Program-made: the position numbers and the translations under genes | NCBI GenBank assembly: GCA_963780165.1 | Contig: CAWABB010000001.1 | Span: 1,816,556 to 1,880,555 of the forward strand | Direction: 5' to 3' | Source: an uncultured Ignavibacteria bacterium | Lineage (GTDB): Bacteria > Bacteroidota > Ignavibacteria > UBA10030 > UBA6906 | Length of the DNA: 64,000 bases | Part shown: piece by piece, positions 1-64,000 of the stretch | Layout: each line of letters opens with the position of its first letter | Position numbering within the stretch: position 1 is the stretch's first letter | The notes under the pieces: generated by a model | What the model saw: the letters and a program-made list of their open reading frames with translations, nothing else | Databases searched by the model: none | Told to the model about the DNA's origin: nothing

Positions 1-933
1 TTCCTTCAGGTATTCTCTGTCGATGTGCGTGTAGATCTGCGTGGTCGAAATGTCCGAGTGCCCCAGCATTTCCTGCACCGCACGGAGGTCCGCACCCCCT
101 TCCAGGAGATGTGTCGCGAACGAATGGCGGAACGTGTGGGGGTGCACGTCTTTGTCGATCTTCGCGCGCGTGCTGTACGTCTGCACGATCTTCCAGATCG
201 CCATGCGCGTCATCGGCCGGCCACGGGCATTCAGAAACAGCACGTCGGTCGACTGCCCGGAGCGGCGAAGGAGCGGGCGACACTCGGATGCGTACCGCCG
301 GATCCAGGTCAGCGCGGACGAACCCACCGGTACAAGGCGCTCTTTTCTCCCTTTTCCATACACCCGAACCGTGCCGTCGTCCGCCTGGATATCCGACCGT
401 CTCAGGCTGAGAAGCTCCGACACGCGGATCCCGGTGGCATACAGCACCTCCAGGACGGTCCGGTCGCGGAGCCAGAGATTGCGCACGTCCTTCGCCGTCG
501 GTGCAGGCTGCTGCAGGATGCTGTCGACTTCCGTGGTGGTCAGGACATCGGGGAGCTGCCGGGAAAGTTTCGGCGGATCGAGTGTCTCGGTCGGGTTCGT
601 TCGCGCGGCGCCATCCCCGACGAGGAACTTGTGAAAGCCGCGGATGGCAGAGAAACTTCGCGTGATGGAGCGGGGCGACAGCCCGCTCTTGCGGAGCGAC
701 CGAAGGAACCGCGCGGTGTGCTCTTCGGACACCTGGTCGGGAGATGTCACCTGCGCGTCTTCCAGAAACCGCACGTACCGGTCGAGATCGAGCCGATACG
801 ATGCAATGGTATTTGGCGACGCGTTCTTCTGCAGTTGCAGGTAGTGGAGATATTGCAGGCAGTACTGATTCACGGGGATTCGCGGGAGATCATTCCTGGC
901 CGCGAGCGGGGATTGGTTCCTCGCCCTGGTCAT
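1..933 (-). CDS. Tyrosine site-specific recombinase, XerC/XerD family. The C-terminus runs off the window start.
   Basis: Reverse complement of nt 1-100 translates to RGGADLRAVQEMLGHSDISTTQIYTHIDREYLKE, the XerC/D catalytic R...HxxR...Y region. The N-terminus (YLHYLQLQKNASPNTIASYRLDLD) lies near 800-933, with an ATG at 931-933. The gene is absent from the ORF track because its stop lies outside the window. Confidence 0.85.
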   Translation of the reverse strand, partial: MTRARNQSPLAARNDLPRIPVNQYCLQYLHYLQLQKNASPNTIASYRLDLDRYVRFLEDAQVTSPDQVSEEHTARFLRSLRKSGLSPRSITRSFSAIRGFHKFLVGDGAARTNPTETLDPPKLSRQLPDVLTTTEVDSILQQPAPTAKDVRNLWLRDRTVLEVLYATGIRVSELLSLRRSDIQADDGTVRVYGKGRKERLVPVGSSALTWIRRYASECRPLLRRSGQSTDVLFLNARGRPMTRMAIWKIVQTYSTRAKIDKDVHPHTFRHSFATHLLEGGADLRAVQEMLGHSDISTTQIYTHIDREYLKE

Positions 934-3187
934 CGCGCCGCTGCGCCGAAGAGGACGCGCGCCGCACGCGCTTTCGCGGCTCGACGTCGGGATACTTCAC
1001 GCGCGTGTGATAGATGCCAACCAGGACGTTCACGAACGCTTCCTTGACCTTCGTGATGTCCTGCAGCGTTAACGGGCACTCATCCAGCTCACCCTGTTCC
1101 ACGCGCCGCTTCACAACGTCGTCCACAAGATCGGTGATGCGTTGCGGCGTCGGCTCTTCGATCGTCCTGACTGCCGCCTCGATCGCGTCCGCAAGCATCA
1201 TAATCCCGGTTTCTCGGGTCTGCGGCTTCGGTCCGGGATAGCGGTAATCCTGCTCCTTGATCTCGTCGATCTTTGTTTCGTCGTCGGACTGGCGCGCCAC
1301 CTCCAGCGCCTTCGAGTAGAAGAAGTCCATCCGCGTGGTGCCGTGGTGCATCGGGATGAATTCGATCACCTCTTCCGGGAGCTTGTAGTCGCGGGCCAGT
1401 GCCATCCCCTCCTTCACATGGGCCGCGATGATGAGCGAGCTCATGCGCGGCGCAAGCTTGTCGTGCCTGCTGCGGGAGGTCTTCTGATTCTCGACGAAGT
1501 ACGTCGGCTTGATAATCTTCCCGATATCGTGGAAGTATGCGCCGACGCGCGCAAGCGTTGCATTGGCTCCGATCGTTGCGGCCCCCGCCTCAGCCAGGCT
1601 GGCCATGGTCATACTGTGGTGGTAGGTGCCGGGCGCCTTCTCGGCAAGCTGGCGGAGCAGCGGGTGGTTGAACTGCACCAGCTCCAGCAGCGTCAGGTCG
1701 GTCGTGAGCCGGAACGTCTTCTCGATGAAGATCAACAGACCGTATGTCAGCACCGGAGAAATGATGGCGTTGGACGCGGCGAACGCGAGCTGCTGGAGGA
1801 GCAGCCCGAGCGGCTCGCTCCGCGCAAAACCCAGCGCGACGATCGCCAGCCCGTATCCCAGGAAGATGAAGCCCAGAGAGTGGAAGATCTGGGTGCGGTT
1901 CTTCATGTCCCGTACCGTGTAGACCGACAGCGCGCCAGCGACGAGCGAGGCCAGGGCGATGCCGTAATCGTTCCCCCAGATGCCAGCGACGATGAACGAA
2001 AGGATCACCGTCCCGTAAAACCCGACGCGCGAATCGAAGAAGATCGTCAAGAGCATTGAGGCCGCGGGCACGACGATGAGATACTCCACCGGCGCCTTGA
2101 CATGCAGCATCCTGAGCGCCCAGGCGGCGGTCCCGGCAAGGAGCATGATCAGCGCAATCAAGGCGAGCTTTCGTGTTCTGCCCACGATGCGCTTTCTGAA
2201 CAGGAATAGATAGATCCCGTAGAGCGTGACGAGGAGTGCGACGTGCAGCGCGGAGCCGATGATCTGGAGCGGTGTGTCGGTGGCGGGGCCCCGGTCCACA
2301 CGGGCCCGGTTGAACGAATCGAGCTTCAGCTTGATCTCGGGCGTGATGCGGTCGTGCTCGGAGACAATGCGCTCGTTCTCCTGCACGAACCCGGTCGTGC
2401 GCGGAACGGCATCGACGGCGGCAGCGGCGGCAAGCGCTGTGGCGGTGTCGTTGAACACCAGGCTCGGCAGAATGTCCGTGATGATGATCTTGTACGCCTG
2501 GCTGCGCAGGCCCGCTGGCAACCGGCCTTCAGCGTCCAATCGTCTGTCGAGGCGCTCGGCGAGATCCCCGCGGTCCAGGAACCGGCTGAGCGGAACAATC
2601 TCTTCGGTCTTGCCGCGCCGGAGCGCAATGTCGGTCCTCTCGAGCTGCGTCTTCGAGCGGTCGAGGACTCCAGTCTGGAGAAATTCTGTCCCGATCGCGG
2701 CAACCGTGCTTTCTAGGACCGCCATGCGCCCGCGGACGTAGATTCCGCGCAGATCCCGCCACTCCTGATCCGTGAACCGCACATCGAGGCCGGAGCTCGA
2801 GGCGCTGAAGGCGAGCGTATCGCCCGCAGGGATGCGGAGCGTAGAATCCAGACGGGAGAACACTCGTGCAATTGCGGCGCGATAGTGCGCCGGCGCGGTC
2901 GAATCACGTTCAAAGACGGGATAGACGGAACGGCGTGCTTCAGCCACGTCCTGTGCGTACTCCTGCTCGTCGCGGTTGATCGGAAAGGAGAAGGGGGCGA
3001 TAAGATCGCGCTGGGCCCAGATAGCCCCGACGCGCGCATCGACTTCGATCTGTTCTCCCCGGGGGAACATCAGCCCGAGAAGGACGATCAGCCCGAGAGC
3101 GATGCTGAGTTTGGCCGCATCAGACCTGACGAGGTGCAGGCCGCGAAAGCGGCGGCCCAGAGCGAGGAGGGGATATTCATCGGCCAT
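890..3187 (-). CDS. 7TM receptor with intracellular HD/HDIG phosphohydrolase domain (7TMR-HD family).
   Basis: 765 aa. It has an N-terminal extracytoplasmic region, a block of about 7 TM helices, and a C-terminal HD domain (HHSMTMASLAEAG...YFHDIGK...HHG). The start ATG is at 3185-3187. Confidence 0.8.
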   Translation of the reverse strand: MADEYPLLALGRRFRGLHLVRSDAAKLSIALGLIVLLGLMFPRGEQIEVDARVGAIWAQRDLIAPFSFPINRDEQEYAQDVAEARRSVYPVFERDSTAPAHYRAAIARVFSRLDSTLRIPAGDTLAFSASSSGLDVRFTDQEWRDLRGIYVRGRMAVLESTVAAIGTEFLQTGVLDRSKTQLERTDIALRRGKTEEIVPLSRFLDRGDLAERLDRRLDAEGRLPAGLRSQAYKIIITDILPSLVFNDTATALAAAAAVDAVPRTTGFVQENERIVSEHDRITPEIKLKLDSFNRARVDRGPATDTPLQIIGSALHVALLVTLYGIYLFLFRKRIVGRTRKLALIALIMLLAGTAAWALRMLHVKAPVEYLIVVPAASMLLTIFFDSRVGFYGTVILSFIVAGIWGNDYGIALASLVAGALSVYTVRDMKNRTQIFHSLGFIFLGYGLAIVALGFARSEPLGLLLQQLAFAASNAIISPVLTYGLLIFIEKTFRLTTDLTLLELVQFNHPLLRQLAEKAPGTYHHSMTMASLAEAGAATIGANATLARVGAYFHDIGKIIKPTYFVENQKTSRSRHDKLAPRMSSLIIAAHVKEGMALARDYKLPEEVIEFIPMHHGTTRMDFFYSKALEVARQSDDETKIDEIKEQDYRYPGPKPQTRETGIMMLADAIEAAVRTIEEPTPQRITDLVDDVVKRRVEQGELDECPLTLQDITKVKEAFVNVLVGIYHTRVKYPDVEPRKRVRRASSSAQRRDDQGEEPIPARGQE

Positions 3188-3242
3188 GCGGACGGGCAGA
3201 CATTATGTAAACAAATAAACTAAGAACGCGCGCCAGAGTCAA

Positions 3243-3284
3243 TCAGAAATGCGAAGCCCCGTCCTGCTGACGCCGGCCGGGGCT
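3243..3284 (-). terminator. Candidate rho-independent terminator downstream of the cytochrome/Cyc2 operon.
   Basis: AGCCCCG...CGGGGCT forms a 7-bp GC stem (3255-3261 / 3278-3284). On the minus-strand transcript it is followed by a U-rich run (UCGCAUUUCUGAUU). It sits 30 nt after the stop of the 3316..3753 gene. The loop is long, so the call is weak. Confidence 0.35.
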
Positions 3285-3315
3285 CCTGGTGCCAATGTTT
3301 CAGACCCTGACACGG

Positions 3316-3753
3316 TCAGTTGTTCTTCGCCCCCTGATTCACCCACTCGGTGATGATGCCGATGTCCCCGTCCGACAATGGCTTGATCGGCTCCTTCTTC
3401 CGCTTCTTGCGGGGATCAAAGGGCATCCGGTCGCCGAACGGCGGATTCTCCAGAAGCTTCTGCACGAAGACGCTCTCCGATGCCTTCCCCGGCTTAACCA
3501 AATCTCCGTGTTTCCCGCCTTTCATCAGCAGATCATACGAGTCGAGCGACAGCTCGCTCGGATTAAACTGCTCCTCCGCATGGCACGGCATGCAGTTCCT
3601 GCTGATGATCGGGACGATGTCTTGCGAGAATGATACGGGCGGGCGGACCTTCGGAGTATCCACTCTTTCCACGCCCTTCTCCTGCGCCCGCGCAGCAACC
3701 GCCCAGCCCACCACGAGCAGCGCCAACACACACCAACGATGACGTTCTCTCAA
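3316..3753 (-). CDS. Periplasmic monohaem c-type cytochrome, PSCyt1-like domain.
   Basis: It has a signal peptide (MRERHRWCVLALLVVGWAVAARA) and a single CXXCH motif (CMPCH). The C-terminus shows the pattern ...GG.HGDLVKPG...S.....L....FGDRMPF...LSDGDIGIITEWVNQGA, which resembles the Planctomycete-type cytochrome c (PSCyt1) domain. It is a paralogue of the C-terminus of the 4979..5683 gene. Confidence 0.7.
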   Translation of the reverse strand: MRERHRWCVLALLVVGWAVAARAQEKGVERVDTPKVRPPVSFSQDIVPIISRNCMPCHAEEQFNPSELSLDSYDLLMKGGKHGDLVKPGKASESVFVQKLLENPPFGDRMPFDPRKKRKKEPIKPLSDGDIGIITEWVNQGAKNN

Positions 3754-3764
3754 CGCGCCCTCCC

Positions 3765-4886
3765 TTACAGGTAAAAGTGAAGCATGATGTGAAACTCGTT
3801 GTTGGAGTAGTTCTCCGGCTCCTCCACGACCACGCGATACATCGGACGGACCTCTACGCCGCTCACGGGGAAAAATTCCACCCCGAAACTGTAGCGCGAC
3901 ATCGCGCCATCCTTCACGTCCTTGTCCGGATCGTAGAAATCGTATGCGACCTTCAGGTCCACGCCCGGCGTGACGACGTAGTTGGCCTCGGCGTATGCCA
4001 CGTAGCCGGTAACGGTCCCCGACGGATGTTTCGTCTGGATCATGTCCCCCTCGCCGAACAGCGTGAAGTCTCCGATGCTGAACGACCCAACGCCGCCGAA
4101 GAGATTCTGCGTCACGTCGCCCGAGGTCGTCGTCCCGAACATGTTCGCCCCCAGGCCGAGATGCATGTCTTTCCCAAGCTCGAAGAGACCGTCGGCCCTG
4201 ACCAGGTATGCCTTGCTGTTCCCCGTCGCGGCGCCGAAGCCGTCCTGCGCGTTGTACACCCCTGCAAACGCGGAGAACCAGCCGGGCGACACTCCCGCCT
4301 CGAGGCCCGTCAGCTCAGGCCGCGGGCTGGATTCCGGACTGAACCCCGTGTAGTGGCGGATGTAGGCCGTATGGTCGTCGAGGCGCGTACCAAAGTTCGG
4401 GACAAACTTTCCGACCTTCACGTGCCCGGCGGCCGGCAGCTGGGAGACCATGCCGAACAACTCAAAGCCACTGTAGAGGCCCTTTTCGAAATAGACGTTC
4501 ACCCTCTTGGCGAGCTTGAAGTTGAGGTACAGATCCCCCTGCATCTCCCAGAACGCGTTGCTGTTCTTCCCGGATGAGCCACCGGTGTCCGGCAGCTGCA
4601 CATAATAATAGAGCGTCCGCACGTCCACGCCGACTCCGACGAAGTTCGTGAGCAGCGTCGTAAAGTCTTCGATCTCCATGTCTGTGCCCCACTCCGGAAC
4701 CGGGAGCGTTTCCCGGCCGTACTGCGCACCAAACAGCTGCCGCATGCCGGCACCGGACGGGTTCACGTGACACGACTGGCACTTCGCGCCCGTCCTGCTC
4801 GAAAACCGCGGCAGGGCGGCAGCCTGGTTGAGCATGAACATCGCGCCAACCACAACGAGAGAAAGACAACGAAGCAGCACGCGCAT
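3765..4886 (-). CDS. cyc2: Cyc2-like fused monohaem cytochrome c / outer-membrane beta-barrel porin.
   Basis: It has a signal peptide (MRVLLRCLSLVVVGAMFMLNQAAA) followed by a single CXXCH (AKCQSCH) within 20 residues of the mature N-terminus. About 340 aa then follow with alternating hydrophobic beta-strand patterns rich in G/Y/F, ending ...IMLHFYL. Size (about 373 aa) and architecture match Cyc2-type iron-oxidase porin-cytochromes. The ATG is at 4884-4886 with an AAGGGA ribosome-binding site upstream. Confidence 0.6.
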   Translation of the reverse strand: MRVLLRCLSLVVVGAMFMLNQAAALPRFSSRTGAKCQSCHVNPSGAGMRQLFGAQYGRETLPVPEWGTDMEIEDFTTLLTNFVGVGVDVRTLYYYVQLPDTGGSSGKNSNAFWEMQGDLYLNFKLAKRVNVYFEKGLYSGFELFGMVSQLPAAGHVKVGKFVPNFGTRLDDHTAYIRHYTGFSPESSPRPELTGLEAGVSPGWFSAFAGVYNAQDGFGAATGNSKAYLVRADGLFELGKDMHLGLGANMFGTTTSGDVTQNLFGGVGSFSIGDFTLFGEGDMIQTKHPSGTVTGYVAYAEANYVVTPGVDLKVAYDFYDPDKDVKDGAMSRYSFGVEFFPVSGVEVRPMYRVVVEEPENYSNNEFHIMLHFYL

Positions 4887-4978
4887 GGTCGTCCCTTTCG
4901 GTCCTGGAGGTGGAATGCACGACACGGGAGGCGGGGAAATATACCTACCCCCCGTGTGTGATTCAACACAACCGACCA

Positions 4979-5683
4979 CTAGTTATTCAGCGCGCCCTGA
5001 TCGACCCAGGTACGGATGGTCGTGATACTCGCGTCCGGCAGGAACGGACCGCCCTGCGGCATGCGGGCACCGAAAGGCGGGTTCGGTGAGATCTTCTTCA
5101 CGAGGTTCGAGCCGGCTCCATCGCCAGGCACGATGGCCGGTCCATGGTTGCCGCCTCTGAGCAGGTCGGCAACCGTTTCCACCGTCAGCCCGTTGGTGCC
5201 GCCGTGGCACCCTGTGCAGCCGTGCTGCACCAGCAACGGGTGAACATCCTGCGAGAAGGAGACCTGTGTCGTCCCCGCCTGAACCGTTACTCCGACGGCA
5301 TTCGAGTTCGCGGAGATCCCGCCCGCCGTCACGGCGCGCACACGATAAAAGTAGCGCGCGCCGGTGGTGAGCCCGGTGATCGTGAGGGAGGTCGCAATTC
5401 CGGCGTCGCGGTTGTTGTAGCCGGCAAGGAACGAGCCGAACAGCGAATCCTGAGAGACGTCGAGGCGATAACCCGTAGCCCCGCTGACGGCGCTCCACCT
5501 TGCGGTGAAGCTTGAATCGGTGACGCCCGTCGGCGAGCCGGCGGTGGGGACGCCGGTGTCGGGCGGAGTAGCGGGGTTGGTGCCCGAATCGCTGCACCCC
5601 GCTGCCAGCAGCATCAGTCCGGCCATTGCTGCCAGAAGCGGGGACGCAGTCGTCGACCCGGCGGAGGATCGAACGATGAACAT
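4979..5683 (-). CDS. Lipoprotein with an FN3-like domain fused to a C-terminal monohaem cytochrome c (PSCyt1-like).
   Basis: Lipobox LLAAGC. The central part has a fibronectin-III-like segment (...GYRLDVSQD...TGLTTGARYFYRVRAVTAGG). The C-terminus has CTGCH plus ...GG.HGPAIVPGDGAGSNLVKKI...FGARMP...ITTIRTWVDQGA, homologous to the 3316..3753 gene. The ATG at 5681-5683 lies 17 nt after the CHRD gene stop. Confidence 0.7.
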   Translation of the reverse strand: MFIVRSSAGSTTASPLLAAMAGLMLLAAGCSDSGTNPATPPDTGVPTAGSPTGVTDSSFTARWSAVSGATGYRLDVSQDSLFGSFLAGYNNRDAGIATSLTITGLTTGARYFYRVRAVTAGGISANSNAVGVTVQAGTTQVSFSQDVHPLLVQHGCTGCHGGTNGLTVETVADLLRGGNHGPAIVPGDGAGSNLVKKISPNPPFGARMPQGGPFLPDASITTIRTWVDQGALNN

Positions 5684-5699
5684 GTGGTGGTGCCTCCTG

Positions 5700-7616
5700 T
5701 TATTTGAGTATGAGCATGCGTTTCGTGAGCGATGGGCCGCTGCCCGCATCCAGCCTGTAGAAATAGACGCCGCTGGAAAGTCCGCGCGCGTCAAAGGTGG
5801 CCAGGTAGGTCCCGGCCGGGCGCACGTCATCAACAAGTGTCGCGACCTCCTGCCCGAGCAGACTGTACACCTTCAGCGACACCCGACCGGGCTCCGGAAC
5901 CTGGAAGCGGATCGAGGTTGACGGATTGAAGGGGTTGGGATAGTTCTGATCCAGCGAAAAGGCTGACGGTAGAGCCTCCTCAACCGGCGCAACGGATGTC
6001 ACCGCGTCTGAACCGAAACGCACCTGTCCGCGGATCTCACCTCCCGGATGGGCGGCCGTATGGAAGTTAGCATAGATGCGACCAGCCAGCAAGGAATCCA
6101 CGAGCGCCCGGGTCAACGGCTGCGACGGGCTGTTCGTGGACCAGTTGTCCGCAATCGTTGCCGACGCAGGATCGCTTGCCCCGGCAATGTTCCGCACCAC
6201 GGGCCCGTTCACACCGACCGGCGCCGCATGGAAGTGCCCGCCGATCGAAAGCGGTCCGGAGAGGCCATAGTACGTAATTGCATAGCCAATGTCTTGACGT
6301 TCCGCATTCAGCACCACGGATCCCGCCCCGCGCCCCGCGGTTGCGACGGCAGGAACTTCCTGATCCCCGTCAAGCATGATGGTGAACCCCACGCCGGTGG
6401 TGAGATGCACCTGGTCTCTGATTTCGCCGGCCGGGTTCGCCGTCGTGTGGAAGTTTACGTAGATCCTCCCTGCCAGCAGCGCCTCCACCAGCGCGACTGT
6501 CAGCGGCTGGGAGTCGGTGGTCGTCCACGTCCCTGCATACGTGGCAGAAGCAGGGCCGCCGCCATTCGCTACACCGCGCACGACCGGCCCGGATTGCCCC
6601 TGATCGCCCGTATGGAAGTGTCCGCCGGCGGTCAGCGGCCCGGTCAGGCCGAAGTAGGTAATCTCGTAGCGCAATTCATTCCGCGCATCGTTCAGCGTGA
6701 ACGACCCGGCCCCTTTCCCGTCTGCGGTCACCGTCCCGGGTTCGTTAGAAGCTTCGAGCCACGAGAAGAAGCTCGTGCCGCCCTGGAGTTCGAGCTGGCC
6801 CCGGATCTCCCCTCCGGGATTCGCGGCGGTATGGAAGTTCACGTAGAGGCGCCCGGCAATGAGCGAATCCGCGAGCGCCGGTGTGAGCGGCGTGCTGTCC
6901 GTGAACTTCCAGCTTCCCTTGATGGCGTCCGCTGCGGGACCCCCGCCCGACGCGATTCCGAGCGCCACGGGCCCCGATACCCCACGAGCCCCCGTATGAA
7001 TGTGGCCGCCCGCACTGAGTGAGCCGCTCAGGTCGCGATAGGCCAGGTAGTAATCGAGCTGCGATCTGTTTGGAGATAGGATGAATACGCCCGTCCCCAT
7101 GGCGTCGGTCGTCACAGGATTCGGTTCCTGCGCCCCGGAGAGGTGCGCGGTGAAGTGCAGGGCTGTCGCAAGCGTGACCTGGCCCCGGATTTCGCCCGCC
7201 GGATTTGAGTTTGTATGGAAATTCACGTAGACCCGGCCGGTGAGCAACGACTCAACAAGTGCCGGTGTGAGCGGCTCTGTGTCGGTGCTCCGCCAGACTC
7301 CCGTGATGATCCCCGACGGCGCCGCCCCCGCCTCTGCAATGCCTCGCATGGCGGCGCCGTTTGTTCCCGGGGACCCCACGTGAAAATGCCCGCCCACCGA
7401 GAGCGCGCCTGTCAGCCCCTGATAGGAGATCACATACGCAAGCTCGGTGAACGTCTCATTCAGCGAGAACGAACCTGAGCCCGTCCCTGTGACGGCGGAG
7501 GGGGGAACGCTCTGCGCGCCGTTCAGCGTTGCCGAAAAGTGGATCTGCGCGTTCGCCGGGCCCGCCCCAGCAAGCACGAGAGCGATCAGCACCATGGTGT
7601 ATCGGAATCGAGTCAT
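5700..7616 (-). CDS. T9SS-secreted protein with four tandem CHRD domains.
   Basis: It has a signal peptide. Four modules of about 150 aa each carry the CHRD signature (GGH[FI]H.G..G..GPV...I.......G.W...D..PLT.ALV..LL.GR.YVNFHT..[NH]P.GEIRGQ). The C-terminus (NYPNPFNPSTSIRFQVPEPGRVSLKVYSLLGQEVATLVD...GVYFYRL) is a Por/T9SS C-terminal sorting domain. Confidence 0.8.
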   Translation of the reverse strand: MTRFRYTMVLIALVLAGAGPANAQIHFSATLNGAQSVPPSAVTGTGSGSFSLNETFTELAYVISYQGLTGALSVGGHFHVGSPGTNGAAMRGIAEAGAAPSGIITGVWRSTDTEPLTPALVESLLTGRVYVNFHTNSNPAGEIRGQVTLATALHFTAHLSGAQEPNPVTTDAMGTGVFILSPNRSQLDYYLAYRDLSGSLSAGGHIHTGARGVSGPVALGIASGGGPAADAIKGSWKFTDSTPLTPALADSLIAGRLYVNFHTAANPGGEIRGQLELQGGTSFFSWLEASNEPGTVTADGKGAGSFTLNDARNELRYEITYFGLTGPLTAGGHFHTGDQGQSGPVVRGVANGGGPASATYAGTWTTTDSQPLTVALVEALLAGRIYVNFHTTANPAGEIRDQVHLTTGVGFTIMLDGDQEVPAVATAGRGAGSVVLNAERQDIGYAITYYGLSGPLSIGGHFHAAPVGVNGPVVRNIAGASDPASATIADNWSTNSPSQPLTRALVDSLLAGRIYANFHTAAHPGGEIRGQVRFGSDAVTSVAPVEEALPSAFSLDQNYPNPFNPSTSIRFQVPEPGRVSLKVYSLLGQEVATLVDDVRPAGTYLATFDARGLSSGVYFYRLDAGSGPSLTKRMLILK

Positions 7617-7645
7617 GTGTGTCTCCAGTCTGGTTGCAGCTGTGG

Positions 7646-7852
7646 TTAGGCCGACCGTTTCGCGGTCGTGACCTTGAGCAATGCGTACAGCGGGCAGAAT
7701 CCGGCGGCACCCGTCACGAGCAGCACGACAGCCACGATCCCGAGGATCACGGCAGTCGGGCCGGTGAGCTGTCCACCCATGATCAACACTCCGATCGCAA
7801 GTGCGACGAGCGTCCGGATGACACGGTCCGCCGAGCCGACATTCTTTGTCAT
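7646..7852 (-). CDS. DUF2892 (YgaP-like) small inner-membrane protein.
   Basis: 68 aa with two TM helices. Conserved ADRVIR...G.......LTG..GFCPLYALL motif. It is the first gene of the operon and has a GGGGGGA ribosome-binding site. Confidence 0.65.
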   Translation of the reverse strand: MTKNVGSADRVIRTLVALAIGVLIMGGQLTGPTAVILGIVAVVLLVTGAAGFCPLYALLKVTTAKRSA

Positions 7853-7975
7853 TTCAGTCCCCCCAGAAAAAGGTTTGCGTACTGCGTTGATTCAGTTGCT
7901 GTCGCCGTCCTGATCTTCGTCGGGGAAGGCCTTCTCAAACGACCTTTTGATGTTGTCTTCGACCATCCTCGCAGG

Positions 7976-7991
7976 GTCAAGCACCGTGCCA
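7976..7991 (-). promoter_or_regulatory. Putative sigma54 (-24/-12) promoter reading toward the DUF2892/CHRD/Cyc2 operon.
   Basis: The minus strand reads TGGCACGGTGCTTGAC. This matches TGGCACG-N4-TTGMW, with GG at -24 and TTG at -12. The single mismatch is GA in place of the conserved GC. It lies about 125 bp upstream of the DUF2892 start, and a sigma54 activator is encoded adjacent. Confidence 0.45.
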
Positions 7992-8100
7992 CACCGGGAG
8001 GCGCGCAGGCCGGCATGAACATGGCGGAAATGGCTGATACGGTGCGGGTCCGGGGGGGAACGGGGATTTCAGGCCGCACCCCGGGTACGGAGATGGGCGA

Positions 8101-8128
8101 CCCGGTGTGGCGGCCGTGCCACACCGGG
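8101..8128. promoter_or_regulatory. Perfect inverted repeat CCCGGTGTGGC-N6-GCCACACCGGG, a candidate enhancer (UAS) for the adjacent NtrC-family activator.
   Basis: The arms are 11 bp with a 6-bp spacer. It lies about 115 bp upstream of the putative sigma54 promoter, relative to minus-strand transcription. The half-site GCCACACCGGG recurs at 7988-7998, overlapping the -24 element. Confidence 0.45.
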
Positions 8129-8223
8129 GAGAGGCTCAACGAAAGCCACGATGGAGCTCGCAAGAGACCGGGAGATGGTCTTTGGGAGACTGGGCTGAAG
8201 CGCGCAAAAGGCTGCGGCAGCGC

Positions 8224-9639
8224 TTACGCGCGATATGTGGCCGGGTCGATCGAGTGCTCGGCGAGTTTGCGGTACACGGTCTTCCTGTCCACCTCCATCA
8301 GCCGCGCTATCTGGTTGATGTTGCCCCGATGCTCCCGCATGAGCCGGAGCAGGTATCGCTCCTCGGCGACGCGCACAATCACCCCGAGATAATCGCGGTA
8401 CGGAATATCGAGGCCGGGGACGGCGGGTTGCTCATCTCCCGCGAGCGCGTGATCGGCGGCACCGGGGAGTTCGAGGTGCGTGATCGTGTCGCCGGGCGTC
8501 TTGAGCAGCGCACGCTTGATCAGGTTCTCGAGCTCGCGGACATTCCCGCGCCAGGGATGCGCAACCATCTCGCCGATGACGTCAGGACTGATGGAGGTGA
8601 CGCGCCCACCAGCAAGGTGGGCGTGAAGCCGCAAGAAATGCTCCGCAAGCAACGGGATGTCCTCCACGCGCTCGCGCAGTGGCGGAAGCGTGATCGGAAA
8701 CACGTTTAGACGGTAGAAGAGATCCTCGCGGAAATCTCCCGCAGCAACCATGACATCAAGATTGCGGTTCGTTGCGGCCACGACACGGGTGTCGACCGTA
8801 ACGGTCTTCCCTCCGCCGACGCGCTGGAATGTCTTTTCCTGCAGTACCCTCAGGAGCTTCCCCTGCAGCGCTGGCGGCATCTCCCCGATCTCATCCAGGA
8901 AGAGGGTCCCCGTGTCTGCCTCCTCGAACTTCCCGGTCCGCTGCCTGTCGGCTCCCGTGAACGAGCCCCGCTCGTGGCCGAACAGCTCGCTTTCCAGCAG
9001 TTGTTCCGGCAGCGCCGTACAGTTCACGGCAACGAACGGGCTCGACTTCCGTCTGCCGTTGAAGTGCAGCGCACGCGCGACAAGCTCCTTCCCGGTTCCG
9101 CTTTCACCAAGGATCAACACGGTCACGTCGGTGTCGGCAACCTGCGTGATCTGGGTGATCACGTCCCGTATCCCGGGGCTGCGGGAAACCATCCCGCCCA
9201 GACTGTACTTCGTCTGGACGGCGTCCCGCAGCGACCTGAGCTCGAGCTCCCGGAACTGCTGATCCAGAGCCCGGCGGATCTTGATCGACAGCTCCTCATT
9301 GTTGGACGGTTTGGTCAGGTAGTCGATGGCGCCGAGTCGCATGGCTTCCACCGCCGTCTGGATGGAACCGAATCCCGTCACCATGATCACAGGCAGGTCA
9401 GGCCACTGCTGCTTGACGATGCGAAGAAGGTCGATGCCACTTCCGCTCCCCATCACAAGATCGGAAAGGAGCAGGTCACATCGCTGGGCAGCGAGGATAT
9501 CGAGCGCTTTCGTGACGCCGTCGGCCAGCGTCACCTTGTAGCCCTCGTCCTCGAGCACGGTGCGGGTCGCCAGCCGGAAGGCTCCGTCGTCATCCGTCAC
9601 AAGGATGTGTTCTCTCGGGCGTGCGTCAGTGTGTGTCAT
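8224..9639 (-). CDS. Sigma54-dependent response regulator (NtrC family; REC-AAA+-HTH).
   Basis: Receiver domain (ILVTDDD...DLLLSDLVMG...). AAA+ sigma54-interaction domain (GESGTGKELVARALH, GAFTGA-like SFTGA). C-terminal Fis-type HTH. Its start overlaps the stop of the upstream kinase. Confidence 0.9.
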   Translation of the reverse strand: MTHTDARPREHILVTDDDGAFRLATRTVLEDEGYKVTLADGVTKALDILAAQRCDLLLSDLVMGSGSGIDLLRIVKQQWPDLPVIMVTGFGSIQTAVEAMRLGAIDYLTKPSNNEELSIKIRRALDQQFRELELRSLRDAVQTKYSLGGMVSRSPGIRDVITQITQVADTDVTVLILGESGTGKELVARALHFNGRRKSSPFVAVNCTALPEQLLESELFGHERGSFTGADRQRTGKFEEADTGTLFLDEIGEMPPALQGKLLRVLQEKTFQRVGGGKTVTVDTRVVAATNRNLDVMVAAGDFREDLFYRLNVFPITLPPLRERVEDIPLLAEHFLRLHAHLAGGRVTSISPDVIGEMVAHPWRGNVRELENLIKRALLKTPGDTITHLELPGAADHALAGDEQPAVPGLDIPYRDYLGVIVRVAEERYLLRLMREHRGNINQIARLMEVDRKTVYRKLAEHSIDPATYRA

Positions 9640-11209
9640 CGTGCGCGTCTCCGGACGGCAGCGTGATCGTGAGCCGTGTTCCCTTGCCGGCTGTGCTCTG
9701 GACGGTGATCGTGCCGCCGTGCTGGTGAACGATTCCGTGGGTGACCGAGAGGCCGAGGCCGACCCCGCTTACCTCTTTCTTTGTAGTGAAAAAGGCGTCG
9801 AAAATGCGATGAAGGTGTTCGGGAGGGATGCCCGTGCCGGTGTCGTCCACACGGACCACGAGGTTGCCTCCCTCCGCCCGCGCCCCGATCGAGATCGTCC
9901 CACCATGCGGCATCGCATCCCGCGAGTTCAGAAGAAGATTCAGGAACACCTGCTTCAGCTTGTCCCGGGATCCGCGGACTGCAGGGAGTCCGGGGCCCGC
10001 CGATACGTCGATCGAGATACCCTGCCCTGCGAACGATTCCCGGTACATGCGAACAACGTCTTCCACGAGGTCCATCACGTTCACCGGTGAGCGCTCCACC
10101 CGGACCGGAGCGCCGCGGTACATGTCCAGCATCGCCCTCGTCAATCCCGCAAGGCGGTTCACCTCGTCCAGCGCCACCGACACCAGCTCGTGCGCCGGAT
10201 CATCGGCGCGGATTTTCCGGAGCGATGAAGACAGGAGGCTCTGGATGTTATGGACGGGGTTGTTGATCTCGTGCGAAAGCTGGGCGGTCAGCGTGCCAGT
10301 CAGCGCGAGGCGCTCGCTGCGCACGAGGTCTTCCTGTGTCCTGCGCAGGCGCTCGAGTGCCTCTTCGATGTCACGATTCTTCCGCGACAGCTCACGGTTG
10401 GCGTGATCGAGCTCGCCGATCTTCTGCCTGAGCGAGAGACGCATGTCGTCGAACCTTGCCGCAAGGAACCCGAGCTCGTCTCCCGCGTCCGTTTCCTCCG
10501 CCGCCCGAGGGGTGGCAGACTCGAGGTCGCCCTTGCTGATCGCGCGGGTCGCCGCAACCAGCCGGTCCACCGGCCTGGTGACAAACCGCGTGAACATGAA
10601 CGACGAGACAAAGATGACGAGCCCCGTGAATCCCAGGAAGATGAGGAGCGACCGTGTCCAGTTCGCCCTGGTCGCGGCGGTCATATCGGCGAACGAAACG
10701 CTGAGGTCGGCCGCGCCAAGCGTGTAGCCCACGGGCACAGCATGGCACTCCTGGCAGGTCTTTGTTGCAGTGAACGGGATGACCCCTCGGAACCGATCGC
10801 CCGCCCGAACGAACTCGGGGGTTCCGCTCTCCAGTGCCTTCCGCGTCATCGGGTCGCGCGCACCGATGTCGACGAACCGGCGGCTGGTGGCGACCTTCGG
10901 CACCGCAGGCTGCGCTTCCTTGCGCAGCCGGAGGTCATTCACCACGAGCCGCACCGTCTCGAACCGCTCGATGGTATTCACCCGCTCGATAAACGCAGTA
11001 TCGACTTCCAGATTCGTCACCATCATGCTGACCAGGGATTCCCGGAGGATGTCGGCATGTGTGTGGGCGGACAACTGTGCCTGCTCCACCATTTCGCGCT
11101 CCTGGAACCGGTTCTGGAGGAGCACGCTAACCGAGATAAACAGGAGGAACAGGGGGAGAATCCCCAGGAGAATCTTCCGGGAGAGCGGCAGACGCTGCAG
11201 AACGTGCAT
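9626..11209 (-). CDS. Sensor histidine kinase with a periplasmic CXXCH (haem-c) containing sensor domain.
   Basis: N-terminal TM, a periplasmic domain of about 170 aa containing TKTCQECHAVPVGYTLGAADLSVSF, a second TM, HAMP, HisKA (LSHEINNPV) and HATPase_c. The periplasmic module may be Tll0287-like/DUF3365 (haem-c PAS-like), but this is unconfirmed. The likely start is the ATG at 11207-11209. Confidence 0.85.
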   Translation of the reverse strand: MHVLQRLPLSRKILLGILPLFLLFISVSVLLQNRFQEREMVEQAQLSAHTHADILRESLVSMMVTNLEVDTAFIERVNTIERFETVRLVVNDLRLRKEAQPAVPKVATSRRFVDIGARDPMTRKALESGTPEFVRAGDRFRGVIPFTATKTCQECHAVPVGYTLGAADLSVSFADMTAATRANWTRSLLIFLGFTGLVIFVSSFMFTRFVTRPVDRLVAATRAISKGDLESATPRAAEETDAGDELGFLAARFDDMRLSLRQKIGELDHANRELSRKNRDIEEALERLRRTQEDLVRSERLALTGTLTAQLSHEINNPVHNIQSLLSSSLRKIRADDPAHELVSVALDEVNRLAGLTRAMLDMYRGAPVRVERSPVNVMDLVEDVVRMYRESFAGQGISIDVSAGPGLPAVRGSRDKLKQVFLNLLLNSRDAMPHGGTISIGARAEGGNLVVRVDDTGTGIPPEHLHRIFDAFFTTKKEVSGVGLGLSVTHGIVHQHGGTITVQSTAGKGTRLTITLPSGDAHDDTH

Positions 11210-11331
11210 GGAACGGCCGGTAATTGGTGGACGGCGACGGCTGATTCGGCTCAAGGTACCTGTTTGACGAAAGAGAATCAAAAAACAGCCTTCTTGAACC
11301 TCCACATTCGGATGCCTATATTATAGATTCG

Positions 11332-11781
11332 ATGTGCATTTCACATCGCACGCTGATGACGCCAAGCTCCTCGACACTCTCTCTTCTGGCCGCACTGGAC
11401 ACCGCCTCCCGCGGACAGCTGAAGCGACGCGACGACCTCGGAATATTGCTTGACCTGGGGGCCTCCCCGGAGCAGTCTGCCGTACTCGCCGATCTGGCAT
11501 TTCGCTCGAAATTCCTGACGCGCGCATTCGGCATCATGCAGAGGATCGGCCGTGAAGGGAATGGTTACGACAGGCTGGAAACGGAATTCGCCGTCAACAT
11601 GGACGCGGCCCGCGGCCGTCTGCGCTCACTTCTTTCCGGTGCCCCGGACGACATCCGAGACCGCTTCTCTTCCTCATACCTCGCACTGACCCCCGGCGGG
11701 CTCAGCACTCTGATGGCGCTCCTGGGCGATCTCACGTGGTACAAGAACTGGCTCCTCGACAGCAAGCAGGCGCACGTATGA
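11332..11781 (+). CDS. Hypothetical protein, first gene of an ATGA-coupled operon.
   Basis: 149-aa ORF with no recognizable motif. Its stop overlaps the next start (ATGA at 11778-11781). Confidence 0.45.
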   Translation: MCISHRTLMTPSSSTLSLLAALDTASRGQLKRRDDLGILLDLGASPEQSAVLADLAFRSKFLTRAFGIMQRIGREGNGYDRLETEFAVNMDAARGRLRSLLSGAPDDIRDRFSSSYLALTPGGLSTLMALLGDLTWYKNWLLDSKQAHV

Positions 11782-12326
11782 CGGACAATCGCCCGGACGC
11801 CAGGCTGCAGGACCGCGTCTTCCGGCTGGCGCTCGTCGTCCTCCTGATGGCAACCATTGTGTGGTTCGGCGCGAGCATCATGCGCATCATGCTCTGGAGC
11901 GAGCTGTTGAAGCCGGGCACGCTGCAGTTCGAGGACTATATCGCCCCCGAAGCGGAACGTGAGATCTACCGGCTGCTCTCGATGGCCTCGGCCTACGCCA
12001 TTGGCGGATACGTGATCGTCATCATGAGCAGCGTCGTGGTGCTCGCCACCTCTCCTCTGCGGCCAAAAGACCACGGTTGGCTTATGCTGAGCGCCATCCT
12101 CCTCTTTCTCTTCGTCCCCGTCGAGGTGTACACTGCGTATCTCGATCTGAAGATGATCTACATGGAATTTTACACGGCGGAGGCCCGCGCCTCGTTTCGC
12201 GAGCTCTTTCTCGCCCGCGTCGGCGCCCTCGCTGGCACCCCCTTCATCGCACAGCTCTGCTACATCACCATCATCGTGGTGGTGGTATTCCAGCCGTTCC
12301 GAAAACGTTTTCCATCCGCGCCATGA
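11778..12326 (+). CDS. Hypothetical integral membrane protein (4 TM).
   Basis: Four hydrophobic helices. ATGA overlaps at both ends. Confidence 0.5.
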   Translation: MTDNRPDARLQDRVFRLALVVLLMATIVWFGASIMRIMLWSELLKPGTLQFEDYIAPEAEREIYRLLSMASAYAIGGYVIVIMSSVVVLATSPLRPKDHGWLMLSAILLFLFVPVEVYTAYLDLKMIYMEFYTAEARASFRELFLARVGALAGTPFIAQLCYITIIVVVVFQPFRKRFPSAP

Positions 12327-12595
12327 AAGCCGAGGACATCATCGAAGAGCTGCAGGACGTCGCCAGACAGATCGGCGTCACCGTCCGGTTTGAAAAGGGT
12401 GATTTCGAGGGCGGATACTGCGTGCTGCGGGATCAGCACCTCGTGCTGATCAACAAGCGGCTCATGCCCTCGCGCAAGGCCTCCACGCTGGCGCTCGCGC
12501 TGCAGAACATCGGCCTGGAGACGATCTTCCTGAAGCCTGCCATCCGTCAGTTCATCGAAGACGAGGCCGTGAAAGCCTCGCGGGAGGCGCGATGA
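12323..12595 (+). CDS. Hypothetical small protein (90 aa).
   Basis: MKAEDIIEELQDVARQIGVTVRFEKGDFEGGYCVLRDQHLVLINKRL... ATGA overlaps at both ends, and coding-like codon usage. Confidence 0.5.
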   Translation: MKAEDIIEELQDVARQIGVTVRFEKGDFEGGYCVLRDQHLVLINKRLMPSRKASTLALALQNIGLETIFLKPAIRQFIEDEAVKASREAR

Positions 12596-13290
12596 TCAAG
12601 GCCGTGATTTTTGACCTCGACAACACGCTCGTGGATTTTATGAGCATGAAGCGGCAGGCCGTCGATGCCGCGATCCAGTCGATGATCGATGCGGGGCTGA
12701 GGCTGAGCCCCGGCGCCGTCCGCGAACGCATCGACGCGATCTACAAGGAGCGGGGCATCGAGTTCCAGAACGTCTTCGACCAGCTGCTCTACGATGTCTT
12801 CCAGAAGGTCGACTACAAGATCCTGTCCGCAGGCATCGTCGCCTACCGCCGGGCCCGGGAGGCGGCACTGGTTCCGTATCCGCATGTGAATATGACGTTG
12901 CTCGCGCTGCTGAAGCGCGGGATCAAGCTCGCGGTAGTCAGCGACGCGCCCAGCCGCGAGGCGTGGCTCCGCCTCTGCTACCTGAACCTCCAGCACGCAT
13001 TCGATGTGGTCGTCACGTTCGAGGACACCGGTCAGCACAAGCCGAGCCCCGCACCCTTCCTCAAGGCACTCACCGGCCTGGGAGTCGAGGCGCACGAGAC
13101 TCTCATGGTCGGCGACTGGCCGGAGCGGGACATGGTGGGGGCGGCAACCGTCGGCATCACCACAGTGTTCGCCCGCTATGGCGATACGTTCGGGACAATC
13201 CATTCCGGGGCGAAATACGACGTCAACGACGTGTCCGAGCTTCTGACTGTCATCGACAGGGAAAACGGGATCCCGGGGGATATCCGATGA
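12592..13290 (+). CDS. HAD-superfamily hydrolase.
   Basis: Motif I is FDLDNTLVD. K-PSP and GD.P.D motifs are present, and the length is typical (232 aa). Confidence 0.85.
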   Translation: MIKAVIFDLDNTLVDFMSMKRQAVDAAIQSMIDAGLRLSPGAVRERIDAIYKERGIEFQNVFDQLLYDVFQKVDYKILSAGIVAYRRAREAALVPYPHVNMTLLALLKRGIKLAVVSDAPSREAWLRLCYLNLQHAFDVVVTFEDTGQHKPSPAPFLKALTGLGVEAHETLMVGDWPERDMVGAATVGITTVFARYGDTFGTIHSGAKYDVNDVSELLTVIDRENGIPGDIR

Positions 13291-13664
13291 TCAAGGGAAT
13301 CGGCGTCGACATCATCGAGATCGATCGTATCCGTCGCCTGGCGACTGACAGCGGAGAGAGGTTCCTTCAGCGGGTGTTCACCGAGGGCGAGCTCCGGTAC
13401 GCCGCCGGAAAGCACCATCAGTACCAGCACCTCGCGGCACGCTTCGCCGCCAAGGAGGCAACGAGCAAGGCCCTGGCCACCGGATGGTCCGGGGCTTTCC
13501 GCTGGACGGACGTCGAGGTGGTCAACGACCCCACGGGCCAGCCGCGCATCGTGCTCCATGGCGAGCTCGAGAAGTTGCTGGCCGGCGCCACCGTCCATGT
13601 CACCATCTCCCACTCGGATTTTCACGTCGTCGCGATGGTTGTCATCGAGGAGTCCCGGCCGTGA
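13287..13664 (+). CDS. acpS: Holo-[acyl-carrier-protein] synthase (4'-phosphopantetheinyl transferase).
   Basis: MIKGIGVDIIEIDRI...FTEGELRYA...RFAAKEATSKALGTG... is a canonical AcpS sequence of 125 aa. Confidence 0.9.
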   Translation: MIKGIGVDIIEIDRIRRLATDSGERFLQRVFTEGELRYAAGKHHQYQHLAARFAAKEATSKALATGWSGAFRWTDVEVVNDPTGQPRIVLHGELEKLLAGATVHVTISHSDFHVVAMVVIEESRP

Positions 13665-13666
13665 GG

Positions 13667-15124
13667 ATGAGCATTTACGGGAAGATGGTGATCGGGTTTG
13701 GTGTCATCATCCTGGTGCTGGTCCTCGTCAACGGGTCCATCCTGTTTCAGCTGCGGGAGTTCTCGGACACGGTTCGCCTCATGCTGGCAACGAACGCCCG
13801 CACCATCGAAGCTGCCCGCCAGGCGCGCACGCTACTGGCTGAAGAGGAGGGGAGCGCCCGGAAACTCCTTGTCACCGGCGACACCCTGTACAGGGCTCTC
13901 TTTGCCGACGTCGCCTCGCTCTCCCGGCCACTCATCGATTCCGTCCTCCCATCGATCTCGCCGCCCCGCGAACGTCCGGCGCTCGCGGCCATCGCCGCGT
14001 CCCATCGCACGCTTTGCGAGTCGATCATGAACCCCGCGATGCTGCCGGGCAAGGGAACGGCCTCGGGGCTGCGGGAAGCGGCGATCGCCGACACAATCGC
14101 TCGGCTTCAACTGTCGCTGGACGGAGTGATCATGCGCACGCGCGAGGACATGAGCCGCTCGATGACCGAGCTCGAGACGAACACCGGGCGAGCGCTGGAA
14201 CGCGCGGCGTACCTGACCATCGGGGCGTTGCTCGGCACGCTGCTCGTCGCGCTCATCATCACGCGCACCATTACCCGCCCGCTGAAGGCCCTGCAGGCCG
14301 GAACGCGCCACGTTCTCGAGGGAGTCCATGTCCCTATCCGGGTCTCCTCCAGAGACGAGATCGCCAGCCTTGCCGACGACTTCAACGACATGAGCGAGCG
14401 GCTGAAACGGAGCAACGAACTCCGGACGGAAATGCTGCAGCAGATCTCACATGAGATTCGGAGTCCGCTGCAGTCCATGTACGCCGCATACTACCTCCTC
14501 TCCCAGCAGATCGCGGGCCCGATCACGGACGAGCAGCGCAAGGTGATCGGCAACATCAAGAACAACATCGACCGCATTTCGGATTTCAGCACACACTTCC
14601 TCGACCTTGCAAAGATCGAAGCGGGCGTGATGCCGTTCGCCCCCGAAACGGTCAACCTCGCCGACGTGATCGCCCCGGCCGTCGAGAACGCCCTGCTCGT
14701 CGCGCGTGAACGGAACATCACCCTCACGCTGGAGGCCACAGAGACCCCCCGGGTGACAGTCGATCCCGGCAAGATCGAGCAGGTTGCGACGAATTTTCTG
14801 ACCAACGCCCTGAAATATACGCCCGAGGGCGGAAGGATCACCGTTCACGTCGGCCCCTCCGAATTCGGGACGCAGCTCACCGTCACCGACACCGGCGTGG
14901 GAATCCCGCCGGAGGACGTGCCGAAACTCTTCACGAAGTTCTTCCAGGCAGCGAATTCCGGACAGACGGGGAGGAAGGGGACCGGTCTCGGGCTCGCCCT
15001 CGTACGGGCGATCATCAAGCAGCACGGCGGCCATGTCCGCGCGGAAAGCGTGCTCGGCTCGGGCTCGACGTTCATCGCCGAGTTCCCGCCGGCAACTGTC
15101 AGCCAGGAGGAATCAGCATCATGA
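13667..15124 (+). CDS. Sensor histidine kinase (TM-sensor-HAMP-HisKA-HATPase).
   Basis: N-terminal TM, HAMP, HisKA (ISHEIRSPLQSM) and HATPase_c (DTGVGIP..., GTGLGLAL). Confidence 0.9.
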   Translation: MSIYGKMVIGFGVIILVLVLVNGSILFQLREFSDTVRLMLATNARTIEAARQARTLLAEEEGSARKLLVTGDTLYRALFADVASLSRPLIDSVLPSISPPRERPALAAIAASHRTLCESIMNPAMLPGKGTASGLREAAIADTIARLQLSLDGVIMRTREDMSRSMTELETNTGRALERAAYLTIGALLGTLLVALIITRTITRPLKALQAGTRHVLEGVHVPIRVSSRDEIASLADDFNDMSERLKRSNELRTEMLQQISHEIRSPLQSMYAAYYLLSQQIAGPITDEQRKVIGNIKNNIDRISDFSTHFLDLAKIEAGVMPFAPETVNLADVIAPAVENALLVARERNITLTLEATETPRVTVDPGKIEQVATNFLTNALKYTPEGGRITVHVGPSEFGTQLTVTDTGVGIPPEDVPKLFTKFFQAANSGQTGRKGTGLGLALVRAIIKQHGGHVRAESVLGSGSTFIAEFPPATVSQEESAS

Positions 15125-15669
15125 CGGATTCACTGCGATATTCGCCGGCAGTCATCCTGTGCTGCGTATTGTTGGCAGGCTGCGCGCCATCGAAGGACAC
15201 TGGCTCGGCAGAGGGCGACGCCGAGGCGGTCCTGGCATTCGCCGAATCGCTCGAAGCCGATTCCTTGCTCGACCAGGCTACAGCTCAATACGCGATAGTC
15301 GCAGAGCAGTTCCCGACGGCCGACGTCTATCCGCTGGCCGTTCGACGGGTAGCGTTTCTGTACGCTCATCCCGACAATCCCGCCCATAACGACACGCTGG
15401 CGTTACGGTGGATGAGGATCTACAATCCCCTGGCGCGCACCCGGGAGGAACGGCAGGAGGTCGCCGTGGCCACAACCCTGATCCAGCAGAACATGGCGCT
15501 CCGTGAGCAGCTGGGCCACGAATCCGCTTCCGGCGACAGCCTTGCGACGCTTCTCCGCAGGCAGGGTCGCCGCGTCAGGGACCTCGAAACGGAATTGCAG
15601 CAGGTCAACGACGAGCTCCGCAAACTCAAGGAAGTTGACGTGCGCACGTCCCGGACACGAAAGAAGTGA
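15121..15669 (+). CDS. Lipoprotein with a C-terminal coiled coil, uncharacterized.
   Basis: Lipobox LLAGC. Coiled-coil heptads sit near the C-terminus. Its ATG overlaps the kinase stop (ATGA). Confidence 0.6.
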   Translation: MTDSLRYSPAVILCCVLLAGCAPSKDTGSAEGDAEAVLAFAESLEADSLLDQATAQYAIVAEQFPTADVYPLAVRRVAFLYAHPDNPAHNDTLALRWMRIYNPLARTREERQEVAVATTLIQQNMALREQLGHESASGDSLATLLRRQGRRVRDLETELQQVNDELRKLKEVDVRTSRTRKK

Positions 15670-15797
15670 TCCCCGTCGCATGATCTTCGGGTGGCGGCAG
15701 GGCTTGCGCCGCCGATCCCCCCCGGGGGGGGGCGGTTTGCAACTCAGAGGCAGATTCTGTAAGTTCTTCTCGATTACGTCACGGCGCGTGAGGGACC

Positions 15798-16181
15798 ATG
15801 AAGTCGCTCGGCATCAAAAAACTGTACTACTCCATCAGCGAGGTCAGCAAGATCACCGACCTCGAGCAGTATGTCCTGCGCTACTGGGAGTCGGAGTTCG
15901 ACGAGCTGAAGCCGGCGAAGAACCGGGCGGGAAACAGGATCTACACAAACCGTGACATCAAGCTGATCCTGTACATCAAGAAGCTGCTGCGCGACGAGCG
16001 CTACACCATCGAGGGGGCAAAGCAGGTCCTGAAGAGCTACGCTCCCGATACCGGCCTGGGCGAGCAGCTCGAGCTGATTAACCAGCCGAAGGCCCGGACA
16101 AAGATCAAGGACGAACAACTCCGGTCCGACGTGACGGAAGTGAAGACCTTCCTCGAAGACCTGCTGAAGAAGTTGAACTGA
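15798..16181 (+). CDS. MerR-family transcriptional regulator.
   Basis: N-terminal HTH (YYSISEVSKITDLEQYVLRYWESEF) followed by a coiled-coil tail. Confidence 0.7.
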   Translation: MKSLGIKKLYYSISEVSKITDLEQYVLRYWESEFDELKPAKNRAGNRIYTNRDIKLILYIKKLLRDERYTIEGAKQVLKSYAPDTGLGEQLELINQPKARTKIKDEQLRSDVTEVKTFLEDLLKKLN

Positions 16182-16206
16182 CGACAGCACCAGATTGCGC
16201 AAACGC

Positions 16207-16245
16207 CTGCGGGGCCGTCCATCGGGACGGCCCCGCACTGTTTTG
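16207..16245. terminator. Rho-independent terminator between convergent genes.
   Basis: GCGGGGCCGTCC-atcg-GGACGGCCCCGC forms a perfect 12-bp stem, followed by ACTGTTTTGTT. Confidence 0.7.
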
Positions 16246-16280
16246 TTGCCCACGACTGGCGGGAATCGAAACGTCAGGAC

Positions 16281-16988
16281 CTAGTCGCAGCACCCTCCGT
16301 GAGGAGCGGCCGGCAAGGGAGCCGCAGGGCTGACATACGGAATTCCCAGACCGAGCCCCCGCACAATCAACAACACGCCCAGCAGTGCGCCGAACCACGG
16401 GAGCATTGCGACGAGCTTCATCCTGAAGGAGCCCGGCAGTTTGTATCCCGCCATCGACAACCCCAGCATGATGGGCACAGTACCCGTGCCGAAGCCGGCC
16501 ATGAACATCACTCCGCCGGCCTCGGAGCCGGTCGTAGCCGCGCCGGCGAGCGCCGCCACAACGAACCCACACGGGAGAAAGCCGTTCAGCACGCCTACCA
16601 GAAACAACGCGAACAGCGACCGGCGTCGGAACAGCGAGCCCAGCGCGTCAGTCATGCGCCTCTGCACGGCATCGGCACCGGGGACACGGGGAAGGAAGCG
16701 GCGTGCAACCGCCGGGGCGAGGGATGTAAGAATCAGGAATGCGCCGAGAACAATGGAAAGGGCCTGCTGGTAGCCGAGAAGCGCGATGCCTCTGCCGATG
16801 GCGCCGACCACGAGGCCCAGCAGAGCGTATGTCACAATACGGCCGCTGTTGTAGGTAAGTCGACCTGCGAGGAGCGGCCATGCGGTCTTCCCGCCAGTTG
16901 GCAGCGCAAGCGCGATGGGCCCGCACATCCCGGCACAATGCACGCTTCCCATGACGCCGACAAGAAATCCCGATACAATCTCCATCAC
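16281..16988 (-). CDS. DsbD_2/TauE-like membrane protein associated with cbb3 oxidase maturation.
   Basis: Multi-TM protein with an HCAGMCGP motif near the N-terminus. It is the last gene of the cco cluster. Confidence 0.6.
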   Translation of the reverse strand: MMEIVSGFLVGVMGSVHCAGMCGPIALALPTGGKTAWPLLAGRLTYNSGRIVTYALLGLVVGAIGRGIALLGYQQALSIVLGAFLILTSLAPAVARRFLPRVPGADAVQRRMTDALGSLFRRRSLFALFLVGVLNGFLPCGFVVAALAGAATTGSEAGGVMFMAGFGTGTVPIMLGLSMAGYKLPGSFRMKLVAMLPWFGALLGVLLIVRGLGLGIPYVSPAAPLPAAPHGGCCD

Positions 16989-16995
16989 GGAGCCC

Positions 16996-17451
16996 TCAGT
17001 TCAGAACGACTTTCGCCTCTTCATAGTACTGCGCTCCGCCGGCGAGCCATTCGACCTTCACCGTCCAGAGCCCGGGGTGCAGCCACGGTGATTCAATACG
17101 CATCGTTCCGGACGAGTCCAGGCTGAGCGGCGCGGCAAAATCCATCGCGCGGTCCGACGGACGGTAGAGCGTCACGGTTCCGTTCACCTCGCCGGACCGA
17201 GCGACCCCGGGGATCATGATCGTCACGCCGCCGGTCGTTCCGCTCACCGTCATCAGGGCGCCCGAGGATCGCGCACGCTGGATGCTCTGAATCCGCCCCT
17301 CGTACTCGAGCCCCCGCTGGTAGTAGTCGTCCGCGACCAGGTCGGTCGGGCTCGAGAGCGCGATCCAGACCATCACTGCCAAGCCCACACCGAAGATCGC
17401 GAACGCGATCACGATCCCGGTCCCCCAGTTCAATGTGCGCGCCGCGTTCAT
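16996..17451 (-). CDS. ccoH: FixH/CcoH-family protein.
   Basis: Single N-terminal TM plus a FixH-like periplasmic domain. ATGA overlap with ccoG. Confidence 0.65.
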   Translation of the reverse strand: MNAARTLNWGTGIVIAFAIFGVGLAVMVWIALSSPTDLVADDYYQRGLEYEGRIQSIQRARSSGALMTVSGTTGGVTIMIPGVARSGEVNGTVTLYRPSDRAMDFAAPLSLDSSGTMRIESPWLHPGLWTVKVEWLAGGAQYYEEAKVVLN

Positions 17452-18893
17452 CGCTGCACCCCCGGACCGAGAAACGAGGTGTGAATCGTATGGAGCTTCT
17501 TCCCGTCCGCGTACACGCCAACGGTCAACGGTGTGCTCAGGCCCGTAAGCTGCTCGCGCTGCAGCAGAATCAGCAGCTTCGATTCCGCGATCCCCTGTGG
17601 CTCCGCCGCCAGGTCACCGCCCATGACCTCAATCTGCCCTTCCGTCTCCTCGAGGATGAACGTAACGGGCACTTTCACGAATGTCTTGTTCAGGACCTTC
17701 ACGTCGTATACGTTGCTGACCCTGCCGTCCGGGCGGTCCTGATAGAACATCCCCGGAGTACGGAGAACCGTCACATCGACCTCGCTCCGATTGGCCAGCA
17801 AAACAGTAAGGACGCTCACGAGGAGAAGCAGCACCACCGAGTATCCGATGACGCGGGACGTCCAGAGGCGCGACGTGCCGGTGGCGATCGCCGTGGCGGA
17901 GTCGTACCGTACGAGCCCACGGGGTTTCCCGATCTTGTCCATCACGGTGTCGCAGGCGTCGATGCATGCGGTACAGTTCACGCATTCCAGCTGCGTGCCG
18001 TTGCGGATGTCGATTCCTGTCGGACAAACCTCCACACACTGGTCGCAGTCGATGCAGTCGCCCTTCGTGCGGTCAGTGCCCCGGCGGAGCCTGCCCCGGG
18101 GTTCGCCGCGACGATAATCATACCCGATCACGATAGAGTTCTTGTCGAGGAGCACGCCCTGCAGCCTGCCGTACGGACAGACCAGGATACACGCCTGCTC
18201 GCGGAACCACGAGAAGATCCAATAGAACACCGTGCTGAAGATGAGCATCGCCGTGAGCCCGCCGATATGCCTGAAGGGCGGGTCGGTCACGATCGTCCAG
18301 AGCTGATCGGTCCCGATGATCCAGGCGAGCAGGGTGTTGCCGATAGCGAAGGCCAGCACGGCGTAGATGAGAAACTTCGTCCCCTTGCGGAGAAGCTTCT
18401 GGCTGTTCCAGGGGGACTCGTTCAGCCGGCGCTGCTGTCGGTGGTCCCCCTCCACCCAGTAGTCGATCTTGCGGAACACCATCTCCATGAATACGGTCTG
18501 CGGACAGACCCAGCCACAGAAAAGGCGCCCGAAGACGACCGTGAAAAGAATGATGAAGACGATCGTTGTGATGAGCGCTATGGCGAGCAAATAGAAGTCG
18601 TGGGGGCCGAACACGGTGCCGAACAGGATGAATCTCCGTTCGAGGATGTTGAAGAGGAAGAACGGCGTGTCGTGCATGCGGACGAACGGCATGCCGACGA
18701 GGAAGGCCAGGAGGAGAAAGCTCAGGATCGTGCGCCACCGGTAGAAGCGGCCAGACGGCTGCTTGGGATAGATCCAGCTCCGCTTCCCCTGTTTGTTGAC
18801 GATGGTCATCGAGTCACGGAAGCTCTCCGTGGCCTGACCCGGCTCCTCCGCCGCCCCCTCGGCCCGTACCGTTCCCCCGTCTGTGTCTCCCAT
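17448..18893 (-). CDS. ccoG: cbb3 oxidase accessory protein CcoG/FixG (4Fe-4S ferredoxin).
   Basis: TM helices plus two ferredoxin cysteine clusters (CILVCPYGRLQG; CIDCDQCVEVCPTGIDIR). Confidence 0.85.
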   Translation of the reverse strand: MGDTDGGTVRAEGAAEEPGQATESFRDSMTIVNKQGKRSWIYPKQPSGRFYRWRTILSFLLLAFLVGMPFVRMHDTPFFLFNILERRFILFGTVFGPHDFYLLAIALITTIVFIILFTVVFGRLFCGWVCPQTVFMEMVFRKIDYWVEGDHRQQRRLNESPWNSQKLLRKGTKFLIYAVLAFAIGNTLLAWIIGTDQLWTIVTDPPFRHIGGLTAMLIFSTVFYWIFSWFREQACILVCPYGRLQGVLLDKNSIVIGYDYRRGEPRGRLRRGTDRTKGDCIDCDQCVEVCPTGIDIRNGTQLECVNCTACIDACDTVMDKIGKPRGLVRYDSATAIATGTSRLWTSRVIGYSVVLLLLVSVLTVLLANRSEVDVTVLRTPGMFYQDRPDGRVSNVYDVKVLNKTFVKVPVTFILEETEGQIEVMGGDLAAEPQGIAESKLLILLQREQLTGLSTPLTVGVYADGKKLHTIHTSFLGPGVQR

Positions 18894-19727
18894 TTATCCG
18901 GTTGCCTTTGTGCTATCGGCCGGAGCGGCATTCACGGCGGGCTCGACGTACAGCGTTCCCTCCTGCTTCTTGGCATTCGGGGGGGCTGTTCCCTGCAGCG
19001 ACAAGACGTAACTGGCGATTTCCTGTATCTGCTTTGGCGTAAACACCAGCTGCCAGCTGATCATGCCTTTTGCCGCCACACCGTTCTTGATGGTTGCATA
19101 CACGTTTGAGATGGCACCCCCGTGAATCCAGTACTGGTCGGTGAGGTTGGGCCCCACCACGCCCTGCCCCTGGGGACCATGACAGGAAACGCAGTACTTG
19201 CCGAACGCTTCTTTGCCGCGCCCGAGGGCTCCCGGGTCCACGAGCGCCGCGAGCGCGTTCTCGTCGATCGCACCTTCTTTCGCGATCATCATCCGCCGCT
19301 GGAGATCCGCCGCCGCGACCTCCTGCCGGTACTCCTCGACCATGAGCGGCGAACTCCCGAGCACATGATAGCTGATCATATAGGTCGCCCCGAAGACGAT
19401 TGTCCCCAGGAAGAGCGTTGTGAACCAAGGAGGTATGCGGTTGTCCAGCTCCCGGATGTTGTCATACACGTGGTCGGGCATTTCGGCGTCGGCGGACTTC
19501 CCGGCAAGCGCATAGCGCCGCAGGAAGGCGAACGTCGCACCGAGCCGTTTCCGATCGGCCTCCGGGAGCACGAGGAGAAAGAAGAGGATCGCGATGATGA
19601 TGATCGTGGTTGTCGCGGTAAGGTTCAGCGCGAAGGTGGTGCCCGGATCCCCGGACCCCGCCGCGAACGCGGCGCCGGTGGGCATGATGGGAAGGGTCAT
19701 CATCAACATACGTCGCAGTGTTGTCAT
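18894..19727 (-). CDS. ccoP: cbb3-type cytochrome c oxidase subunit III (CcoP), monohaem variant.
   Basis: N-terminal TM/FixP_N-like region and a single CVSCHGPQGQG haem site. The ATG at 19725-19727 overlaps the ccoQ stop. Confidence 0.8.
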   Translation of the reverse strand: MTTLRRMLMMTLPIMPTGAAFAAGSGDPGTTFALNLTATTTIIIIAILFFLLVLPEADRKRLGATFAFLRRYALAGKSADAEMPDHVYDNIRELDNRIPPWFTTLFLGTIVFGATYMISYHVLGSSPLMVEEYRQEVAAADLQRRMMIAKEGAIDENALAALVDPGALGRGKEAFGKYCVSCHGPQGQGVVGPNLTDQYWIHGGAISNVYATIKNGVAAKGMISWQLVFTPKQIQEIASYVLSLQGTAPPNAKKQEGTLYVEPAVNAAPADSTKATG

Positions 19728-19912
19728 AGTCTCACTTCCTTTCCGCGCACGCTGTCATCGTCGAACGGGAGCCGCTCACAGTGGTCGATCCGCTCACGCG
19801 TGATATGGAACACCCGGACGACAATCAGGAGGAAGGCCAGGACCGAGAGTATGAGAGATACCTGGCCGATGTACTCCGAGCCGGTCAGGGATGAAAGATA
19901 GTGTGAGATCAC
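19724..19912 (-). CDS. ccoQ: Small cbb3 oxidase subunit (CcoQ-like).
   Basis: 62-aa single-TM peptide (VISHYLSSLTGSEYIGQVSLILSVLAFLLIVV...) with a GTG start. It lies between ccoNO and ccoP. Confidence 0.5.
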   Translation of the reverse strand: MISHYLSSLTGSEYIGQVSLILSVLAFLLIVVRVFHITRERIDHCERLPFDDDSVRGKEVRL

Positions 19913-19928
19913 GGTGGCTTTCCTCCTG

Positions 19929-22043
19929 TTACCGCTTCGCGCCTTTGATGTCGGTGCCCAGGCGCTGCAGGTACGCAATGAGGGCGATGATCTCCTTCTG
20001 CGGATCCGCCGGCGCCCCGGCCTTGGTGATGTCCGTCGCGAGCGCCTCGGCTTGAAGCTTGAGGTCCTCAACAGCGCGCTCATCGTAGCCGGCCGGGTAC
20101 GGAACGCCGAGCGACTGCATGGCCCGGATCTTTGCAGCGGTCGAACCGACATCCAGATCCTGCGACAACAGCCAGGGGTATGCCGGCATGATGGATCCTG
20201 GTGACATGGAGGTCGGCTCGTTCATATGGAGGTAGTGCCAGAGATTCGGAAACTTGCCGCCGACGCGATGGAGATCAGGCCCTGTCCGTTTGGACCCCCA
20301 GAGGAACGGATGGTCGTAGACAAATTCCCCGGCCTTCGAGTACTCGCCGTAGCGCTCCGTCTCCGACCGGAACGGGCGCACCATCTGGGAGTGACAGTTG
20401 TTGCACCCCTCGCGGATGTAAATGTCCCGTCCCTGGAGCTCCAGCGGCGTGTACGGCTTCACGCTGGAGATGGTGGGGATGTTGCTCTTTACGACGTAGG
20501 TGGGGATGATCTCGACCAGGCCGCCGATCAGGATCAGCACGAGCGCAAGGACAGTGAACTGCGCCGGTTTCCGCTCGATCCAGCGGTGGCGGGATTCCTT
20601 CGGACCGTGATGATCGGCCGCAAGCGGCGCTGCAGCAGCTTCGACGGAGGCCTCAAACTTTCCCTGACGGGCCGTTTTGACCAGGTTGTACGTCATCACC
20701 ACGACGCCGCCCAGATACAGGGTTCCCCCGAAAGCCCTGATCGTCCAGAACGGGACGATCTGCAGGACGGTTTCTAGGAAGTTCGGGTACTGCAGGGTTC
20801 CAAAGTCCGTGAACTGCTTCCACATCAGGGACTGTGTCAGGCCGGAGGTGTACATGGCCACCGCGTAGAACACGATGCCGAGCGTCCCGATCCAGAAGTG
20901 GAGGTTTGCCAGCGTGCGGGAATAAAGCGTCGTCCCGTACAGTTTCGGCACCAGCCAGTAGAGCATCCCGAACGTGAGGAACCCGTTCCAGCCAAGGGCC
21001 CCGACGTGCACGTGCGAGATGATCCAGTCTGTGTAGTGCATGATGGCGTTCACGTTCTTGAGCGAGAGCGCCGGGCCCTCGAACGTCGCCATCCCGTAGG
21101 CGGTAACCGCAACCACCATGAACTTCAGCACGGGGTCCTCACGCACCTTGTCCCATGCTCCCCGGAGCGTCAGCAGACCGTTGATCATGCCGCCCCACGA
21201 CGGGGCGAGCAGCATGACCGAGAAGACCGTACCGAGCGACTGCGCCCAGTCCGGCAGGGCCGTGTAGAGCAGATGGTGCGGGCCCGCCCAGATATAGATA
21301 AAGATCAGCGACCAGAAGTGGATGATGGAGAGCCGGTAAGAGTAGACCGGCCGGTCAGCCGCTTTCGGGAGGAAGTAATACATCAGCCCAAGGAACGGGG
21401 TCGTGAGGAAGAACGCCACCGCGTTGTGCGCGTACCACCACTGGACCAGCGCATCCTGCACGCCCGCATACAGGGGGTAGCTCTTCATGATCGACGCGGG
21501 CAGCTCAAACGAGTTCACGATGTGCAGAACGGCGACGGTGACAATCGTCGCGATGTAGAACCAGATTGCCACGTACATGTGGCGTTCCCGCCGTTTGACC
21601 AGGGTGCCGAACAGGTTGATGGCGAAGACCACCCAGACCAGCGTGATCGCGATGTCGATGGGCCATTCCAGCTCCGCATACTCCTTGCTGGTCGTGAGTC
21701 CCAGCGGGAGCGTCAAGGCGGCGGAGACGATGATCCCCTGCCAGCCCCAGAAGTGGATCCACCCCAGCAGCCTGCTGAACATCGGCGTCTTGCACAGGCG
21801 GGGAAGTGAATAGTAGATGCCCGTGAAGACCGCGTTCCCCACGAAGGCAAAGATCACGGCGTTCGTGTGCAGCGGCCGGATGCGGCCGAAGGTGATGTAC
21901 TGGAGGCCGGCGTTGAGCGAGGGGATGAACAGCTGGAAGGCGATGATGACGCCGACCAGCATCCCCACAAGGCCCCAGACGACCGTCGCAATGGTGAACG
22001 CGCGGACGATCGTGTTGTCGTATCGGAAGCGTTCGAGTTCCAT
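19929..22043 (-). CDS. ccoNO: Fused cbb3-type cytochrome c oxidase subunits I+II (CcoNO).
   Basis: Haem-copper oxidase subunit I with 12 TM and His ligands, fused to a monohaem CcoO (CNNCHSQMVRPF...WHYLHMNEP). The likely start is the ATG at 22041-22043 (MELERFRYDN...). Confidence 0.9.
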   Translation of the reverse strand: MELERFRYDNTIVRAFTIATVVWGLVGMLVGVIIAFQLFIPSLNAGLQYITFGRIRPLHTNAVIFAFVGNAVFTGIYYSLPRLCKTPMFSRLLGWIHFWGWQGIIVSAALTLPLGLTTSKEYAELEWPIDIAITLVWVVFAINLFGTLVKRRERHMYVAIWFYIATIVTVAVLHIVNSFELPASIMKSYPLYAGVQDALVQWWYAHNAVAFFLTTPFLGLMYYFLPKAADRPVYSYRLSIIHFWSLIFIYIWAGPHHLLYTALPDWAQSLGTVFSVMLLAPSWGGMINGLLTLRGAWDKVREDPVLKFMVVAVTAYGMATFEGPALSLKNVNAIMHYTDWIISHVHVGALGWNGFLTFGMLYWLVPKLYGTTLYSRTLANLHFWIGTLGIVFYAVAMYTSGLTQSLMWKQFTDFGTLQYPNFLETVLQIVPFWTIRAFGGTLYLGGVVVMTYNLVKTARQGKFEASVEAAAAPLAADHHGPKESRHRWIERKPAQFTVLALVLILIGGLVEIIPTYVVKSNIPTISSVKPYTPLELQGRDIYIREGCNNCHSQMVRPFRSETERYGEYSKAGEFVYDHPFLWGSKRTGPDLHRVGGKFPNLWHYLHMNEPTSMSPGSIMPAYPWLLSQDLDVGSTAAKIRAMQSLGVPYPAGYDERAVEDLKLQAEALATDITKAGAPADPQKEIIALIAYLQRLGTDIKGAKR

Positions 22044-22050
22044 GCGTTCC

Positions 22051-22227
22051 TTACGATAGATGATGATTCGAGTCCCGCGGCGCGGGATTCGGCTCGTCAA
22101 ACAACATGCGTATAGATGGCGTCACGCGGTCATCGTACTGCCCCGACCGGACCGCCCAGAGGAACGCCAGGAGAAATCCTCCCGCGAGCATCAGGCTGGC
22201 TCCGATCATGACCGCGATGACGGACAT
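22051..22227 (-). CDS. ccoS: cbb3 oxidase maturation protein CcoS/FixS.
   Basis: 58 aa (MSVIAVMIGASLMLAGGFLLAFLWAVRSGQYDDRVTPSIRMLFDE). It is absent from the ORF track because it is under 60 aa. It lies between ccoI and ccoNO. Confidence 0.75.
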   Translation of the reverse strand: MSVIAVMIGASLMLAGGFLLAFLWAVRSGQYDDRVTPSIRMLFDEPNPAPRDSNHHLS

Positions 22228-24626
22228 CAGGCAATCCCTTTGCGTCGCGCCGCAATCCGCACCGACATGGTGGAGAGCAGCACGACGGTGATGGAGCTGA
22301 GCGGCATAAGGATAGCCGCCACCACGGGGGAAAGATCCCCGCGAACCGCCACCCAGAGCACCGCCGCATTATACAGAAATGAAACCGCAAAACTCACGAG
22401 CACGATGCGCACCGCGGCCCGGGACAGATCCAGAAACGCCGGGAGCAGATGGAACGAGCCTCCGTGCAGAATCCCGTCGCTGGCCGGGGTGAACCGGGCT
22501 GCATCCTCCGACACCGCGATTCCCACGTCCCCTTCCTTGAGCGCCACGGCATCGTTCAATCCGTCGCCAACCATCATCACGACTGCTCCTTCTTTCCGGA
22601 GTCCGCGAATGTGTTCGCGCTTCTCAGCCGGCGACTTCCCGAACTGCATCTCGACATTTCCGCCCAGGACGGCCTGCAGCGGGCGCCTGTCCCCCGCCGT
22701 GTCGCCCGAAAGCAGCCCGAGGCGATACCGCCCTCGCAGGGACGCGAACACTCTCTCGAGTCCATCGCGAAACCTCGTCCGGGCGACGAAGATCCCCCGC
22801 GTGGTGCCGTCTACGCCAACGGCCACGTGTGTCCGCCCGGGCATTGGCCCATCCGCACCCGCTACGAACCGCGACGATCCGAGCCGAACGGCATGCCCGT
22901 CAACCGTTCCCTCGATGCCTTCGCCGGGAATTTCGCAGAACTCCTCGACGGTTCCCGTGGCATCACCCTGGAGCGCGGCTGATAGCGCGCGGCTGAGAGG
23001 ATGCGACGAGTGCTGCGCCAGCGATGCCACCAGAACCGCATCCTTCCGCGACAACCCCACTCCCTCGAACTGCAGCCCGACTCCGCCGGCACACGTCAGC
23101 GTGCCGGTCTTGTCGAAGAGAATCGTCGTGACGCGGGCGAGCTGCTCCACCACTCCAGCGTTCTTCAGGTAGAATCCTTTCCTGCCGAACAGCCGCATCA
23201 TCGTCCCGAACGCAAACGGCGTCGCCAGCGCGAGCGCGCATGGACATGCAACAATCAGGACCCCGGTGATGGCGTCAAGCGCAATGCCCGCATCGCGCGG
23301 GAACCAGTACAGGCCTGTGAGCCCCGCACCAAGCAGGACGCCCGCGGTGAAGTACCTCGCCACCGTGTTCGACACCGTGACCAGGCTCCGGGATTCGTCT
23401 CGCTGATCGCCGTGCTCGTTCCACAGGCTCGTCAGATAGCTCTGCGAGACCTCCCGCACGACCTCAAGCTCGATCGCGCCACCGCGCTGCCGACCGCCCG
23501 CATGCACCAGGTCGCCGACAACGCGCTCGACCGGCGTCGATTCCCCCGTCACAAAACTGTAGTCGATGAGCCCGCGCCCGTACATCATGACGGCGTCGGC
23601 GGGGACGATGTCGCCGTTCCGGACCACGACGCGCTCGCCGACCATAAGCTTGGATACCGGCACCGGACGCTCGCCGTCCTGATTACGTACCGTCACGGCC
23701 AGCGGGAAGTACGCCTTGTATGTGCGCTCGAAGTTGAGCGTGTCGTACGTCTTGGCCTGAAACAGCTTCCCGAGGAGCAGGAAGAACACCAGGCCGCTCA
23801 TCGAATCCAGGAATCCCGGTCCTGCACCCGAGACGATGTCGAACAGGCTCCTTGCGAACAGGATAAGGATCCCCAGCGCGATCGGCACATCGAGGTTGAC
23901 GATCCCACGCTTCAACCCTCCGGCCGCGGAGAGAAAGAACGCTTGTGAACTATACAGGAGCACGGGCAGGGACAGGGCAACATTCAGCGCCGAGAACAGC
24001 TTGCCCAATTCCGATTCCCCGCCGGCGAAATACTCGGGGAAACTCAGGAGCATGATGTTGGCGAAGCAGAATCCCGCTACGCCCACGCGCGCGTAGAGAG
24101 CGGCCATCGGCTGTGCCGGTGCGCGCCGCTCGGGAGAGGCAAACGAGAGCTCGGGCTCGTATCCGAGCGAGGCAAGAAGCTCGACGACGTTCCTGAGTGT
24201 CGTATCGCCGTTGAACCTGATAAAGAGCTGTCTCTTGAGAAAGTCCACGCGTGAATGGACAATTCCTGGGTCCAGGGCGTGCAGGTTCTCGAGCAGCCAT
24301 ACGCACGAGGCGCAATGCATCCCGGGAACAGTCAGCGTGGTGGTGTGAGTTGTGCCGTCGGTGAAATCGAGCAACCCTGCAACCACTTCGGGATCGTCAA
24401 GATACGCGTAGCGCGCGTCGCCGCCGAACCGGGGAGTCAGGCCCGGGGATTCCTCGCGCCGGTAATAGTCTCCCAGCCTGTGGCGCTCCAGCAAATCGTA
24501 GACCGTTTTGCACCCTTGACAACAGAACGCTTTCCCGTCGCCCTGAGGCACATCGCTCGGGACAGGATCGCCACAATGAAAGCAGCTCGTCTGGGGTGAG
24601 ACTGCCTCGGCGTGAGGAAGGGGCAT
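22227..24626 (-). CDS. ccoI: Copper-translocating P1B-type ATPase CcoI/FixI.
   Basis: Cys-rich N-terminal metal-binding region (CFHCGDPV, CCQGC), CPC motif, DKTGTLT and GDGxND motifs. Confidence 0.9.
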   Translation of the reverse strand: MPLPHAEAVSPQTSCFHCGDPVPSDVPQGDGKAFCCQGCKTVYDLLERHRLGDYYRREESPGLTPRFGGDARYAYLDDPEVVAGLLDFTDGTTHTTTLTVPGMHCASCVWLLENLHALDPGIVHSRVDFLKRQLFIRFNGDTTLRNVVELLASLGYEPELSFASPERRAPAQPMAALYARVGVAGFCFANIMLLSFPEYFAGGESELGKLFSALNVALSLPVLLYSSQAFFLSAAGGLKRGIVNLDVPIALGILILFARSLFDIVSGAGPGFLDSMSGLVFFLLLGKLFQAKTYDTLNFERTYKAYFPLAVTVRNQDGERPVPVSKLMVGERVVVRNGDIVPADAVMMYGRGLIDYSFVTGESTPVERVVGDLVHAGGRQRGGAIELEVVREVSQSYLTSLWNEHGDQRDESRSLVTVSNTVARYFTAGVLLGAGLTGLYWFPRDAGIALDAITGVLIVACPCALALATPFAFGTMMRLFGRKGFYLKNAGVVEQLARVTTILFDKTGTLTCAGGVGLQFEGVGLSRKDAVLVASLAQHSSHPLSRALSAALQGDATGTVEEFCEIPGEGIEGTVDGHAVRLGSSRFVAGADGPMPGRTHVAVGVDGTTRGIFVARTRFRDGLERVFASLRGRYRLGLLSGDTAGDRRPLQAVLGGNVEMQFGKSPAEKREHIRGLRKEGAVVMMVGDGLNDAVALKEGDVGIAVSEDAARFTPASDGILHGGSFHLLPAFLDLSRAAVRIVLVSFAVSFLYNAAVLWVAVRGDLSPVVAAILMPLSSITVVLLSTMSVRIAARRKGIA

Positions 24627-24756
24627 ACGCGGCAGAATGGAAGCACAGGACTGTTAGCAAGAAACATACAAAAAACACCCTGGAAATCAAACCTTGGAGC
24701 CGGGCGGGCCCTCCGACGAAAATCGCTCGAAGCCGTTTCAGGAAGCGAGAACGGGC

Positions 24757-25665
24757 CTAGAAGTAGAGCCCATACCACACCGCATTCGGCGAGATACGCA
24801 CCGCAGGCGCCGGCAAGTGGATGAAATTCAGCGCCTCCGCGAGGAGCCGCAGGAATTCGGTGTCCTGCGGGATGATCTTCGTCAGGTCGTAATCCAGGCT
24901 CAGCATGACGATGCTGTAGGGGTTCGGCGTCGCCACATCCCTGACCCCGTATCCAACCGCCAGCGCAAGCCAATCAGGCCAGACCGGCTCGACCGATCGC
25001 GGGAGCAGGTTGTTCACGTGGATGCTCAGCCAGAGCGTCTGCCCCTCGTAGTCGTCGAACATGATGTGCTTCTGCCCCTGAAAGCCCACGCCGCCCGGTT
25101 CGTTGATCAGATCCGAAGGATGGTAGGAAAACTTCATGTTGAAGTCCTTCAGCGGCGGCCAGTAGAACTGAGCCACGGGGTACAGCGCCCCGGCGAGGTT
25201 CGCGGCGAAGTCAACGCGATCGAAACCCCACGCCGAAAATCCGTCCTGCACCTCCACATAGGTCTGGAAGAGGATTGCGCCTGACGTGCCGAACCAGAGC
25301 GACTGTTCGGCGGACATGTTGGTCCACTCGAACGATTTTCTGAGAATAAACGCTACGACGGTCGCGCCATAGAAGTGCCCGAGCTTGTCCACCCAGAGCC
25401 CGTACTCGAGGTCCTCCTGGAAGTGGAACGATGTGCGATTGTTCTTCCACCAGCCGTTCTGCTGGTATACATGGATTCCGACCATGGCTGCGGCGGTGAG
25501 GCCGCCGACGAGAACGAGGCGAGCCGTGTTCACGCCTTCCCGCGCGGTTGTCGAGTCAGCAGTGATTGGTGGTCGTGGGAGAGAATCGGCCGGGGCGGTT
25601 GTCTGAGCCATGGCCGACGCCCGGACAAGGAGCAGACACGGCAGTATACAAGAGACGAGTTTCAC
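24757..25665 (-). CDS. Hypothetical secreted or outer-membrane protein.
   Basis: Signal peptide and a C-terminus ending ...VWYGLYF (aromatic terminal residue). No catalytic motif. The start is uncertain (GTG at 25663-25665 or an internal ATG). Confidence 0.5.
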   Translation of the reverse strand: MKLVSCILPCLLLVRASAMAQTTAPADSLPRPPITADSTTAREGVNTARLVLVGGLTAAAMVGIHVYQQNGWWKNNRTSFHFQEDLEYGLWVDKLGHFYGATVVAFILRKSFEWTNMSAEQSLWFGTSGAILFQTYVEVQDGFSAWGFDRVDFAANLAGALYPVAQFYWPPLKDFNMKFSYHPSDLINEPGGVGFQGQKHIMFDDYEGQTLWLSIHVNNLLPRSVEPVWPDWLALAVGYGVRDVATPNPYSIVMLSLDYDLTKIIPQDTEFLRLLAEALNFIHLPAPAVRISPNAVWYGLYF

Positions 25666-25675
25666 CTCGAGGCGC

Positions 25676-26101
25676 TCACGACGGGAGCGTGAGGTGGCCG
25701 AGCTGGAGGAGCGCACTCAGATTGTCCCACTCGACCCAGACCTCGGCAATGCGTCCGTCCTTCAGCCGGAACATGGCGAGGAAGTTCGCCTCGATGCGAC
25801 GACCGGAGGCAGGGAACGGCCCCATGGGTCCCTTCTGTGTTCCGGTGAACTGGAGTGCGGCGGCGACCCGGTCCTCGTCGGCAACGAGATAGAGAATCTT
25901 CTGGTGCGCGTCGGGGAAGGTCATCGACTCGTTTTTGAGGAACTCTACGAGTTGCCTGCGTCCGCGCAGTTCAGGTTGTCCGTACGTGCGGCTGCGGCGC
26001 ACGACGTCGTCCGCGACGAGGGCGTCGAGCGTCGCCCATTCCTGCCCGCTGATGGCCTGGACGAACGCGGTGACCGTGGCCTTGTTGTTTTCTATGCTCA
26101 T
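25676..26101 (-). CDS. SnoaL-like / NTF2-fold protein (ester or polyketide cyclase-like).
   Basis: 141 aa with a pattern typical of SnoaL_2 domains (KATVTAFVQAI...DDVV......EFL...). Assigned by sequence pattern only. Confidence 0.6.
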   Translation of the reverse strand: MSIENNKATVTAFVQAISGQEWATLDALVADDVVRRSRTYGQPELRGRRQLVEFLKNESMTFPDAHQKILYLVADEDRVAAALQFTGTQKGPMGPFPASGRRIEANFLAMFRLKDGRIAEVWVEWDNLSALLQLGHLTLPS

Positions 26102-26255
26102 GGGGCGCTTTTCTGAAAACTACTGACCGCGGGGGGGATTGTCAATCACGCATTGGAGCCCGCCTGCGTGGACACCGTAAGCCCGTTCGGATGTCACTGC
26201 ACTTCAGGCGGGATCTCGGTATTCTCAAAAGTCAGGGGCAAGCAAACCAACACGA

Positions 26256-26330
26256 CGGAACGTAGCGCAGGCCCGGTGGCGCACCTGCATGGGGTTCAGG
26301 GGGTCATGGGTTCAAATTCCACCGTTCCGA
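26256..26330 (+). tRNA. Divergent, possibly pseudo, tRNA-Pro(GGG)-like gene.
   Basis: Cloverleaf with anticodon loop AUGGGGU. Relative to the 41248..41321 copy it has a C-U mismatch at 31-39, an A-C mismatch at 49-65, a G-U at 53-61 and a longer D-loop. Confidence 0.5.
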
Positions 26331-26727
26331 CTGGATTTCACCTACCTGTTGACAGCATTGTGGACACCTTTCGCCTGAAAGGCAACGACCATAGCACACC
26401 ACCCAGTCTGACCTCACCAAACGCCCCACTCAGCTTTTGTTGAATTGCCATGGGAAAGGCTGTGACTTGACATTCCCTCCTGTCCTCGGTAGCTTGGTGA
26501 AACCATTCCACTGATCGTGGATGGGTGTTGCTGCACAACTGCGGCTCACTGTTCTTGTGGTACAGGATGTTCCTCCTCGGTTCGCATCCAGCTCTCCCGG
26601 TCACACGTGAGTGTGCTCGCCCGGATTTTGTGCGGACCTGCAACTTCCAACCCCTGCGGCCCCTCCACCCGACATCCAACCGTCTCCGTTTCAATTTCTC
26701 AACCCTCCTAATCTTGAGGAGCACGTA

Positions 26728-29328
26728 ATGGAATCACGCCATACGTTCGCCCTTCTGTTCTTGCTCGTCCTCCCATTGGCCGCAGCCACCGCTCAGGAGG
26801 TGGATGATTATCGGATACTCAATATCACCCAGACTACCTCCTCCCCGACACAGCTGGCTATTGACCGGGGTCGACTCATCTGGCGCGACACCGACCCGAA
26901 CTCGGGCAAGTACTTTCTCAAGTACTCTTCGGGTGCTGATGTTATGGTGCTCGATTCCAACCTCCACGCAGTGTCTGCGGCCATAAGCGGCGACCACGTA
27001 GTGTGGACCACTCACCTGGAGAACGTGAAGGCATTTGACATTCGCTCGTGGACAACCGTTCCGATCGGTGTGTCGTACAACCCCGATTTCAGGCAGCCTG
27101 TCTGCGCGTCAGGAGACTTCGCCGCGTACGCAACGCGGAAACCGGGGACCGGTACGAATATCCTCCTGCACTGCTTCTCTTCAGGAGTCGACACGTCACT
27201 GAGCGCAGGGGTGTGGAATACTGCCCCGAGCGTCCACCACGGACAAGTTGCCTGGGTTGCCTCTGACGCAGAATTCGAGCTGGCTTCGTCGAGCATCGTC
27301 TTCTTCGATGGCCAGCGAACACGGACTATCTCCGGAACGACGGGTCTCCAACCTCGGGCCCCGATAATGAGAGACGCACAGGTCGTATGGGTGGAATCGG
27401 GCCCTCCCTCATGGCGTGTGCGGCTCTTTACGGAGGATTCCGTCATTACCCTCCTTGAACAAGGAGTCGGATCCGACGTGTGCACGGGGTACGACGCCAG
27501 CAATGGTATCGGCGTGGCGGCACTGCGAGACACGATCACGAGCCGCGGAAGGATCGAAATCTTCTCCGCCGAGACGGGAACCAGACAGACGATTCCCGAT
27601 TCCAACGGAGTCTGGAGCGTACACATCGATAACGGATTAATCGTCTGGCAATCGGGGAGCGGGCCGCGCAAGCGGTTGAGGACCCATGCATACCCCGGCG
27701 GACTCTTCGAGGAGATCGGTCTCGCCGAGAATCCGGTCGTGGATGATGGTCGGATTGCCTGGACCCTGGGCGATGCCGTCAGCCTGTATGTGCCGGTCAC
27801 CTACACGCGCATGACCTCGGACGGTGTGAACGGGTGGGAGCAGACGAAGTTCAAGACGATCGATAGCAGCGCGATCGTTTGGGGGAACGCGGCCGGCAAC
27901 ACGACTTCCTATCGGCTGTTCTACGACAACGCGGGCACTACCACACAACTGACCGACTCCTTGCTGCCGCGCGATCTGCTCATGCTGAATGACGGCTATC
28001 TCGTCTGGCGATCGAACTTCGACTCTCTCCATTATTACGATGGTGTTCACGCGCCCGTGAAGTTCCTGGACACCATTCAGGCTGAAAATCTGTACGTGGC
28101 CGGGGGTTCGATCGGATTCTTCGGCCCCAGAACAACGAACGGAGAGAGTATCAAGCGAGGCTGGCTCTATCGGATTGCCTCAGGGAGCCTGATCCAGTTG
28201 ACTTCCGGTGACGCTGAATCCGGCAATGTGCTCTGCTATGGGGCGACGGCGTGCTGGCGTGATCTGAACACAGAACGTATGATGTTCCACGACGGAGCCA
28301 CTACCGCCACGATCAGCGATTCATCAGTCACTGAACACTACAGCTACAGGAACGGCGTGATCGTGTGGTCGGAGCGCCGAAATGGAATTCAGCAGATCAT
28401 GATGTACGATATCGCAGCCGCGGCAAAGACCCAGGTCACCAACTCTAGTGCGTCGATGCTCTATCCGATCACCGATGGGTCTCATATCGTCTGGTACGAG
28501 AATGCAGAGTACCCGTTCCCCGCCGTGAATCCAGTGATGTGGTACTATGACGTTGCCACGAGTGAATCGCGACGAGTTGCGCGCACATCATACAACCAAC
28601 TGATGTGGAACTGGATGACAGACGGTACCATCGCATGGACCCAGGACAAGAATGTTCTCGTGTGCGACGGGAGGGTCGTCACGCAGCTGACAAGCGATGA
28701 TTTTTACGAGAACGCTCCGGTCTATCTGGACCGTGGATTGTATGTGTGGCGGCGCGCAGGCGATATCTTTCGCGGGAAGCTTCGCGCCCACGCCGCATTC
28801 GATGCAGCAAATATTGCCGGCGACGTCCCGCTCACTGTAGCGTTCACCAATCGATCCTGGGAGGGATGCCGGAGCTATCTCTGGAAGTTTGGGGATGGCA
28901 CCTCGAGTACAGCAATAGATCCGGTTCACACCTATGTCGCTCCCGGGAGCTTCACGGTGACGTTGACGGTCACAGGCCCAACGGGAACGGCGAGTGAGAA
29001 GAAGGTACAGTTGGTGAGAGCATTATCCTCCACGGCCATTGCGGCAGACGATTTGCAGCATCCAGAACGCACGGAGCTCTTGCCGAATTACCCGAACCCA
29101 TTTAATCCGACCACGGAGATTTCCTATCAGATTGCGGATGCGGCAATCGTGACGCTCAAGATCTACGACGTCCTCGGGAGAGAGGTGGCGACGCTTGTGA
29201 ACGAGGCACAATCCCCGGGAACTCACCGTGCGCCATGGGACGGATCGCAGCACGCGAGCGGAATCTACTACTACACCATGAAGGCAAATGCATTTCTCGC
29301 CACGCGCGCGATGATTCTCATGAAGTGA
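26728..29328 (+). CDS. T9SS-secreted protein with W-rich repeats, a PKD domain and a Por C-terminal sorting domain.
   Basis: Signal peptide. Repeated ...G.[IV]VW... units. PKD domain (WKFGDGTSS...HTY..PGSFTVTLTVTG). C-terminal LPNYPNPFNPTTEISYQI...VYDVLGREVATLV CTD. GAGGA ribosome-binding site before the ATG at 26728. Confidence 0.8.
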   Translation: MESRHTFALLFLLVLPLAAATAQEVDDYRILNITQTTSSPTQLAIDRGRLIWRDTDPNSGKYFLKYSSGADVMVLDSNLHAVSAAISGDHVVWTTHLENVKAFDIRSWTTVPIGVSYNPDFRQPVCASGDFAAYATRKPGTGTNILLHCFSSGVDTSLSAGVWNTAPSVHHGQVAWVASDAEFELASSSIVFFDGQRTRTISGTTGLQPRAPIMRDAQVVWVESGPPSWRVRLFTEDSVITLLEQGVGSDVCTGYDASNGIGVAALRDTITSRGRIEIFSAETGTRQTIPDSNGVWSVHIDNGLIVWQSGSGPRKRLRTHAYPGGLFEEIGLAENPVVDDGRIAWTLGDAVSLYVPVTYTRMTSDGVNGWEQTKFKTIDSSAIVWGNAAGNTTSYRLFYDNAGTTTQLTDSLLPRDLLMLNDGYLVWRSNFDSLHYYDGVHAPVKFLDTIQAENLYVAGGSIGFFGPRTTNGESIKRGWLYRIASGSLIQLTSGDAESGNVLCYGATACWRDLNTERMMFHDGATTATISDSSVTEHYSYRNGVIVWSERRNGIQQIMMYDIAAAAKTQVTNSSASMLYPITDGSHIVWYENAEYPFPAVNPVMWYYDVATSESRRVARTSYNQLMWNWMTDGTIAWTQDKNVLVCDGRVVTQLTSDDFYENAPVYLDRGLYVWRRAGDIFRGKLRAHAAFDAANIAGDVPLTVAFTNRSWEGCRSYLWKFGDGTSSTAIDPVHTYVAPGSFTVTLTVTGPTGTASEKKVQLVRALSSTAIAADDLQHPERTELLPNYPNPFNPTTEISYQIADAAIVTLKIYDVLGREVATLVNEAQSPGTHRAPWDGSQHASGIYYYTMKANAFLATRAMILMK

Positions 29329-29340
29329 CCGGAGGTGGGT

Positions 29341-32175
29341 ATGAGGAACGTGAAACGCGTGGTGTTGACTGCCAGTCTGCTCATTTCGGGTCTCGCCATG
29401 TCCACGGCCCAGACTGCGTACGAGGCGTGGGTCCGGCAGTATCCCGATGTCGACACCAGCGATCACTCGGTGGAGGATATGGTTGTGGACAGCGTCGGCA
29501 ATGTGTATGTGACGGGTTACGGTCGCCTGCCCGGGGAATCAGACTACGGGCTTCTCACCAAGAAGATCAATCCCTACGGCCTCACGGTCTGGGAGGCGCG
29601 CTATGCGACCCACTTCAGGGGATACCCCGGCACTACTGATACGGGGCCCGTCATCCGCACCGATGGCATGGGGAATGTCTATGTAGGGGGTACTGGCTTT
29701 GGAGCGACGACATTTGAAGATTTTGTGACGATCAAATACAATTCGCGAGGCGAACAACAATGGGTCGCCAGGTACAACGGACCGGGTGACACGAGCGACG
29801 TTCTCATGGGGCTGGTTCTTGGTCCCTCAGGGGAGGTGGTAGTGTTCGGATGGACACAAGACGAGCAGAGGGAGTTGATGGGCGCAGTGGTCAAATACGC
29901 TTCCAACGGTGTTCAGGAATGGAGCGCTGTCGATACAATCTTCGCTCCAGGCGCGGGGGCGATCGACCGGCTCGGGAATATCTACATCAGCGCGCCATTC
30001 GGCCGGGTCAAGAATCTCAAGTACTCTTCGGATGGTACACTTCAATGGAAACGGTCCTTCAACGTCTCCGGGACCGCCTTCCCACCGTCATCTCTGGCCG
30101 TTGACGAAACGGGGAGCGTCTATGTCGCGGGGTGGTCCGAGAATATTCAGACTGGTGACGACTATACATGGTCGATCAAGTACAATAGTGCCGGTGTGCA
30201 ACAATGGAGTAAGGATGATCCATTTGACGGCGGGAGTGTCCACATTGTTCTTGATTCTACCCTTGTGTATCTGAGCGCGGGGTGGTCCCTCAAGTGCCTC
30301 ACCAGAAATGGCGGCACGGTGTGGTCTGTGGCGTGCTATCCTGACAGCATCTGGAACATCCTTGCCCTCACGATGACCAAGTCCCGGGATATCGTGGTTG
30401 CAGATGTTGCCACCCCCGGGGGTCTTATTCCGACGGCATCGTACTCCCGGTTCGGTGCAAAGCAATGGGCACGCAGGACGGTCATCCCGGATCCGGCGTA
30501 CAGGTATGGTCAGACCGTATGCGCCTTCGATGAATCCGGGTACGCGTACCTGTCGTTTAACAATCGATACACAGACTTGCCTCCGTTCATCGCAAAGATC
30601 GATAGTCTCGGGCGCCATGTATGGTCGGAACCGACCTCCATTCCGGGGCTTTCGTTTCCGATGGCGTCCGCTTCCGATGCCAACGGAAATCTGTTTGTGG
30701 CCGGGTACACCTACAACCCGGAGACGCTGACCGACTGGGTCACCCTCAAATACGACTCAGCCGGCATGCCGGTCTGGGCGGCACGTTACAATGGACCGTC
30801 GGACTTGAGGGACAATCCCCGGGCTATGGCTGTTGATGCATCGGGAAATGTCTACGTCACAGGTCCGATGGAGGTGGACAGTGCGGACTTCGACTATGTG
30901 ACCATCAAATACAGTCCGTCAGGAGAACGGCAATGGGTGGCCCGATATGGTGAACCCTTCCCGTGGCGCGACATCCCCCGTGCGATGGCCGTCGATTCGT
31001 TCGGATATGTCTACGTCACAGGTGAAAGCTATGAAGTGACGGAACGAGACTTCGTTACCGTCAAGTACACACCGCTTGGGTTGCAGCAGTGGGCAGCTCG
31101 ATTCAGTGCTTCTAGCGGAGGGTCTGACATCCCGGTGACGATCGCAGTGGACGCCGCCCGAAACGTCTATGTGACTGGTACCAGCGATAGCACCGGGACC
31201 GGCCAGGATCTTGCCACGGTCAAGTACGATCAGTTCGGCCAGTTCCAATGGGCACGACGCTACAACGGTCCAGCGAACCGCAACGACAAACCTTCGTCGC
31301 TTCACATGGACCCATCGGGAAACATTCTGGTGAGTGGGGTGAGCGAGGGCGTCGCAACCCAACAAGATATTGTCACCATCAAGTACACTCCCCAGGGCCT
31401 TCAACAGTGGGCTGTCCGATATGACGATAGCGTTCACTCGTTCGATATCGGGACCGCCATGGGCATCGATCCCGAGGGGAATGTATATGTAACGGGTTCC
31501 TCAACGGGAGGGGGAAACGCAGAAGACTATCTCACCATAAAATATGACACGAATGGCAATACGATGTGGGAGGTGACGTACGACGGGGATGCACATGGGA
31601 GAGATGTTCCAACTCTCCTCGCGGTGGATGATGAAGGGAGCGCGTATGTCACAGGCCAGAGTTACAACCCCGTGGGGGGGAACGAGATCGTCACGGTGAA
31701 ATACAGCAGTGATGGGAGTGAGATCTGGCGAATGCGGAGATCGGCTAATCCCACATCCTACCAGAACACGGTTGGATTGGGGCTTGACCAGGGCTCGGGT
31801 GTCTATGTGACGTTGGTACGATCCAACACCGACGCGGGGTCTTCCTGGACCGCGATTAAGTATGGCCAGACTCCCATCGTGGGCGTCAGCCAGGAGGGGC
31901 CTTCACGATCACGGTCATTTGAGCTCGATCAGAACTATCCAAATCCATTCAATCCAAGCACGACGATAGAGTACACCCTGCCACACTCCGGCTTTGTCAC
32001 GCTCAAAGTGTACAACACTCTGGGCCAAGAGCTTGCCACGCTTGTATCAGGGGAAAAGGTGGCAGGCAAGGCTAGCGCCACGTGGAGTGCGAGTGGGTTT
32101 CCGAGCGGCGTGTACTTCTATCGCGTGACCGCAGGCGAGTATGTGGAAACGAAGAAGATGCTTCTGATGAAGTAG
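29341..32175 (+). CDS. T9SS-secreted SBBP beta-propeller-repeat protein.
   Basis: Signal peptide. About 12 repeats of D.[SA]GN[VI]YVTG...D[YF]VT[IV]KY...G...W...Y (SBBP repeat). C-terminal NYPNPFNPSTTIEYTLP...KVYNTLGQELATLV CTD. Confidence 0.85.
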   Translation: MRNVKRVVLTASLLISGLAMSTAQTAYEAWVRQYPDVDTSDHSVEDMVVDSVGNVYVTGYGRLPGESDYGLLTKKINPYGLTVWEARYATHFRGYPGTTDTGPVIRTDGMGNVYVGGTGFGATTFEDFVTIKYNSRGEQQWVARYNGPGDTSDVLMGLVLGPSGEVVVFGWTQDEQRELMGAVVKYASNGVQEWSAVDTIFAPGAGAIDRLGNIYISAPFGRVKNLKYSSDGTLQWKRSFNVSGTAFPPSSLAVDETGSVYVAGWSENIQTGDDYTWSIKYNSAGVQQWSKDDPFDGGSVHIVLDSTLVYLSAGWSLKCLTRNGGTVWSVACYPDSIWNILALTMTKSRDIVVADVATPGGLIPTASYSRFGAKQWARRTVIPDPAYRYGQTVCAFDESGYAYLSFNNRYTDLPPFIAKIDSLGRHVWSEPTSIPGLSFPMASASDANGNLFVAGYTYNPETLTDWVTLKYDSAGMPVWAARYNGPSDLRDNPRAMAVDASGNVYVTGPMEVDSADFDYVTIKYSPSGERQWVARYGEPFPWRDIPRAMAVDSFGYVYVTGESYEVTERDFVTVKYTPLGLQQWAARFSASSGGSDIPVTIAVDAARNVYVTGTSDSTGTGQDLATVKYDQFGQFQWARRYNGPANRNDKPSSLHMDPSGNILVSGVSEGVATQQDIVTIKYTPQGLQQWAVRYDDSVHSFDIGTAMGIDPEGNVYVTGSSTGGGNAEDYLTIKYDTNGNTMWEVTYDGDAHGRDVPTLLAVDDEGSAYVTGQSYNPVGGNEIVTVKYSSDGSEIWRMRRSANPTSYQNTVGLGLDQGSGVYVTLVRSNTDAGSSWTAIKYGQTPIVGVSQEGPSRSRSFELDQNYPNPFNPSTTIEYTLPHSGFVTLKVYNTLGQELATLVSGEKVAGKASATWSASGFPSGVYFYRVTAGEYVETKKMLLMK

Positions 32176-32547
32176 TCAGCACCCATCCGGACAAAACACT
32201 GGACACCGATCGCTCCCGTACCCAAAGGTGCAATTGTGTTTTGGTGCAGGAGGGTGTGCTATGTCCCGCTACCACGCATACCCGATATCAAACCTGAGCG
32301 CGGGCGCCCATCCGTCGAACTTCCCGATGCCATCCGTCGGTTTCATTCTTGTTCTCTCCCTGCATCTAGCTCCCGTACGTTGAGAGGGCCCGCGTGTTGG
32401 AGGGACGCCGGCCTTCAGACTCCTTAATACACATACGAAATGCCAGACCTGGCTTCCCGCGGAGGGATTCTGAGATCCTCCCTGACGTTGACTATCAGGC
32501 ATGCCGGATGTAGATTGGCCCACAGCTCACAAGCCACCATTCCACAC

Positions 32548-35458
32548 ATGCCCATCCGCCTCCTCAAAATCGTCATCCTGGTCGCTCTGGCGTCTTCTGA
32601 GGCGTTCCCCCAGTCTTTTCCCTTCACGACCTACACGACCACGGACGGTCTCGCCCAATCTGCCGTCTCCTGCTTCTTTCAGGATTCCCGGGGTCACATG
32701 TGGTTCGGGACGTGGGGCGGAATTAGCCGGTACGATGGACGAACGTTCTGGAGCTACAGGAACAGCGCATTCCACGTCACGAGCATCTGCGAGGACGACA
32801 GGGATACGCTCTGGATCGGGACGACGACGGGATTGGCCCTGCTCGCATTCGGCGACTCCACAGTCCACTGGATGAAAACCTGGGACGGCTCATTGCCTTC
32901 TGATTACATCCTGACACTTCTCAAGGATGATGACGGGAATATGTGGGTCGGCACCGACAGGGGCCTCGTCGTCTTCACGCCCTCAGGCAGAAGAGTTTCG
33001 TTCGGCACAAAGCAGGGACTTCAGGACGAGTATATTCCCGTCCTGCGAAAAGACAGCACGGGCGCCATTCTCATCGGGTCCGCCGGAGGCATCCTGCAAT
33101 GTTCATTGAAGAACGACGAACTCGTTGACGTGCGAGAGATCCTCACAGGGAACCCCCGCTGCCCAGATGATCGAACTGCGCAACGGAGACATTCTTGCGG
33201 GATCGGCTCGAGATCGAACCGTCATCCGATACCATGACGGTGTATGGACGTCGGTATTCACCTGTGAACCCCTCGGCCCATCGGTGCAGGTGAGAAGCCT
33301 CGGCGAAGATGAACAGGGAAATCTCTGGATTGGAACAACGGATGGTCTGGTGGTGGTCGAAGCAGGGCATGCGGTCCGCCTTCCCAGGGATCAACGACTG
33401 CCCAACCAGTACATCGGCGCGATCTTCAGAGACCGGGAAGATCTCTTGTGGTTCGGGACCGAGGGCGGAGCGTTCAAGCTCGTGAGCACGCCGTTTCGCA
33501 GCTACAACTATTCCACAGGCTTGCGCAGTGACCACGTCATAGGGATCTTCCTGGACGGAGAGAGAAACTGCTGGCTGGGCACCTATAACGGGGCGGCGGT
33601 GTTCGAGCCCGGAGGGCGGACCACATCCTTCGGACTCAACGACGGATTGCCGCATCTCGCCGTGCACTCATTCGCTCAGGGTCTGCACGGGAGCGTCTGG
33701 ATCGGGACGTGGAACGGGCTTGTTGTCCATGAGAGGGGGAAGCTGAAGCCCGGTTCGATCGGTGCACTCCGCGACGTGCCGGTGATCCGACTTCTTCCCG
33801 ATCGGCAGGGGACTCTGTGGGGTGCCAGTCGCCGGAAGATCGTGAACCTCACCCCGGCAGGAAAGGTCTTGTTGACGCTCGATGCAGACGAGGGAATCCC
33901 GGATGCGGATGTCTCTGCGGTTTTCATCGATGCGGATAACACTCTCTGGTTCGGGACAGATTCACGGGGCGGCGGATTCTACCGAGACGGCAAGATCGTC
34001 CTCCTCGGAGAGCCGGAAGGGCTTCCTCACCAGTGGGTCATGTCGATAAGCCAGGACAGGCATGGCACGATCTGGTTTGCCACGCAGCGTGGGGCCGTCT
34101 TCTGGAGCGGGCATCGGTTCGAGCCGATGAAGACAATGGAGGAGGATCTTCGCAACGGCATCGTCACGTTCGTGGTGCGGGACAGCCTCCGGAATATGTG
34201 GTTCGGCACACAGCGTGGGATCTATGAATGGGATGATTCCGTGCTCGCACACCTCGGGACCGACGACGGCCTCGTGGCGGACCCAACGAGATGCGGGTAT
34301 GTTGACACCGAAGGGAACCTCTGGATCGGGACCGTCGGCGGCGTATCACGCCTTGAAATGAGGACCTTTCGGAAGAAGCAGGATCCTCCCCCCGTCTACA
34401 TCGAGGGCCTGGCTCCGGACGGGCAACCGCACCCGAGCCTTCGAACATCCTTCTCCTACAGCGAAAATACTCTGACGGCGCACTTCAACTCGCTGAGCTT
34501 CCGGGACGAACGGCGTACCGTGTTCCAGTGGATGCTGGGGGGCTTTGATGAAACCTGGCAGGCGCCGCACACGGATCGGTATGTCCGCTACACCCACTTA
34601 CCGTGGGGAACGTATGAGCTCCTCGTTCGCGCGCGCAACGGGCGCACGCCCTGGTCAGACCCCGCGCGCCTGACGTTTGTCATTCACCCGCCGTTCTGGG
34701 GTACCTGGTGGTTCGTGGCACTTTCTGTCGTGGCCGTCGCCGGAGTGCTACTGTCGATCCATTCGCGCCGCGTCAAGAGTCTTGAGAAAGAGGCGCTCGC
34801 AGAGCAGACATTTTCGCGCAGGCTCCTGGACCTGCAGGAACACGAGCGCAAACGGCTCGCCGGCGAGCTTCACGACAGTCTCGTGCAAAACCTCATTGTC
34901 GCCAAGAACTGGTCGTTGCTGAGCATCAAGAACGCCGGCGACCCCGGACGAGTTGTCAAGGAACTCACCAACATTTCCGATGCGCTCACCGGAGCAATCC
35001 ATGAAGTCAGAGAGATCGCGCACAACCTCAGGCCGTATCAGCTGGACAGGCTGGGCCTGACACAGGCTCTTCGTTCGCTGGCGGCGGACACGAGCGCATC
35101 CTCCACGACCGCGTTCACCGCTGACATCGATCACATCGACTCGCTGCTAACGCCGGACTCGAGCACGCTCGTCTACCGCATCGTGCAGGAATCCGTCAAT
35201 AATATCCTTACGCACTCGGCCGCGTCGGAGGCGTTTATGACCGTGAAGCGAACCTCTTGGGGGATTGACATCACCGTCCGTGACGATGGTCGTGGATTCC
35301 CCACGGGTCAGTCAACGCCACCGCAGACCTACGGCTTCGGCCTCAGCGGAATCGATCAGCGCGTCCGCATGTTGAGCGGGACATGGACGATCGACTCGAC
35401 GATCGGCACCGGCACGACCATCCATGTCAGCATCCCTGTCCGGACGGCAAAGCCATGA
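32548..35458 (+). pseudogene. Hybrid-type sensor kinase (Reg_prop beta-propeller repeats + Y_Y_Y + TM + HisKA_3 + HATPase), interrupted by a frameshift at a C5 run (33152-33156).
   Basis: Two overlapping track ORFs (32440..33237 and 33125..35458) belong to one architecture. Removing one C from AACCCCCGCT restores a continuous reading frame (...EILTGNPAAQMIELRNGDILAGS...). The NarL-type kinase core is LHDSLVQNL...HATPase. This may be a sequencing artefact. Confidence 0.7.
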
Positions 35459-36108
35459 CCTCTCCCATCACGGTGGTTATCGCGGATGATCACCCCGTCT
35501 TTCGCAGGGGGCTCCGCCAGTCCATCGAGGAAAATGCCTCGTTTTCGATCGTGGGTGAAGCCAGCACCGGAGCGGAAGCCCTCAGGCTGGTCGAAGAACA
35601 TATGCCGGATATCGCCGTACTGGATATCGATATGCCTGAGCTGCGAGGACTACAGGTAGCCAGGGCAATTCAGGACAAGGAGCTGTTCGTCGGGGTCATT
35701 ATCCTCACCATTTACAGGGAAGAGGATATGTTCAATGAAGCGATGGATTCGGGTGTGCGCGGGTACGTGATGAAGGAGACTGCTGTGATCGATCTGCTGG
35801 AGGCGATGAAGGCTGTGGCGATGGGAGAGTACTTCTTCAGCCCCTCGCTGGCCGGCCACCTGGTAGGCAGGAGCCAGCGGGTCCGGCACCTCCTTGCGCA
35901 GAAGCCGAGTCTCGCCGACCTGACCCCGGCGGAGCGACGCATCCTGAAACTTATCGCGCTCAACAAGACGAGCAAAAACATTGCCGACGATCTCGGCATC
36001 AGCTACCGCACCGTTGAAACCCACCGCACGAATATTGCCACGAAACTCAACATTCACGGCAGCCACAGTCTGCTGAAATTCGCTCTCGAGAACAAGTCCT
36101 CCCTGTAG
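35455..36108 (+). CDS. NarL/LuxR-family response regulator.
   Basis: REC domain (VVIADDHPVFRRGL...LDIDMP) plus a LuxR HTH (LTPAERRILKLIALNKTSKNIADDLGISYRTVETHR). ATGA overlap with the kinase stop. Confidence 0.9.
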   Translation: MTSPITVVIADDHPVFRRGLRQSIEENASFSIVGEASTGAEALRLVEEHMPDIAVLDIDMPELRGLQVARAIQDKELFVGVIILTIYREEDMFNEAMDSGVRGYVMKETAVIDLLEAMKAVAMGEYFFSPSLAGHLVGRSQRVRHLLAQKPSLADLTPAERRILKLIALNKTSKNIADDLGISYRTVETHRTNIATKLNIHGSHSLLKFALENKSSL

Positions 36109-36356
36109 TCCCTGCAGTCTCTCGCGGGTTTCCACGCCATACGAGCATAGCGCAATCATGAGCGCAGTCTATACTACGTGTATCCCCGTAGCCCAAGTTA
36201 CGTGTCCGGCTCTATTCCCCCCACCCGCCAGTCTTCATATACTTGGGCCACGCCGTCATGTCGCACGAACCGCCAGGCACCCTCGATCTCGCTGAATTCC
36301 ACAGATGCAATCATTCGGTGCCGGGACAACGGGTCCATCGGGTTCGGATCGTTCTG

Positions 36357-38390
36357 ATGGCGCTCTTGCTCGTCGAGCCGGTGACCATGGCAGCCCAAGA
36401 AGTCTCGGCGGTCATGCATGGGGGCGGGGATTGGATATCGAGATTTGCACCGGTGCAGTTCACCCTGGAGGGAACCGTTCCCGCAGGCGGTCATCTCGGG
36501 CTCGTCATAGGACATACGGATGTGACCAACCTGTGCGCCATCCGAGAGGATACGTTGAGCTACACGCCCGGGGAGATTCCCCTGCCGGCTGGCGTGGTTG
36601 AAGTCTCACTCTATCTTGTCAGCGGCGATGGACCGTGGACTCTCGTTGGCACCTATTCGCTGAACGTCCTTGCCTCCACGGGGTTGGAAAAGGTCCTCGT
36701 CTCGCCATCGATCACTCTCTCCAGCCGGGGCCAGCTTGCGGCGGGCCAGTTCCCCGAAAGCACGGCGCCCGATCAGGGCAGGTTCCAGGAACTCAACGGG
36801 CAACTGGCGGTGAAGGCGGAAGCCGAACGGAGCGGCGTCGGTGTGGGCCTCGGCGTCAATATCGTTGGCGTATCCTTCAGGCAGGAAGCCCTCCGCTTCG
36901 CCGAACTGGGAGATGCCGCCCCCAAGATTGACCTTGCCACGTATCTGGTCGAAACTCGCACAGGCCGGACGGCAGTATCCGTAGGTCATATCAGTCACGG
37001 CAGGTCCCGACATCTTCTCAACGGTTTTTCGAGCCGGGGCATTTCAGCAAGCACTGCCATTGGGTCCTTCGTCGACCTTTCGGGAAGCATTCTGAACGGG
37101 ACGAGCATCGTAGGTTGGGACAATCCGTTCGGACTGAATAACTCATCGCACCGGGTGGTGAGCGGCACGCTGGGAGTGGAAATTCTCCCGGAAGACCCGG
37201 GCACGATTCGCGTCGAGGGATCCTATGTGTACGGGTCGCAGTTGCCATTGACCAACTTCAACCAGGGTCGGGTCAATGACGCCGAGGAGAGCAACGGTGG
37301 AACCGCGCGGCTCCTCCTTTCCGATGCGGGGAAACGCCTCTCCCTGGATGCGGGCTTCACAGTGGCGCGGTTCACCAACCCGCCCGACCCCCTCCTCTCG
37401 CAGGGGGTTGACATCGTTCCTGTCGAACCGACGACGCGTCAGGCACAGTATGTCGATGCCACATGGGAGGTCGTCCGGGATGCGACGCTGTTGGAGAACC
37501 TGCCTGCCCGGTTGAACGTCGCATTTCGTCACGAGCGCGTCGATCCGCTCTACCGGGCTGTCGGCTCAAGCACACAAGCAGATATTCTCCAGAACGCCTA
37601 TGAACTCCACGGCGGCGTCGGCCCCCTCCAGATGGATTTCATGCACCGGAGGGCGGAAGACAATCTCGCGGACATCGCATCCGTGTTGAAGAGCAAGACC
37701 CGGCAGACGACAGTCCACATCGCATTATCCCCCCTCGCGTCGGCGGAGTTGCTGCCACCCTGGCTGCCGGCATTTTCTTACGGTCTGCTGAGCACGCATC
37801 AGTTCGGTGTCAGCACGCCGACCAACAGCGAGTTCACCCCCGCACGCGTGCCCGACCAGTTGACCACCACACACTCGGCCGGCATCGAGTGGCAGGGAGG
37901 CGGTCTGCGGGTGGGATACCGCGGCACATTCACGATGCAGGACAACCGACAGCCCGGAAGGGAAAACACCGATATCGTTGGCCATACGAACGGGCTCAGC
38001 CTCTCCTTTTCTCCGGTCGCAGAGGTTTCAACAAGTCTCGACGGATCGCTCGAGTCCATCGAGAACACCGGGACCGGCATGATCCTTCGCACCGATCGGG
38101 CCGGATTCAATGTCCTGGCGGGCTTGTTCACGGGCGCGACCGCCTCGCTCAACGCGTCGCTCTCGGTGACAGAACCCGATGACGGCACAAGCGAACAGCG
38201 CCAGGCGTCGTTCACCCTTGAGACGTCGTACGCCTTCGATCTCTCTTCATTGTTCGTCTTCAGCTGGCGAGGTCAGATGTTCGTGCGGTACTCGTGGAGT
38301 GAGACCACGTCGCGGGACAATGTGTTCAATCTGGACTCGCAGACGCGGGCCTGGGTCGTGAACACAGGTTTGTCGATCAATCTGTTCTGA
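36357..38390 (+). CDS. Large outer-membrane beta-barrel protein, uncharacterized.
   Basis: Signal peptide, about 680 aa rich in alternating beta-strand patterns, and a C-terminal ...GLSINLF (terminal Phe, an OMP signature). The start is uncertain (36333-36357). Confidence 0.55.
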   Translation: MALLLVEPVTMAAQEVSAVMHGGGDWISRFAPVQFTLEGTVPAGGHLGLVIGHTDVTNLCAIREDTLSYTPGEIPLPAGVVEVSLYLVSGDGPWTLVGTYSLNVLASTGLEKVLVSPSITLSSRGQLAAGQFPESTAPDQGRFQELNGQLAVKAEAERSGVGVGLGVNIVGVSFRQEALRFAELGDAAPKIDLATYLVETRTGRTAVSVGHISHGRSRHLLNGFSSRGISASTAIGSFVDLSGSILNGTSIVGWDNPFGLNNSSHRVVSGTLGVEILPEDPGTIRVEGSYVYGSQLPLTNFNQGRVNDAEESNGGTARLLLSDAGKRLSLDAGFTVARFTNPPDPLLSQGVDIVPVEPTTRQAQYVDATWEVVRDATLLENLPARLNVAFRHERVDPLYRAVGSSTQADILQNAYELHGGVGPLQMDFMHRRAEDNLADIASVLKSKTRQTTVHIALSPLASAELLPPWLPAFSYGLLSTHQFGVSTPTNSEFTPARVPDQLTTTHSAGIEWQGGGLRVGYRGTFTMQDNRQPGRENTDIVGHTNGLSLSFSPVAEVSTSLDGSLESIENTGTGMILRTDRAGFNVLAGLFTGATASLNASLSVTEPDDGTSEQRQASFTLETSYAFDLSSLFVFSWRGQMFVRYSWSETTSRDNVFNLDSQTRAWVVNTGLSINLF

Positions 38391-39655
38391 TGCCATCCAT
38401 GAAGCCCCGGGCTATCAACCTGCTTCTGATGCTCGCCCTGATCGGGAGCAGCGCTAGCGCTCAGATCAAGGTCGATCCGCACTGGGTGAATGTGAACACG
38501 ACTGGCGCAACGACCGTGTTCCTTACCTTCGGAGGGGTGGTCGGGTACGTCCCCGGCGAATCAGTCTGGTGCGGGGAGATCACGAATGCCGCTCCGGATA
38601 TCGGGTCGAAGCCCGTGGCCGGGACGATCTTCGGCGTGTTGCCCGCGAGATTCAACCTCTCGACATCGAGCGGCACCACCGGGTTCACCGACATCATGTC
38701 CATTCCTCCTTCGGTCTCCAGACGGGCCTACCAGGCGGCGGCCGCCGGTGAGACCTCGACCTTCTTTTATGTTCGACGGTTCATCAGCACAACGGGCGGG
38801 CCGGACGAGTACGTTGCCGTGACGTGCGAGCTCGGCAGCGGCGGTGCGCGCACGCCGTTCGCGCTGACGAACGTGGAGCTGGCGTTCGAGAATCGTGACG
38901 TCGTCGCGTCGATCAACGAAGGCGATCCGTCCCCTCCACTTTTCGCGTCGATTTCATACAACGGCACCGGCCAGCTGCAGGGGCGATGGGAGATCGTCAG
39001 GCCGGGTGACGAGCTGCCGACAGAACTGGACCTCCTGACGCAAGCGACCCTCCCGATTGAGCAGCGGTCACAGCAGCGGCGGTATACAGAGTTGGAGCGT
39101 TTCAGCGTCTTCCTTCCCCCCACCGGAAGCTTCACCCTGCGAGGCCCCGACCCATCGAAACTCCCATCTAACGTCCGGGGGCTCTATATGATCCTTCTCC
39201 GGATCGAGTCTACTCCGGACATCGAGTCAACGTCGAATCTTGACGCTGTGGGTGCAGGCCCGGCGCCCGTGGATGCAGGGGGCACTGCAGGTTTCCCCAT
39301 CCCACCGCTCCGGTACTTTGTGGGAAAGACGCCCTCCCTGGGCGAGAATGCCGTCTCCCTTCTTGCGCCAAGAGACATGGCGGTCGCCACGCCGGAATCG
39401 CCTTTATCTTTCGCCTGGACGGACATCCCGAAGGGGTCGCTCTACCGAGTGGTCGTGATTGACCCCACGAACACTGTTGTGTTGACGGCATTGCTCCGAC
39501 CCGGGGTTGGAACATACAGTCTGCCGCCGTGGATCTGGACGAAGCAGGACGCAAAGAGCGTCTTCTGGAGTGTCGAAGCTCTCGACGAGAATGGTGATCT
39601 CCTGGTCAAAAGCGAGTGGCGAACGCTCGTGCGCGGGAGCGACGGACAGCCGTGA
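38390..39655 (+). CDS. Secreted hypothetical protein (421 aa).
   Basis: Signal peptide (LLLMLALIGSSASAQ), no recognizable domain. Its start overlaps the OMP stop. Confidence 0.5.
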   Translation: MPSMKPRAINLLLMLALIGSSASAQIKVDPHWVNVNTTGATTVFLTFGGVVGYVPGESVWCGEITNAAPDIGSKPVAGTIFGVLPARFNLSTSSGTTGFTDIMSIPPSVSRRAYQAAAAGETSTFFYVRRFISTTGGPDEYVAVTCELGSGGARTPFALTNVELAFENRDVVASINEGDPSPPLFASISYNGTGQLQGRWEIVRPGDELPTELDLLTQATLPIEQRSQQRRYTELERFSVFLPPTGSFTLRGPDPSKLPSNVRGLYMILLRIESTPDIESTSNLDAVGAGPAPVDAGGTAGFPIPPLRYFVGKTPSLGENAVSLLAPRDMAVATPESPLSFAWTDIPKGSLYRVVVIDPTNTVVLTALLRPGVGTYSLPPWIWTKQDAKSVFWSVEALDENGDLLVKSEWRTLVRGSDGQP

Positions 39656-39777
39656 TTCGCTCCCGACACATCTTTGGTGCGTGGACGGTGGCCAGGGGAC
39701 CTTGAAGATCGCCATCCCTGAAGGAATCGTTGGTTCAACAGCAGCATTTCATTCATCAACATCACGGAGCTACAACA

Positions 39778-40938
39778 ATGAGAACCGCAATGCGTTGGTT
39801 TGTGCTGGGCGTCCTGTTCGCCTCCATGGCGCAGGCCGCACTTGCCGGCACGGTCATCGGGAAGGTCGGCAGAACGTGCTTTCCCACGACCTACAGCCCT
39901 CCGGGGTTCAACCTCGACGTGTACGGAAACTGGATCGAGAATATCGACAGGGTCACGGCCCCGGCGGGGGTCACGGTGAGCATCGTTGCCAAGAGGAATG
40001 GGGCCCAGAATAACACGGGACCCTATGCGGGGAAGGGAGACGTCACCCTTCGCATCGGCACAAGCAATGCGACCCCTGGCGAGAAGACCATCAATTTGAT
40101 TAACGACCCCGACCTTGGCCTCGGTGGTGAAACGTTTTCATTCACCATCACCGTTCTGGCCGCACCAACGGTGACAAGCGTTGATGTGCCTTCGCCCGCG
40201 GAACCCTTCAATGAGATCGTGGTAACGCTTACGGGCACGGGACTGCAGGGAGCAGTCGACCCGGCAGTCGGAGCCATCGTGGTGGACAACCTCGTGCCGT
40301 TGATTACCCTGGGCGGGAATGCGACCGTGACCAGTGTCAGAGTGTTGAGCTCGTCGGCCACGTCGCTCCAGGCACGAATATTCTTCAGCGCGAAGATCCA
40401 GGACGTGACCGTCGCTCTGACATTCAAGAGCAACACAACGTGCAGCCCCCTAGGCAAGGATATTTCGCCCTCGGGATTCACAAAGCAGGTGCGCACGAAA
40501 TGCACGAACGTCAAGAACTACGTCAGGTCGATCACCTTTCCGACCGGGAGCACGATTGACAAGAACAGCACCGCGACCATCAATGTGAATCTGCTCTTTC
40601 GCGCGCCATCGACCACGTTGACCACCGGGATCACGGTGGGTAAGACGGGGTCCACCTCGACAACCAGCAATAGGCGGGTATTCTTCAAGTTCCAGCCTGA
40701 TAATGCGATCAGTCGCCCTGACGGGACGGCCTTTCCTAAAGACAGTCAAGGCTTAAGCTTCGTGGACGCCAATCCAGGAGACGACCTGGTCCCAATTGGG
40801 ATCAAAGTCGTGAATTGCGGGGGCGGGCAACCCGGCACGTCGAATGCGGTGTCAATTCAGACCTGGATGCAGAACCCGCTCACGAACCTTCCACCGGAGT
40901 TCATCGAGCAGCGGTTCTTTGCTCGTTGCACCCAGTAA
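39778..40938 (+). CDS. Secreted hypothetical protein with Ig-like repeats (about 385 aa).
   Basis: Signal peptide (MRWFVLGVLFASMAQAALAG). T/S/V-rich beta-sandwich-like segments. Confidence 0.5.
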   Translation: MRTAMRWFVLGVLFASMAQAALAGTVIGKVGRTCFPTTYSPPGFNLDVYGNWIENIDRVTAPAGVTVSIVAKRNGAQNNTGPYAGKGDVTLRIGTSNATPGEKTINLINDPDLGLGGETFSFTITVLAAPTVTSVDVPSPAEPFNEIVVTLTGTGLQGAVDPAVGAIVVDNLVPLITLGGNATVTSVRVLSSSATSLQARIFFSAKIQDVTVALTFKSNTTCSPLGKDISPSGFTKQVRTKCTNVKNYVRSITFPTGSTIDKNSTATINVNLLFRAPSTTLTTGITVGKTGSTSTTSNRRVFFKFQPDNAISRPDGTAFPKDSQGLSFVDANPGDDLVPIGIKVVNCGGGQPGTSNAVSIQTWMQNPLTNLPPEFIEQRFFARCTQ

Positions 40939-41247
40939 CGCAGGACATCTTCAGGCATGGCCGGGCGCTCGCGAGCGCCCGGCCATGTTCCTATCGAGCA
41001 CGTCTCCACCCAGCAGCACAGTCCCCCCACCTCAGATTTCCTCTCCCTGTCCTTCCGTTGAGGGTTGACGAGAAGGACCTTATTCAAGGAGGCGATTGGG
41101 TTTCTTATCCAGGTTGTGTTTGGCACGAACCGCCCTTGACCGCGGGGGCATTGTCAATCGGGGCGCCGGGTTGCGCCAGCGTCCGCGCTGGATGCCGGTG
41201 CCGTTCTCGTTGCATTTCAGGGAAGATCTGGGTATTTTGGATCGATA

Positions 41248-41321
41248 CGGAACGTAGCGCAGCCCGGTAGCGCACCTGAATGGGGTTCAGGGGGTCGTGG
41301 GTTCAAATCCCACCGTTCCGA
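41248..41321 (+). tRNA. tRNA-Pro (anticodon GGG).
   Basis: Perfect cloverleaf: acceptor CGGAACG/CGTTCCG, D-arm GCGC-AGCCCGGTA-GCGC, anticodon arm CCTGA-AUGGGGU-TCAGG, T-arm GTGGG-TTCAAAT-CCCAC, discriminator A. Confidence 0.85.
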
Positions 41322-41360
41322 CTGATTCCACAGATGGTTCTTTGCACGTTGCCTTCCCGG

Positions 41361-41396
41361 CCCCGTGAGTCAACTACTCACGGGGCCTTTTCATTG
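41361..41396 (+). terminator. Rho-independent terminator after tRNA-Pro.
   Basis: CCCCGTGAG-tcaacta-CTCACGGGG forms a 9-bp stem, followed by CCTTTTCATT. Confidence 0.75.
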
Positions 41397-41825
41397 GTCT
41401 CGATATCGCGTATGCTTCTCCATCGTGAGATGTCCCGGGAAGTGAGGTAGACAGAGGACTTTGGCCGGCGCGTCCCTGCGACAGCGCACTACGGCATTCA
41501 TACCGTTCGTGCGACGGAGAATTTCCCCATCACCGGCATCCCCATCGCCCACTACCCATCCCTCCTGGTTGGGCTCGCATGTCTGAAGAGCGCCGCCGCT
41601 GTCGCACATGCCGAACCGGGATTCCTTAACTCAAAGCCTCGGACGCAATCCGGTGCGCCTGCAGGGAGATCATTGCAAGAAAACTCCATGATCAGTTCGT
41701 CGTTGACGTCATTCATGGGGGGCGGGCACATCCACGAACATGAACGCCAGCAGGGTGGCAAAATCAGAAGAATCTTGGTATCATAGCCTTCAATCTTCTG
41801 TCAGCCATCGCCTGGAAGGGGTTCA

Positions 41826-42956
41826 ATGAACAAGCGCGAATTTCTCCGCACACTCGGGCTCGCGGGCCTCGGACTCGCCGCACGGCCCCTGCTTCACTCA
41901 CGTGTGCCGTTCCGCGCTATCACGCCGGAGTTCGGTCCCAAACACTGGGCCTGGCTCGCAACAGACCTCTCATCGTCCCCCGATGACATGAAACGGCAGT
42001 GTGCCCTCATGCGCACGTCGGGAATCGATGCAATCCTTCCGGAAATCTACGACGCTCAGCACGCATACTACAACAGCAAGCATCTTCCTGTTGAAGAAGC
42101 GTGGCTGGAAAAGCTCCTGCCCATCGCCAGGGCCGAAGGACTCGAAGTACACGGCTGGATGTGGTCGATGCCGTGCAACATCGAAGACGTGCGAAAGCAA
42201 CACCCGGAATGGTTTGCCGTGAACCGGAAGGGTGAATCGGCCGCAGAGAAGCCGGCATACGTGGATTACTACAAATTCCTCTGCCCCTCCCATGCGGGGG
42301 TCCATGAATTTCTGGCCGCAACCGTCACCGAGTTGTGCCAGTACGAAAACCTTCGCGGGGTCCATCTCGACTACATCCGCTATCCTGACGTGATCCTCCC
42401 CAAGGCTCTTCAGCCCAAGTACGGCCTTACACAGGATCGTGAATATCCCGAGTTCGACTACTGCTACTGCGATGCCTGCCGTCACGATTTCAAGCAGCAA
42501 ACGGGCATCGACCCGATGACGCTCGAGGATCCCACCTCGAACACTGTGTGGAGGCAGTTCCGCTACGACCGGATCACGCATCTGGTCAACGATACGCTGA
42601 TTCCCATCGCCCGGGCCCACGGAAAGAGCATCACCGCGGCGGTCTTCCCCGGCTGGGACATGGTGCGCCAACAGTGGCCGGCGTGGAAACTCGACGCTGT
42701 CATGCCGATGCTCTACCACACGCTCTACAAGAAGGGCCCCGAATGGATTAAGGAGGAGACGGAGAAAGGCGTGAAATCTCTGCAGGGCCGTGCGCCGCTG
42801 TACAGCGGCATCCTGATCTTCCACCTCGATGAAAAGGAATTCGCCCGGGCAGTCGAGGCCTGCATCGAGGGGGGCGCAAACGGTGTTGTACTGTTTGAGG
42901 GCGGTGCGATGTCGAAAGCCCAGTGGGACATTTTTCGCTCCGTGGTCGGGCGTTGA
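41826..42956 (+). CDS. Tat-secreted glycoside hydrolase-like family 10 (GHL10/DUF187) protein.
   Basis: Twin-arginine signal (KREFLRTLGLAGLGLAA). TIM-barrel-like GHL10 pattern including a Cys cluster (YCYCDACRHDF). Confidence 0.55.
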   Translation: MNKREFLRTLGLAGLGLAARPLLHSRVPFRAITPEFGPKHWAWLATDLSSSPDDMKRQCALMRTSGIDAILPEIYDAQHAYYNSKHLPVEEAWLEKLLPIARAEGLEVHGWMWSMPCNIEDVRKQHPEWFAVNRKGESAAEKPAYVDYYKFLCPSHAGVHEFLAATVTELCQYENLRGVHLDYIRYPDVILPKALQPKYGLTQDREYPEFDYCYCDACRHDFKQQTGIDPMTLEDPTSNTVWRQFRYDRITHLVNDTLIPIARAHGKSITAAVFPGWDMVRQQWPAWKLDAVMPMLYHTLYKKGPEWIKEETEKGVKSLQGRAPLYSGILIFHLDEKEFARAVEACIEGGANGVVLFEGGAMSKAQWDIFRSVVGR

Positions 42957-43010
42957 TGCTCGCGTTCGCACCGAGCCGGAGCACCGCCTTCTCCGCGGCA
43001 CCCCACACCA

Positions 43011-43922
43011 TCAGCGCACCAGCTCGCCCCCGGAGTCGACATTCTTCTGCGTGTAGACGCGCGAAGGGAGCACGACCTCCTTCGGGACAGTCTTCCCGTT
43101 CAGGATTTCAAAGGCGATCCTGATCGCCTCCGCACCTCCCGTCGGATATTCGAACGACGCGGCGAGAATCCCCTGGCGCACATACATCTGTCCCTCGTGC
43201 GGAAGTGCATCGACGCCGACAAACAGGATCGATGTCTCCCGCCCGGCGGCCTTCGCGGCGACCCACGCCCCGTGGGCCCCGGGATCGTTGTGCGCATAGA
43301 CGAGGTCAATCTTCCCGAACCGGGTCAGAGCGGACTCCATTTCTTTCCGTGCATTCGGCTCGAGCCACTTCATGTCCGCTTCGAAGACCATCTTCAGCTC
43401 CGACCCCTCAATGCCTTCGCGGAATCCGCGATGGCGGTCCTGCCCTGGCGTGGAGGTCATCAGCCCTTTCAGTTCTACAAGATTCCCCTTTCCTCCCAGC
43501 GTCGCAGCGATCCACCGACCCGCCGCGCGGCCGATCTTGCGGTTGTCGGCGCCGATGAAGCACGTGTACTGATCCCCGAGAACCCGTCGATCAAGGACGA
43601 TCACGGGGATTCCCTTCTTGTATGCTTCCTGGACGGGTCTCGTGAGCGGGGCCGCCTCTTTCGGCGACACAATGATCAGGTTCACGCCTGCACGCACAAA
43701 CTCATCGATGTGCGCACTCTGCCGCAGCGCGTCGTTCTGCGCATCTTTGAACACCAACCGGAATTCTGGATGCGTCTCCGCCGCCTGTTTGACGTCCGCG
43801 TTCATCTGCACGCGCCACGGCTCGCCGAGATTGCACTGGCTCATACCGATGGTCCAGCGGGTCACCTGCGAGGAGGATTGCCCCGTGAGAAAGGCAACGA
43901 AGAAGAGAGCGAAGGGGGCCAT
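43011..43922 (-). CDS. Sugar ABC transporter periplasmic substrate-binding protein (RbsB/LacI-type fold).
   Basis: Signal peptide and a Peripla_BP_1-like sequence (...GVNLIIVSP...IPVIVLDR...YAHNDPGAHGA...). Confidence 0.75.
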   Translation of the reverse strand: MAPFALFFVAFLTGQSSSQVTRWTIGMSQCNLGEPWRVQMNADVKQAAETHPEFRLVFKDAQNDALRQSAHIDEFVRAGVNLIIVSPKEAAPLTRPVQEAYKKGIPVIVLDRRVLGDQYTCFIGADNRKIGRAAGRWIAATLGGKGNLVELKGLMTSTPGQDRHRGFREGIEGSELKMVFEADMKWLEPNARKEMESALTRFGKIDLVYAHNDPGAHGAWVAAKAAGRETSILFVGVDALPHEGQMYVRQGILAASFEYPTGGAEAIRIAFEILNGKTVPKEVVLPSRVYTQKNVDSGGELVR

Positions 43923-44025
43923 ACGACAGATGTCGGAGAGAGACGTCAAGGGAGGTACCGTTCGCATGGCGTGCGATCCTTCTGCTGTCATCGGCTGTTG
44001 TGAGTGCGGGGCGAGTGTGGCCCTG

Positions 44026-45060
44026 CTACGTTCCGGCTCGTGCGCGCTGTGCAAGCACGGCGATCACAATCACGAGCCCCGTGAGCATCAACCGCGTCTC
44101 TTCCCCCACCGCGTTAATGCTGAGAATTTTCTCGAGATACCCGATCGTGAGGATGCCAAATGCCGTTCGCCCGATGGATCCTTCCCCGCCGCGCAGGCTC
44201 GTCCCTCCGATCACCACCATCGCGATCGCGGTGAGTTCGTACGTCGCGCCCGTCTCCGGGTCGCCCTGCTGCTCCTGCGCCGCCTGGCACATGCCGCCGA
44301 CGGCACAGAGCAGCCCGCTGAGGGAGTACGCGAGCACTTTCACGGGTCTGACGCGAATGCCGGAGAGCCTGGCCGCCTCTTCATTTCCACCGATCGCGTA
44401 CAGGGCGCGACCGGTCGAGGTGTGCGCAAGCAGGACCCAGCAGACCGCAAGACAGCAGATCATGACGATGGTGACGACCGCGAGGTTGTCGCCGAGGGTC
44501 TTTGCGTTCAGCGCCTCGAACACCTGAGGGACATCGACGTACCTGAAGGTGCCGTCGGGTTCCTGCACTGCCGTGGAGATTTTCTCACCGCCCGATATGA
44601 GCTTCGCCACGCCCCGGGCGAAAACCATCATCGCCAATGTCGCAACGAACGGCTGCATGGTGAACCGCGCGATCAGTCCGCCCGACATGGCGCCGCAGAT
44701 CATGCCGGCAAACGCCGTGACCACGATGGCCGGTGCCGATCCCCATCCCATCCCGATCGTGAGGATGGAAAACACCACCGCGCAAAGCGCCAGGATGCTG
44801 CCCACTGCAAGGTCGATCCCGCCGCTCACAATCACGATCGTCGCACCGCAGGCCAGTATGCCGAATACCGACATCTGACGCAGCATGTCCCGGTGGGTCT
44901 CCCATTGGAAGAATGCGCCTTCTCCGTTGAAGATGGCACCCAGGACCACCACGACAACCAGCGATACTGCCGCCGTAATGAAGAGATGCGGCCGGTGACG
45001 GATGCCGGTTACCACGTCAGGCTCCGTGGCTACAGAAGTCAACCTTACGCCTTCGGGCAT
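44026..45060 (-). CDS. Sugar ABC transporter permease (RbsC-like, BPD_transp_2).
   Basis: 8-10 TM helices with a typical ribose/xylose-type permease pattern. No ATPase gene is adjacent. Confidence 0.75.
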   Translation of the reverse strand: MPEGVRLTSVATEPDVVTGIRHRPHLFITAAVSLVVVVVLGAIFNGEGAFFQWETHRDMLRQMSVFGILACGATIVIVSGGIDLAVGSILALCAVVFSILTIGMGWGSAPAIVVTAFAGMICGAMSGGLIARFTMQPFVATLAMMVFARGVAKLISGGEKISTAVQEPDGTFRYVDVPQVFEALNAKTLGDNLAVVTIVMICCLAVCWVLLAHTSTGRALYAIGGNEEAARLSGIRVRPVKVLAYSLSGLLCAVGGMCQAAQEQQGDPETGATYELTAIAMVVIGGTSLRGGEGSIGRTAFGILTIGYLEKILSINAVGEETRLMLTGLVIVIAVLAQRARAGT

Positions 45061-45262
45061 GCATTACGGCGGCCTTCATCAGTTCCTCGTCAGGGAAGAG
45101 GGGGGTCAGGTGCGCGAAAAATACCTCATTCCGAGCGCAAGTTCAACGCACCGGGCGGAGCCCTCCATCGCTTGACACCCGGGCTTTACGGTGCTACATT
45201 GAGCAGTTCCGTTCACGTCAACGGCCGAACGACGTTCGAGCCTGACTGACTCACGTTCCCCC

Positions 45263-45781
45263 ATGCCCCGCAACATCGAGATCAAAGCAAAGATTGATGG
45301 AGTTGAAGCCCTGGTCCCTGCGGCGGCCGCATTGGCCGATCAGGGGCCCATCGAGATCGATCAGGACGACACCTTCTTTGCCTGTCCGAACGGAAGGTTG
45401 AAGCTGAGGCAGCTGTCCCCGCAGGAGGGCGAGCTTATTTTCTATCTGCGGCCGGATGACGCGGGGCCGACGGAATCGTTTTACATTATTGCACGGACAT
45501 CGACACCCTCCGCAATGCGTGAAACGCTATCGCACGCCTATGGTGTTGTCGGGCGGGTCAGGAAACGCCGCACGCTTTTTCTTGCAGGCAGGACGCGGAT
45601 ACATCTTGACCGTGTCGAGGAGCTTGGAGACTTCCTCGAGCTGGAAGTGGTTCTCACAGAGAACGAATCTCCACAATCGGGCCTCGATGAAGCGGACCGG
45701 CTGCTCGCATCGCTCGGGATTCTTCCTTCGCAGATGCAGGCGCGGGCCTATGTTGACCTCCTGGCGCGCGCGTGGCGCTGA
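45263..45781 (+). CDS. CYTH-domain protein (CyaB-like class IV adenylate cyclase / triphosphate tunnel metalloenzyme).
   Basis: N-terminal EIEIKAKI (the ExExK motif) and the expected size of about 170 aa. Confidence 0.7.
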   Translation: MPRNIEIKAKIDGVEALVPAAAALADQGPIEIDQDDTFFACPNGRLKLRQLSPQEGELIFYLRPDDAGPTESFYIIARTSTPSAMRETLSHAYGVVGRVRKRRTLFLAGRTRIHLDRVEELGDFLELEVVLTENESPQSGLDEADRLLASLGILPSQMQARAYVDLLARAWR

Positions 45782-45829
45782 CCGCGCTATCGCCGCCCAC
45801 TCTCGAACCGTAGTAGGGGACCAGGAACG

Positions 45830-46351
45830 ATGGATACTGCCACAAAAGAGATCATCTGGAGACAGTTCGGCGCGGCGATCGACATGCTCGAGAACGCCAT
45901 GCGGGCGTGCCCCGAGGACCTGTGGTACGATCGCTCGCGAACCCCGGAATTCTGGTACGTCGCGTTTCACACGCTCTTCTTCATTGATCTCTACCTCTCT
46001 GACACTGACGCAGGGTTTACGCCACCTTCCCCGTTTACGCTGGACGAAATGGATCCGGCGGGAATCATGCCCGAGCGCCCGCACACACAAGAGGAACTGT
46101 TTGCCTACCTTGACCACGCCCGGGGCAAGTGCAGGCGAACCATGGCGGCTCTCACCCCGGAAAAGGCCGGCCAGAGGTGCGGCTTCCACTGGCTCGACCT
46201 CAGCGTCGGGGAGTTGCTGCTCTATAATATGCGTCATGTCCAGCACCACGCGGGCCAGCTGAACATGTTGCTCCGGCAGGCAACAGACTCGGCGCCAAGG
46301 TGGGTGCGCAGGGCTGCGGAGGGAATGCGCCATGGCAAAGGAACTCCATGA
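45830..46351 (+). CDS. DinB/YfiT-like metal-dependent hydrolase family protein.
   Basis: Four-helix-bundle DinB_2-like His pattern (H...H...HH). Assigned by pattern only. Confidence 0.5.
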   Translation: MDTATKEIIWRQFGAAIDMLENAMRACPEDLWYDRSRTPEFWYVAFHTLFFIDLYLSDTDAGFTPPSPFTLDEMDPAGIMPERPHTQEELFAYLDHARGKCRRTMAALTPEKAGQRCGFHWLDLSVGELLLYNMRHVQHHAGQLNMLLRQATDSAPRWVRRAAEGMRHGKGTP

Positions 46352-46672
46352 TGCGCGTCTTCCTCATCGGCGCCGGCGGATTTCTCGGCTCTGTCGCGCG
46401 GTATCTCCTCAGTGGGTTCGTGCAGGGCGCCGCGCCCGAGTCGCTGTATCCCTTCGGCACGCTTACCGTGAATGTTCTCGGCTCTGCGGGCATCGGTCTT
46501 CTCTGGGAACTGGCGGAACAGTACGGTGTTCTCAGCGACCTCTCTCATCGTTGAGATCGTGGATTCCGCCGAGAAGCTCGAGCGATTCCTTCAGGCGGTC
46601 GACGGGGCCATCGGCGAAGGCCTCGCGACCATCGAGAAGGCCACCGTGAGGTTCTACCGCTCGGGAACATGA
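46348..46672 (+). pseudogene. crcB: crcB/fluC fluoride channel remnant, truncated and frameshifted.
   Basis: Frame 1 reads MMRVFLIGAGGFLGSVARYLLS...FPFGTLTVNVLGSAGIGLL (CrcB TM1-TM2) and then stops at 46554. Frame 3 (46472..46672) reads ...STVFSATSLIVEIVDSAEKLERF, which resembles the CrcB TTFSTFSLE C-terminal motif. No intact CrcB of about 125 aa is present. Confidence 0.45.
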
Positions 46673-46732
46673 CGATCGGGGACCCGCGCCACTCGTGTGC
46701 GGGGCAGGCAACGTTGACGTCGGCAGGCTTTG

Positions 46733-47293
46733 TCAGCGTGCTCTCGAGTGGTACCTCGTGAGGAGAGAATCCGCGAGTCCGTCCGGACCCGTGAACACGC
46801 GGTCCCAGTAATACCTGTACAGATCCAGATCCTCGCCCATGAGAGTGACTGGGTTCTTCGCCCTGAGAATCCTCACCAGGCGAATGTTGTACTGCACGAT
46901 GGCGCCGCGGCACATCGGACACGGCTCGAGCAGGCTCACGATCGCCAGCGAATCCCTCCGCAGTTTCCAGAAGTGGTCGAACCCAACGTTCCGCAAAGCA
47001 TCTGAGATCGCATTGATTTCGGCGTGCCCGCCTGCGGCCGTGTCACGGCGGACCGTGTTGTAGCCCTTCCCGATGATGGTGTGGCCATACACGACCACCG
47101 CGGCCGAGGGAAGATCGGCGGATACCATCGCCGAATCGCCACCCGCACGCAGCACTGCCTGCACCCCGGGCTGCTCAACCCGCCCGGACAGCGGCATCCA
47201 GGGTTCAAAATAGGCGCTCAGGAGCGCAAGCACCACGAGCCCTGCCCCGCCCATCAGAGCAATCATGACAAATGATTTACCGGTGGATGACAT
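46733..47293 (-). CDS. Membrane-anchored cytidine/deoxycytidylate (CDA-fold) deaminase family protein.
   Basis: N-terminal TM. Zinc motifs HAEINAI and PCPMCRGAI. Confidence 0.8.
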   Translation of the reverse strand: MSSTGKSFVMIALMGGAGLVVLALLSAYFEPWMPLSGRVEQPGVQAVLRAGGDSAMVSADLPSAAVVVYGHTIIGKGYNTVRRDTAAGGHAEINAISDALRNVGFDHFWKLRRDSLAIVSLLEPCPMCRGAIVQYNIRLVRILRAKNPVTLMGEDLDLYRYYWDRVFTGPDGLADSLLTRYHSRAR

Positions 47294-47855
47294 GTGTGGA
47301 TTTCCCGTTCTCCTCTCGCGTCGAATCTACTCAGTCACGGGACCAAACTCAAATCCGATCTTTCGGACCCCGTTCGCACGGAGGATGCCACACCAAGTGA
47401 CGCTTGCGTGTGCCGTGGATCACCGGGTGCTGAGCCGCATGCATTCTGGGTTGTGTGATTGATTGCGTGGTACACCCATGTCATGTCGATCCGCAAAAAT
47501 TATCGAGCGTCTCCAGATGTATGATGCAGCGCACACTCGCAGCCTCGGGCGATGATTCTCCTTGCGTTGGCTGAAGTGCTTTAGTACATTTGTGCAGTTA
47601 CAGAACCGTGCTTCCTGTTGATCCCCCTCCCGTTTTTTCGACGATGCTGTCGACCGTTCTTGGCGATGTGACGCAGCTTTCCATCACCAGCGCAGCATGG
47701 TCAGGCGACTCCCCCTCGCAGACCAGCTGCAGACTCGATGATCTGGTGAGCTTTCCGATGCTTTCGAACACGACTGTTGATATCGCGGCGCGCATGCCTG
47801 GTGTGGTCGCACGTTCCCGCACGTGGCCCGAGATCGCTGTAACAAAGGAACATAC

Positions 47856-50066
47856 ATGGAGACGCTGAAGAGTATACCCAGTGAGGACCCCGGACTGCGA
47901 CGGCAGGCCCCGATCGTCCTCCTGATCGAGGACGAAGCTATCGTCGCGGCGGATATTCGCGCCCGGCTCACGGCGCTCGGCTATTCCGTCCCGGCCATTG
48001 CCGCCTCGGCAGAAGAGGCCGTTCAGCGCGCTCATGAATTGCGCCCCGACATCATGGTCGCCGATATCGTCCTCGAAGGGACGTACGACGGCATTGATGC
48101 CGTCCAGCAGATCCGCAAGTCCATGGATATCCCCGTCGTCTATCTCACCGCCTATGGGGACGAAAAGACTGTCGAACGTGCGAAGCTGACCGAGCCGGTC
48201 GGCTATGTCCTCAAGCCGTTTGACGAACGTGAGCTCAGGTTCACCATCGAGATCGGCCTGTATAAACACCAGGTCGAGAAGCGTCTGCGCGACCGCGAGG
48301 AGCAGTACCGTCAGCTCGCCGATCATCCCGGTGAAGTCCTCTGGATGATGGATGCAAAATCGGGCGAAACGCTCTACCTCAGCCCGGCGTATGAGCAAAT
48401 CTGGGGCCGACCCTATCGCGACCTCCCGGCTACGCTCGACCACTGGGTGCAACCCGTCCATCCCGACGACCGCCCGAAGGTGCTTGAGGTGTACAACGCC
48501 GCGCTCGCGGGGAAGCAAGAAGACCGCGGCCTGGAATACCGCATCGTCAGGCCGGACGGCAGTACGCGCTGGGTCTGGAGCAGGATCTACCCGGTCCTCA
48601 ATGCCGCCGGAGAGGTGTACCGGATCGCCGGCTCCTCTCATGATATCACAAAGCAGAAGTGGGCGTGGGAAGCGATGCGGGAGAGCGAGGAGCGCTATCG
48701 CCTCATGGCGGACAACGCCACCGACCTGATTTCCCGCCATAGCCCGCAGGGTGTCTTCCTCTATGCGTCTCCCGCATCCCGCACGCTCCTGGGCTACCGC
48801 CCTGAAGAACTGCTCGGCACGTCGGCGTACGGATACCTGCACCCGGACGACACCGATGCCATCAGGCGCGCCGATGCCGACGGCGGGGCGTTTCTGTCGG
48901 CCGGCACCTCGATCTACCGGATCCGCAAGAAGGACGGCGCCTACGTCTGGTTCGAGTCGTCAGCCCACCCCGTGCGCCATCCGCTCACCGGCGAGCTGCA
49001 GGAAGTCATCGTCGTCTCCCGCGACATCACCGGCCGGCGTTCGACGGAGGAGACGCTGCGGCGCTACGAGTTTATCGCAAACTCGTCCAACGAGTTCATG
49101 ACCCTCATCAACCGGCACTATGTCTACGAGGCCGCGAATACCGCGTACTGCAAGGCGCACGGAAAGGAGCGCGATCAGATCGTCGGACGGACTGTCGCCG
49201 ACATCTGGGGCCAGGAGACATTTTCCACGGTCATCAAGGGGTACCTTGATCACTGCTTCGCCGGAAGCGACGTCCATTATGAGCGCTGGTTCGACTTCGG
49301 CGCCAAGGGTCGTCGCTACATCGCCGTGAACTACAATCCGTACCGCGGCGAAAGCGGCGAGGTCACCCACGCAGTCGTCGTGTCGCACGACCTCACCGAG
49401 CGGAAGCAGGACGAAGACGCCATTCACGCATCGCTGAAAGAAAAGGAGATGCTCCTCAAGGAGATCCACCACCGGGTGAAGAACAACCTGCAGGTGATCT
49501 CAAGCCTCCTGAACCTTCAGTCCAACAGCATCGAGAGCAAAGAAACGCGCGAGCTTCTCCGCGAGAGCCAGAACCGCGTCCGGTCGATGGCGCTCATCCA
49601 CGAGAAGCTCTATCAGTCAGAAAGCCTCGCGCAGGTGCAGTTCGCGGAGTATCTCCGCAATCTCACGCGCGATCTATTCCGTTCGTACAGCGCCGGCGGC
49701 GTGGGCCTGAAGCTCCAGGCAGAAGATATCCCGCTCGACGTCGACACCGCGATCCCGTGCGGATTGATCATCAACGAGCTCGTGTCGAACGCGTTGAAGT
49801 ACGCATTCCCTGGCGGGCGCACAGGCGATCTGCACATCAGTTTCCTGAAGATCTCACGCGAGCGCTGCGCTCTCACGGTGACCGACAACGGCGTGGGCCT
49901 CCCTCCGGAGGTCGATGTCAAGAACCCGAAGACGCTCGGGCTCCAGCTCGTGAACATGCTGGTGAACCAGCTCCACGGCACGCTGGACGTCGTCACCGAC
50001 GGCGGCTCAACCTTCATGGTCACATTTGCCTCAGACCGCGACACGCTGAAGTCGCGGCGAACCTGA
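47856..50066 (+). CDS. Response-receiver / triple-PAS / HisKA_2 (HWE-type) sensor histidine kinase.
   Basis: REC (LLIEDEAIVAADI...DIVLEG), three PAS segments and a HisKA_2 core (HHRVKNNLQVISSLLNLQ) with HATPase_c_2. Confidence 0.9.
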   Translation: METLKSIPSEDPGLRRQAPIVLLIEDEAIVAADIRARLTALGYSVPAIAASAEEAVQRAHELRPDIMVADIVLEGTYDGIDAVQQIRKSMDIPVVYLTAYGDEKTVERAKLTEPVGYVLKPFDERELRFTIEIGLYKHQVEKRLRDREEQYRQLADHPGEVLWMMDAKSGETLYLSPAYEQIWGRPYRDLPATLDHWVQPVHPDDRPKVLEVYNAALAGKQEDRGLEYRIVRPDGSTRWVWSRIYPVLNAAGEVYRIAGSSHDITKQKWAWEAMRESEERYRLMADNATDLISRHSPQGVFLYASPASRTLLGYRPEELLGTSAYGYLHPDDTDAIRRADADGGAFLSAGTSIYRIRKKDGAYVWFESSAHPVRHPLTGELQEVIVVSRDITGRRSTEETLRRYEFIANSSNEFMTLINRHYVYEAANTAYCKAHGKERDQIVGRTVADIWGQETFSTVIKGYLDHCFAGSDVHYERWFDFGAKGRRYIAVNYNPYRGESGEVTHAVVVSHDLTERKQDEDAIHASLKEKEMLLKEIHHRVKNNLQVISSLLNLQSNSIESKETRELLRESQNRVRSMALIHEKLYQSESLAQVQFAEYLRNLTRDLFRSYSAGGVGLKLQAEDIPLDVDTAIPCGLIINELVSNALKYAFPGGRTGDLHISFLKISRERCALTVTDNGVGLPPEVDVKNPKTLGLQLVNMLVNQLHGTLDVVTDGGSTFMVTFASDRDTLKSRRT

Positions 50067-50158
50067 ATCGCCTACCCCCTCCTGGTGCAGCCTCTGGCTG
50101 ACGGGCACGACCGCTTCCCGCCGTTGTGCCCGTTCCGTTTTTCCTCTATATTGCCTGC

Positions 50159-51142
50159 ATGTCCCACCAGCCTGTGGAACGACCCCGTCGCCTCTTCGCC
50201 ACGATCAGCGCGGCCGCCGTCCTCGTTCTGTTCTTCGCTTCGCTCTTCCTGATCTTCCTGACAAACAGATTCAGCCCCACCGCCGCGGCCGAACGTCCGC
50301 CATCGAGTCCGGCTTCCGGAGGGTCAATCGCATACCTCGGCGATTTCGCAATCTGCTATCGGGCAACCGGAACCGACCGTGGCAACCCGCCGGCCGTCCT
50401 GCTCCTGGGGGGGGCCGGTGAGTCGGGCATCGGGTATCACGACTGCTTCCGGTTCCTCGACTCGTCCCGGCAGGTCATCTCGTATGACCCCCGCGGGTCC
50501 GGCCTCTCACAGGTGAAGGCAAGTCTTTCGCATTACACGGTGAGCGCTCTGGTGGCCGAGCTTGAGGCGGTGCGCGAGCATGTTGCGAAGGCTGAAAGCG
50601 TCGTGGTCATCGCCCGGGGGTTCGGTGCGGCGGTGGCGGTTCGCTACGCGCGCGAATACCCCGGGCGGGTGGACCGGTTCATCCTCCTATCCCCGATGCC
50701 ACCCGATGGCACCCGCTACGATTCCATCCTCGATCTCCTGGGCGAGACCGGTGGCGCGCTGACTGCTGCCGGCATCCCGCCGGCCGACCCGGTTGCGGCG
50801 GACCAATGGCAGGACCGATACACGCTGGCAACTGATCAGGCGCTGGGCACCGATCAGCCGCTGGCGGCACCCATCGCGTCGCCCCACGCATCGTACGGCG
50901 CGGCGCGTTCGTTGCTCACGTCGCTGGCCTCTTCGCGCCGATGGACTGCCCGGGACATGATGCCGCTCCCGGTTGCCACGCTGGCCCTGCTCGGCCCGGA
51001 CGAGACCCTCCCCGAGATCCTGCCGGTGCTATTGACGCACATGAAAATCGTGCGGATGACTGCCACACCTCAGGCACTCGTGCTCCGTCGCGACCCGGCG
51101 ATGGCGGACACTATTCTCCAATTCCTCAACGAGGGTGTGTGA
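50159..51142 (+). CDS. Membrane-anchored alpha/beta-hydrolase fold protein.
   Basis: N-terminal TM, then an alpha/beta-hydrolase-like core (LLLGGAGES...VVIARGFGAAVAV nucleophile-elbow-like). Confidence 0.6.
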   Translation: MSHQPVERPRRLFATISAAAVLVLFFASLFLIFLTNRFSPTAAAERPPSSPASGGSIAYLGDFAICYRATGTDRGNPPAVLLLGGAGESGIGYHDCFRFLDSSRQVISYDPRGSGLSQVKASLSHYTVSALVAELEAVREHVAKAESVVVIARGFGAAVAVRYAREYPGRVDRFILLSPMPPDGTRYDSILDLLGETGGALTAAGIPPADPVAADQWQDRYTLATDQALGTDQPLAAPIASPHASYGAARSLLTSLASSRRWTARDMMPLPVATLALLGPDETLPEILPVLLTHMKIVRMTATPQALVLRRDPAMADTILQFLNEGV

Positions 51143-51143
51143 C

Positions 51144-52073
51144 ATGAGTACCGTCTCCCTGACGCCAACGCAGCGACAGTCACGCGACCGCAACGCCATT
51201 CGCCTGTCGTTTCTTGCGGGCGTCTGCATGCTTGCTGGAAAATGGATCGCCTACGGACTCACCGGCTCGTCTGCGATCCTCTCGGACGCCGCCGAGTCCG
51301 TCGTCCACATCCTCGGCGTCGGAATGGCGGCCTACAGCGTCTGGCTGAGCCACCGCCCCGCCGACGAGGGCCACCCGTACGGACACGACAAAGTCACGTA
51401 TTTTTCAGCGGGAGCCGAGGGATTCCTGATCCTTGTGGCAGCGGCGTACATCATGTACGAAGCCATCACGATGCTCCTCGGAGAGCCGGCGCTGCGAAAT
51501 CTCGATTCCGGGGTGGGCATCATTGCGCTTGCCTCGGTCGTCAACCTGGTGCTGGGACTGTATCTCGTTCGCACCGGCCGCAAAACAGGATCGCTGATCC
51601 TTGTAGCAAACGGACAGCATGTCCTCACCGATTCCTGGACCAGTTTCGGTGTGGTCGCCGGCCTCCTGCTGGCGCTGCTGACCGGCTGGTACATCCTCGA
51701 CCCGATCATCGCCTTGATCGTGGCGATGAACATCGTCTGGACGGGCTTCAAGCTCGTGCGGCAGTCTGTGGCGGGCCTCATGGATGCAAGCGATCCGGTG
51801 CTGGATGCCGCCGTCCGCAAGGTTCTCGACGCCGAAACCGCAGCACGGTCGCTCCGCTACCACGAAAGGCGCGCACGGAAGAGCGGGAGCACTACATGGG
51901 TGGAATTTCACCTTCTCTTCCCTCCGGCAACCACACTCGAAGCAGCACACCGCCATGCGACCGAGATCGAGCAGGCCCTGAGCAAGGCATTGCCGGCCCC
52001 GGTGAAGGTCCTGAGTCACCTCGAGACGCTCGAGGAGCACGACCTGGCACACGGAGAAGGTCTCAAGCACTAA
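51144..52073 (+). CDS. Cation diffusion facilitator (CDF) family divalent metal efflux transporter.
   Basis: 6 TM with the CDF signature (...SAILSDAAESVVH...HxxxD-like). C-terminal cytoplasmic domain. Confidence 0.85.
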   Translation: MSTVSLTPTQRQSRDRNAIRLSFLAGVCMLAGKWIAYGLTGSSAILSDAAESVVHILGVGMAAYSVWLSHRPADEGHPYGHDKVTYFSAGAEGFLILVAAAYIMYEAITMLLGEPALRNLDSGVGIIALASVVNLVLGLYLVRTGRKTGSLILVANGQHVLTDSWTSFGVVAGLLLALLTGWYILDPIIALIVAMNIVWTGFKLVRQSVAGLMDASDPVLDAAVRKVLDAETAARSLRYHERRARKSGSTTWVEFHLLFPPATTLEAAHRHATEIEQALSKALPAPVKVLSHLETLEEHDLAHGEGLKH

Positions 52074-52164
52074 CCAGCAGAACCGCGAACGAGGCTCCCC
52101 CGGGAGCCCGCATGAACCCCGGGAAAGACCACTCCTCATGCCACCATCTACAAGGGACAGTCAC

Positions 52165-52767
52165 ATGACCGACCAGGCGACAGGGACGGCGGCCCCGGGG
52201 CCGGGCGGACGGGAAGTCGTGATGTCGTTCTCACGGATTAATCTGCTGGCGATCCCCGTCGCAATCGCGGTCATCCTCGTCGCTCTGATCCCGTATGCGC
52301 TCGTGTGGGGACTTGACAGTCTCTGGGAAGGCATTGCCCGGTTCTTCGCGCTCGGCTCGCTCCTCCCCGCCGCTCTCATCGGGATCGTCCTCCATGAGAT
52401 GCTGCACGGCGTGACATGGGCGCTTGCAGGCCGTCGGCCGTTCTCGTCCATCCGCTTCGGTTTTAACGTCGCCACGTTGACGCCGTACGCGCACTTCAAG
52501 GAACCGCTCCCGGCCAACCAGTACCGCCTCGGAGCGGCCATGCCCGGCCTGGCACTTGGCGTGCTCCCGTTGTTGATTGCGCTCGCGACCGGAAACGGAT
52601 GGCTCGCGGGATTCGGAACCCTCTTTCTTGTCGCCGCCGGCGGGGACATTCTCATTCTCTGGATGCTCCGGCATGTGCCCACCTCGAGCAACATTCAGGA
52701 TCACCCCTCACAGCCAGGTTGCATCGTCTATGACACAGACCCATCCGCGGCGGGCATCAGGGACTGA
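52165..52767 (+). CDS. DUF3267-like putative membrane zincin peptidase.
   Basis: HEMLH (HExxH) within a TM-rich protein of about 200 aa. The start is uncertain (52138-52222). Confidence 0.55.
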   Translation: MTDQATGTAAPGPGGREVVMSFSRINLLAIPVAIAVILVALIPYALVWGLDSLWEGIARFFALGSLLPAALIGIVLHEMLHGVTWALAGRRPFSSIRFGFNVATLTPYAHFKEPLPANQYRLGAAMPGLALGVLPLLIALATGNGWLAGFGTLFLVAAGGDILILWMLRHVPTSSNIQDHPSQPGCIVYDTDPSAAGIRD

Positions 52768-52881
52768 CGTTCCCTTGAGTTTGTCCCTGCCCTTTCCGAA
52801 CTTCGTGGAGACACATCCTCGGCTCCTTGCTGCCGCATCCATGAAGACCCGCATGAACTCTCCCAGCCGGCGGTGCGCCGC

Positions 52882-54294
52882 ATGATGCTCCAGTTCCAGG
52901 GTGCGGCCCGCACCGTCACCGGATCGATGCATGTGGTTCGGGTCAAGGACCAGACCCTCCTTCTTGATTGCGGCACCTTCCACGGCCGGAGAGAGGAGGC
53001 CACGAAGCGCAACAGCACCTTCCCCTTCGATGCCGCATCAGTTCATGCTGTCATTCTCTCCCACGCCCACATCGATCACAGCGGGAACCTGCCCACCCTC
53101 GTGCGCCAGGGATTCCGCGGCACCATCTATTGCACACACGCGACGAAGAGCCTGTGCGAGGTGATGCTAAAGGACAGCGCGTACATTCAGGAGAAAGACG
53201 CCGAGTTCATCAACAAGCGGCATCGCAAACGCGGACTCCCGCCCGTGGAACCGCTCTACACGGAAGAGGACGCCAGCGCCACCATCCCTCTCATGCGGTC
53301 AATCGACTACTCGACGGTCGTCGAGGTCGCCGATGGGGTGACATGCCATTTTGAAGATGCCGGACATATTCTCGGTTCGGCGTCGGTTGCGCTCCGCCTG
53401 AGGGACGGATCGCGTGAGGCCGGGCTAGCATTCACGGGCGATCTGGGCCGGACGGGCCTGCCGATTCTCCGTGACCCGGTATTCATCGGTAACGGGCAGA
53501 ACACCGACACGCTCGTCTGCGAGTGCACGTACGGGGGCCGGTTTCACGCGCGCATCGAAGATATGGGGAAGCAACTCCTCGACCCGTTGCGGAGGGCGTT
53601 CGACCGGAAGGCCAAGGTGGTGATTCCCGCCTTCAGTGTGGGGAGGACGCAGGAGCTCGTCTATGTCCTGCACGGCCTTGTCACCAGCGGCCAACTCCCA
53701 TCGGTCCCGGTGTTCGTAGACAGCCCACTGTCCGTCAACGTGACCAGGGTGTTCAGGGAGCACCCCGAATGCTTTGACGCTGAAACGAGGAAGATCCTGC
53801 AGGCTCCCGAGGACAACGATCCGTTCGGGTTTCAGCGGCTGACATACGTCAAGACGCGTCAGGAATCCATGGCCCTCAACGACCGCCCGGGCCCATTTCT
53901 GGTCATCGCCGCCTCGGGCATGTGCGAGGCGGGCCGGGTCGTCCATCACCTCGCGAACAGCGTAACCGACCCGAAGAACATGGTCATCATCGTCGGTTAC
54001 CAGGCCGAGAACACTCTCGGCAAGAAGATCGTGATGAAGGAGTCCGAGGTCAACATCTTCGGCGAACCGCATGCGCTCAGGGCCGAAGTTGTGGTGCTGA
54101 ATTCCTTCAGCAGCCATGCCGATCGGAATGACCTGCTGGCGTACGTGCGCCGGTTCGACACGTCACGCCTGAGGGACATCTATCTCGTCCACGGCGACCT
54201 CGACCAGGCAGAGAAGCTGCAGGCCGGCCTGTCGGAGTCGGGGTTCCGGCGCGTGCACATCCCAGAACGAGGGGACACGGCGCCGCTCATCTAG
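52882..54294 (+). CDS. MBL-fold beta-CASP RNA-metabolising metallo-hydrolase (RNase J/CPSF-like).
   Basis: HAHIDHSG motif, beta-CASP and RMMBL-like C-terminal region (...SFSSHAD...). Confidence 0.85.
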   Translation: MMLQFQGAARTVTGSMHVVRVKDQTLLLDCGTFHGRREEATKRNSTFPFDAASVHAVILSHAHIDHSGNLPTLVRQGFRGTIYCTHATKSLCEVMLKDSAYIQEKDAEFINKRHRKRGLPPVEPLYTEEDASATIPLMRSIDYSTVVEVADGVTCHFEDAGHILGSASVALRLRDGSREAGLAFTGDLGRTGLPILRDPVFIGNGQNTDTLVCECTYGGRFHARIEDMGKQLLDPLRRAFDRKAKVVIPAFSVGRTQELVYVLHGLVTSGQLPSVPVFVDSPLSVNVTRVFREHPECFDAETRKILQAPEDNDPFGFQRLTYVKTRQESMALNDRPGPFLVIAASGMCEAGRVVHHLANSVTDPKNMVIIVGYQAENTLGKKIVMKESEVNIFGEPHALRAEVVVLNSFSSHADRNDLLAYVRRFDTSRLRDIYLVHGDLDQAEKLQAGLSESGFRRVHIPERGDTAPLI

Positions 54295-54318
54295 GCGGTG
54301 CCGCCGGCATTTACCAGC

Positions 54319-56256
54319 ATGCGAATCGCGCGAGCAGGCTGTCCGATCTGGCTCCTTCTCCTCCTATCGGTCTCGACCGTGCGGGGCCAGGAAGGACAGC
54401 GGGTGCCGGAGGGCACACCACTATCGCTCCAGGAGTCGGAAGGCCGGAACGCTGTCTCGGTGCTGTTCGACAGGAACCTCAACACCTACAACTGGCTCGG
54501 ACGTATCGGGCTCGACACCACCGTCCTGGGCACCTCGCTGCTCTACCGACAGCAGTATCTCTCCAATATTATCCTCGTCGACCCGTCCGCCCCAGGTACG
54601 CTTCGGCGCACGCTCGAAAGCAACCAGCACACCATCGGTCTCACGCTCACACGACCGATCCTGGAGGGAGTCGCCGTCCGGACAGAATGGAATACGCTGG
54701 TCTTCTCAGACAACAAGGGTGTCGGGCTGAGCGACGCGAACTTCACCTCACTGCTTGGAGGGTTCGAGTTCGCGCCGGTGTCCTTCTTCAGCATCGCCCC
54801 GCTCGGCGGGTACCGGTGGGACACGCAGGGCGGCGTCGCGGACCGCGGGCCATCCGCGCAGCTGTTCCTCCGGTTTCCGGGAAGCATCCTCAGCGGCTAC
54901 CGGATCGAAGGAATCGGGCAGTACCACACCGACTGGCTCGACCCCAGGCGGCTGGAGAGCCATTTCCTGCGCACCAAGATTTCGAAGTCGTTCACGGACG
55001 AGGCGGACGACAGCCTGGAAGCAGGCGTGTTTCGTACCAGGCGGGAGTACTATACCTCCGGCGATACGGTTCTCGAGAGCCGGCTCGACGATCAGTTCAC
55101 CATCTCGAATGTCATCAGCTACCAGTTCACGCCGCGATTCAACGCCGGCCTGCTGGTGGCGGTAGCCTCTCGCAATCTCGAGAAGTCGCTCCGCACCAGC
55201 TCACCCCTGGGGTTCAGCACGCCGCAGTTCGATACCGAGGTCAACGAGTTTATCCTGCAGGTGCAAGGACAGCTGGGGTATGTCGCGCGTGACGGACGCT
55301 CCTCCGCCCTGCTCCGCTTCTCGCACTTCGAGCGCGACGAAAACCACCGCGCCATTCTCCCCTCCGACGCCACGTCCAACCAGGTTATTCTCTGGAACGA
55401 ACGTAACCGCCATGAGCAGTCGAAGGACAATATTTCAAAGCGTTCCGTCCTGACCGGCTCTATCGGACTTCCACTGTGGTCGGCGGACCGCCTCTCCATC
55501 AGCGGTACGGGGTCGATTCTCCGGTACGACACGCCAAGCCAGCTCAATGTCGAGGACCGCGACGAGCTCCTGGTCGCTCTCTCCGTCCTGACGACGCACC
55601 GGCTGAGCCGGTTCCTGGACCTCGACCTCCTGCTGGACGGAACCTACAGCCATCTGGTCTATTTGCTGGAGGAGCGGAGTGCGAACAACAATGTCAACCG
55701 GGTTTTGCGGCTTGCGCCCCGCGTGACGTATCGCCCGGCCGACGGGATCTCCAGCGCCAACACGTTCGAGGTGCTCGCCAACTACACAGTGTATGATTTC
55801 GAGGAGGAGGCGAGCCTTGCCCGGAGCTTCTCGTATCGGCAGTTTGCCTGGCTGGATTCCACGTCCATCGACCTGACACACCGTGTAGGCCTTGATTTTT
55901 TCGCCTATTTCAAGCTATATGAACGTGGCAGGCTCAACTGGGACGACTTCCAGGAACGGACCGAGAATTCGTTTGTCGACCGAACGCTCGCTGCCCAGCT
56001 CCGATTCAGCCCATCGCCCGGCACCCTGCTCGCGGCCGGTATCCGGTCGTTCAGCCAGTCGCGATACGACTATGTGAACGGCGGGAAGCGCCGCGCAGCA
56101 ACGCTGCACAGCATCGGTCCGACGTGCATCATCCAGTGGGCCATTGGTCCTGCCAGCCGACTCCTCCTCCGCGGCTGGTATGAGCGCCGCGCCCAGCCCG
56201 ACGGTTCCGCCCGATCGTTCCCGACAATTGTCATGAACGTTTCCGTGAATCTCTGA
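54319..56256 (+). CDS. Secreted or outer-membrane hypothetical protein (about 645 aa).
   Basis: Signal peptide (CPIWLLLLLSVSTVRGQ) and beta-rich repetitive strand patterns. No recognizable domain. Confidence 0.5.
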   Translation: MRIARAGCPIWLLLLLSVSTVRGQEGQRVPEGTPLSLQESEGRNAVSVLFDRNLNTYNWLGRIGLDTTVLGTSLLYRQQYLSNIILVDPSAPGTLRRTLESNQHTIGLTLTRPILEGVAVRTEWNTLVFSDNKGVGLSDANFTSLLGGFEFAPVSFFSIAPLGGYRWDTQGGVADRGPSAQLFLRFPGSILSGYRIEGIGQYHTDWLDPRRLESHFLRTKISKSFTDEADDSLEAGVFRTRREYYTSGDTVLESRLDDQFTISNVISYQFTPRFNAGLLVAVASRNLEKSLRTSSPLGFSTPQFDTEVNEFILQVQGQLGYVARDGRSSALLRFSHFERDENHRAILPSDATSNQVILWNERNRHEQSKDNISKRSVLTGSIGLPLWSADRLSISGTGSILRYDTPSQLNVEDRDELLVALSVLTTHRLSRFLDLDLLLDGTYSHLVYLLEERSANNNVNRVLRLAPRVTYRPADGISSANTFEVLANYTVYDFEEEASLARSFSYRQFAWLDSTSIDLTHRVGLDFFAYFKLYERGRLNWDDFQERTENSFVDRTLAAQLRFSPSPGTLLAAGIRSFSQSRYDYVNGGKRRAATLHSIGPTCIIQWAIGPASRLLLRGWYERRAQPDGSARSFPTIVMNVSVNL

Positions 56257-56267
56257 GGGAGTTCCTC

Positions 56268-56690
56268 GTGGCCTCACAACAGAAGGCGTTCCGTCTCACC
56301 CTCAGCAGCAAGCCCAAAAACATCGTCAAGGTCGAAGGGTTTCTGAAGAAGATCGACCGCGTTGTGCACCTCGACGAGATCCAGGAACACAAGCTCATGA
56401 TCGCGCTCACGGAGGCCGTGAACAACGCGATCCTGCATGGCAACAGGTCGAACGAAGAGAAGTTGGTCCACGTGGTGTGCGAGGCGCAGGAAGACGGCTT
56501 GCTGTTCACGGTGACCGATCAGGGGAGGGGATTCAAGCCGGACAAGGTGGCCAACCCGCTGAAGGAGGAGAATCTCCTGAAGGAGACAGGGCGCGGAATC
56601 TTCCTGATGCGGACCCTGCTGGACCGGGTAGAGTTCCGCCGTACGCGCGGTGGGATGGAAGTGAAGCTCTGGCTCGTGCTCAACCGCTGA
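56268..56690 (+). CDS. Anti-sigma regulatory factor / Ser-protein kinase (RsbW-like, HATPase_c_2).
   Basis: 140 aa with the GHKL pattern (EAVNNAILHGN...DQGRGF). Confidence 0.7.
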   Translation: MASQQKAFRLTLSSKPKNIVKVEGFLKKIDRVVHLDEIQEHKLMIALTEAVNNAILHGNRSNEEKLVHVVCEAQEDGLLFTVTDQGRGFKPDKVANPLKEENLLKETGRGIFLMRTLLDRVEFRRTRGGMEVKLWLVLNR

Positions 56691-56838
56691 CTCGGGGATC
56701 GATCGTCGCCCGGCGGGCAGGAAGGCCAGGAGGCCGCTCAGCACGGCGAGCGCACCCCGGAAAACAGCGAGAGCAGCGCGCCACACGCCCCCGGTGGGGG
56801 CGGCGACGGCTGCTCTCGTCAGATTGCAGAGAACGCGG

Positions 56839-57897
<1,059 letters not shown>

Positions 57898-58155
57898 CTA
57901 CGCTTTCGGAAGGATGCTGACGACCTTCCGGGCTTTCGCGTACTTCTTGAACTGGACGACGCCGGCGGTCTTGGCGAAGAGTGTATCATCGCCGCCGATG
58001 CCCACGTTCACACCCGGCTGAAACCGCGTGCCGCGCTGGCGAACAAGAATGCTGCCGGCGGAAACCAACTCGCCGCCGAACCGCTTCACGCCGAGCCGCT
58101 GGGCATTGCTATCGCGACCGTTGCGGGAACTTCCGACACCTTTCTTATGCGCCAT
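57898..58155 (-). CDS. rpmA: 50S ribosomal protein L27.
   Basis: [28 protein letters not shown]... Confidence 0.95.
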
Positions 58156-58166
58156 GGCTCAACTCC

Positions 58167-58478
58167 TCAGACTGCGATACCGTTGATCTCAACCCGTGTG
58201 TATCCCTGGCGGTGGCCTCGCGTGACGCGATAGCCCTTCCGCTTCTTCTTCTTGAAAACGATGATCTTGTCTTCACGCCCGTGCTCGAGAATCGTCGCCT
58301 GCACGCGCGCGCCTTTCACGGTGGGGCTGCCGACCGTGACCTTCTTGTCGTCGCCGACAAGCAGAACGCGTTCGAACGTGAGCTTCGTTCCGGGCTGCTC
58401 CCCGTTCAGGGGGATGTTTACCCGGTCATTGGCGGCGACCTTATACTGGCGCCCGGCGATCTCGACTACAGCGTACAT
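58167..58478 (-). CDS. rplU: 50S ribosomal protein L21.
   Basis: [14 protein letters not shown]...GDKKVTVG...[20 protein letters not shown]. Confidence 0.95.
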
Positions 58479-58553
58479 CGTCACGGTCCTTCAGGGGGGT
58501 GTAACTCAATGCAAAGCAATAGGTTATTAATATAATCAATCCAGAGCCGAATG

Positions 58554-60680
58554 TCAATGCGCGTGCGGAGCTTCCCGCCGGAAATGCCCCAGAATCCTCA
58601 ATCCGTTCAGGATAACGGCCAGGGCTGCCCCGTCATCAGCCAAAATCGCCATCCAGAGCGTGGCATGGCCGGTCAGGGCCAGCACCAGGAAGACCGCCTT
58701 CAGGCCGAGCGCAATCGCGATGTTCTGCCTCACCACCCGCATCGCCCTCCGGCTGAGGGAGACCAGTGCGGGGAGCCGGGCGATGTCGTCAGACATCAGC
58801 ACCACATCGGCGGTCTCGAGGGTGGCATCGGAGCCCGCCACTCCCATCGCGATGCCGACCGAGGCGGCCGACAGCGCCGGGGCGTCGTTCAATCCGTCCC
58901 CCACCATGGCCACGACGCCATGCGTGACTTTCAGCGCTTCCACGGCACTTACCTTCTGTTCGGGCATGAGCCCACCGTGGGTGGCATCCATCCCCAGATC
59001 CTCCGCTAGCCTCCGGGCGGTGAGAATGTCGTCCCCTGAGAGCAGCACCGTCTGCGCGATCCCCTCCCGCCGCAGCCCCTCGATCGCCTGTCGCGCGTGC
59101 GAGCGCATCGTGTCGCGTGCGCCAACAACGCACACCGGCCGGCCGTCGGCCGCAAGCACCATGACGGTCGACCCGTCAGCGTGCACGGTCGCTGCTAGCG
59201 CTTCGACCTCCGCGGTCCACGCGCCAACGCTCCGCATCAGCTCCCGGTTGCCGAGCAGATATGCCGTCCCGTTGATCTCGGCGCGCACGCCTTTGCCCGG
59301 GAGCACTTCAAAGCGTTCCACGACGACATGATCAAAGCTCACGCCGGTGCGCGCAGCTTCGGCAAGCACGGCCTGACCCAGGTGATGTTCCGACCTGTGC
59401 TCGATGGCCGCGAGAAGCGGAAGCACGTCCCTGGGGTGCATGCCGTCAAGAGGCCTCACCGACGTGATGCGTGGCTCGCCGAGAGTCAGCGTTCCGGTTT
59501 TGTCGAACGCCATGACCTGGATTGCGCTGAGAGTCTCAAGGTGCGACCCTCCCTTGATGAGAATCCCGCGCCGCGCCGCCGCCGCAAGCGCACTCACGAT
59601 TGTCACGGGGAGCGAGATAACCAGCGCGCACGGGCATGCGATGACCAGCATCACCAGCGCGCGGTAGAACCACTCGGACAACGAGGCACCGAAGGCGATC
59701 GATGGAATTGTCGCGACGAGTACCGCGCCTGCAAACACCACCGGCGTGTAGATGGCGGCAAACCGATCCACGAAGCGCTGCGTGGGGGCGCGCTTCAGGT
59801 GCGCTTCTTCGATCAGGTGCACCATCCGCGCGAGCGTCGAATCTTCGTATTCGCGCGTGACACTGATCCGGAACACAGTCCGCCCGTTCACCGATCCGCT
59901 GAAGACCGTGTCGCCGGGATTCTTGACCACGTCCTCCGGCTCGCCTGTGATCGGCGCCTGGTTGACGGTCCCGCTGCCCTCCCGGATGACGCCGTCCAGC
60001 GGGATCCGCTCGCCTGGATGGACGAGGATGATTTCGCCTGGCCGTATCTCATCCGCGACGATGGACACTTCCGCTCCGTCACGAAGGACGCGGGCGTGCT
60101 GGGGAGCGAGGTCGACGAGCTCCTCCACGGCCCGTCGTGCGCGCGCGGTGCTGTACGTCTCCAGCATCAGCGATACGGCAAAAAGGACGATCACGAAGGC
60201 CGCTTCCGTCCATTCTCCGAGGGTGATGGCGCCGATCACGGCCGCAACCATGAGGACGTTCATGTCGAGCGTCCCGAGCCCCAGCGCTTTGACCGCCTTC
60301 AGGGCAACCCGCCAGCCGCCAAGGACGATGGCCGCGAGCAGCGTGCCGCGCGCGAGAAGATCCGGCGCACCCCCGTACTCCATGACCGCGCCGGCGACCG
60401 TGAGGAGCAGGGCAACGCCCGTGAAGATGCCGGCCTCGTGACGCTGGAGGAAGGTGGTCCGCTCCGGAGGCGTGCGCCTCGCCCGCGCCTGGAAGCCCGC
60501 GCGGCGGACGAGCCGGATCACCGTGGCTTCCTCCACCGCCGCATCGACGCTGAGTTCGCCGGTCAGCAGGCTGAAGTCGTACGCCGCCGACCCGAGGGCC
60601 CCGCCCAGCGAACGCCGCAGGACTCCCTCCTCGGTGGAACAGCACACGCCCCCAACAACGTATTTCCTCCGGTCAGACAT
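58554..60680 (-). CDS. Heavy-metal (Zn/Cd/Pb-type) translocating P1B-ATPase.
   Basis: N-terminal metal-binding region with CC, then CPC (IACPCALVIS), DKTGTLT and GDGLNDAPAL motifs. Confidence 0.85.
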   Translation of the reverse strand: MSDRRKYVVGGVCCSTEEGVLRRSLGGALGSAAYDFSLLTGELSVDAAVEEATVIRLVRRAGFQARARRTPPERTTFLQRHEAGIFTGVALLLTVAGAVMEYGGAPDLLARGTLLAAIVLGGWRVALKAVKALGLGTLDMNVLMVAAVIGAITLGEWTEAAFVIVLFAVSLMLETYSTARARRAVEELVDLAPQHARVLRDGAEVSIVADEIRPGEIILVHPGERIPLDGVIREGSGTVNQAPITGEPEDVVKNPGDTVFSGSVNGRTVFRISVTREYEDSTLARMVHLIEEAHLKRAPTQRFVDRFAAIYTPVVFAGAVLVATIPSIAFGASLSEWFYRALVMLVIACPCALVISLPVTIVSALAAAARRGILIKGGSHLETLSAIQVMAFDKTGTLTLGEPRITSVRPLDGMHPRDVLPLLAAIEHRSEHHLGQAVLAEAARTGVSFDHVVVERFEVLPGKGVRAEINGTAYLLGNRELMRSVGAWTAEVEALAATVHADGSTVMVLAADGRPVCVVGARDTMRSHARQAIEGLRREGIAQTVLLSGDDILTARRLAEDLGMDATHGGLMPEQKVSAVEALKVTHGVVAMVGDGLNDAPALSAASVGIAMGVAGSDATLETADVVLMSDDIARLPALVSLSRRAMRVVRQNIAIALGLKAVFLVLALTGHATLWMAILADDGAALAVILNGLRILGHFRREAPHAH

Positions 60681-60689
60681 CGTCGCAGG

Positions 60690-61043
60690 TTATGGCTCGT
60701 TGACGTGCCGGACGCCAAGCCGGATCAGCTCTTCGATGTGCTCGTCGTCCAGCATATAGTAGGTCTGCTTCCCGTCCCGCCGGTAGGTTACCAGGCGCAT
60801 GGTCTTCAGCAGGCGCAGCTGGTGGGACACGGCGGATTCTGTCAGGGAGAGGAGGGCCGCGATATCGCCCACGCACAGCTCCCGGCGCGCAAGCCCAAGG
60901 CAGATCTTCAGCCTCGTCTGGTCGCCGAGGACCTTGAAGGTCTCGCTGAGACCCCGGAGCGTACGGTCGTCATGGATGGCGCGGCGGGCGGCGTTCACGC
61001 CGGCACGGTCGGTGATGTCGGGCAGCGACGTGGGGGAATCCAT
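60690..61043 (-). CDS. ArsR/SmtB-family metal-responsive transcriptional repressor.
   Basis: HTH (LGDQTRLKICLGLARRELCVGDIAALLSLTESAVSHQLRLLK). Adjacent to the P1B ATPase. Confidence 0.9.
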   Translation of the reverse strand: MDSPTSLPDITDRAGVNAARRAIHDDRTLRGLSETFKVLGDQTRLKICLGLARRELCVGDIAALLSLTESAVSHQLRLLKTMRLVTYRRDGKQTYYMLDDEHIEELIRLGVRHVNEP

Positions 61044-61104
61044 CGATATCCTTCAATTGAGCGATTGTTCAACTGTTGAAGGATACGATTCTCCCGGCAG
61101 GGAG

Positions 61105-62070
61105 TCAAGCGTCGGGGAGCTGGTAGAGCGAGCGCTCGAGTGTCTGCAGGCGCGTGACAATCCACCGGTTCAGACGGGGTGCACTCCACACGCAGAAGAG
61201 CATGAACAGGGCACCGGCAAGGAGATCCACCACATAATGGTACCGCTGGTACACGGTGGCAAGAATCAGCAGCACGCCCGTGACGGTGACAAACCAGCGC
61301 ACGCGCTCCCGGTAATGCCACGCGTAGTAGATGAGCACCAGCGTCATCATTGTGTGGCCGCTCGGGAAGACGTCACGCTGCGTGAGCGAAATCGCGACAT
61401 CGTTCGGCACCCCTGTCGGAATCGACTCTCCCGCATTGACGAACCAACGAAGGGGGGGGGTCAACCAGAGGCCAGGCAGCTCGCGATCAAGCGCAGCAAA
61501 ATCGTGGAGCGTGAACCGCGGACCGACCGCGGGCAGCGTGAAGTAGCCGAGATACGACAGAAGAAACCCGTAGACGCACGTGAACATGAACAGGTGGAAC
61601 GCTGCCCGCTCGCCGCGCCGGTAGAATTCGTACCCGATGAGCAGAAAGAGCAGATAGAACAGCGTATAGGCGATCATCAACACTTCGGTGAGCACGGGAT
61701 GGGCAAACCGGTACAGCCAGACCGTCGGATCCACCCCGAAAAGCCAGCGGTCCGCCAGAATCAGCCAGTCGTCGTAGTCCGCCCCCAGATGGATCGGCTT
61801 GATCAGATAGTACAGCTGCTTGAATGTGAGGAAGACGGCGGGCGCGATGTACCAGTCGTGGACGACGCGAATGACTCTTGACGTGGTCCGTCCCCTCAGG
61901 GTCGCGACCGCAACGATGAAGATGACGCTGGCCGTGTTCAGCACGAGGAAGACCCGCCAGTACGGAATGCGCCCGGAGAACACGACGTTGACCGCGGACA
62001 GAAACACCGCCCAGGCGATCAGGAGCACGTCGGTTGTGTGCATGGACGACGTGAACCGCCGGAGGTTCAT
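61105..62070 (-). CDS. PAP2-superfamily membrane phosphatase.
   Basis: 6 TM. PAP2 motifs PSGHT and YHYVVDLLAG. Confidence 0.75.
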   Translation of the reverse strand: MNLRRFTSSMHTTDVLLIAWAVFLSAVNVVFSGRIPYWRVFLVLNTASVIFIVAVATLRGRTTSRVIRVVHDWYIAPAVFLTFKQLYYLIKPIHLGADYDDWLILADRWLFGVDPTVWLYRFAHPVLTEVLMIAYTLFYLLFLLIGYEFYRRGERAAFHLFMFTCVYGFLLSYLGYFTLPAVGPRFTLHDFAALDRELPGLWLTPPLRWFVNAGESIPTGVPNDVAISLTQRDVFPSGHTMMTLVLIYYAWHYRERVRWFVTVTGVLLILATVYQRYHYVVDLLAGALFMLFCVWSAPRLNRWIVTRLQTLERSLYQLPDA

Positions 62071-62891
62071 CGGGCCTCCCGGCGGTCGTTGCGGAGCGCA
62101 TTGCTCAGGCGGATGAACTCGTCAAGGGACAGCTCTTCCGGACGGCGCGAAAGATCGATGCCCGCCGGCTTGTCAGGGGGGTCGGCATCCAGAAACATCT
62201 TCAGCGTGTTTCGCAGTGTTTTCCGGCGCTTGCCAAACGTCCCGCGCACCAGCCGCCGGAAATACGCTTCATCGGTTACGGGGAAGCGCGGTCCGGGCAG
62301 CATCCTCACGCGCACCATGGAGGAAACGACGCCAGGAGGCGGAACAAACGCTCCGGGTTGAACCGCAAACAGGACATCCAGATCGGCGTGCAGGCTGCAT
62401 TCGACCGTGAGAATTCCGTAGTCTTTTGTCCCCGGCCGGGCGACGAGGCGCGCGGCGACCTCGCGCTGCATCATGATGACCGCATCCTGAATCCGATCAC
62501 GGTGGTCGAGGAGATGGAAGAGAATGGGGGTGGTAATGTAGTACGGAAGATTGCCGACCACGCGCCAGCGCCCGACATTCAACCGGTCCGCAAGCGCGGT
62601 GAGATCGGTCTTCAGAATGTCGCCGTGGACGATCTCGACGCGGTCGCCGAAAGCGGCACGGAGTCCCTCGAGCACGCGTCCATCCAGCTCGACGACCGTC
62701 ACGCGTCCAGCCGCATCGACGAGGTGCCGCGTCAGCGCCCCGCCTCCCGGCCCAATTTCGAGGACGGGGTCCCCGGGGTGGAGATCCGCGGCGGCAACGA
62801 TTTTCCTTGCGACGCGGTCATCGTGCAGGAAGTGCTGTCCGAGCGACTTCTTCAGCCGTGGAGCGGGCGTGCGAGCGGAGATCGTCGTCAC
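62067..62891 (-). CDS. rsmA: 16S rRNA (adenine1518/1519-N6)-dimethyltransferase.
   Basis: LGQHFL...LEIGPGGGALT...NLPYYITTPIL is a canonical KsgA/RsmA sequence. Confidence 0.95.
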   Translation of the reverse strand: MTTISARTPAPRLKKSLGQHFLHDDRVARKIVAAADLHPGDPVLEIGPGGGALTRHLVDAAGRVTVVELDGRVLEGLRAAFGDRVEIVHGDILKTDLTALADRLNVGRWRVVGNLPYYITTPILFHLLDHRDRIQDAVIMMQREVAARLVARPGTKDYGILTVECSLHADLDVLFAVQPGAFVPPPGVVSSMVRVRMLPGPRFPVTDEAYFRRLVRGTFGKRRKTLRNTLKMFLDADPPDKPAGIDLSRRPEELSLDEFIRLSNALRNDRREAR

Positions 62892-63999
62892 TTCTTCTTC
62901 TTGAAGAGATCTTTGAGCAGGTCGCCCGCCTTCTTCTCAATGTCGCCCTGGAGCTTCTTGGCTTCTCCCGCCACCTTCTCCTTCGCCTTGTCCTGCAAGC
63001 GGCGCTCGAGCTCTGCTGTGTCGAGCGAAACCTTCGGCGACGTGGTGGTCCCTGCCACCTTCAGGTTCAACGGGAGGCGCCCATCGGGGTTTTTCAGCAC
63101 CTGGACCGCTTCGCCCGCAAGACCCGGAAGCGAAACCTTGGACGACATGGGACCTGAAAGCAGCACCGTCATGCCGTAGTCGAGGCTCCCGTCCAGCCCC
63201 TGCGAACCGTTGATCGTGTAGTCGGCGTCACCAGACGCGATCGTCAGATCCTTCAAGTGCAGCCGGCCAGCCACGACCGTGAAGCTGTTCGACCAGTCCT
63301 TGAACGTGATCTCTTCGAGATCCGGCAGGTGCAGCAGGTCCGAGATCGCTGTGTTGATCTTGACGCCCGCAAGCTTCCCCGACTGGATCGAGACTGTCCC
63401 CGAGCCGTTGAGCGTCGATGGGACGAGACCCATCGTGTCGTTGAGCGCACCGCTCATCGATGTCTTCATGCTGAGGGCGCCGAAGAGGCGGTCCGAGAAG
63501 CTCGTGAAGGTGCTGAGCAGGCTGTTGGCGTCCATGCGGGACATATCCATCGAGAGATCGAATTCCGGCTTCGCCGGGTCGGTCATGCGTATCGTGCCTC
63601 GTGTCGTGATATCCCCGTCAAAAGCCTTCGCGACGAAGTTTCGGAGCGTCAGCGTCCCGCCTCTCAATTCCACTGAGGCGTTCACGTCTTTCAGCTCCAT
63701 CTGCTCCATGGTCAGGACCCCGACGCGTGCCGAGAGATCGGCATCCAGATCAGGGAGGCTGCCGGGCTTCGACGCTGCGCGCGGCACGGGGCTCCCACCC
63801 TGCTGCTCCGGCGCCGGTTTTTCCGTAATATCGGCAGCATAGAGATGTCTGGACACAAGCGACCCGGAGAGCCGGGGACGCCCGGCTGAGGCTTCCGGCA
63901 TCGCCATCGCGAGATAATTGTCCATCCTGAAATCGAGCGCCAGGTCGGACTTCCCGAGCATCATCGAGAACTTCCGCCCCTCGAGGCGCTCGTTGGTGA
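62888..63999 (-). CDS. AsmA-family protein, C-terminal part. The N-terminus lies beyond the window end.
   Basis: AsmA_2-like C-terminal pattern with a K/E-rich tail. The reading frame stays open to the window edge. Confidence 0.45.
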   Translation of the reverse strand, partial: TNERLEGRKFSMMLGKSDLALDFRMDNYLAMAMPEASAGRPRLSGSLVSRHLYAADITEKPAPEQQGGSPVPRAASKPGSLPDLDADLSARVGVLTMEQMELKDVNASVELRGGTLTLRNFVAKAFDGDITTRGTIRMTDPAKPEFDLSMDMSRMDANSLLSTFTSFSDRLFGALSMKTSMSGALNDTMGLVPSTLNGSGTVSIQSGKLAGVKINTAISDLLHLPDLEEITFKDWSNSFTVVAGRLHLKDLTIASGDADYTINGSQGLDGSLDYGMTVLLSGPMSSKVSLPGLAGEAVQVLKNPDGRLPLNLKVAGTTTSPKVSLDTAELERRLQDKAKEKVAGEAKKLQGDIEKKAGDLLKDLFKKKK

Positions 64000-64000
64000 A

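Follow-up and report, generated by a model that had tools for sequence, protein, structure and literature searches.

The window, that is, the whole 64-kb stretch of DNA that was analysed, contains on its minus strand a gene for an exported protein with CHRD domains, which is followed by three genes for c-type cytochromes and preceded by genes for a small membrane protein and a two-component pair (Table 1). This arrangement corresponds to the one described in the earlier note, which had placed the CHRD gene between a DUF2892 gene, here the YgaP-like gene directly upstream, and the cytochrome genes. The kinase may have its true start at an internal ATG near position 11209, and the response regulator is AtoC/NtrC-like in NCBIfam, with scores under the equivalog cut-offs; no NCBIfam model was found for the cytochromes or the YgaP-like gene of the cluster. 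A spacer of 16 nt separates the CHRD stop codon from the first of the cytochrome genes, whose ribosome-binding site is AGGAGG.

Table 1. Features of the CHRD-cytochrome cluster, in the order in which the minus strand is read.
Feature	Coordinates	Strand	Basis
Sensor histidine kinase (HAMP, HisKA, HATPase_c)	9626..11305	-	Pfam
NtrC-type sigma-54-dependent response regulator (receiver, AAA+ sigma-54 activator, Fis-type HTH)	8224..9639	-	Pfam Sigma54_activat, E 7e-73
Perfect 11-bp inverted repeat CCCGGTGTGGC-N6-GCCACACCGGG, ~110 nt upstream of the sigma-54 site	8101..8128	.	
Sigma-54 -24/-12 promoter-like site TGGCACGGTGCTTGA, ~125 nt upstream of the YgaP-like start codon	7977..7991	-	pattern scan
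YgaP-like (DUF2892) 68-aa two-helix inner-membrane protein, first gene of the unit	7646..7852	-	Pfam PF11127 (YgaP-like_TM), E 1e-20
Signal peptide of the CHRD protein, aa 1-23 (...GPANA|QIHF), MTRFRYTMVLIALVLAGAGPANA|Q	7548..7616	-	read from sequence
CHRD repeat 1, aa 24-152; H77, H79, Y130, N132, H134	7161..7547	-	Pfam, orthologue conservation, model
CHRD repeat 2, aa 153-281; H205, H207, Y258, N260, H262	6774..7160	-	Pfam, orthologue conservation, model
CHRD repeat 3, aa 282-409; H333, H335, Y386, N388, H390	6390..6773	-	Pfam, orthologue conservation, model
CHRD repeat 4, aa 410-538; H461, H463, Y515, N517, H519	6003..6389	-	Pfam, orthologue conservation, model
Type-A T9SS C-terminal sorting domain, aa 559-638, and stop codon	5700..5942	-	PF18962, TIGR04183
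Lipoprotein monohaem cytochrome c: lipobox (LLAAG|C), Fn3, PSCyt1 haem domain (GCTGCHGG)	4979..5683	-	Pfam, sequence
Cyc2-like fused monohaem cytochrome-porin, 373 aa (signal peptide, ALPRFSSRTGAKCQSCH, 16 beta-strands)	3765..4886	-	sequence, model, Foldseek
Soluble periplasmic PSCyt1 monohaem cytochrome c (CMPCHAEE), last gene of the cluster	3316..3753	-	Pfam

The CHRD gene (ORF 5700..7616, minus strand) codes for a protein of 638 aa. The Pfam CHRD profile (PF07452) matches it with an E value of 5.4e-105 (347 bits, cut-off 24.1) in four stretches, each spanning profile positions ~1-117. The four repeats share 47-50% pairwise identity and all of them carry the motifs GGH[FI]H and Y[VA]NFHT; conservation specific to the position in the chain is clear for repeat 1 only (same-position identity of 0.67 compared with 0.52-0.55 across positions). 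Cleavage of the signal peptide would leave a Gln at the mature N-terminus, and this residue, Q24, is nearly invariant among 94 orthologues. At the extreme C-terminus (residues 559-635 of 638) lies a T9SS sorting domain recognised by Por_Secre_tail (PF18962, residues 559-634, 31.1 bits, cut-off 27), by NCBIfam TIGR04183 (38.8 bits, cut-off 23) and by similarity to the sorting domain of PDB 8glj_D (E 7.6e-4). In the structural model this region forms a beta-sandwich at 566-636, preceded by a low-confidence linker (aa 539-558). The makeup of four CHRD domains plus a sorting domain was thus confirmed and lies far beyond chance. The earlier note had claimed both, and only its repeat length of ~150 aa needs correction, to the measured ~128 aa. 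Because the protein is predicted to be exported by Sec and sorted by the T9SS, it would be either tethered to the cell surface or released from it. The same sorting domain is found at the end of two further T9SS cargo genes in the window, in which PKD and beta-propeller domains occur.

In the AlphaFold model (pLDDT 91, pTM 0.80), each CHRD repeat folds as an SOD-like Greek-key beta-barrel of eight strands and one helix. A Foldseek comparison with the PDB retrieved the Cu/Zn SODs 6dtk and 6zs1 with a probability of 0.99; although searching with the whole four-domain model is noisy, SODs were the only specific matches. Taken together, the profiles and the model show the gene product to be a predicted Sec-exported, T9SS-sorted protein of four SOD-fold (CHRD) beta-barrels. 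Strand 4 of each barrel bears His-x-His, and strand 7 bears Tyr-x-Asn-x-His. The copper ligands H46/H48 and H120 of SOD1 sit at the ends of strands 4 and 7, and the CHRD site residues are located at the same ends in the model (PMC13017621 for SOD1). The H-x-H and Y-x-N-x-H residues, together with a W and the GE.R motif, are at least 97% invariant when all repeats of 94 orthologues are considered, and relatives with 6 and 8 repeats also keep H-x-H and N-x-H. These positions account for 12 of the 17 His of the protein, which has zero Cys. The His/Asn motifs to which the earlier note had pointed as possible metal ligands therefore form a conserved candidate site. Judging from the strand positions, the His side chains of each barrel would cluster, and we infer one open, solvent-exposed mononuclear metal site per barrel, to which strand 4 would contribute His-x-His from its C-terminal end and strand 7 would contribute Tyr-x-Asn-x-His.

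The resemblance to SODs concerns the fold. Three conserved His per repeat appear in the model at SOD1-equivalent strand positions, compared with the four copper ligands of SOD1 (H46, H48, H63 and H120), and no fourth conserved His that could be the counterpart of the bridging His was found in the repeats of the 94 orthologues. The loops between strands 4 and 5 and between strands 7 and 8 have ~7 residues each in the model, the zinc loop and the electrostatic loop being missing. The Sod_Cu profile (PF00080) gave no match to the CHRD protein up to an E value of 10, and an 8-repeat relative reached 22.7 bits, below the cut-off of 28.9. Since profile comparison by hhalign of the CHRD repeats with SOD1 and four further SOD sequences gave no significant alignment, the repeats have no residue-level sequence alignment to the SOD copper ligands. 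Of the features of Cu/Zn SODs, the protein thus lacks a Sod_Cu match, the zinc loop (H63, H71, H80, D83), the electrostatic loop and the intramolecular disulfide.

The same fold is found in a protein that holds no metal, animal chordin, and this bears on whether the conserved residues make a metal site at all. The crystal structures of its CHRD domains are SOD-like, and its four CHRD domains, which hold no metal, bind glycosaminoglycans such as heparan sulfate through Arg residues across domain interfaces (PMC13382577). Chordin (PDB 9RD6, 9IGM, 9QVV) belongs to the same Pfam family as the window protein, the repeat profile matches it with an E value of 5e-8, and both have four tandem SOD-like barrels with a GE[IL]RG motif on strand 8. 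By analogy, the bacterial protein might bind polyanions, exopolysaccharide or mineral surfaces as a non-catalytic adhesin or scaffold at the cell surface; the conserved polar cluster would then be a ligand-binding patch, and the role of the protein would be to place the cell, or its cytochromes, on a substrate. The pTM of the model suggests a fixed, chordin-like assembly of the four domains, T9SS cargo proteins are often adhesins, and the two neighbouring T9SS cargo genes, with their PKD and beta-propeller domains, agree with such a role. However, the invariant His, His, Asn, His and Tyr are exactly the residues absent from chordin, a regulator of BMP in animals, whose glycosaminoglycan site is built from Arg at domain interfaces instead, and a His triad that is invariant across 94 x 4 repeats would be expected of a metal or catalytic site more than of a binding patch. 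We therefore consider a non-catalytic binding function unlikely.

Judging from the promoter-like site and the neighbouring genes, the CHRD gene is probably transcribed from a sigma-54 promoter under the adjacent histidine kinase and NtrC-type regulator. The sigma-54-like pattern was matched 2 times in 64 kb, against 0.27 expected, and similar sites were found upstream of the CHRD unit in five other loci. Likewise, the kinase and the sigma-54 regulator are paired in seven other loci, and the YgaP-like gene lies directly upstream of the CHRD gene in six. The inverted repeat is a candidate enhancer on which the regulator would act or else a candidate terminator of the regulator gene; the same half-sites, GTGTGGC/GCCACAC, are present at the equivalent place in the orthologue loci L081 (9536-9561) and L082 (6878-6897). 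The 92-nt gap upstream of the Cyc2-like gene contains a sigma-70-like site (4938-4966), and an intrinsic terminator after the cluster was not supported by a simple scan.

The wider neighbourhood raises a second alternative, in which the four open His sites would capture or buffer Cu (or Fe/Zn) outside the cell without redox turnover, either supplying it, for example to the cbb3 oxidase and cupredoxins, or sequestering it away from the cytochromes. A cbb3 oxidase cluster with a CcoI-like P-type ATPase is located ~9-17 kb further upstream, the regulator gene of L083 has a cupredoxin gene as its neighbour and CDF transporters adjoin the clusters in L168, L169 and L170. In addition, sites of the Cu-only SOD type bind Cu weakly and are loaded from outside the cell (PMC13017621). 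Against this, the CHRD gene has neither a TonB receptor nor an importer linked to it, the histidine kinase gave no specific match to NCBIfam metal-sensor equivalogs, and it is a cytochrome rather than a transporter that is conserved as partner. Capture as the sole function thus appears improbable to us.

The linkage of CHRD and cytochrome genes was examined in related genomes, with control loci taken from a back-translated pattern scan of contigs that included the T9SS motif DQNYPNPF; 74 of 80 loci represented unrelated T9SS cargo and were reused as controls. A c-type cytochrome gene adjoins the CHRD gene at 11 of the 15 orthologue loci that had enough flank to be counted, compared with 3 of the 74 controls (Fisher p ~1e-8, without correction for phylogeny). 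These counts overstate the independent support, because synteny is partly inherited among relatives with 50-85% identity, and the linked loci all come from one Bacteroidota/Ignavibacteria-like group. In ten linked loci the gene immediately downstream of the CHRD gene encodes a lipoprotein PSCyt1 cytochrome c, at a distance of 16-110 nt from the CHRD stop codon, and the lipobox motif ..GC[KRSN]D.G.[ED]P is present in all five of the orthologous lipoprotein cytochromes directly after the CHRD gene in L081, L082, L083, L167 and L168. A sigma-54 two-component pair and a cytochrome-porin often accompany the two genes. A Cyc2-like gene is at most 8 kb from the CHRD gene in L081, L082, L088, L166 and L168, and orthologues of the soluble cytochrome come after the Cyc2-like gene in five loci. 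The gene set is kept while its order varies, with at least four orders represented by L082, L083, L088/L168 and L166. The linkage that the earlier note had made a test of its proposal therefore holds, as does the presence of cytochromes as neighbours, and neither this test nor that of the candidate ligand site refutes the proposal; its choice of the outer-membrane cytochrome as the partner needs correction, since the tightest association is with the downstream lipoprotein cytochrome and not with the porin-cytochrome.

The association is not universal. Four orthologue loci (L001, L084, L089 and L165) have no cytochrome neighbours, and the CHRD gene is absent from all three Cyc2-like loci looked up in reverse (L169, L170 and L171), of which L171 is syntenic with the window; the CHRD module of Cyc2-like loci is therefore optional. 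More distant CHRD genes also adjoin genes for haem proteins (cytochrome c', dihaem c, b561, MtrC-like and Cyc2-like), with a weak enrichment of 10 of 72 loci against 3 of 74 (p 0.045) in a set that includes related loci. Inherited synteny without functional coupling, the CHRD protein having an unrelated surface role and sharing just a sigma-54 regulon or a neighbourhood within one clade, would fit the single group of linked loci and the missing modules and neighbours, but it is quite unlikely given a gene set that survives reordering, the short distance to the lipoprotein cytochrome, the independent occurrence of distant CHRD genes beside other cytochrome classes and the low count among the controls.

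We also asked how far the porin-cytochrome conforms to Cyc2, which is defined by a signal peptide, a single N-terminal CXXCH, at least 365 aa and a 16-strand OprO/OprP-like porin, with AxPxFAR[Q/K][T/Y] upstream of CXXCH and PxL downstream (PMC8406198). The gene product has this layout, with a signal peptide, one CXXCH (CQSCH, residues 36-40) and 373 aa, and its model (pLDDT 75) shows 16 strands whose top Foldseek matches are OprP (2o4v, E 1e-11) and OprO (4rjw); a PDB sequence search gave no matches. The canonical PxFAR[QK][TY] motif is absent from this protein and from all 133 relatives examined, in which PR[FY][AS]xR[TY] stands in its place; the window protein reads ALPRFSSRT...CQSCHVNPSG and the family consensus is ALPRFAxRT. 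Canonical Cyc2 identity was accordingly rejected despite the matching architecture, and the protein is filed as Cyc2-like because the motif is missing. Of the 'Cyc2 operon' named in the earlier note, then, the 16-strand OprP-like haem-porin stands and the motif does not. The family comprises 1,979 cluster representatives at 50% identity (E <=0.001), and the relatives of the window protein are Bacteroidota and Ignavibacteria MAGs.

Taking these results together, our tentative reading, to which we give somewhat less than an even chance, is that the CHRD protein displays an array of four open metal sites, probably for copper, at the cell surface and acts together with the cytochromes on superoxide or Fe(II). 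The YgaP-like membrane protein and the lipoprotein monohaem cytochrome c would be co-transcribed with the CHRD gene from the sigma-54 promoter, and the genes for the Cyc2-like porin-cytochrome and the soluble cytochrome c come after that of the lipoprotein cytochrome. At the outer cell face, the four sites, most probably loaded with copper, would act on a small redox-active species arising where the cytochrome module works: either superoxide from Fe(II)/O2 chemistry, by dismutation or oxidation, or Fe(II) itself. They might thereby protect the cytochrome machinery or hand electrons to the partner lipoprotein cytochrome. The presence of counterparts for only three of the four SOD copper ligands, the lack of a disulfide and of active-site loops, and the non-significant sequence similarity to Sod_Cu count against this reading, and so does the poor suitability of type-2 copper with three His ligands for electron transfer.

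To our knowledge, no function has been assigned to the bacterial CHRD domain since its description in 2003. Our literature search found no bacterial CHRD protein with measured metal binding, activity or tested function and no paper linking CHRD with Cyc2; a Polynucleobacter CHRD protein is induced along with an adjacent catalase-like peroxidase. The linkage to outer-membrane and lipoprotein cytochromes is thus a testable first clue to the function of bacterial CHRD domains, and the hypothesis specifies an invariant His3(+Asn/Tyr) candidate site where SODs bind copper, a partner in the form of a lipoprotein PSCyt1 cytochrome c, and a sigma-54 two-component context. Because the Cyc2-like family is very large and MAGs of Bacteroidota and Ignavibacteria contain relatives of the window protein, the reading of iron-cycling potential from metagenomes would be affected by a surface accessory that is conserved.

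Among known systems, the closest functional analogues of the four-CHRD protein may be the eukaryotic Cu-only SODs and their tandem-repeat relatives, the CSRPs, which are exclusively extracellular and surface-tethered and have open Cu sites, the CSRPs carrying 4-12 tandem repeats per chain (PMC13017621). Both groups have an eight-strand SOD-type barrel and, according to the model of the CHRD protein, His-x-His on strand 4 and a His on strand 7; as neither has a zinc site or an electrostatic loop, the site is open in Cu-only SODs and would be so in the CHRD barrels. The tether is a GPI anchor in Cu-only SODs and a T9SS sorting domain in the CHRD protein. Unlike Cu-only SODs, the CHRD protein has only three His per candidate site and lacks the bridging His (SOD1 H63, SOD5 H93), has no disulfide, contains an extra helix between strands 6 and 7, and is a bacterial protein encoded beside cytochromes with no significant Sod_Cu sequence similarity. 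Should its sites bind copper and turn over superoxide, it would be a prokaryotic parallel to CSRPs. In the full version of this idea, which we regard as doubtful, the protein would be what Cu-only SOD repeat proteins are in eukaryotes: a T9SS-displayed array of four open copper sites would turn over superoxide or Fe(II) and would be wired via the lipoprotein cytochrome c and the Cyc2-like porin-cytochrome into the respiratory chain. The bacterial CHRD domain would then represent a class of extracellular redox metalloprotein domain, so far unrecognised, that works with cytochromes.

The gene cluster itself can be compared with Cyc2 iron-oxidation clusters, which share with the window a 16-strand OprP/OprO-like porin that is fused with a monohaem cytochrome (PMC8406198), an adjacent small periplasmic cytochrome c and a cbb3 oxidase nearby. 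The window differs from them in that its periplasmic cytochromes are of the PSCyt1 type and control would be by a sigma-54 two-component system. The Acidithiobacillus cluster, cyc2-cyc1-cox-rus, includes the copper protein rusticyanin. If the CHRD protein binds Cu, the window would likewise hold a copper protein within the cluster, with the difference that this candidate is an extracellular SOD-fold protein, and not a periplasmic cupredoxin.

The CHRD gene encodes a protein of 638 aa. Pfam scores it at 347 bits for CHRD (cut-off 24.1, E 5.4e-105), with four copies of the domain, and places a Por_Secre_tail at residues 559-634, which NCBIfam identifies as a type-A T9SS sorting domain (38.8 bits vs 23). 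Together with a typical N-terminal signal peptide, ending at ...PANA/QIHF, these features bear out the earlier note's description of four tandem CHRD domains on a T9SS cargo protein; the repeats, which it put at ~150 aa, measure ~128 aa. They share 47-50% pairwise identity and the motifs GGH[FI]H, PLT, Y[VA]NFHT and GEIR. The architecture is widespread, with 2,611 protein matches at E ≤1e-10; the best 120 are mostly 630-650 aa long, 50-60% identical and derived from Bacteroidota, Ignavibacteria and KSB1 MAGs, and versions with six or eight repeats also occur among relatives. The protein is thus far from exceptional in itself, its numerous family being annotated "CHRD domain-containing protein". 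Elsewhere in the window, two further T9SS cargo genes sit where G+C falls from ~0.62 to 0.56-0.58, and four long ORFs of 715, 421, 402 and 652 aa, at 36243-40938 (+) and 54298-56256 (+), had no Pfam match at E ≤1e-5.

As had been noted from the sequence, the CHRD gene lies between a YgaP-like/DUF2892 gene upstream and cytochrome genes downstream. The lipoprotein gene follows after 16 nt, with an AGGAGG ribosome-binding site, and a 92-nt gap containing a sigma-70-like site precedes the haem-porin gene. On the upstream side, a sigma-54-type site adjoins the gene of a sigma-54 activator. The 64-kb window has two matches to this pattern where 0.27 would be expected, and sites of this type also lie upstream of the CHRD unit in five of the loci compared on other contigs (L081, L083, L084, L085, L094). 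The sole other match in the window is TGGCAC-N5-TTGC at 57723-57737 (+). The palindrome half-sites recur in L081 (9536-9561) and L082 (6878-6897), in the stretch that separates the CHRD unit from the sigma-54 regulator gene, and this conserved palindrome may be an enhancer of the sigma-54 regulator rather than a terminator. Its left arm and first four loop bases (CCCGGTGTGGCACGG) recur at the sigma-54 promoter-like site. The cytochrome cluster is followed immediately by a 7TM receptor gene (extracellular 7TMR-HDED, intracellular HD hydrolase; 890-3187, -), a position kept in L081 and L171. On the same strand, a cbb3 oxidase cluster (16281-24626) is located upstream of the CHRD/cytochrome genes at a distance of 9-17 kb.

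Features of the CHRD/cytochrome cluster and of other parts of the window
Feature	Position	Strand	Remarks
Soluble PSCyt1 cytochrome	3316..3753	-	
Haem-porin (Cyc2-like)	3765..4886	-	373 aa
Lipoprotein	4979..5683	-	Fn3 + PSCyt1 monohaem domain
CHRD gene	5700..7616	-	
YgaP-like/DUF2892 gene	7646..7852	-	68 aa
Sigma-54 promoter-like site	7977..7991		TGGCAC-N5-TTGA
Perfect palindrome	8101..8128		half-sites GTGTGGC/GCCACAC, 6 nt apart
Intergenic region			370 nt, between sigma-54 activator and YgaP-like genes; holds palindrome and sigma-54-type site
NtrC-type sigma-54 activator	8224..9639	-	
HAMP histidine kinase	9626..11305	-	
DsbD_2 protein	16281..16988	-	cbb3 cluster
CcoG-like	17448..18893	-	cbb3 cluster
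CcoP	18894..19727	-	cbb3 cluster
Fused CcoN-CcoO	19929..22100	-	cbb3 cluster
CcoI-like P-type ATPase	22227..24626	-	cbb3 cluster; HMA domain
PKD + Por_Secre_tail	within 26611-32175	+	905 aa
SBBP beta-propeller + Por_Secre_tail	within 26611-32175	+	946 aa

The neighbouring haem-porin had been taken for a Cyc2. It has the architecture defined for that family by Keffer et al. (PMC8406198), namely a signal peptide, a single CXXCH near the N-terminus and sixteen predicted strands in the model, and its best structural matches include OprP and OprO, also reported as templates for Cyc2 (PMC8406198). The family-specific motif AxPxFAR[QK][TY] (PMC8406198), however, is replaced by ALPRFSSRT (family consensus ALPRFAxRT), and an exhaustive profile search found the canonical form in none of 133 more distant relatives. 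Because the architecture is present but the motif test failed, we rejected Cyc2 proper and call the protein Cyc2-like.

We compared 15 orthologue loci with usable flanks. A c-type cytochrome gene directly adjoins the CHRD gene in 11 of them (L002, L081, L082, L083, L086, L087, L088, L099, L166, L167, L168) and is absent from the other four (L001, L084, L089, L165). In ten of the 11, a PSCyt1 cytochrome lies immediately downstream; the five such sequences read (L081, L082, L083, L167, L168) are all lipoproteins, with lipobox ..GC[KRSN]D.G.[ED]P and haem motif GC[TY][GD]CHGG, while L166 instead carries a Cyc2-like gene and a PSCyt1 cytochrome upstream. Sigma-54 kinase/regulator pairs occur in L081, L082, L083, L086, L088, L094 and L168, and YgaP-like genes in L081, L082, L085, L086, L165 and L168. 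In a control set of 74 loci, centred on T9SS cargo genes that are unrelated but come from these phyla too, a CXXCH ORF was next door in only three (Fisher p ~1e-8 against 11/15, uncorrected for phylogeny), and none had a PSCyt1 or Cyc2-like homologue. Among 72 loci of distant CHRD genes (29-45% identity), cytochromes were the commonest Pfam families in flanking ORFs (Cytochrome_CBB3 6, Cytochrom_C 5, cytochrome c' 4, b561 3, MtrC-like 2) and two more Cyc2-like neighbours appeared (L108, L133), with a modest excess over controls (10/72 vs 3/74, p 0.045; several of these loci are interrelated). In L152, L154 and L157-L160, single-domain CHRD genes (~140-190 aa) have a membrane-anchored dihaem cytochrome c (~310 aa) beside them, joined in L154, L158, L159 and L160 by a cytochrome c' (~150 aa). 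These mutually related loci constitute a second, different CHRD-cytochrome cluster.

The proposed linkage to cyc2 held in part: a Cyc2-like gene (36-86% identity) lies within 8 kb of the CHRD gene in L081, L082, L088, L166 and L168, but none of three Cyc2-like genes looked up in reverse had a CHRD gene within that distance. One of these lies in the same genome as L083, ~1.2 Mb from its CHRD gene. Another, L171, is syntenic with window 890-13300 (HAD, ACPS, kinase, sigma-54 regulator, Cyc2-like gene, 7TM-HD receptor, integrase) and carries an ECF sigma-factor gene in place of the YgaP-CHRD-Fn3-cytochrome genes. The CHRD/lipoprotein-cytochrome pair is therefore an optional module, often but not always beside the Cyc2-like/soluble-cytochrome module under one sigma-54 system. 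In L168 (5013-6419), L169 (6551-7966) and L170 (6627-7487), the gene immediately upstream of the CHRD unit or Cyc2-like gene encodes a CDF transporter; L083, L168 and L170 share a small membrane cytochrome of the Haem_bd family (PF14376).

The conserved His/Asn clusters singled out earlier (GGH[FI]H, YVNFHT) proved to belong to an invariant polar cluster. Alignment of 94 orthologues showed H-x-H (H77/79, 205/207, 333/335, 461/463), N-x-H (N132/H134 and equivalents), one Trp and one Tyr to be invariant in every repeat; columns at least 97% invariant with all repeats pooled were H.H....G..G, W, T, S, Y.N.H and GE.R, and AH[FI]H and Y.N.HT are kept in every repeat of the six- and eight-repeat relatives. 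Site residues account for 12 of the 17 His of the protein, which contains no Cys. A confident AlphaFold model (pLDDT 91, pTM 0.80) predicts eight strands and one helix per repeat, in which strand 4 carries H-x-H at its C-terminal end, strand 7 carries Y-x-N-x-H and strand 8 carries GEIRG, and its specific PDB matches by Foldseek are the Cu/Zn SODs 6dtk and 6zs1 (probability 0.99), indicating a SOD-like predicted fold. Of the four copper ligands of SOD1, H46 and H48 are located where strand 4 ends and H120 where strand 7 ends; loop IV holds the fourth, H63, and all zinc ligands, and loop VII is the electrostatic loop (PMC13017621). Because the repeat histidines lie on the same strand ends and the counterparts of both loops are only ~7 residues, we infer that the position of copper in SOD corresponds here to a candidate open site of three His, close to Asn or Tyr. 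Sequence-profile alignment of the repeats with SOD gave no significant score, and the presumed equivalence thus rests on strand positions.

We propose that each repeat would bind one metal, most likely copper, and that the array may act extracellularly, its substrate being superoxide or Fe(II) generated where the outer-membrane cytochrome meets O2, either protecting the cytochrome machinery or donating electrons to the cytochrome lipoprotein. Weak hints of a reactive-oxygen role come from other CHRD genes, which have b561 and cytochrome c' genes beside them, and from a Polynucleobacter CHRD protein co-induced with an adjacent catalase-like peroxidase. A non-catalytic, chordin-like binding scaffold seems rather unlikely: the four CHRD domains of chordin, in crystal structures from 2026, are likewise SOD-like, metal-free and without SOD loops (PMC13382577), but the H-x-H and N-x-H residues kept in the bacterial repeats have no counterpart in chordin when profiles are aligned. 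Metal capture or buffering by the same residues appears quite improbable, and we give equally little credit to inherited synteny without functional coupling, gene order varying across loci with the gene set retained. The hypothesis of a metal site partnering a cytochrome is clear and could be tested at little cost.

Judging by the searchable literature, the conserved pairing of CHRD genes with lipoprotein cytochrome c and Cyc2-like clusters is new, as is the recognition, from the model, that bacterial repeats keep a cluster of three His, absent from chordin, at what would be the copper position of SOD. The best analogue of the protein would be the eukaryotic Cu-only SOD/CSRP group, a parallel likewise new within that literature, whose members are extracellular, surface-tethered, often tandem, and devoid of both the zinc loop and the electrostatic loop (PMC13017621).

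Follow-up and report, generated by a model that had tools for sequence, protein, structure and literature searches.

What drives the genes that lie downstream of a kinase-activator gene pair in this uncultured Ignavibacteria bacterium, and can the gap in front of them be read as a sigma-54 promoter despite a -12 element that departs from the canonical GC? We have addressed this question in a window of 64 kb (i.e., the whole stretch of DNA that was analysed, 64,000 nucleotides) by comparing the gap with its counterparts in orthologous loci. A first-pass annotation had proposed a sigma-54 promoter that the adjacent NtrC-type activator would serve from a palindromic enhancer, and the comparative evidence strongly supports this core reading: to judge from the sequence and its conservation, the gap is very probably an enhancer-dependent sigma-54 promoter expressing the genes downstream of the kinase-activator pair (Table 1).

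Table 1. Features of the locus, with their positions in the window
Feature	Position	Strand	Basis or remark
Sensor histidine kinase, HAMP + HisKA + HATPase_c	9626..11305	-	Pfam
NtrC-family response regulator / sigma-54 activator (bEBP)	8224..9639	-	Pfam, motif, NCBIfam scores
Distal enhancer (UAS, predicted)	8101..8128	.	Core TGTGGC-N6-GCCACA at 8106-8123, arms extended to 11 nt
Proximal degenerate enhancer site (predicted), TGCGGC-CTGAAA-TCCCCG	8061..8078	.	45 bp from distal site
A+T-enriched tract, modest	8007..8035	-	Between proximal site and promoter
Third enhancer-arm copy, CCCGGTGTGGCACGG	7984..7998	-	15-nt exact direct repeat, overlaps -24
Sigma-54 promoter (predicted), TGGCACG-GTGC-TTGAC	7976..7991	-	Sequence read, motif, alignment of relatives
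Predicted 5' untranslated region	7853..7965	-	Start of transcription ~7965 +/- 2 from -24/-12 geometry
YgaP-like small membrane protein, first gene served by promoter	7646..7852	-	Pfam PF11127, E 1.1e-20
Protein with four CHRD domains and type IX secretion C-terminal sorting domain	5700..7616	-	Domain search
Lipoprotein-like, fn3 + PSCyt1 (CxxCH) cytochrome c domain	4979..5683	-	Domain search
Separate sigma-A-type promoter, TTGAAT-N17-TATATT	4938..4966	-	In front of Cyc2-like gene
Cyc2-like fused cytochrome-porin	3765..4886	-	Signal peptide, single CQSCH, 16-strand barrel
Small PSCyt1 cytochrome c	3316..3753	-	Sequence, relatives
7TM receptor with HD hydrolase domain, last conserved gene of cluster	890..3187	-	Pfam, relatives

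The promoter element and its -12 doublet

The promoter-like element, TGGCACGGTGCTTGAC, was read directly on the minus strand (7991..7976), where the first-pass annotation had pointed to TGGCAC-N5-TTG. TGGCAC occupies 7991..7986 with the -24 GG at 7990/7989, the TTG and the spacing are exact, and the -12 doublet reads GA (7978/7977) where GC is canonical. Taken alone, the motif does not go beyond chance: the G+C content of the window is 61.6% and a match there is only marginally above expectation, with two exact matches to TGGCAY-N5-TTGM against 0.45 expected and 7/100 shuffles reaching two. The significance of the promoter therefore lies in its position, orientation, and conservation. The other perfect sigma-54-like motif, at 57723-57737, was dismissed as a chance match as it falls inside long ORFs.

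Conservation is most directly seen in the alignment of 12 close relatives, where TGGCACG..G.TTGA.C is the sole fully invariant block of the gap and the -24 element, with its GG inside TGGCAC, is identical in 12/12. On a broader scale, TGGCA(C/T)-N5-TTGA forms one fixed block with the same N5 spacing in some 25 orthologous loci that come from metagenomes of Ignavibacteria/Bacteroidota, the intergenic DNA elsewhere being diverged or unalignable. The family consensus of 25 unique orthologous promoters is TGGCA(C/T)(G/A)-N4-TTGA(A/C), and the base following TGGCAY is a purine in 25/25, although many of these promoters share ancestry and the counts overstate the number of independent observations. 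They were picked by TGGCA[CT]-N5-TTGN together with an upstream palindrome, the last base being left free, so that the conservation of TGGCA[CT] and TTG within this set is by construction; the unbiased promoter evidence is that of the 12-relative alignment and of the free positions only.

The base at -12 is one of these free positions. It is A in 22/25 orthologous promoters and C in 3/25, whereas A was found in 0/17 motif matches around unrelated activator genes. The canonical C of the three orthologues indicates that this position is indeed that of the -12 element, and the concern raised by the first-pass annotation, namely that a -12 GA may be incompatible with sigma-54, is addressed by A being the conserved state in this promoter family. 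The GC element of the sigma-54 -12 region has been described as conserved (PMC3844500); TTGA sites also occur in a published compilation, whose S2 table (PMC12316311) includes among the non-C promoters pspA and pspG of E. coli (TTGT) and zraP, fliK, and lpxC of Desulfomicrobium (TTGA), with A at -12 in 3/29 D. baculatum sites and in 0/24 classic E. coli promoters. What these promoters have in common with ours is a canonical -24 combined with the replacement of the C of the GC doublet; they are a minority there, while here A is conserved across a whole orthologous family. The literature that we searched held nothing relevant on a Bacteroidota-specific -12 variant. This conserved non-standard base is the only unusual trait of an otherwise ordinary bacterial switch.

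The activator and the palindromic sites

The gene that the first-pass annotation had taken for a bEBP gene beside the gap does encode a complete sigma-54 activator, composed of Response_reg, Sigma54_activat (E 7e-73), AAA_lid_14, and HTH_8 domains according to Pfam, with Walker A/B motifs and the GAFTGA-type loop of a cognate AAA+ activator in the form of GSFTGA (at 8967). Its recognition helix, DRKTVYRK, is invariant among 120 orthologues and matches the invariant site consensus described below. The protein scores under every NCBIfam equivalog cut-off, including those of AtoC (the best, 452.7 against 714), NtrC, ZraR, GlrR, NtrX, and other named NtrC-family equivalogs. Further activator genes were not found in the 64-kb window. 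The kinase orthologues are 519-537 aa long and show the same overlap with the activator gene; the kinase probably starts some 30 codons after the GTG at 11305. We infer from the activator gene that the genome encodes rpoN; the six-frame translations of the 64-kb window gave no match to the RpoN-box.

Upstream of the promoter, the palindrome CCCGGTGTGGC-ACGGCC-GCCACACCGGG (minus strand, 8128..8101) displays the perfect 11-nt arms already claimed for it, 100% complementary and separated by a 6-nt spacer. Measured from the second G of TGGCAC, its centre is 125.5 bp upstream (with 109 bp between the edges of the two elements), at about -150 from the predicted start of transcription. The 10-mer CCGGTGTGGC occurs in three copies within 141 bp (7988-8127) and nowhere else in the 64-kb window; shuffles contain 0.33 copies on average and 0/100 reach three. 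A search for the same palindrome, which the first-pass annotation had suggested, was run on the 64-kb window and returned a single perfect TGTGGC-N6-GCCACA, that of the distal site. The proximal site, absent from the first-pass annotation, bears four mismatches to the consensus and is centred at about -105; its block GGTGTGGCCTGAAATCCCCG is nearly invariant in close relatives, and in distant relatives the corresponding place, 81.5-84.5 bp from the -24 element, is taken by a good palindrome.

The consensus TGTGGC-N6-GCCACA recurs upstream of the promoter in the orthologous loci, usually as two sites, which are 44-45 bp apart in 14/25 promoters; a degenerate second site is seen in three more, window included. 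Nine perfect copies and 27 copies with at most one mismatch were counted in the orthologous loci (519 kb), against none and two, respectively, in control loci (872 kb) that consist of the surroundings of paralogous activators of 39-52% identity, among the matches listed. Nothing relevant to this site consensus was met in the literature searched. The distances to the -24 element fall into classes, at 48.5, 60.5-61.5, 69.5-72.5, 80.5-84.5, and 91.5 bp for proximal sites and at 104.5-105.5, 113.5-117.5, and 124.5-128.5 bp for distal sites, that step by about one helical turn (10.5-11 bp). The highest Rayleigh resultant, 0.83, was obtained at a period of 10.8 bp; this statistic overstates the number of independent observations, as the loci share ancestry. 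The palindrome of the window thus lies within the 80-150 bp upstream of the promoter that are expected of dyad-symmetric sites for an HTH_8 dimer, and the NtrC-type geometry that had been suggested from the window alone recurs in the orthologous loci, usually with two adjacent sites and with a face-of-helix relation to the promoter.

In the tract that separates the proximal site from the promoter, close relatives show CATTT(C/T)C almost without variation, and the A+T fraction in the aligned promoters is 0.49-0.50 at -66 to -47 against 0.35-0.41 further upstream. The tract yielded no clear motif and may, on weak evidence, be a bending region. An IHF-like site, TATCAGCCATTTC, was considered and rejected, its conservation stopping at the closest relatives and leaving only the weak A+T enrichment.

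Alternative readings of the gap

Two alternatives concern the nature of the elements themselves. TTGAC could belong, as its -35 box, to a promoter of the sigma-70 or ECF type, the upstream TGGCAC being coincidental: TTGAC(A) fits the classical -35 hexamer, the lineage appears to use -35/-10 promoters such as the TTGnnn-N17-TATATT in front of the Cyc2-like gene, and the first gene behind the same promoter in more distant relatives encodes an ECF sigma factor, and factors of this class often regulate their own expression. A -35 box calls for a -10 box, and no position 5-30 nt downstream of TTGA is more than 64% conserved in the 25 aligned promoters, so that none is present; neither a sigma-70-type promoter nor a terminator was called in the gap. 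Together with TGGCA(C/T)(G/A) at the exact N5 spacing in every motif-carrying orthologue and the sigma-54 consensus TTGC in three of them, this makes such a -35 box very unlikely. Still less credible, if only slightly, is the view that the palindrome acts as an RNA hairpin which terminates or stabilizes the 3' end of the kinase-activator mRNA rather than as a protein-binding enhancer. It lies 96-123 nt past the activator stop codon on the same strand and would form, as RNA, an 11-bp stem of -26.3 kcal/mol (z = -3.3), but this stem is devoid of a U tract, the sequence TGTGGC/GCCACA itself is conserved beyond pairing with a spacer fixed at six, the second site is often a poor palindrome, and the sites are in phase with the promoter along the helix. 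In most orthologous loci, the promoter and its sites adjoin the kinase and activator genes, with the following exceptions. In L118, L144, and L155, the elements precede the ECF sigma gene and no kinase or activator gene was detected upstream within the locus (~5.8-7.2 kb), while in L149 and L159 they are upstream of an operon that contains both genes. In none of these five do the sites follow the activator gene: promoter and palindromes remain with the target operon also when the kinase and activator genes are elsewhere, which argues against a terminator of the activator gene.

Two further alternatives would add a layer of control to the enhancer-dependent promoter. The first-pass annotation had observed that the enhancer half-site recurs over the -24 element. 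It does so, the arm being at 7988-7998 and the 15-nt exact direct repeat CCCGGTGTGGCACGG linking 7998..7984 to 8128..8114, and one may imagine that the activator occupies the -24 element, either as a negative feedback or as a DNA-loop anchor at the promoter. This repeat joins enhancer arm and -24 region, and the GGTG ahead of TGGCAC is kept in L168-L175 and L177, three close sub-lineages retaining it with flanks diverged by roughly 30%. The conservation, however, goes no further than the closest clade: L001, L003, and most distant relatives are without the half-site, and TG at those two positions reappears outside the clade only in L004, L119, and L159 (3 of 25 promoters). The resemblance arises in part automatically, because the half-site TGTGGCA and the -24 TGGCAC share TGGCA, and a lone half-site is a poor dimer target; we therefore regard an activator-occupied -24 element as improbable. 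The second alternative is that the 24-codon acidic ORF at 7892..7966 (7892..7984 in its GTG-extended form) is a translated leader peptide regulating the operon. The ORF is present, yet only the window and L168, a 99% relative, have it intact, and the underlying DNA is conserved in part in the L169 group, whose members L169-L174 carry a +1 frameshift in the homologous DNA and a different upstream ORF. In L175, where the YgaP protein is 94% identical, ACG stands for ATG and most of the segment is missing, and L001 and L003, with 5' UTRs of 48-61 nt, lack it wholly; among close relatives the length of the 5' UTR varies from 47 to 237 nt. Furthermore, the leader ATG falls on the predicted transcription start, so that translation would have to be leaderless, the RNA structure of the 5' UTR is not significant (z = -0.9), and no Rfam match was obtained in 7000-9000 at E <= 1. 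This small ORF, which is not conserved in frame among relatives, is extremely unlikely to be a regulatory leader.

Target genes, known systems, and proposed mechanism

The position of the YgaP-like gene behind the promoter is likewise occupied in L001, L003, and L168-L177; an orthologue of the ECF sigma factor that holds the first place in more distant relatives was not found in the 64-kb window. What the first-pass annotation called "the operon" is probably not one unit, because a conserved sigma-A-type promoter of its own precedes the Cyc2-like gene, TTGnnn-N17-TATATT being found there in 17/19 loci inspected. With this second promoter, the reach of the sigma-54 transcription unit is uncertain.

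The system resembles the glnAp2-type promoters of enteric NtrC in several respects: a -24/-12 promoter with TGGCAC and TTG at canonical spacing, two dyad-symmetric sites roughly 100-150 bp upstream, and an activator made of receiver, AAA+, and Fis-type HTH domains whose gene lies beside that of the kinase. Helical phasing of the activator sites belongs to the NtrC paradigm and was measured here. In contrast to NtrC, the site is TGTGGC-N6-GCCACA instead of TGCACC-N5-GGTGCA, the sites are 44-45 bp apart instead of ~32 bp, and the -12 doublet reads GA. The activator, with 417 bits where the NtrC cut-off is 558.6, falls outside the NtrC equivalog, and its target genes have no relation to nitrogen assimilation. 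AtoC and ZraR, along with NtrC, are among the best NCBIfam models for the activator, AtoS and ZraS are the best for the kinase, and the kinase-activator gene pair adjoins its sigma-54 target as in zraSR-zraP. All of these scores fall well short of the equivalog cut-offs (383 against 760 for ZraR), and sensor domain, target genes, and binding site are all different. The TyrR box, TGTAAA-N6-TTTACA, is an 18-bp TGT-N12-ACA element with 6-nt arms and a 6-nt spacer that is bound by a Fis-type HTH dimer; our consensus shares this layout and differs by its inner arm bases (GGC/GCC against AAA/TTT), and the activator is a response regulator and not an ACT/PAS-domain protein like TyrR.

As for the Cyc2-like protein, its predicted structure contains a 16-strand barrel (pTM 0.72) with OprP (2o4v) as the top PDB match. 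It shares with Cyc2 the signal peptide, the single N-terminal CXXCH, the 16-strand OprP-like barrel, and a size of ~370 aa (architecture as in bioRxiv 10.1101/228056). In Cyc2, CXXCH is preceded at 5 aa by AXPXFAR[Q/K][T/Y] and followed at 4 aa by PXL (bioRxiv 10.1101/228056), whereas the protein encoded here, which reads ALPRFSSRTGAKCQSCHVNPSG, has a partial signature, ALPRFSSRT 3 aa before CXXCH, and no PXL thereafter (HVNPSG). Its own sigma-A-type promoter is a further difference from Cyc2.

Our observations concern the sequence elements (with their conservation, spacing, and helical phasing), the linkage of these to target genes, and the domains that make up the activator; the mechanism that we infer, with activator binding to the sites, sigma-54 dependence, start site, signal, and the consequence of the -12 A, would be as follows. 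The membrane kinase would sense an envelope signal and phosphorylate the receiver domain of the activator, dimers of which would bind, through their Fis-type helix-turn-helix, the distal site and more weakly the proximal one, and assemble on both into an active AAA+ ring. A DNA loop across roughly 80-125 bp would then allow the GSFTGA loops to contact the sigma-54 RNA polymerase poised as a closed complex at TGGCACG-N4-TTGAC, and ATP hydrolysis would open the promoter, transcription starting near 7965. The presumed sigma-54 unit would comprise the YgaP-like gene and those for the secreted CHRD protein and the cytochrome c lipoprotein, and may read through into the Cyc2-like cytochrome-porin genes, while in more distant relatives the same promoter would drive the ECF sigma factor instead.

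It is tempting, if rather doubtful, to see in the kinase-activator pair and its enhancer a dedicated master switch of a Cyc2-like extracellular electron transfer/iron oxidation module in Ignavibacteria/Bacteroidota, acting via the ECF sigma factor in most lineages, and in the -12 A a selected tuning of the sigma-54 closed complex and not a tolerated drift; if true, A would for instance weaken locking and result in a different basal or induced range. Apart from its site consensus, promoter model, target set, and -12 A, what the gap contains would be a promoter of the usual enhancer-dependent kind. For an uncharacterised NtrC-family two-component system known from Ignavibacteria/Bacteroidota metagenome genomes, these provide a testable binding-site consensus (TGTGGC-N6-GCCACA), a testable promoter model (TGGCAY-R-N4-TTGA), and a target set, i.e., YgaP-like and CHRD genes, or an ECF sigma factor, adjoining a Cyc2-like cytochrome-porin cluster. 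Finally, the loci document a natural family of promoters with A consistently in place of the C of the sigma-54 -12 GC doublet, which could serve to study how the -12 element determines the stability of the closed complex.

Probable promoter and enhancer sites between the activator and YgaP-like genes

The first-pass annotation had described a promoter motif, a palindrome, a third arm copy and a 24-codon ORF in the gap between the activator and YgaP-like genes, and all of them were found on the minus strand where it had placed them (see table). The adjacent gene, which it took for an enhancer-binding protein (bEBP), encodes a response regulator carrying Walker A and Walker B motifs and a GSFTGA loop besides its domains; this is the sole sigma-54 activator in the window, and it scores below every cut-off for named equivalogs (AtoC being the best, at 452.7 bits vs 714). 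The rpoN gene was looked for in the 64-kb window and is absent there.

Features of the window and first genes past the promoter in three orthologous loci
Feature	Position	Strand	Remark
HAMP/HisKA/HATPase kinase	9626-11305	-	
Response regulator (activator)	8224-9639	-	Sigma54_activat (E 7e-73), AAA lid, HTH_8
Gap	7853-8223	-	370 bp
YgaP-like membrane protein	7646-7852	-	
Four-CHRD protein	5700-7616	-	type IX secretion tail
fn3 + cytochrome c lipoprotein	4979-5683	-	
Porin-like protein	3765-4886	-	CQSCH motif at N-terminus
Small cytochrome c	3316-3753	-	
7TM receptor + HD domain	890-3187	-	
Promoter-like element TGGCACGGTGCTTGAC	7991..7976	-	sequence inspection
Palindrome CCCGGTGTGGC-ACGGCC-GCCACACCGGG	8128..8101	-	arms 11 nt, complementarity perfect
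Proximal enhancer site TGCGGC-CTGAAA-TCCCCG	8078..8061	-	degenerate
Third arm copy	7988-7998	-	within 15-nt exact direct repeat
Direct repeat CCCGGTGTGGCACGG	7998..7984 and 8128..8114	-	15 nt, exact
24-codon ORF	7892-7966	-	
TTGAAT-N17-TATATT	4966..4938	-	before Cyc2-like (porin-like) gene
ECF sigma, first gene	L004 6644-7225; L006 6611-7171; L007 6672-7256		

The motif TGGCAY-N5-TTGM has two exact matches in the window against 0.45 expected, which by itself is statistically not compelling, so that the promoter has to be argued from context and conservation. The other of the two matches, a perfect canonical sigma-54 motif, TGGCACCGACATTGC, at 57723-57737 (+), falls within long ORFs on each strand and probably arose by chance. 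The three copies of the 10-mer CCGGTGTGGC in the window all fall in the gap (shuffle mean 0.33; 0/100 shuffles reach three), as does the window's only perfect copy of the core palindrome TGTGGC-N6-GCCACA.

Orthologous loci (L numbers) were collected by exact look-up of activator homologues and of YgaP homologues, and by one metagenome scan whose query was a porin-like protein alignment; the relatives are labelled just as metagenome genomes of Bacteroidota or Ignavibacteria. When the gap of the window is aligned with those of 11 relatives, the sole fully invariant block is TGGCACG..G.TTGA.C. Requiring both TGGCA[CT]-N5-TTGN and an upstream palindrome yielded 25 unique promoters. The palindrome, whose consensus over these loci is TGTGGC-N6-GCCACA, is specific to them: 519 kb hold 9 perfect copies and 27 with at most one mismatch, vs 0 and 2 in an 872-kb control, the surroundings of 80 paralogous activator genes drawn from many phyla. 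In 14 of the 25 promoters two sites could be resolved, their centres 44-45 bp from each other, and three more have a degenerate second site. In the window the distal site is perfect and the proximal one degenerate; the proximal block is nearly invariant among close relatives in the gap alignment, and its left arm reads TGTGGC in L168, a 99% relative. The distances between a site's centre and the second G of TGGCAC are quantised both for proximal sites (48.5, 60.5-61.5, 69.5-72.5, 80.5-84.5 and 91.5 bp) and for distal ones (104.5-105.5, 113.5-117.5 and 124.5-128.5 bp), in steps of about one helical turn (Rayleigh resultant maximum 0.83 at a 10.8-bp period). Across 120 activator orthologues of 61-100% overall identity the recognition helix, DRKTVYRK, does not vary, which fits the invariant site consensus. 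Conserved, helically phased and locus-specific, these elements argue for the core reading of the first-pass annotation, namely a sigma-54 promoter with an enhancer for the adjacent bEBP.

One may wonder whether the palindrome is rather an RNA hairpin terminator of the activator gene, since it lies about 100 nt past the stop codon and would fold as RNA into a stable hairpin (-26.3 kcal/mol, z = -3.3). However, it lacks a trailing U tract and terminator prediction finds nothing in the gap, its sequence itself is conserved beyond mere pairing ability, the second site is frequently poor as a palindrome, and the sites move with the promoter, not with the activator gene. In L118, L144 and L155, sites and promoter stand upstream of an ECF sigma gene, and no kinase or activator gene was detected upstream within the locus (~5.8 to 7.2 kb); in L149 and L159 they stand ahead of a lipoprotein-like gene (resolved in L149 alone) and the CHRD gene. 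The evidence thus argues against a terminator, and we retain the enhancer reading. The clusters of L149 (1-8562) and L159 (1-5382) are rearranged: a cytochrome gene is also found downstream of enhancer and promoter, and the kinase and activator genes come later in that run of genes, immediately ahead of the Cyc2-like gene. Such an arrangement would provide positive autoregulation.

The half-site noticed over the -24 element is present, but its conservation is confined to the closest clade. GGTG directly precedes TGGCAC in the window, L168, the L169-L174/L177 group and L175 and is missing in L001 and L003. Of the more distant promoters, just L004, L119 and L159 carry TG in this place. The resemblance is partly automatic, because TGTGGCA and TGGCAC both contain TGGCA. 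The full 15-nt identity is peculiar to the closest clade, and a role of the third half-site in feedback or loop anchoring finds little support.

The base at -12

The free last base of TTGN is A in 22 of the 25 promoters and C in the three others (L124, L144, L153), and the base following TGGCAY is always G or A. Motif matches at the control loci end in C (13), G (2) or T (2), never in A (A vs non-A, Fisher's exact test 4e-9, the 25 promoters sharing ancestry). In the S2 table of a sigma-54 promoter compilation, A is listed at this position in 3/29 Desulfomicrobium sites and in 0/24 classic E. coli promoters, and T in pspA and pspG (PMC12316311). The worry that GA in place of the consensus GC might be incompatible with sigma-54 therefore carries little weight: GA is a documented minority variant, it is the conserved state in this promoter family, and three orthologues carry C at the same position. 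The GC element has been described as conserved and as belonging to the early-melted region, which serves to stabilise the closed complex (PMC3844500); we therefore infer that a consistent A may alter closed-complex behaviour.

TTGAC was also considered as a sigma-70-type -35 element. No -10 box was found, conservation across the 25 promoters nowhere exceeding 64% between 5 and 30 nt past TTGA, and this candidate is therefore unlikely.

Leader and downstream genes

Lying 24 nt past the GG doublet's second G, the predicted transcription start (~7965) coincides with the ATG of the 24-codon ORF. As a leader ORF this frame did not hold up, being intact in the window and L168 only: the L169 group has a +1 shift within homologous DNA, another ORF and an insertion of ~120 nt, in L175 ACG replaces ATG and most of the segment is missing, and the 5' UTRs of L001 and L003 measure just 48-61 nt. 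In the L169 group an ATG-started, stop-free frame runs into the YgaP start codon. The 5' UTR (window 7853-7965 (-), L168-L177, L001, L003) is an indel hot-spot of 47 to 237 nt; its RNA fold is not significant (z = -0.9) and it has no Rfam match. We read 7853-7965 as an indel-prone untranslated leader.

The first gene past the promoter differs by lineage: it is YgaP-like in the clade of the window, encodes an ECF sigma factor in most of the relatives with 59-68% identity and, in L149, a 249-aa lipoprotein-like protein. As the ECF sigma gene comes first after the same promoter and enhancer in distant loci (besides those tabulated, L111, L117, L119, L124, L132, L152, L118, L144 and L155), a cascade from sigma-54 to ECF sigma is suggested in these more distant relatives; the 64-kb window holds no orthologue of their ECF sigma. 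Further downstream lies a conserved core of genes for the porin-like protein, a small cytochrome c and the 7TM-HD receptor. Besides its signal peptide, the porin-like protein carries just one CQSCH motif, and its AlphaFold model contains a 16-strand barrel (mean pLDDT 69.9, pTM 0.72) whose best solved-structure match, OprP 2o4v, is the reported template for Cyc2, a protein with the same defining architecture (bioRxiv 10.1101/228056). As it matches the Cyc2 signature motifs only in part, we call it Cyc2-like rather than a Cyc2 member. The family is uncharacterised, labelled 'hypothetical protein' in Ignavibacteria/Bacteroidota, with 531 homologues at E <= 1e-5.

Immediately ahead of the Cyc2-like gene, TTGnnn-N17-TATATT occurs in 17/19 loci (the window, L001, L004, L006, L007, L101, L111, L117-L120, L124, L132, L135, L136, L144 and L154), with a nearly invariant TATATT, unusual in a housekeeping promoter. 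A sigma-A-type promoter of their own is thus probable for the Cyc2-like genes, which may be transcribed independently of the sigma-54 promoter; the latter would directly serve the YgaP/CHRD/cytochrome genes or, in relatives, ECF sigma. Read-through into the Cyc2-like genes is possible, and no terminators are predicted between the cluster genes.

A TATAAT hexamer at 11321-11326 (-), ~15 nt upstream of the annotated kinase GTG, is a possible promoter for the kinase-activator pair, and the true kinase start probably lies downstream of that GTG. Upstream of the pair and on the opposite strand is a second histidine kinase gene, 13484-15124 (+) (tblastn match 14147-15088), with comparable second kinases in the same upstream, opposite-strand position in L001, L006, L007, L119 and L152. 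Residues 532-638 in the C-terminal part of the CHRD protein, including the type IX secretion sorting domain, have tblastn matches at 29032-29325 and 31855-32172 (+), which indicate further putative type IX secretion substrates in the window.

Proposed mechanism

Sequence elements, conservation, phasing and linkage are observed features of these loci, and the standard enhancer-dependent sigma-54 mechanism is the best-supported for the gap. A presumed signal would activate the kinase, which would phosphorylate the activator; the latter would bind and assemble on the two upstream sites, the DNA would loop over a modestly A+T-enriched tract, and the closed sigma-54 complex at TGGCACG-N4-TTGAC would be opened by ATP-dependent remodelling, making transcription from the predicted start sigma-54-dependent. 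What is mildly unusual is the conserved A at -12, together with the link to a Cyc2-like cluster and, in relatives, to the suggested ECF sigma cascade.

Follow-up and report, generated by a model that had tools for sequence, protein, structure and literature searches.

A sensor histidine kinase with a putative haem c-binding Cache domain beside a sigma-54 regulator and a Cyc2-like gene cluster in an uncultured Ignavibacteria bacterium

The window, which is the whole 64-kb stretch of DNA from an uncultured Ignavibacteria bacterium that was analysed, carries a sensor histidine kinase gene of 527 aa (9626..11209) on the minus strand, where the kinase domains, the regulator gene and the five genes downstream of it also lie. 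The ORF is real and starts with the ATG at 11209; a longer ORF, beginning with GTG and reaching 11305, is also open, and comparison with homologues shows that these begin instead at the ATG. The order of domains is TM1, a periplasmic domain, TM2, HAMP, HisKA and HATPase. Both transmembrane segments were located in a Kyte-Doolittle scan and correspond to helices in structural models: TM1 at about aa 13-31 (11117..11173; helix 9-66) and TM2 at about aa 186-207 (10589..10654; helix 174-204). They enclose a sensor domain of about 152 aa (aa 33-184, 10658..11113). The preliminary description was right in presenting a periplasmic domain flanked by two TM segments, and its estimate of about 170 aa was slightly too high. 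Extracytoplasmic placing is indicated by the two hydrophobic segments, by the positive residues R6, R11 and K12 that precede TM1 and point to an N-terminus inside, and by HAMP located directly after TM2. Pfam searches identified HAMP at aa 206-262 (10424..10594; PF00672, E 6.3e-11), HisKA/DHp at aa 306-365 (10115..10294; PF00512, E 8.8e-9) and the HATPase_c catalytic domain at aa 414-519 (9653..9970; PF02518, E 2.2e-28). The phospho-acceptor H313 (nt 10271-10273) lies in an intact H-box, LSHEINNP.

The cognate NtrC-type response regulator gene (8224..9639) is co-oriented with the kinase gene, and its start overlaps the 3' end of the latter by 14 nt. Matches to Response_reg, Sigma54_activat (E 7e-73), AAA_lid_14 and HTH_8 are accompanied by D60 in the receiver domain, GSFTGA at aa 225 in the sigma-54 AAA+ domain, and a Fis-type HTH. 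Features of a two-component pair are thus complete (H313, HATPase, D60, GSFTGA, HTH_8, adjoining genes), and the pair is conserved in the related loci L001, L002, L006 and L007.

Downstream of the regulator lies a cluster of five genes that make up the putative target operon. The first one (7646..7852) encodes a YgaP-like (DUF2892) membrane protein of 68 aa (PF11127, E 1.1e-20). It is followed by a gene for a secreted protein (5700..7616) comprised of four CHRD domains (E 5.4e-105 over 4 stretches) and a T9SS C-terminal sorting domain (Por_Secre_tail, TIGR04183), and by a gene for a lipoprotein (4979..5683) in which fn3 is combined with a PSCyt1 c-type cytochrome domain carrying CTGCH. Next comes a candidate for a Cyc2-like fused cytochrome-porin of 373 aa (3765..4886), and the last cytochrome gene of the cluster (3316..3753) encodes a small PSCyt1 c-type cytochrome with CMPCH (PF07635, E 3.9e-6), which is syntenic in L001 and L007. 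The organism makes c-type cytochromes, as seen in the window from a CcoNO fusion that includes a FixO domain, from two PSCyt1 proteins and from a DsbD_2 protein. Metal-related genes are also present in the wider window, namely those for a CcoI-like P-type ATPase, a CDF transporter and a second P-type ATPase.

Like Cyc2 of iron oxidisers, the product of the gene at 3765-4886 has a signal peptide and is at least 365 aa long; it carries only one CXXCH, close to the N-terminus, the rest of it resembles a porin, and the A-x-P-x-F-A portion of the Cyc2 signature is present. This CXXCH, CQSCH, is found about 35 residues from the start, and exactly one CXXCH is present in 117 of 120 homologues. The published criteria for Cyc2 include PXFAR[Q/K][T/Y] upstream of CXXCH and PXL downstream (PMC8406198); a 16-strand beta-barrel porin domain is a further criterion. 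None of the 120 family members matches the strict PXFAR[Q/K][T/Y] motif. Their consensus reads ALPRFA[A/S]RTGAKCQSCHVNPSGG, i.e. PRFA[A/S]RT, and the protein in the window has ALPRFSSRT...CQSCHVNPSG, in which PSG occupies the position of PXL. Similarity in the barrel part is limited to weak Porin_4 matches (E 4.6e-5 and 1.4e-3) and, in homologues, faint OMP_b-brl matches. Because it fails the published motif screen (PMC8406198), the gene is referred to here only as Cyc2-like, and the "Cyc2 operon" of the preliminary description keeps its Cyc2-like features and loses the unqualified name.

Between the regulator gene and this cluster, two candidate regulatory elements were detected. The palindrome TGTGGC-N6-GCCACA (8106..8123, no strand assigned), a putative UAS of the sigma-54 activator, matches once in 64 kb, where 0.14 matches are expected. 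A sigma-54-type promoter, TGGCACGGTGCTTGA (7977..7991, minus strand), has a perfect -24 element and TTGA instead of TTGC as its -12 element. The standard used for comparison was TGGCAC-N5-TTGC(A/T) preceded by an inverted-repeat UAS some 80-150 bp upstream. The palindrome recurs at the corresponding position in L001, L006 and L007 and is lacking in L002-L005; TGGCAC-N5-TTGA is kept in the window and in the same three loci, with a variable spacer sequence. In all four, both elements are positioned downstream of the regulator gene and upstream of the YgaP-like, CHRD, cytochrome c and Cyc2-like genes. The distance of about 125 bp from palindrome to promoter is fixed in the three related loci, down to 54% sensor identity, and neither element occurs without the operon. 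The 64-kb window showed no rpoN gene. The suggestion made earlier, that the kinase acts through the sigma-54 activator on the downstream operon, gains support from the 14-nt gene overlap and from the palindrome and sigma-54-type promoter conserved in the window and three loci. Judging by these sequence features, the kinase and its sigma-54 partner most likely switch on the neighbouring Cyc2-like operon. Relatives L002 to L005 do not have a Cyc2-like operon beside the kinase, and in the two other genomes examined (L008 and L009) such a kinase is absent beside the Cyc2-like homologue, which indicates that the link between kinase and operon is lineage-specific.

The sensor domain contains the peptide TKTCQECHAVPVGYTLGAADLSVSF, quoted in the preliminary description and confirmed in the kinase translation. 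It includes CQECH (aa 152-156, 10742..10756), the predicted haem-c attachment motif with C152, C155 and the proximal ligand H156. C152 and C155 are the sole cysteines of the 527-aa kinase. The motif is not attributable to chance, since about 2e-4 occurrences are expected from the amino-acid composition of the kinase and since it is kept across homologues. Ten close homologues span this site in frame, and every one of them has CXXCH there when aligned. In the wider family, represented by 110 full-length sequences, C155 and H156 are invariant (110/110 each) and C152 is kept in 108; SXXCH takes its place in P0017 and P0019, both close representatives. Further residues conserved in 107 of the 110 are P145, G165 and M63. 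The last one (11021..11023, codon checked) aligns in the profile comparison with Met60 of GSU0935 (Met26 in chain 3b42_A). M63 is therefore predicted, from this alignment, to be the candidate distal (sixth) haem ligand, equivalent to Met60 of GSU0935.

Relationship to known haem-c sensors was addressed with two profiles, a family profile with the kinase as its first sequence (A4) and a close-family profile (A2). In a comparison with PDB, A4 matched 3b42 (GSU0935, E 9.1e-10) and 3b47 (GSU0582, E 2.8e-6) in a stretch of about 110 residues that reaches from the N-terminal helix to CXXCH, with TM helices adding to the profile scores. The close-family profile alone gave a weak match to 3b42 (E 1.3), and hhalign assigned it a probability of 80.8% against a GSU0935 fragment and of 39% against GSU0582. 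The strong homology link is accordingly transitive, running via more distant family members. As an illustration, A2 recruits P0060 at E 2.3e-11, and P0060 scores 27.2 bits on PF21563, with a gathering score of 27, and 22.4 bits on the Tll0287-like model. Among 87 family members, PF21563 is matched by 18 and PF11845 by 8. Their outputs comprise HAMP (67), MCPsignal (38), HisKA/HATPase (26) and GGDEF (15).

The kinase itself has no match to PF11845 (DUF3365) or PF21563 in Pfam, even at E values up to 10, which places it in a divergent subfamily; its nearest relative tested, P0014, reaches 19.3 bits on PF11845, under the cut-off of 24.1. The DUF3365 model, proposed as a check in the preliminary description, was thus negative for the kinase, and the link emerges via family profiles and structure only. 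The family named there was nevertheless correct, as A4, Foldseek and the near-invariant CXXCH and Met all indicate homology with the haem-c sensor domains of Geobacter and a more distant relationship with Tll0287/DUF3365.

The AF2 model of the sensor, as all models here haem-free, shows an sCache fold with pLDDT of 89.6 and pTM of 0.81. CXXCH lies in a short helix (151-154) between a strand (139-147) and the last strand (163-172). A 2026 preprint (PMC12889525) defines sCache_heme by an insertion in the sCache fold, a helix with CXXCH ahead of the last beta strand, and the position seen here fits that definition. The top Foldseek matches of the AF2 model were the WalK sCache domain (TM 0.61), GSU0582 (E 8.4e-4, 25% identity), GSU0935 and Tll0287. 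Two models compared with 3b42 and 3b47 gave E values of 5.5e-4 to 3.6e-3, with a high RMSD (about 15 A) that is plausibly explained by domain-swapped dimers in the Geobacter crystals; matches to Tll0287 were weaker (E 0.08-0.13, TM 0.42-0.44). Profiles and models together support placing the periplasmic domain, as a divergent member, in the described haem-c sCache_heme family (GSU0582/GSU0935, Tll0287).

The closest counterparts are the Geobacter sulfurreducens chemoreceptors GSU0582 and GSU0935 (3B47 and 3B42; PF21563, Mcp40H-20_sensor), which have the same fold in a periplasmic domain flanked by TM segments and HAMP after TM2. A Met on the long N-terminal helix is found in both (YMMKGD in GSU0935, SMMVTN in the kinase), as is the pattern V-x-P-F...C-Q-x-C-H. 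Differences are seen in the output, which is a histidine kinase with a sigma-54 regulator instead of a chemoreceptor, in sequence (about 16-25% identity, and PF21563 without a score on the kinase), in a variable loop (aa 96-119) that is longer in the kinase, and in the host, Ignavibacteria/Bacteroidota as opposed to Desulfobacterota. Haem in GSU0935 is bound via Cys140, Cys143 and His144, with Met60 as the distal ligand; its spin state is high in the oxidised and low in the reduced form, and CO and NO displace Met60 (PMC8396549).

With the broader sCache_heme family (PF11845), including the NO-binding sCache_heme-HAMP receptor of Pseudomonas azotoformans, the sensor shares the Cache fold, the CXXCH helix before the last strand, extracytoplasmic location and a near-invariant CXXCH. 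The motif is 99% conserved in that family, whose members are fused to kinases, MCPs and GGDEF domains, and a HAMP-linked member acts as an NO sensor (PMC12889525). The distal ligand is Cys in Tll0287 and in a P. putida protein, and the P. azotoformans receptor, without that Cys, may bind water as the sixth ligand (PMC12889525). The kinase differs in falling under the PF11845 threshold and in its conserved Met as candidate distal ligand, while NO sensing is known from another branch. Tll0287 of Thermosynechococcus (PDB 5B82) is likewise a haem-c protein of PAS/Cache-like fold, although stand-alone and soluble, with Cys/His axial ligation and a match much weaker than that of the Geobacter domains. 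DcrA of Desulfovibrio vulgaris is likewise a transmembrane signalling protein in which a periplasmic c-type haem on CXXCH takes up a redox or oxygen signal; its output, that of a chemoreceptor, is again unlike that of the kinase.

Taking these observations together, we consider the gene product likely to be a membrane-bound histidine kinase with a single periplasmic Cache domain that holds one covalent c-type haem (sCache_heme, GSU0582/GSU0935 type), and likely to drive the regulator and the downstream operon. The computed features behind this reading are the architecture, the conservation of the haem site, the homology to haem-c sensors of known structure and the agreement in fold with them, the overlap of the kinase and regulator genes, and the palindrome and promoter, both conserved; haem binding, the signal sensed and the direction of the response are presumed. 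Thioether bonds would join the haem to C152 and C155, with H156 as the proximal iron ligand and M63, on the long N-terminal helix continuing from TM1, as a reversible distal ligand. By analogy with the Geobacter domains, the Met ligand would be gained or lost when the haem changes its redox state or binds a diatomic gas (NO or CO, possibly O2), with a change in spin and coordination. The N-terminal helix and TM1 would then shift relative to TM2, and HAMP would relay the movement to the DHp and catalytic domains, altering autophosphorylation at H313. Transfer of the phosphoryl group to D60 would activate the regulator, which would bind the palindrome at 8106-8123 and drive the promoter at 7977-7991, about 125 bp downstream. 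Transcription from there is expected to cover the YgaP-like, 4xCHRD T9SS, fn3-cytochrome c, Cyc2-like cytochrome-porin and small cytochrome c genes, which beyond the promoter itself are presumed members of the operon.

Haem c could also be bound in a module serving electron transfer and not signal input, as stand-alone sCache_heme proteins act as redox proteins (PMC12889525), yet the domain is fused via TM2 and HAMP to a complete kinase with its H-box intact. In the same vein, the regulator could act elsewhere and its adjacency to the Cyc2-like genes be incidental. The L002 pair without the operon downstream, the other contexts of Cyc2-like homologues in L008 and L009, and the non-canonical -12 element would agree with this, whereas the unique palindrome and the promoter element, at fixed distance in three loci and only where the operon is present, argue for a dedicated target. 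We regard this pair of alternatives as unlikely.

A haem-free site is very unlikely. In that case CXXCH and the conserved Met would serve as a periplasmic thiol-disulphide switch or bind a soft metal (Cu(I), Zn or Fe), and the kinase would sense metal or thiol redox state directly. The invariant residues, C, C, H and M, are those typically seen at Cu(I) and Zn sites, the wider window has its metal-related genes, and P0017 and P0019 carry SXXCH. On the other hand, crystal structures of homologues hold haem c on exactly these residues, and His after the second Cys, invariant in 110/110, is a haem-c signature. An SXXCH variant could still hold haem through one thioether. Least probable of all is an ordinary ligand-binding sCache domain for a small molecule with CXXCH as a cofactor-less relic: the best structural matches do include the cofactor-free WalK, CitA and PctC, and the Pfam haem-sensor models do not match the kinase itself, but a relic would not stay invariant in a family diverging to about 20% identity, and the motif is placed in the inserted helix peculiar to the family, by which the haem-binding subgroup is defined.

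The preferred reading, a haem-c sensor kinase acting on the adjoining operon, is an incremental finding, since both this kind of sensor and its fusion to a histidine kinase ("Cluster 2") have already been described (PMC12889525). Structures of haem-c Cache sensors were defined in Geobacter in 2008, the large family was described only in 2026, and the output is known for few of its members. Current Pfam models miss a divergent Bacteroidota/Ignavibacteria branch of this sCache_heme family. At this locus the whole chain can be read from sequence, from sensor, kinase and sigma-54 regulator to palindrome, promoter and an operon of secreted and outer-membrane redox proteins, which provides a testable model for regulation of a Cyc2-like electron-transfer module in uncultured Ignavibacteria. 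A more specific proposal, possible and rather doubtful at present, is that in one Ignavibacteria/Bacteroidota lineage the haem-c kinase reads the periplasmic redox state (Fe(II)-derived electron flux, O2 or NO) and turns on the Cyc2-like operon via the sigma-54 activator. If true, a Cyc2-type extracellular electron-transfer module would for the first time have a defined regulatory circuit, and its haem sensor might exchange electrons with the cytochromes under its own control.

The kinase gene (9626-11209, minus strand) comprises 527 codons from an ATG start. A longer, GTG-initiated frame (to 11305) was set aside, as all homologues begin at the ATG position. Pfam places HAMP at aa 206-262, HisKA at aa 306-365 and HATPase_c at aa 414-519, and the H-box contains H313 within LSHEINNP. 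According to hydropathy, membrane segments lie at about aa 13-31 and 186-207, the first preceded by R6, R11 and K12, and residues 33-184 are assigned to the periplasm because of this arrangement. The preliminary description gave a TM-flanked periplasmic domain of about 170 aa; the flanking segments stand, while the size is corrected to about 152 aa. The CXXCH peptide it reported in the sensor is present as CQECH (aa 152-156, nt 10742-10756), and C152 and C155 are the only cysteines of the entire kinase.

Close relatives were sought among 5.8 billion proteins by word-indexed search, which returned only 13 sequences, all metagenomic and labelled Bacteroidota. CQxCH is found in 10/10 of those covering the site in frame; two others cover the motif out of frame, apparently because of frameshifts, and one stops short of it. 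For the wider family, 1.84 billion cluster representatives were searched exhaustively with HMMER, using the sensor profile of the close family (A2); this yielded 253 proteins at E <= 1e-3, and residues were counted over the 110 of them that span the entire domain. C155 and H156 are kept in 110/110 and C152 in 108/110, while M63, P145 and G165 are each kept in 107/110. Lack of conservation in orthologues, named earlier as grounds for abandoning the haem reading, is therefore not what was found, and the conserved residues argue that the CXXCH of the kinase is no chance motif. Variants occur as well: two fairly close representatives, P0017 and P0019, carry SQNCH and SQKCH, with Ser instead of the first Cys, and the distant sensor relatives P0056 and P0142 have the CX3CH forms CVSSCH and CLGSCH. 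Outputs fused to the sensor domain in 87 wider-family members are typical signalling modules, namely HAMP (67/87), MCPsignal (38/87), HisKA/HATPase (26/87) and GGDEF (15/87).

Assignment of the sensor domain by Pfam was not successful for the window protein itself. The DUF3365/Tll0287-like HMM, suggested previously as a check, gives no hit to it; kinase aa 1-205 match no Pfam family, and direct searches of the sensor region with Pfam and NCBIfam were uninformative, the sole match being a spurious TMEM120. Among the 87 wider-family members, 18 match PF21563 (Mcp40H-20_sensor) and eight match PF11845 (Tll0287-like/DUF3365). One relative, P0060, detected by the A2 profile at E 2.3e-11, attains the PF21563 gathering score (27.2 vs 27 bits). 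Comparison with solved Geobacter haem-c sensor domains was made using A4, a wider-family alignment of 44 sequences with the window protein first. It matches GSU0935 (3b42) at E 9.1e-10 and GSU0582 (3b47) at E 2.8e-6, the alignment spanning the N-terminal helix to the CXXCH (about 110 residues). The near-invariant M63 aligns with Met26 of the 3b42 chain, which is Met60 of GSU0935 given the offset of 34 (chain H110 = His144). The close-family profile alone is much weaker, with E 1.3 against 3b42 and hhalign values of 80.8% for GSU0935 and 39% for GSU0582. As read from these profiles, the case for sensor homology is partly transitive.

The predicted fold points in the same direction. A first AlphaFold2 model, built on 14 close sequences, reached only pLDDT 68 and was superseded by a confident model on the deeper alignment of 44 sequences (pLDDT 89.6, pTM 0.81). 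In the latter, a long helix (9-66) combines TM1 with the M63-bearing periplasmic helix and is followed by a small sheet, a strand at 139-147, a short helix at 151-154 with the CXXCH, the last strand at 163-172, and a helix at 174-204 (TM2). A Foldseek search of the PDB disclosed the WalK sCache domain (TM 0.61), GSU0582 (E 8.4e-4, 25% identity), GSU0935, other Cache domains and Tll0287; the poorer first model gave a similar set of matches. Superposition on the Geobacter structures gives high RMSDs, likely because the Geobacter crystals consist of domain-swapped dimers (PMC8396549).

A 2026 preprint unites DUF3365/Tll0287, GSU0582 and GSU0935 as sCache_heme, a Cache fold in which a CXXCH-bearing helix is inserted ahead of the last strand and the CXXCH is 99% conserved (PMC12889525). 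In about half of its members the domain is joined to a kinase, a chemoreceptor or a GGDEF/EAL domain; a Pseudomonas member linked to HAMP acts as an NO sensor, and stand-alone members act as redox proteins (PMC12889525). The window protein agrees with this family in location, motif, fold and profile homology, whereas it falls short of the thresholds of the corresponding Pfam models. It is filed, on sequence and model, as a putative divergent sCache_heme member of the Met-ligand (Geobacter) type. The earlier reading as a haem-c sensor of Tll0287/DUF3365 or Geobacter type thus gains support in silico from the matches to 3b42 and 3b47, the fold and the conserved CXXCH. Since kinase-fused members have already been described, the architecture of the kinase is not new.

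In GSU0935, Cys140, Cys143 and His144 bind the haem, and Met60 is its distal ligand (PMC8396549, a review). Haems of the Geobacter sensors change from high-spin in the oxidised state to low-spin on reduction, probably via Met60 binding, and Met60 of GSU0935 is reversibly displaced by CO in the reduced form only and by NO in both forms; GSU0935 and GSU0582 differ in their redox-potential working ranges (PMC8396549). In the window kinase, haem c would be anchored through C152 and C155, H156 serving as proximal and M63 as labile distal ligand. A change of redox state, or a bound NO, CO or O2, would alter the coordination and shift the N-terminal helix, continuous with TM1, and HAMP would relay this shift to the DHp domain, where H313 lies.

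Besides the kinase, the window encodes PSCyt1 cytochromes, a DsbD_2 protein and the fused CcoN-CcoO subunits of a cbb3 oxidase. The window ORFs that were scanned include no genes for cytochrome c maturation (ResB/CcsA or Ccm); since a cbb3 oxidase and further cytochromes c are encoded, we infer that the organism is able to mature c-type cytochromes. The cbb3-type oxidase cluster lies close to the sensor (16281-24626), with a DsbD_2 membrane protein (16281-16988), the fused CcoN-CcoO (COX1 + FixO; 19929-22100) and a CcoI-like P-type ATPase (22227-24626) that carries an ATPase-cat_bd domain. The cluster is consistent with microaerobic respiration.

The 3' end of the kinase gene overlaps by 14 nt the start of the regulator gene (8224-9639, minus strand), which encodes an NtrC-type protein with a REC domain (D60), a sigma-54 AAA+ domain with GSFTGA, and a Fis-type HTH. 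A chimeric gene call, P0006 (374 aa), fuses the kinase sensor and HAMP straight to the regulator AAA lid and HTH_8; it probably arose as an artefact of assembly or deletion, but it is separate evidence, from another sample, that kinase and regulator genes adjoin. Two elements reside in the 600-bp gap after the regulator gene and together form a putative regulatory module (7977-8123, minus strand). The palindrome TGTGGCGGCCGTGCCACA (8106-8123) is the only TGTGGC-N6-GCCACA match in 64 kb, with 0.14 expected, and the putative sigma-54 promoter TGGCACGGTGCTTGA (7977-7991, minus strand) lies about 125 bp beyond it. A scan for sigma-70 promoters and terminators in 3000-11500 gave chance level only. 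An exact, nearly palindromic sigma-54 consensus, TGGCACCGACATTGC (57723-57739), was discarded as probably due to chance, being inside a malate/lactate dehydrogenase ORF.

A single-sequence scan gave only two genome loci. The palindrome and TGGCAC-N5-TTGA recur at the same spacing in the equivalent gap of three loci with kinase relatives: L006 (Ignavibacteria MAG CAVPBI01, 97% sensor identity, module 11091-11240), L001 (metagenome contig ENA ERZ25039502, 89%, module 13070-13220) and L007 (Bacteroidota MAG JBGPYM01, 54%, module 7314-7465, with two palindrome copies). The promoter spacer is variable in these three, and the -12 element is TTGA in all four loci, window included, vs canonical TTGC. 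In L002-L005, the palindrome was not found and the downstream operon is likewise missing.

Downstream of the promoter, all on the minus strand, the putative sigma-54 operon comprises genes for a YgaP-like membrane protein of 68 aa (7646-7852), a protein of 638 aa that carries four CHRD domains in tandem and a T9SS sorting tail (5700-7616), an fn3-PSCyt1 lipoprotein cytochrome c (4979-5683), a Cyc2-like protein of 373 aa (3765-4886) and a small PSCyt1 cytochrome (3316-3753). The equivalent L007 operon has no counterpart of the CHRD protein. There, an ECF-type sigma-factor-like ORF (~7515-8090, recognized by eye in translation) separates the sigma-54 promoter from the Cyc2-like gene, in place of the first operon genes, with the Cyc2-like gene and a cytochrome coming next; this hints at a regulatory cascade in the L007 lineage. 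Because palindrome and promoter are conserved in L001, L006 and L007, and the palindrome is absent where the operon is, the route from kinase through sigma-54 activator to operon is well supported in this lineage. The proposal that the kinase feeds the activator of a Cyc2 operon is accordingly supported for the lineage, given also the gene overlap, with the label changed to Cyc2-like. As a general rule the link is rejected: the operon is missing in L002-L005, and no such kinase lies beside the Cyc2-like homologues of L008 and L009. In L008 (6551-9113) the homologue follows a cation-efflux (CDF) gene, and in L009 (6627-9580) it follows a CDF gene and a Haem_bd protein and precedes a PSCyt1 cytochrome, with no two-component system nearby in either.

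Cyc2 is characterized by a signal peptide, a single CXXCH, a 16-strand porin, and AXPXFAR[Q/K][T/Y] ahead of the CXXCH with PXL behind it; Keffer et al. screened candidates by PXFAR[Q/K][T/Y] and a length >= 365 aa (PMC8406198). Matches to the window protein number more than 531 and make up a large Ignavibacteria/Bacteroidota family of cytochrome-porin-like proteins that resemble Cyc2; membership was judged by the published motif since source names were all "hypothetical protein". Among the best-scoring 120 (P0161-P0280), 117 share with the window protein the N-terminal consensus ALPRFA[A/S]RTGAKCQSCHVNPSGG, and 0/120 pass the strict motif PXFAR[Q/K][T/Y]. Porin HMM matches of the window protein are weak. 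"Cyc2-like" is the accurate label for the 3765-4886 product, and motif-based Cyc2 surveys may miss this family because their screen never matched it.

Divergent from the kinase, the block at 11332-16181 (plus strand) contains two unknown genes, a HAD hydrolase, ACPS, a second HAMP kinase with a 4HB_MCP-like sensor, another unknown gene and a MerR-like gene. It is syntenic in L001, L002, L006 and L007, even without the Cyc2-like operon. Elsewhere in the window, four long ORFs of 715, 421, 402 and 652 aa at 36243-40938 and 54298-56256 (plus strand) have no Pfam match at E <= 1e-5.

Overall, the CXXCH observation of the preliminary description is confirmed and its interpretation is upheld once domain size, Pfam check and Cyc2-like label are amended. 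The window kinase adds a new and divergent member to a sensor family already known, and its output circuit is unusually easy to read. By inference, and as a rather unlikely proposal at present, its haem-c sensor might link expression of a Cyc2-type module to the state of the periplasm (redox, Fe(II), O2 or NO).
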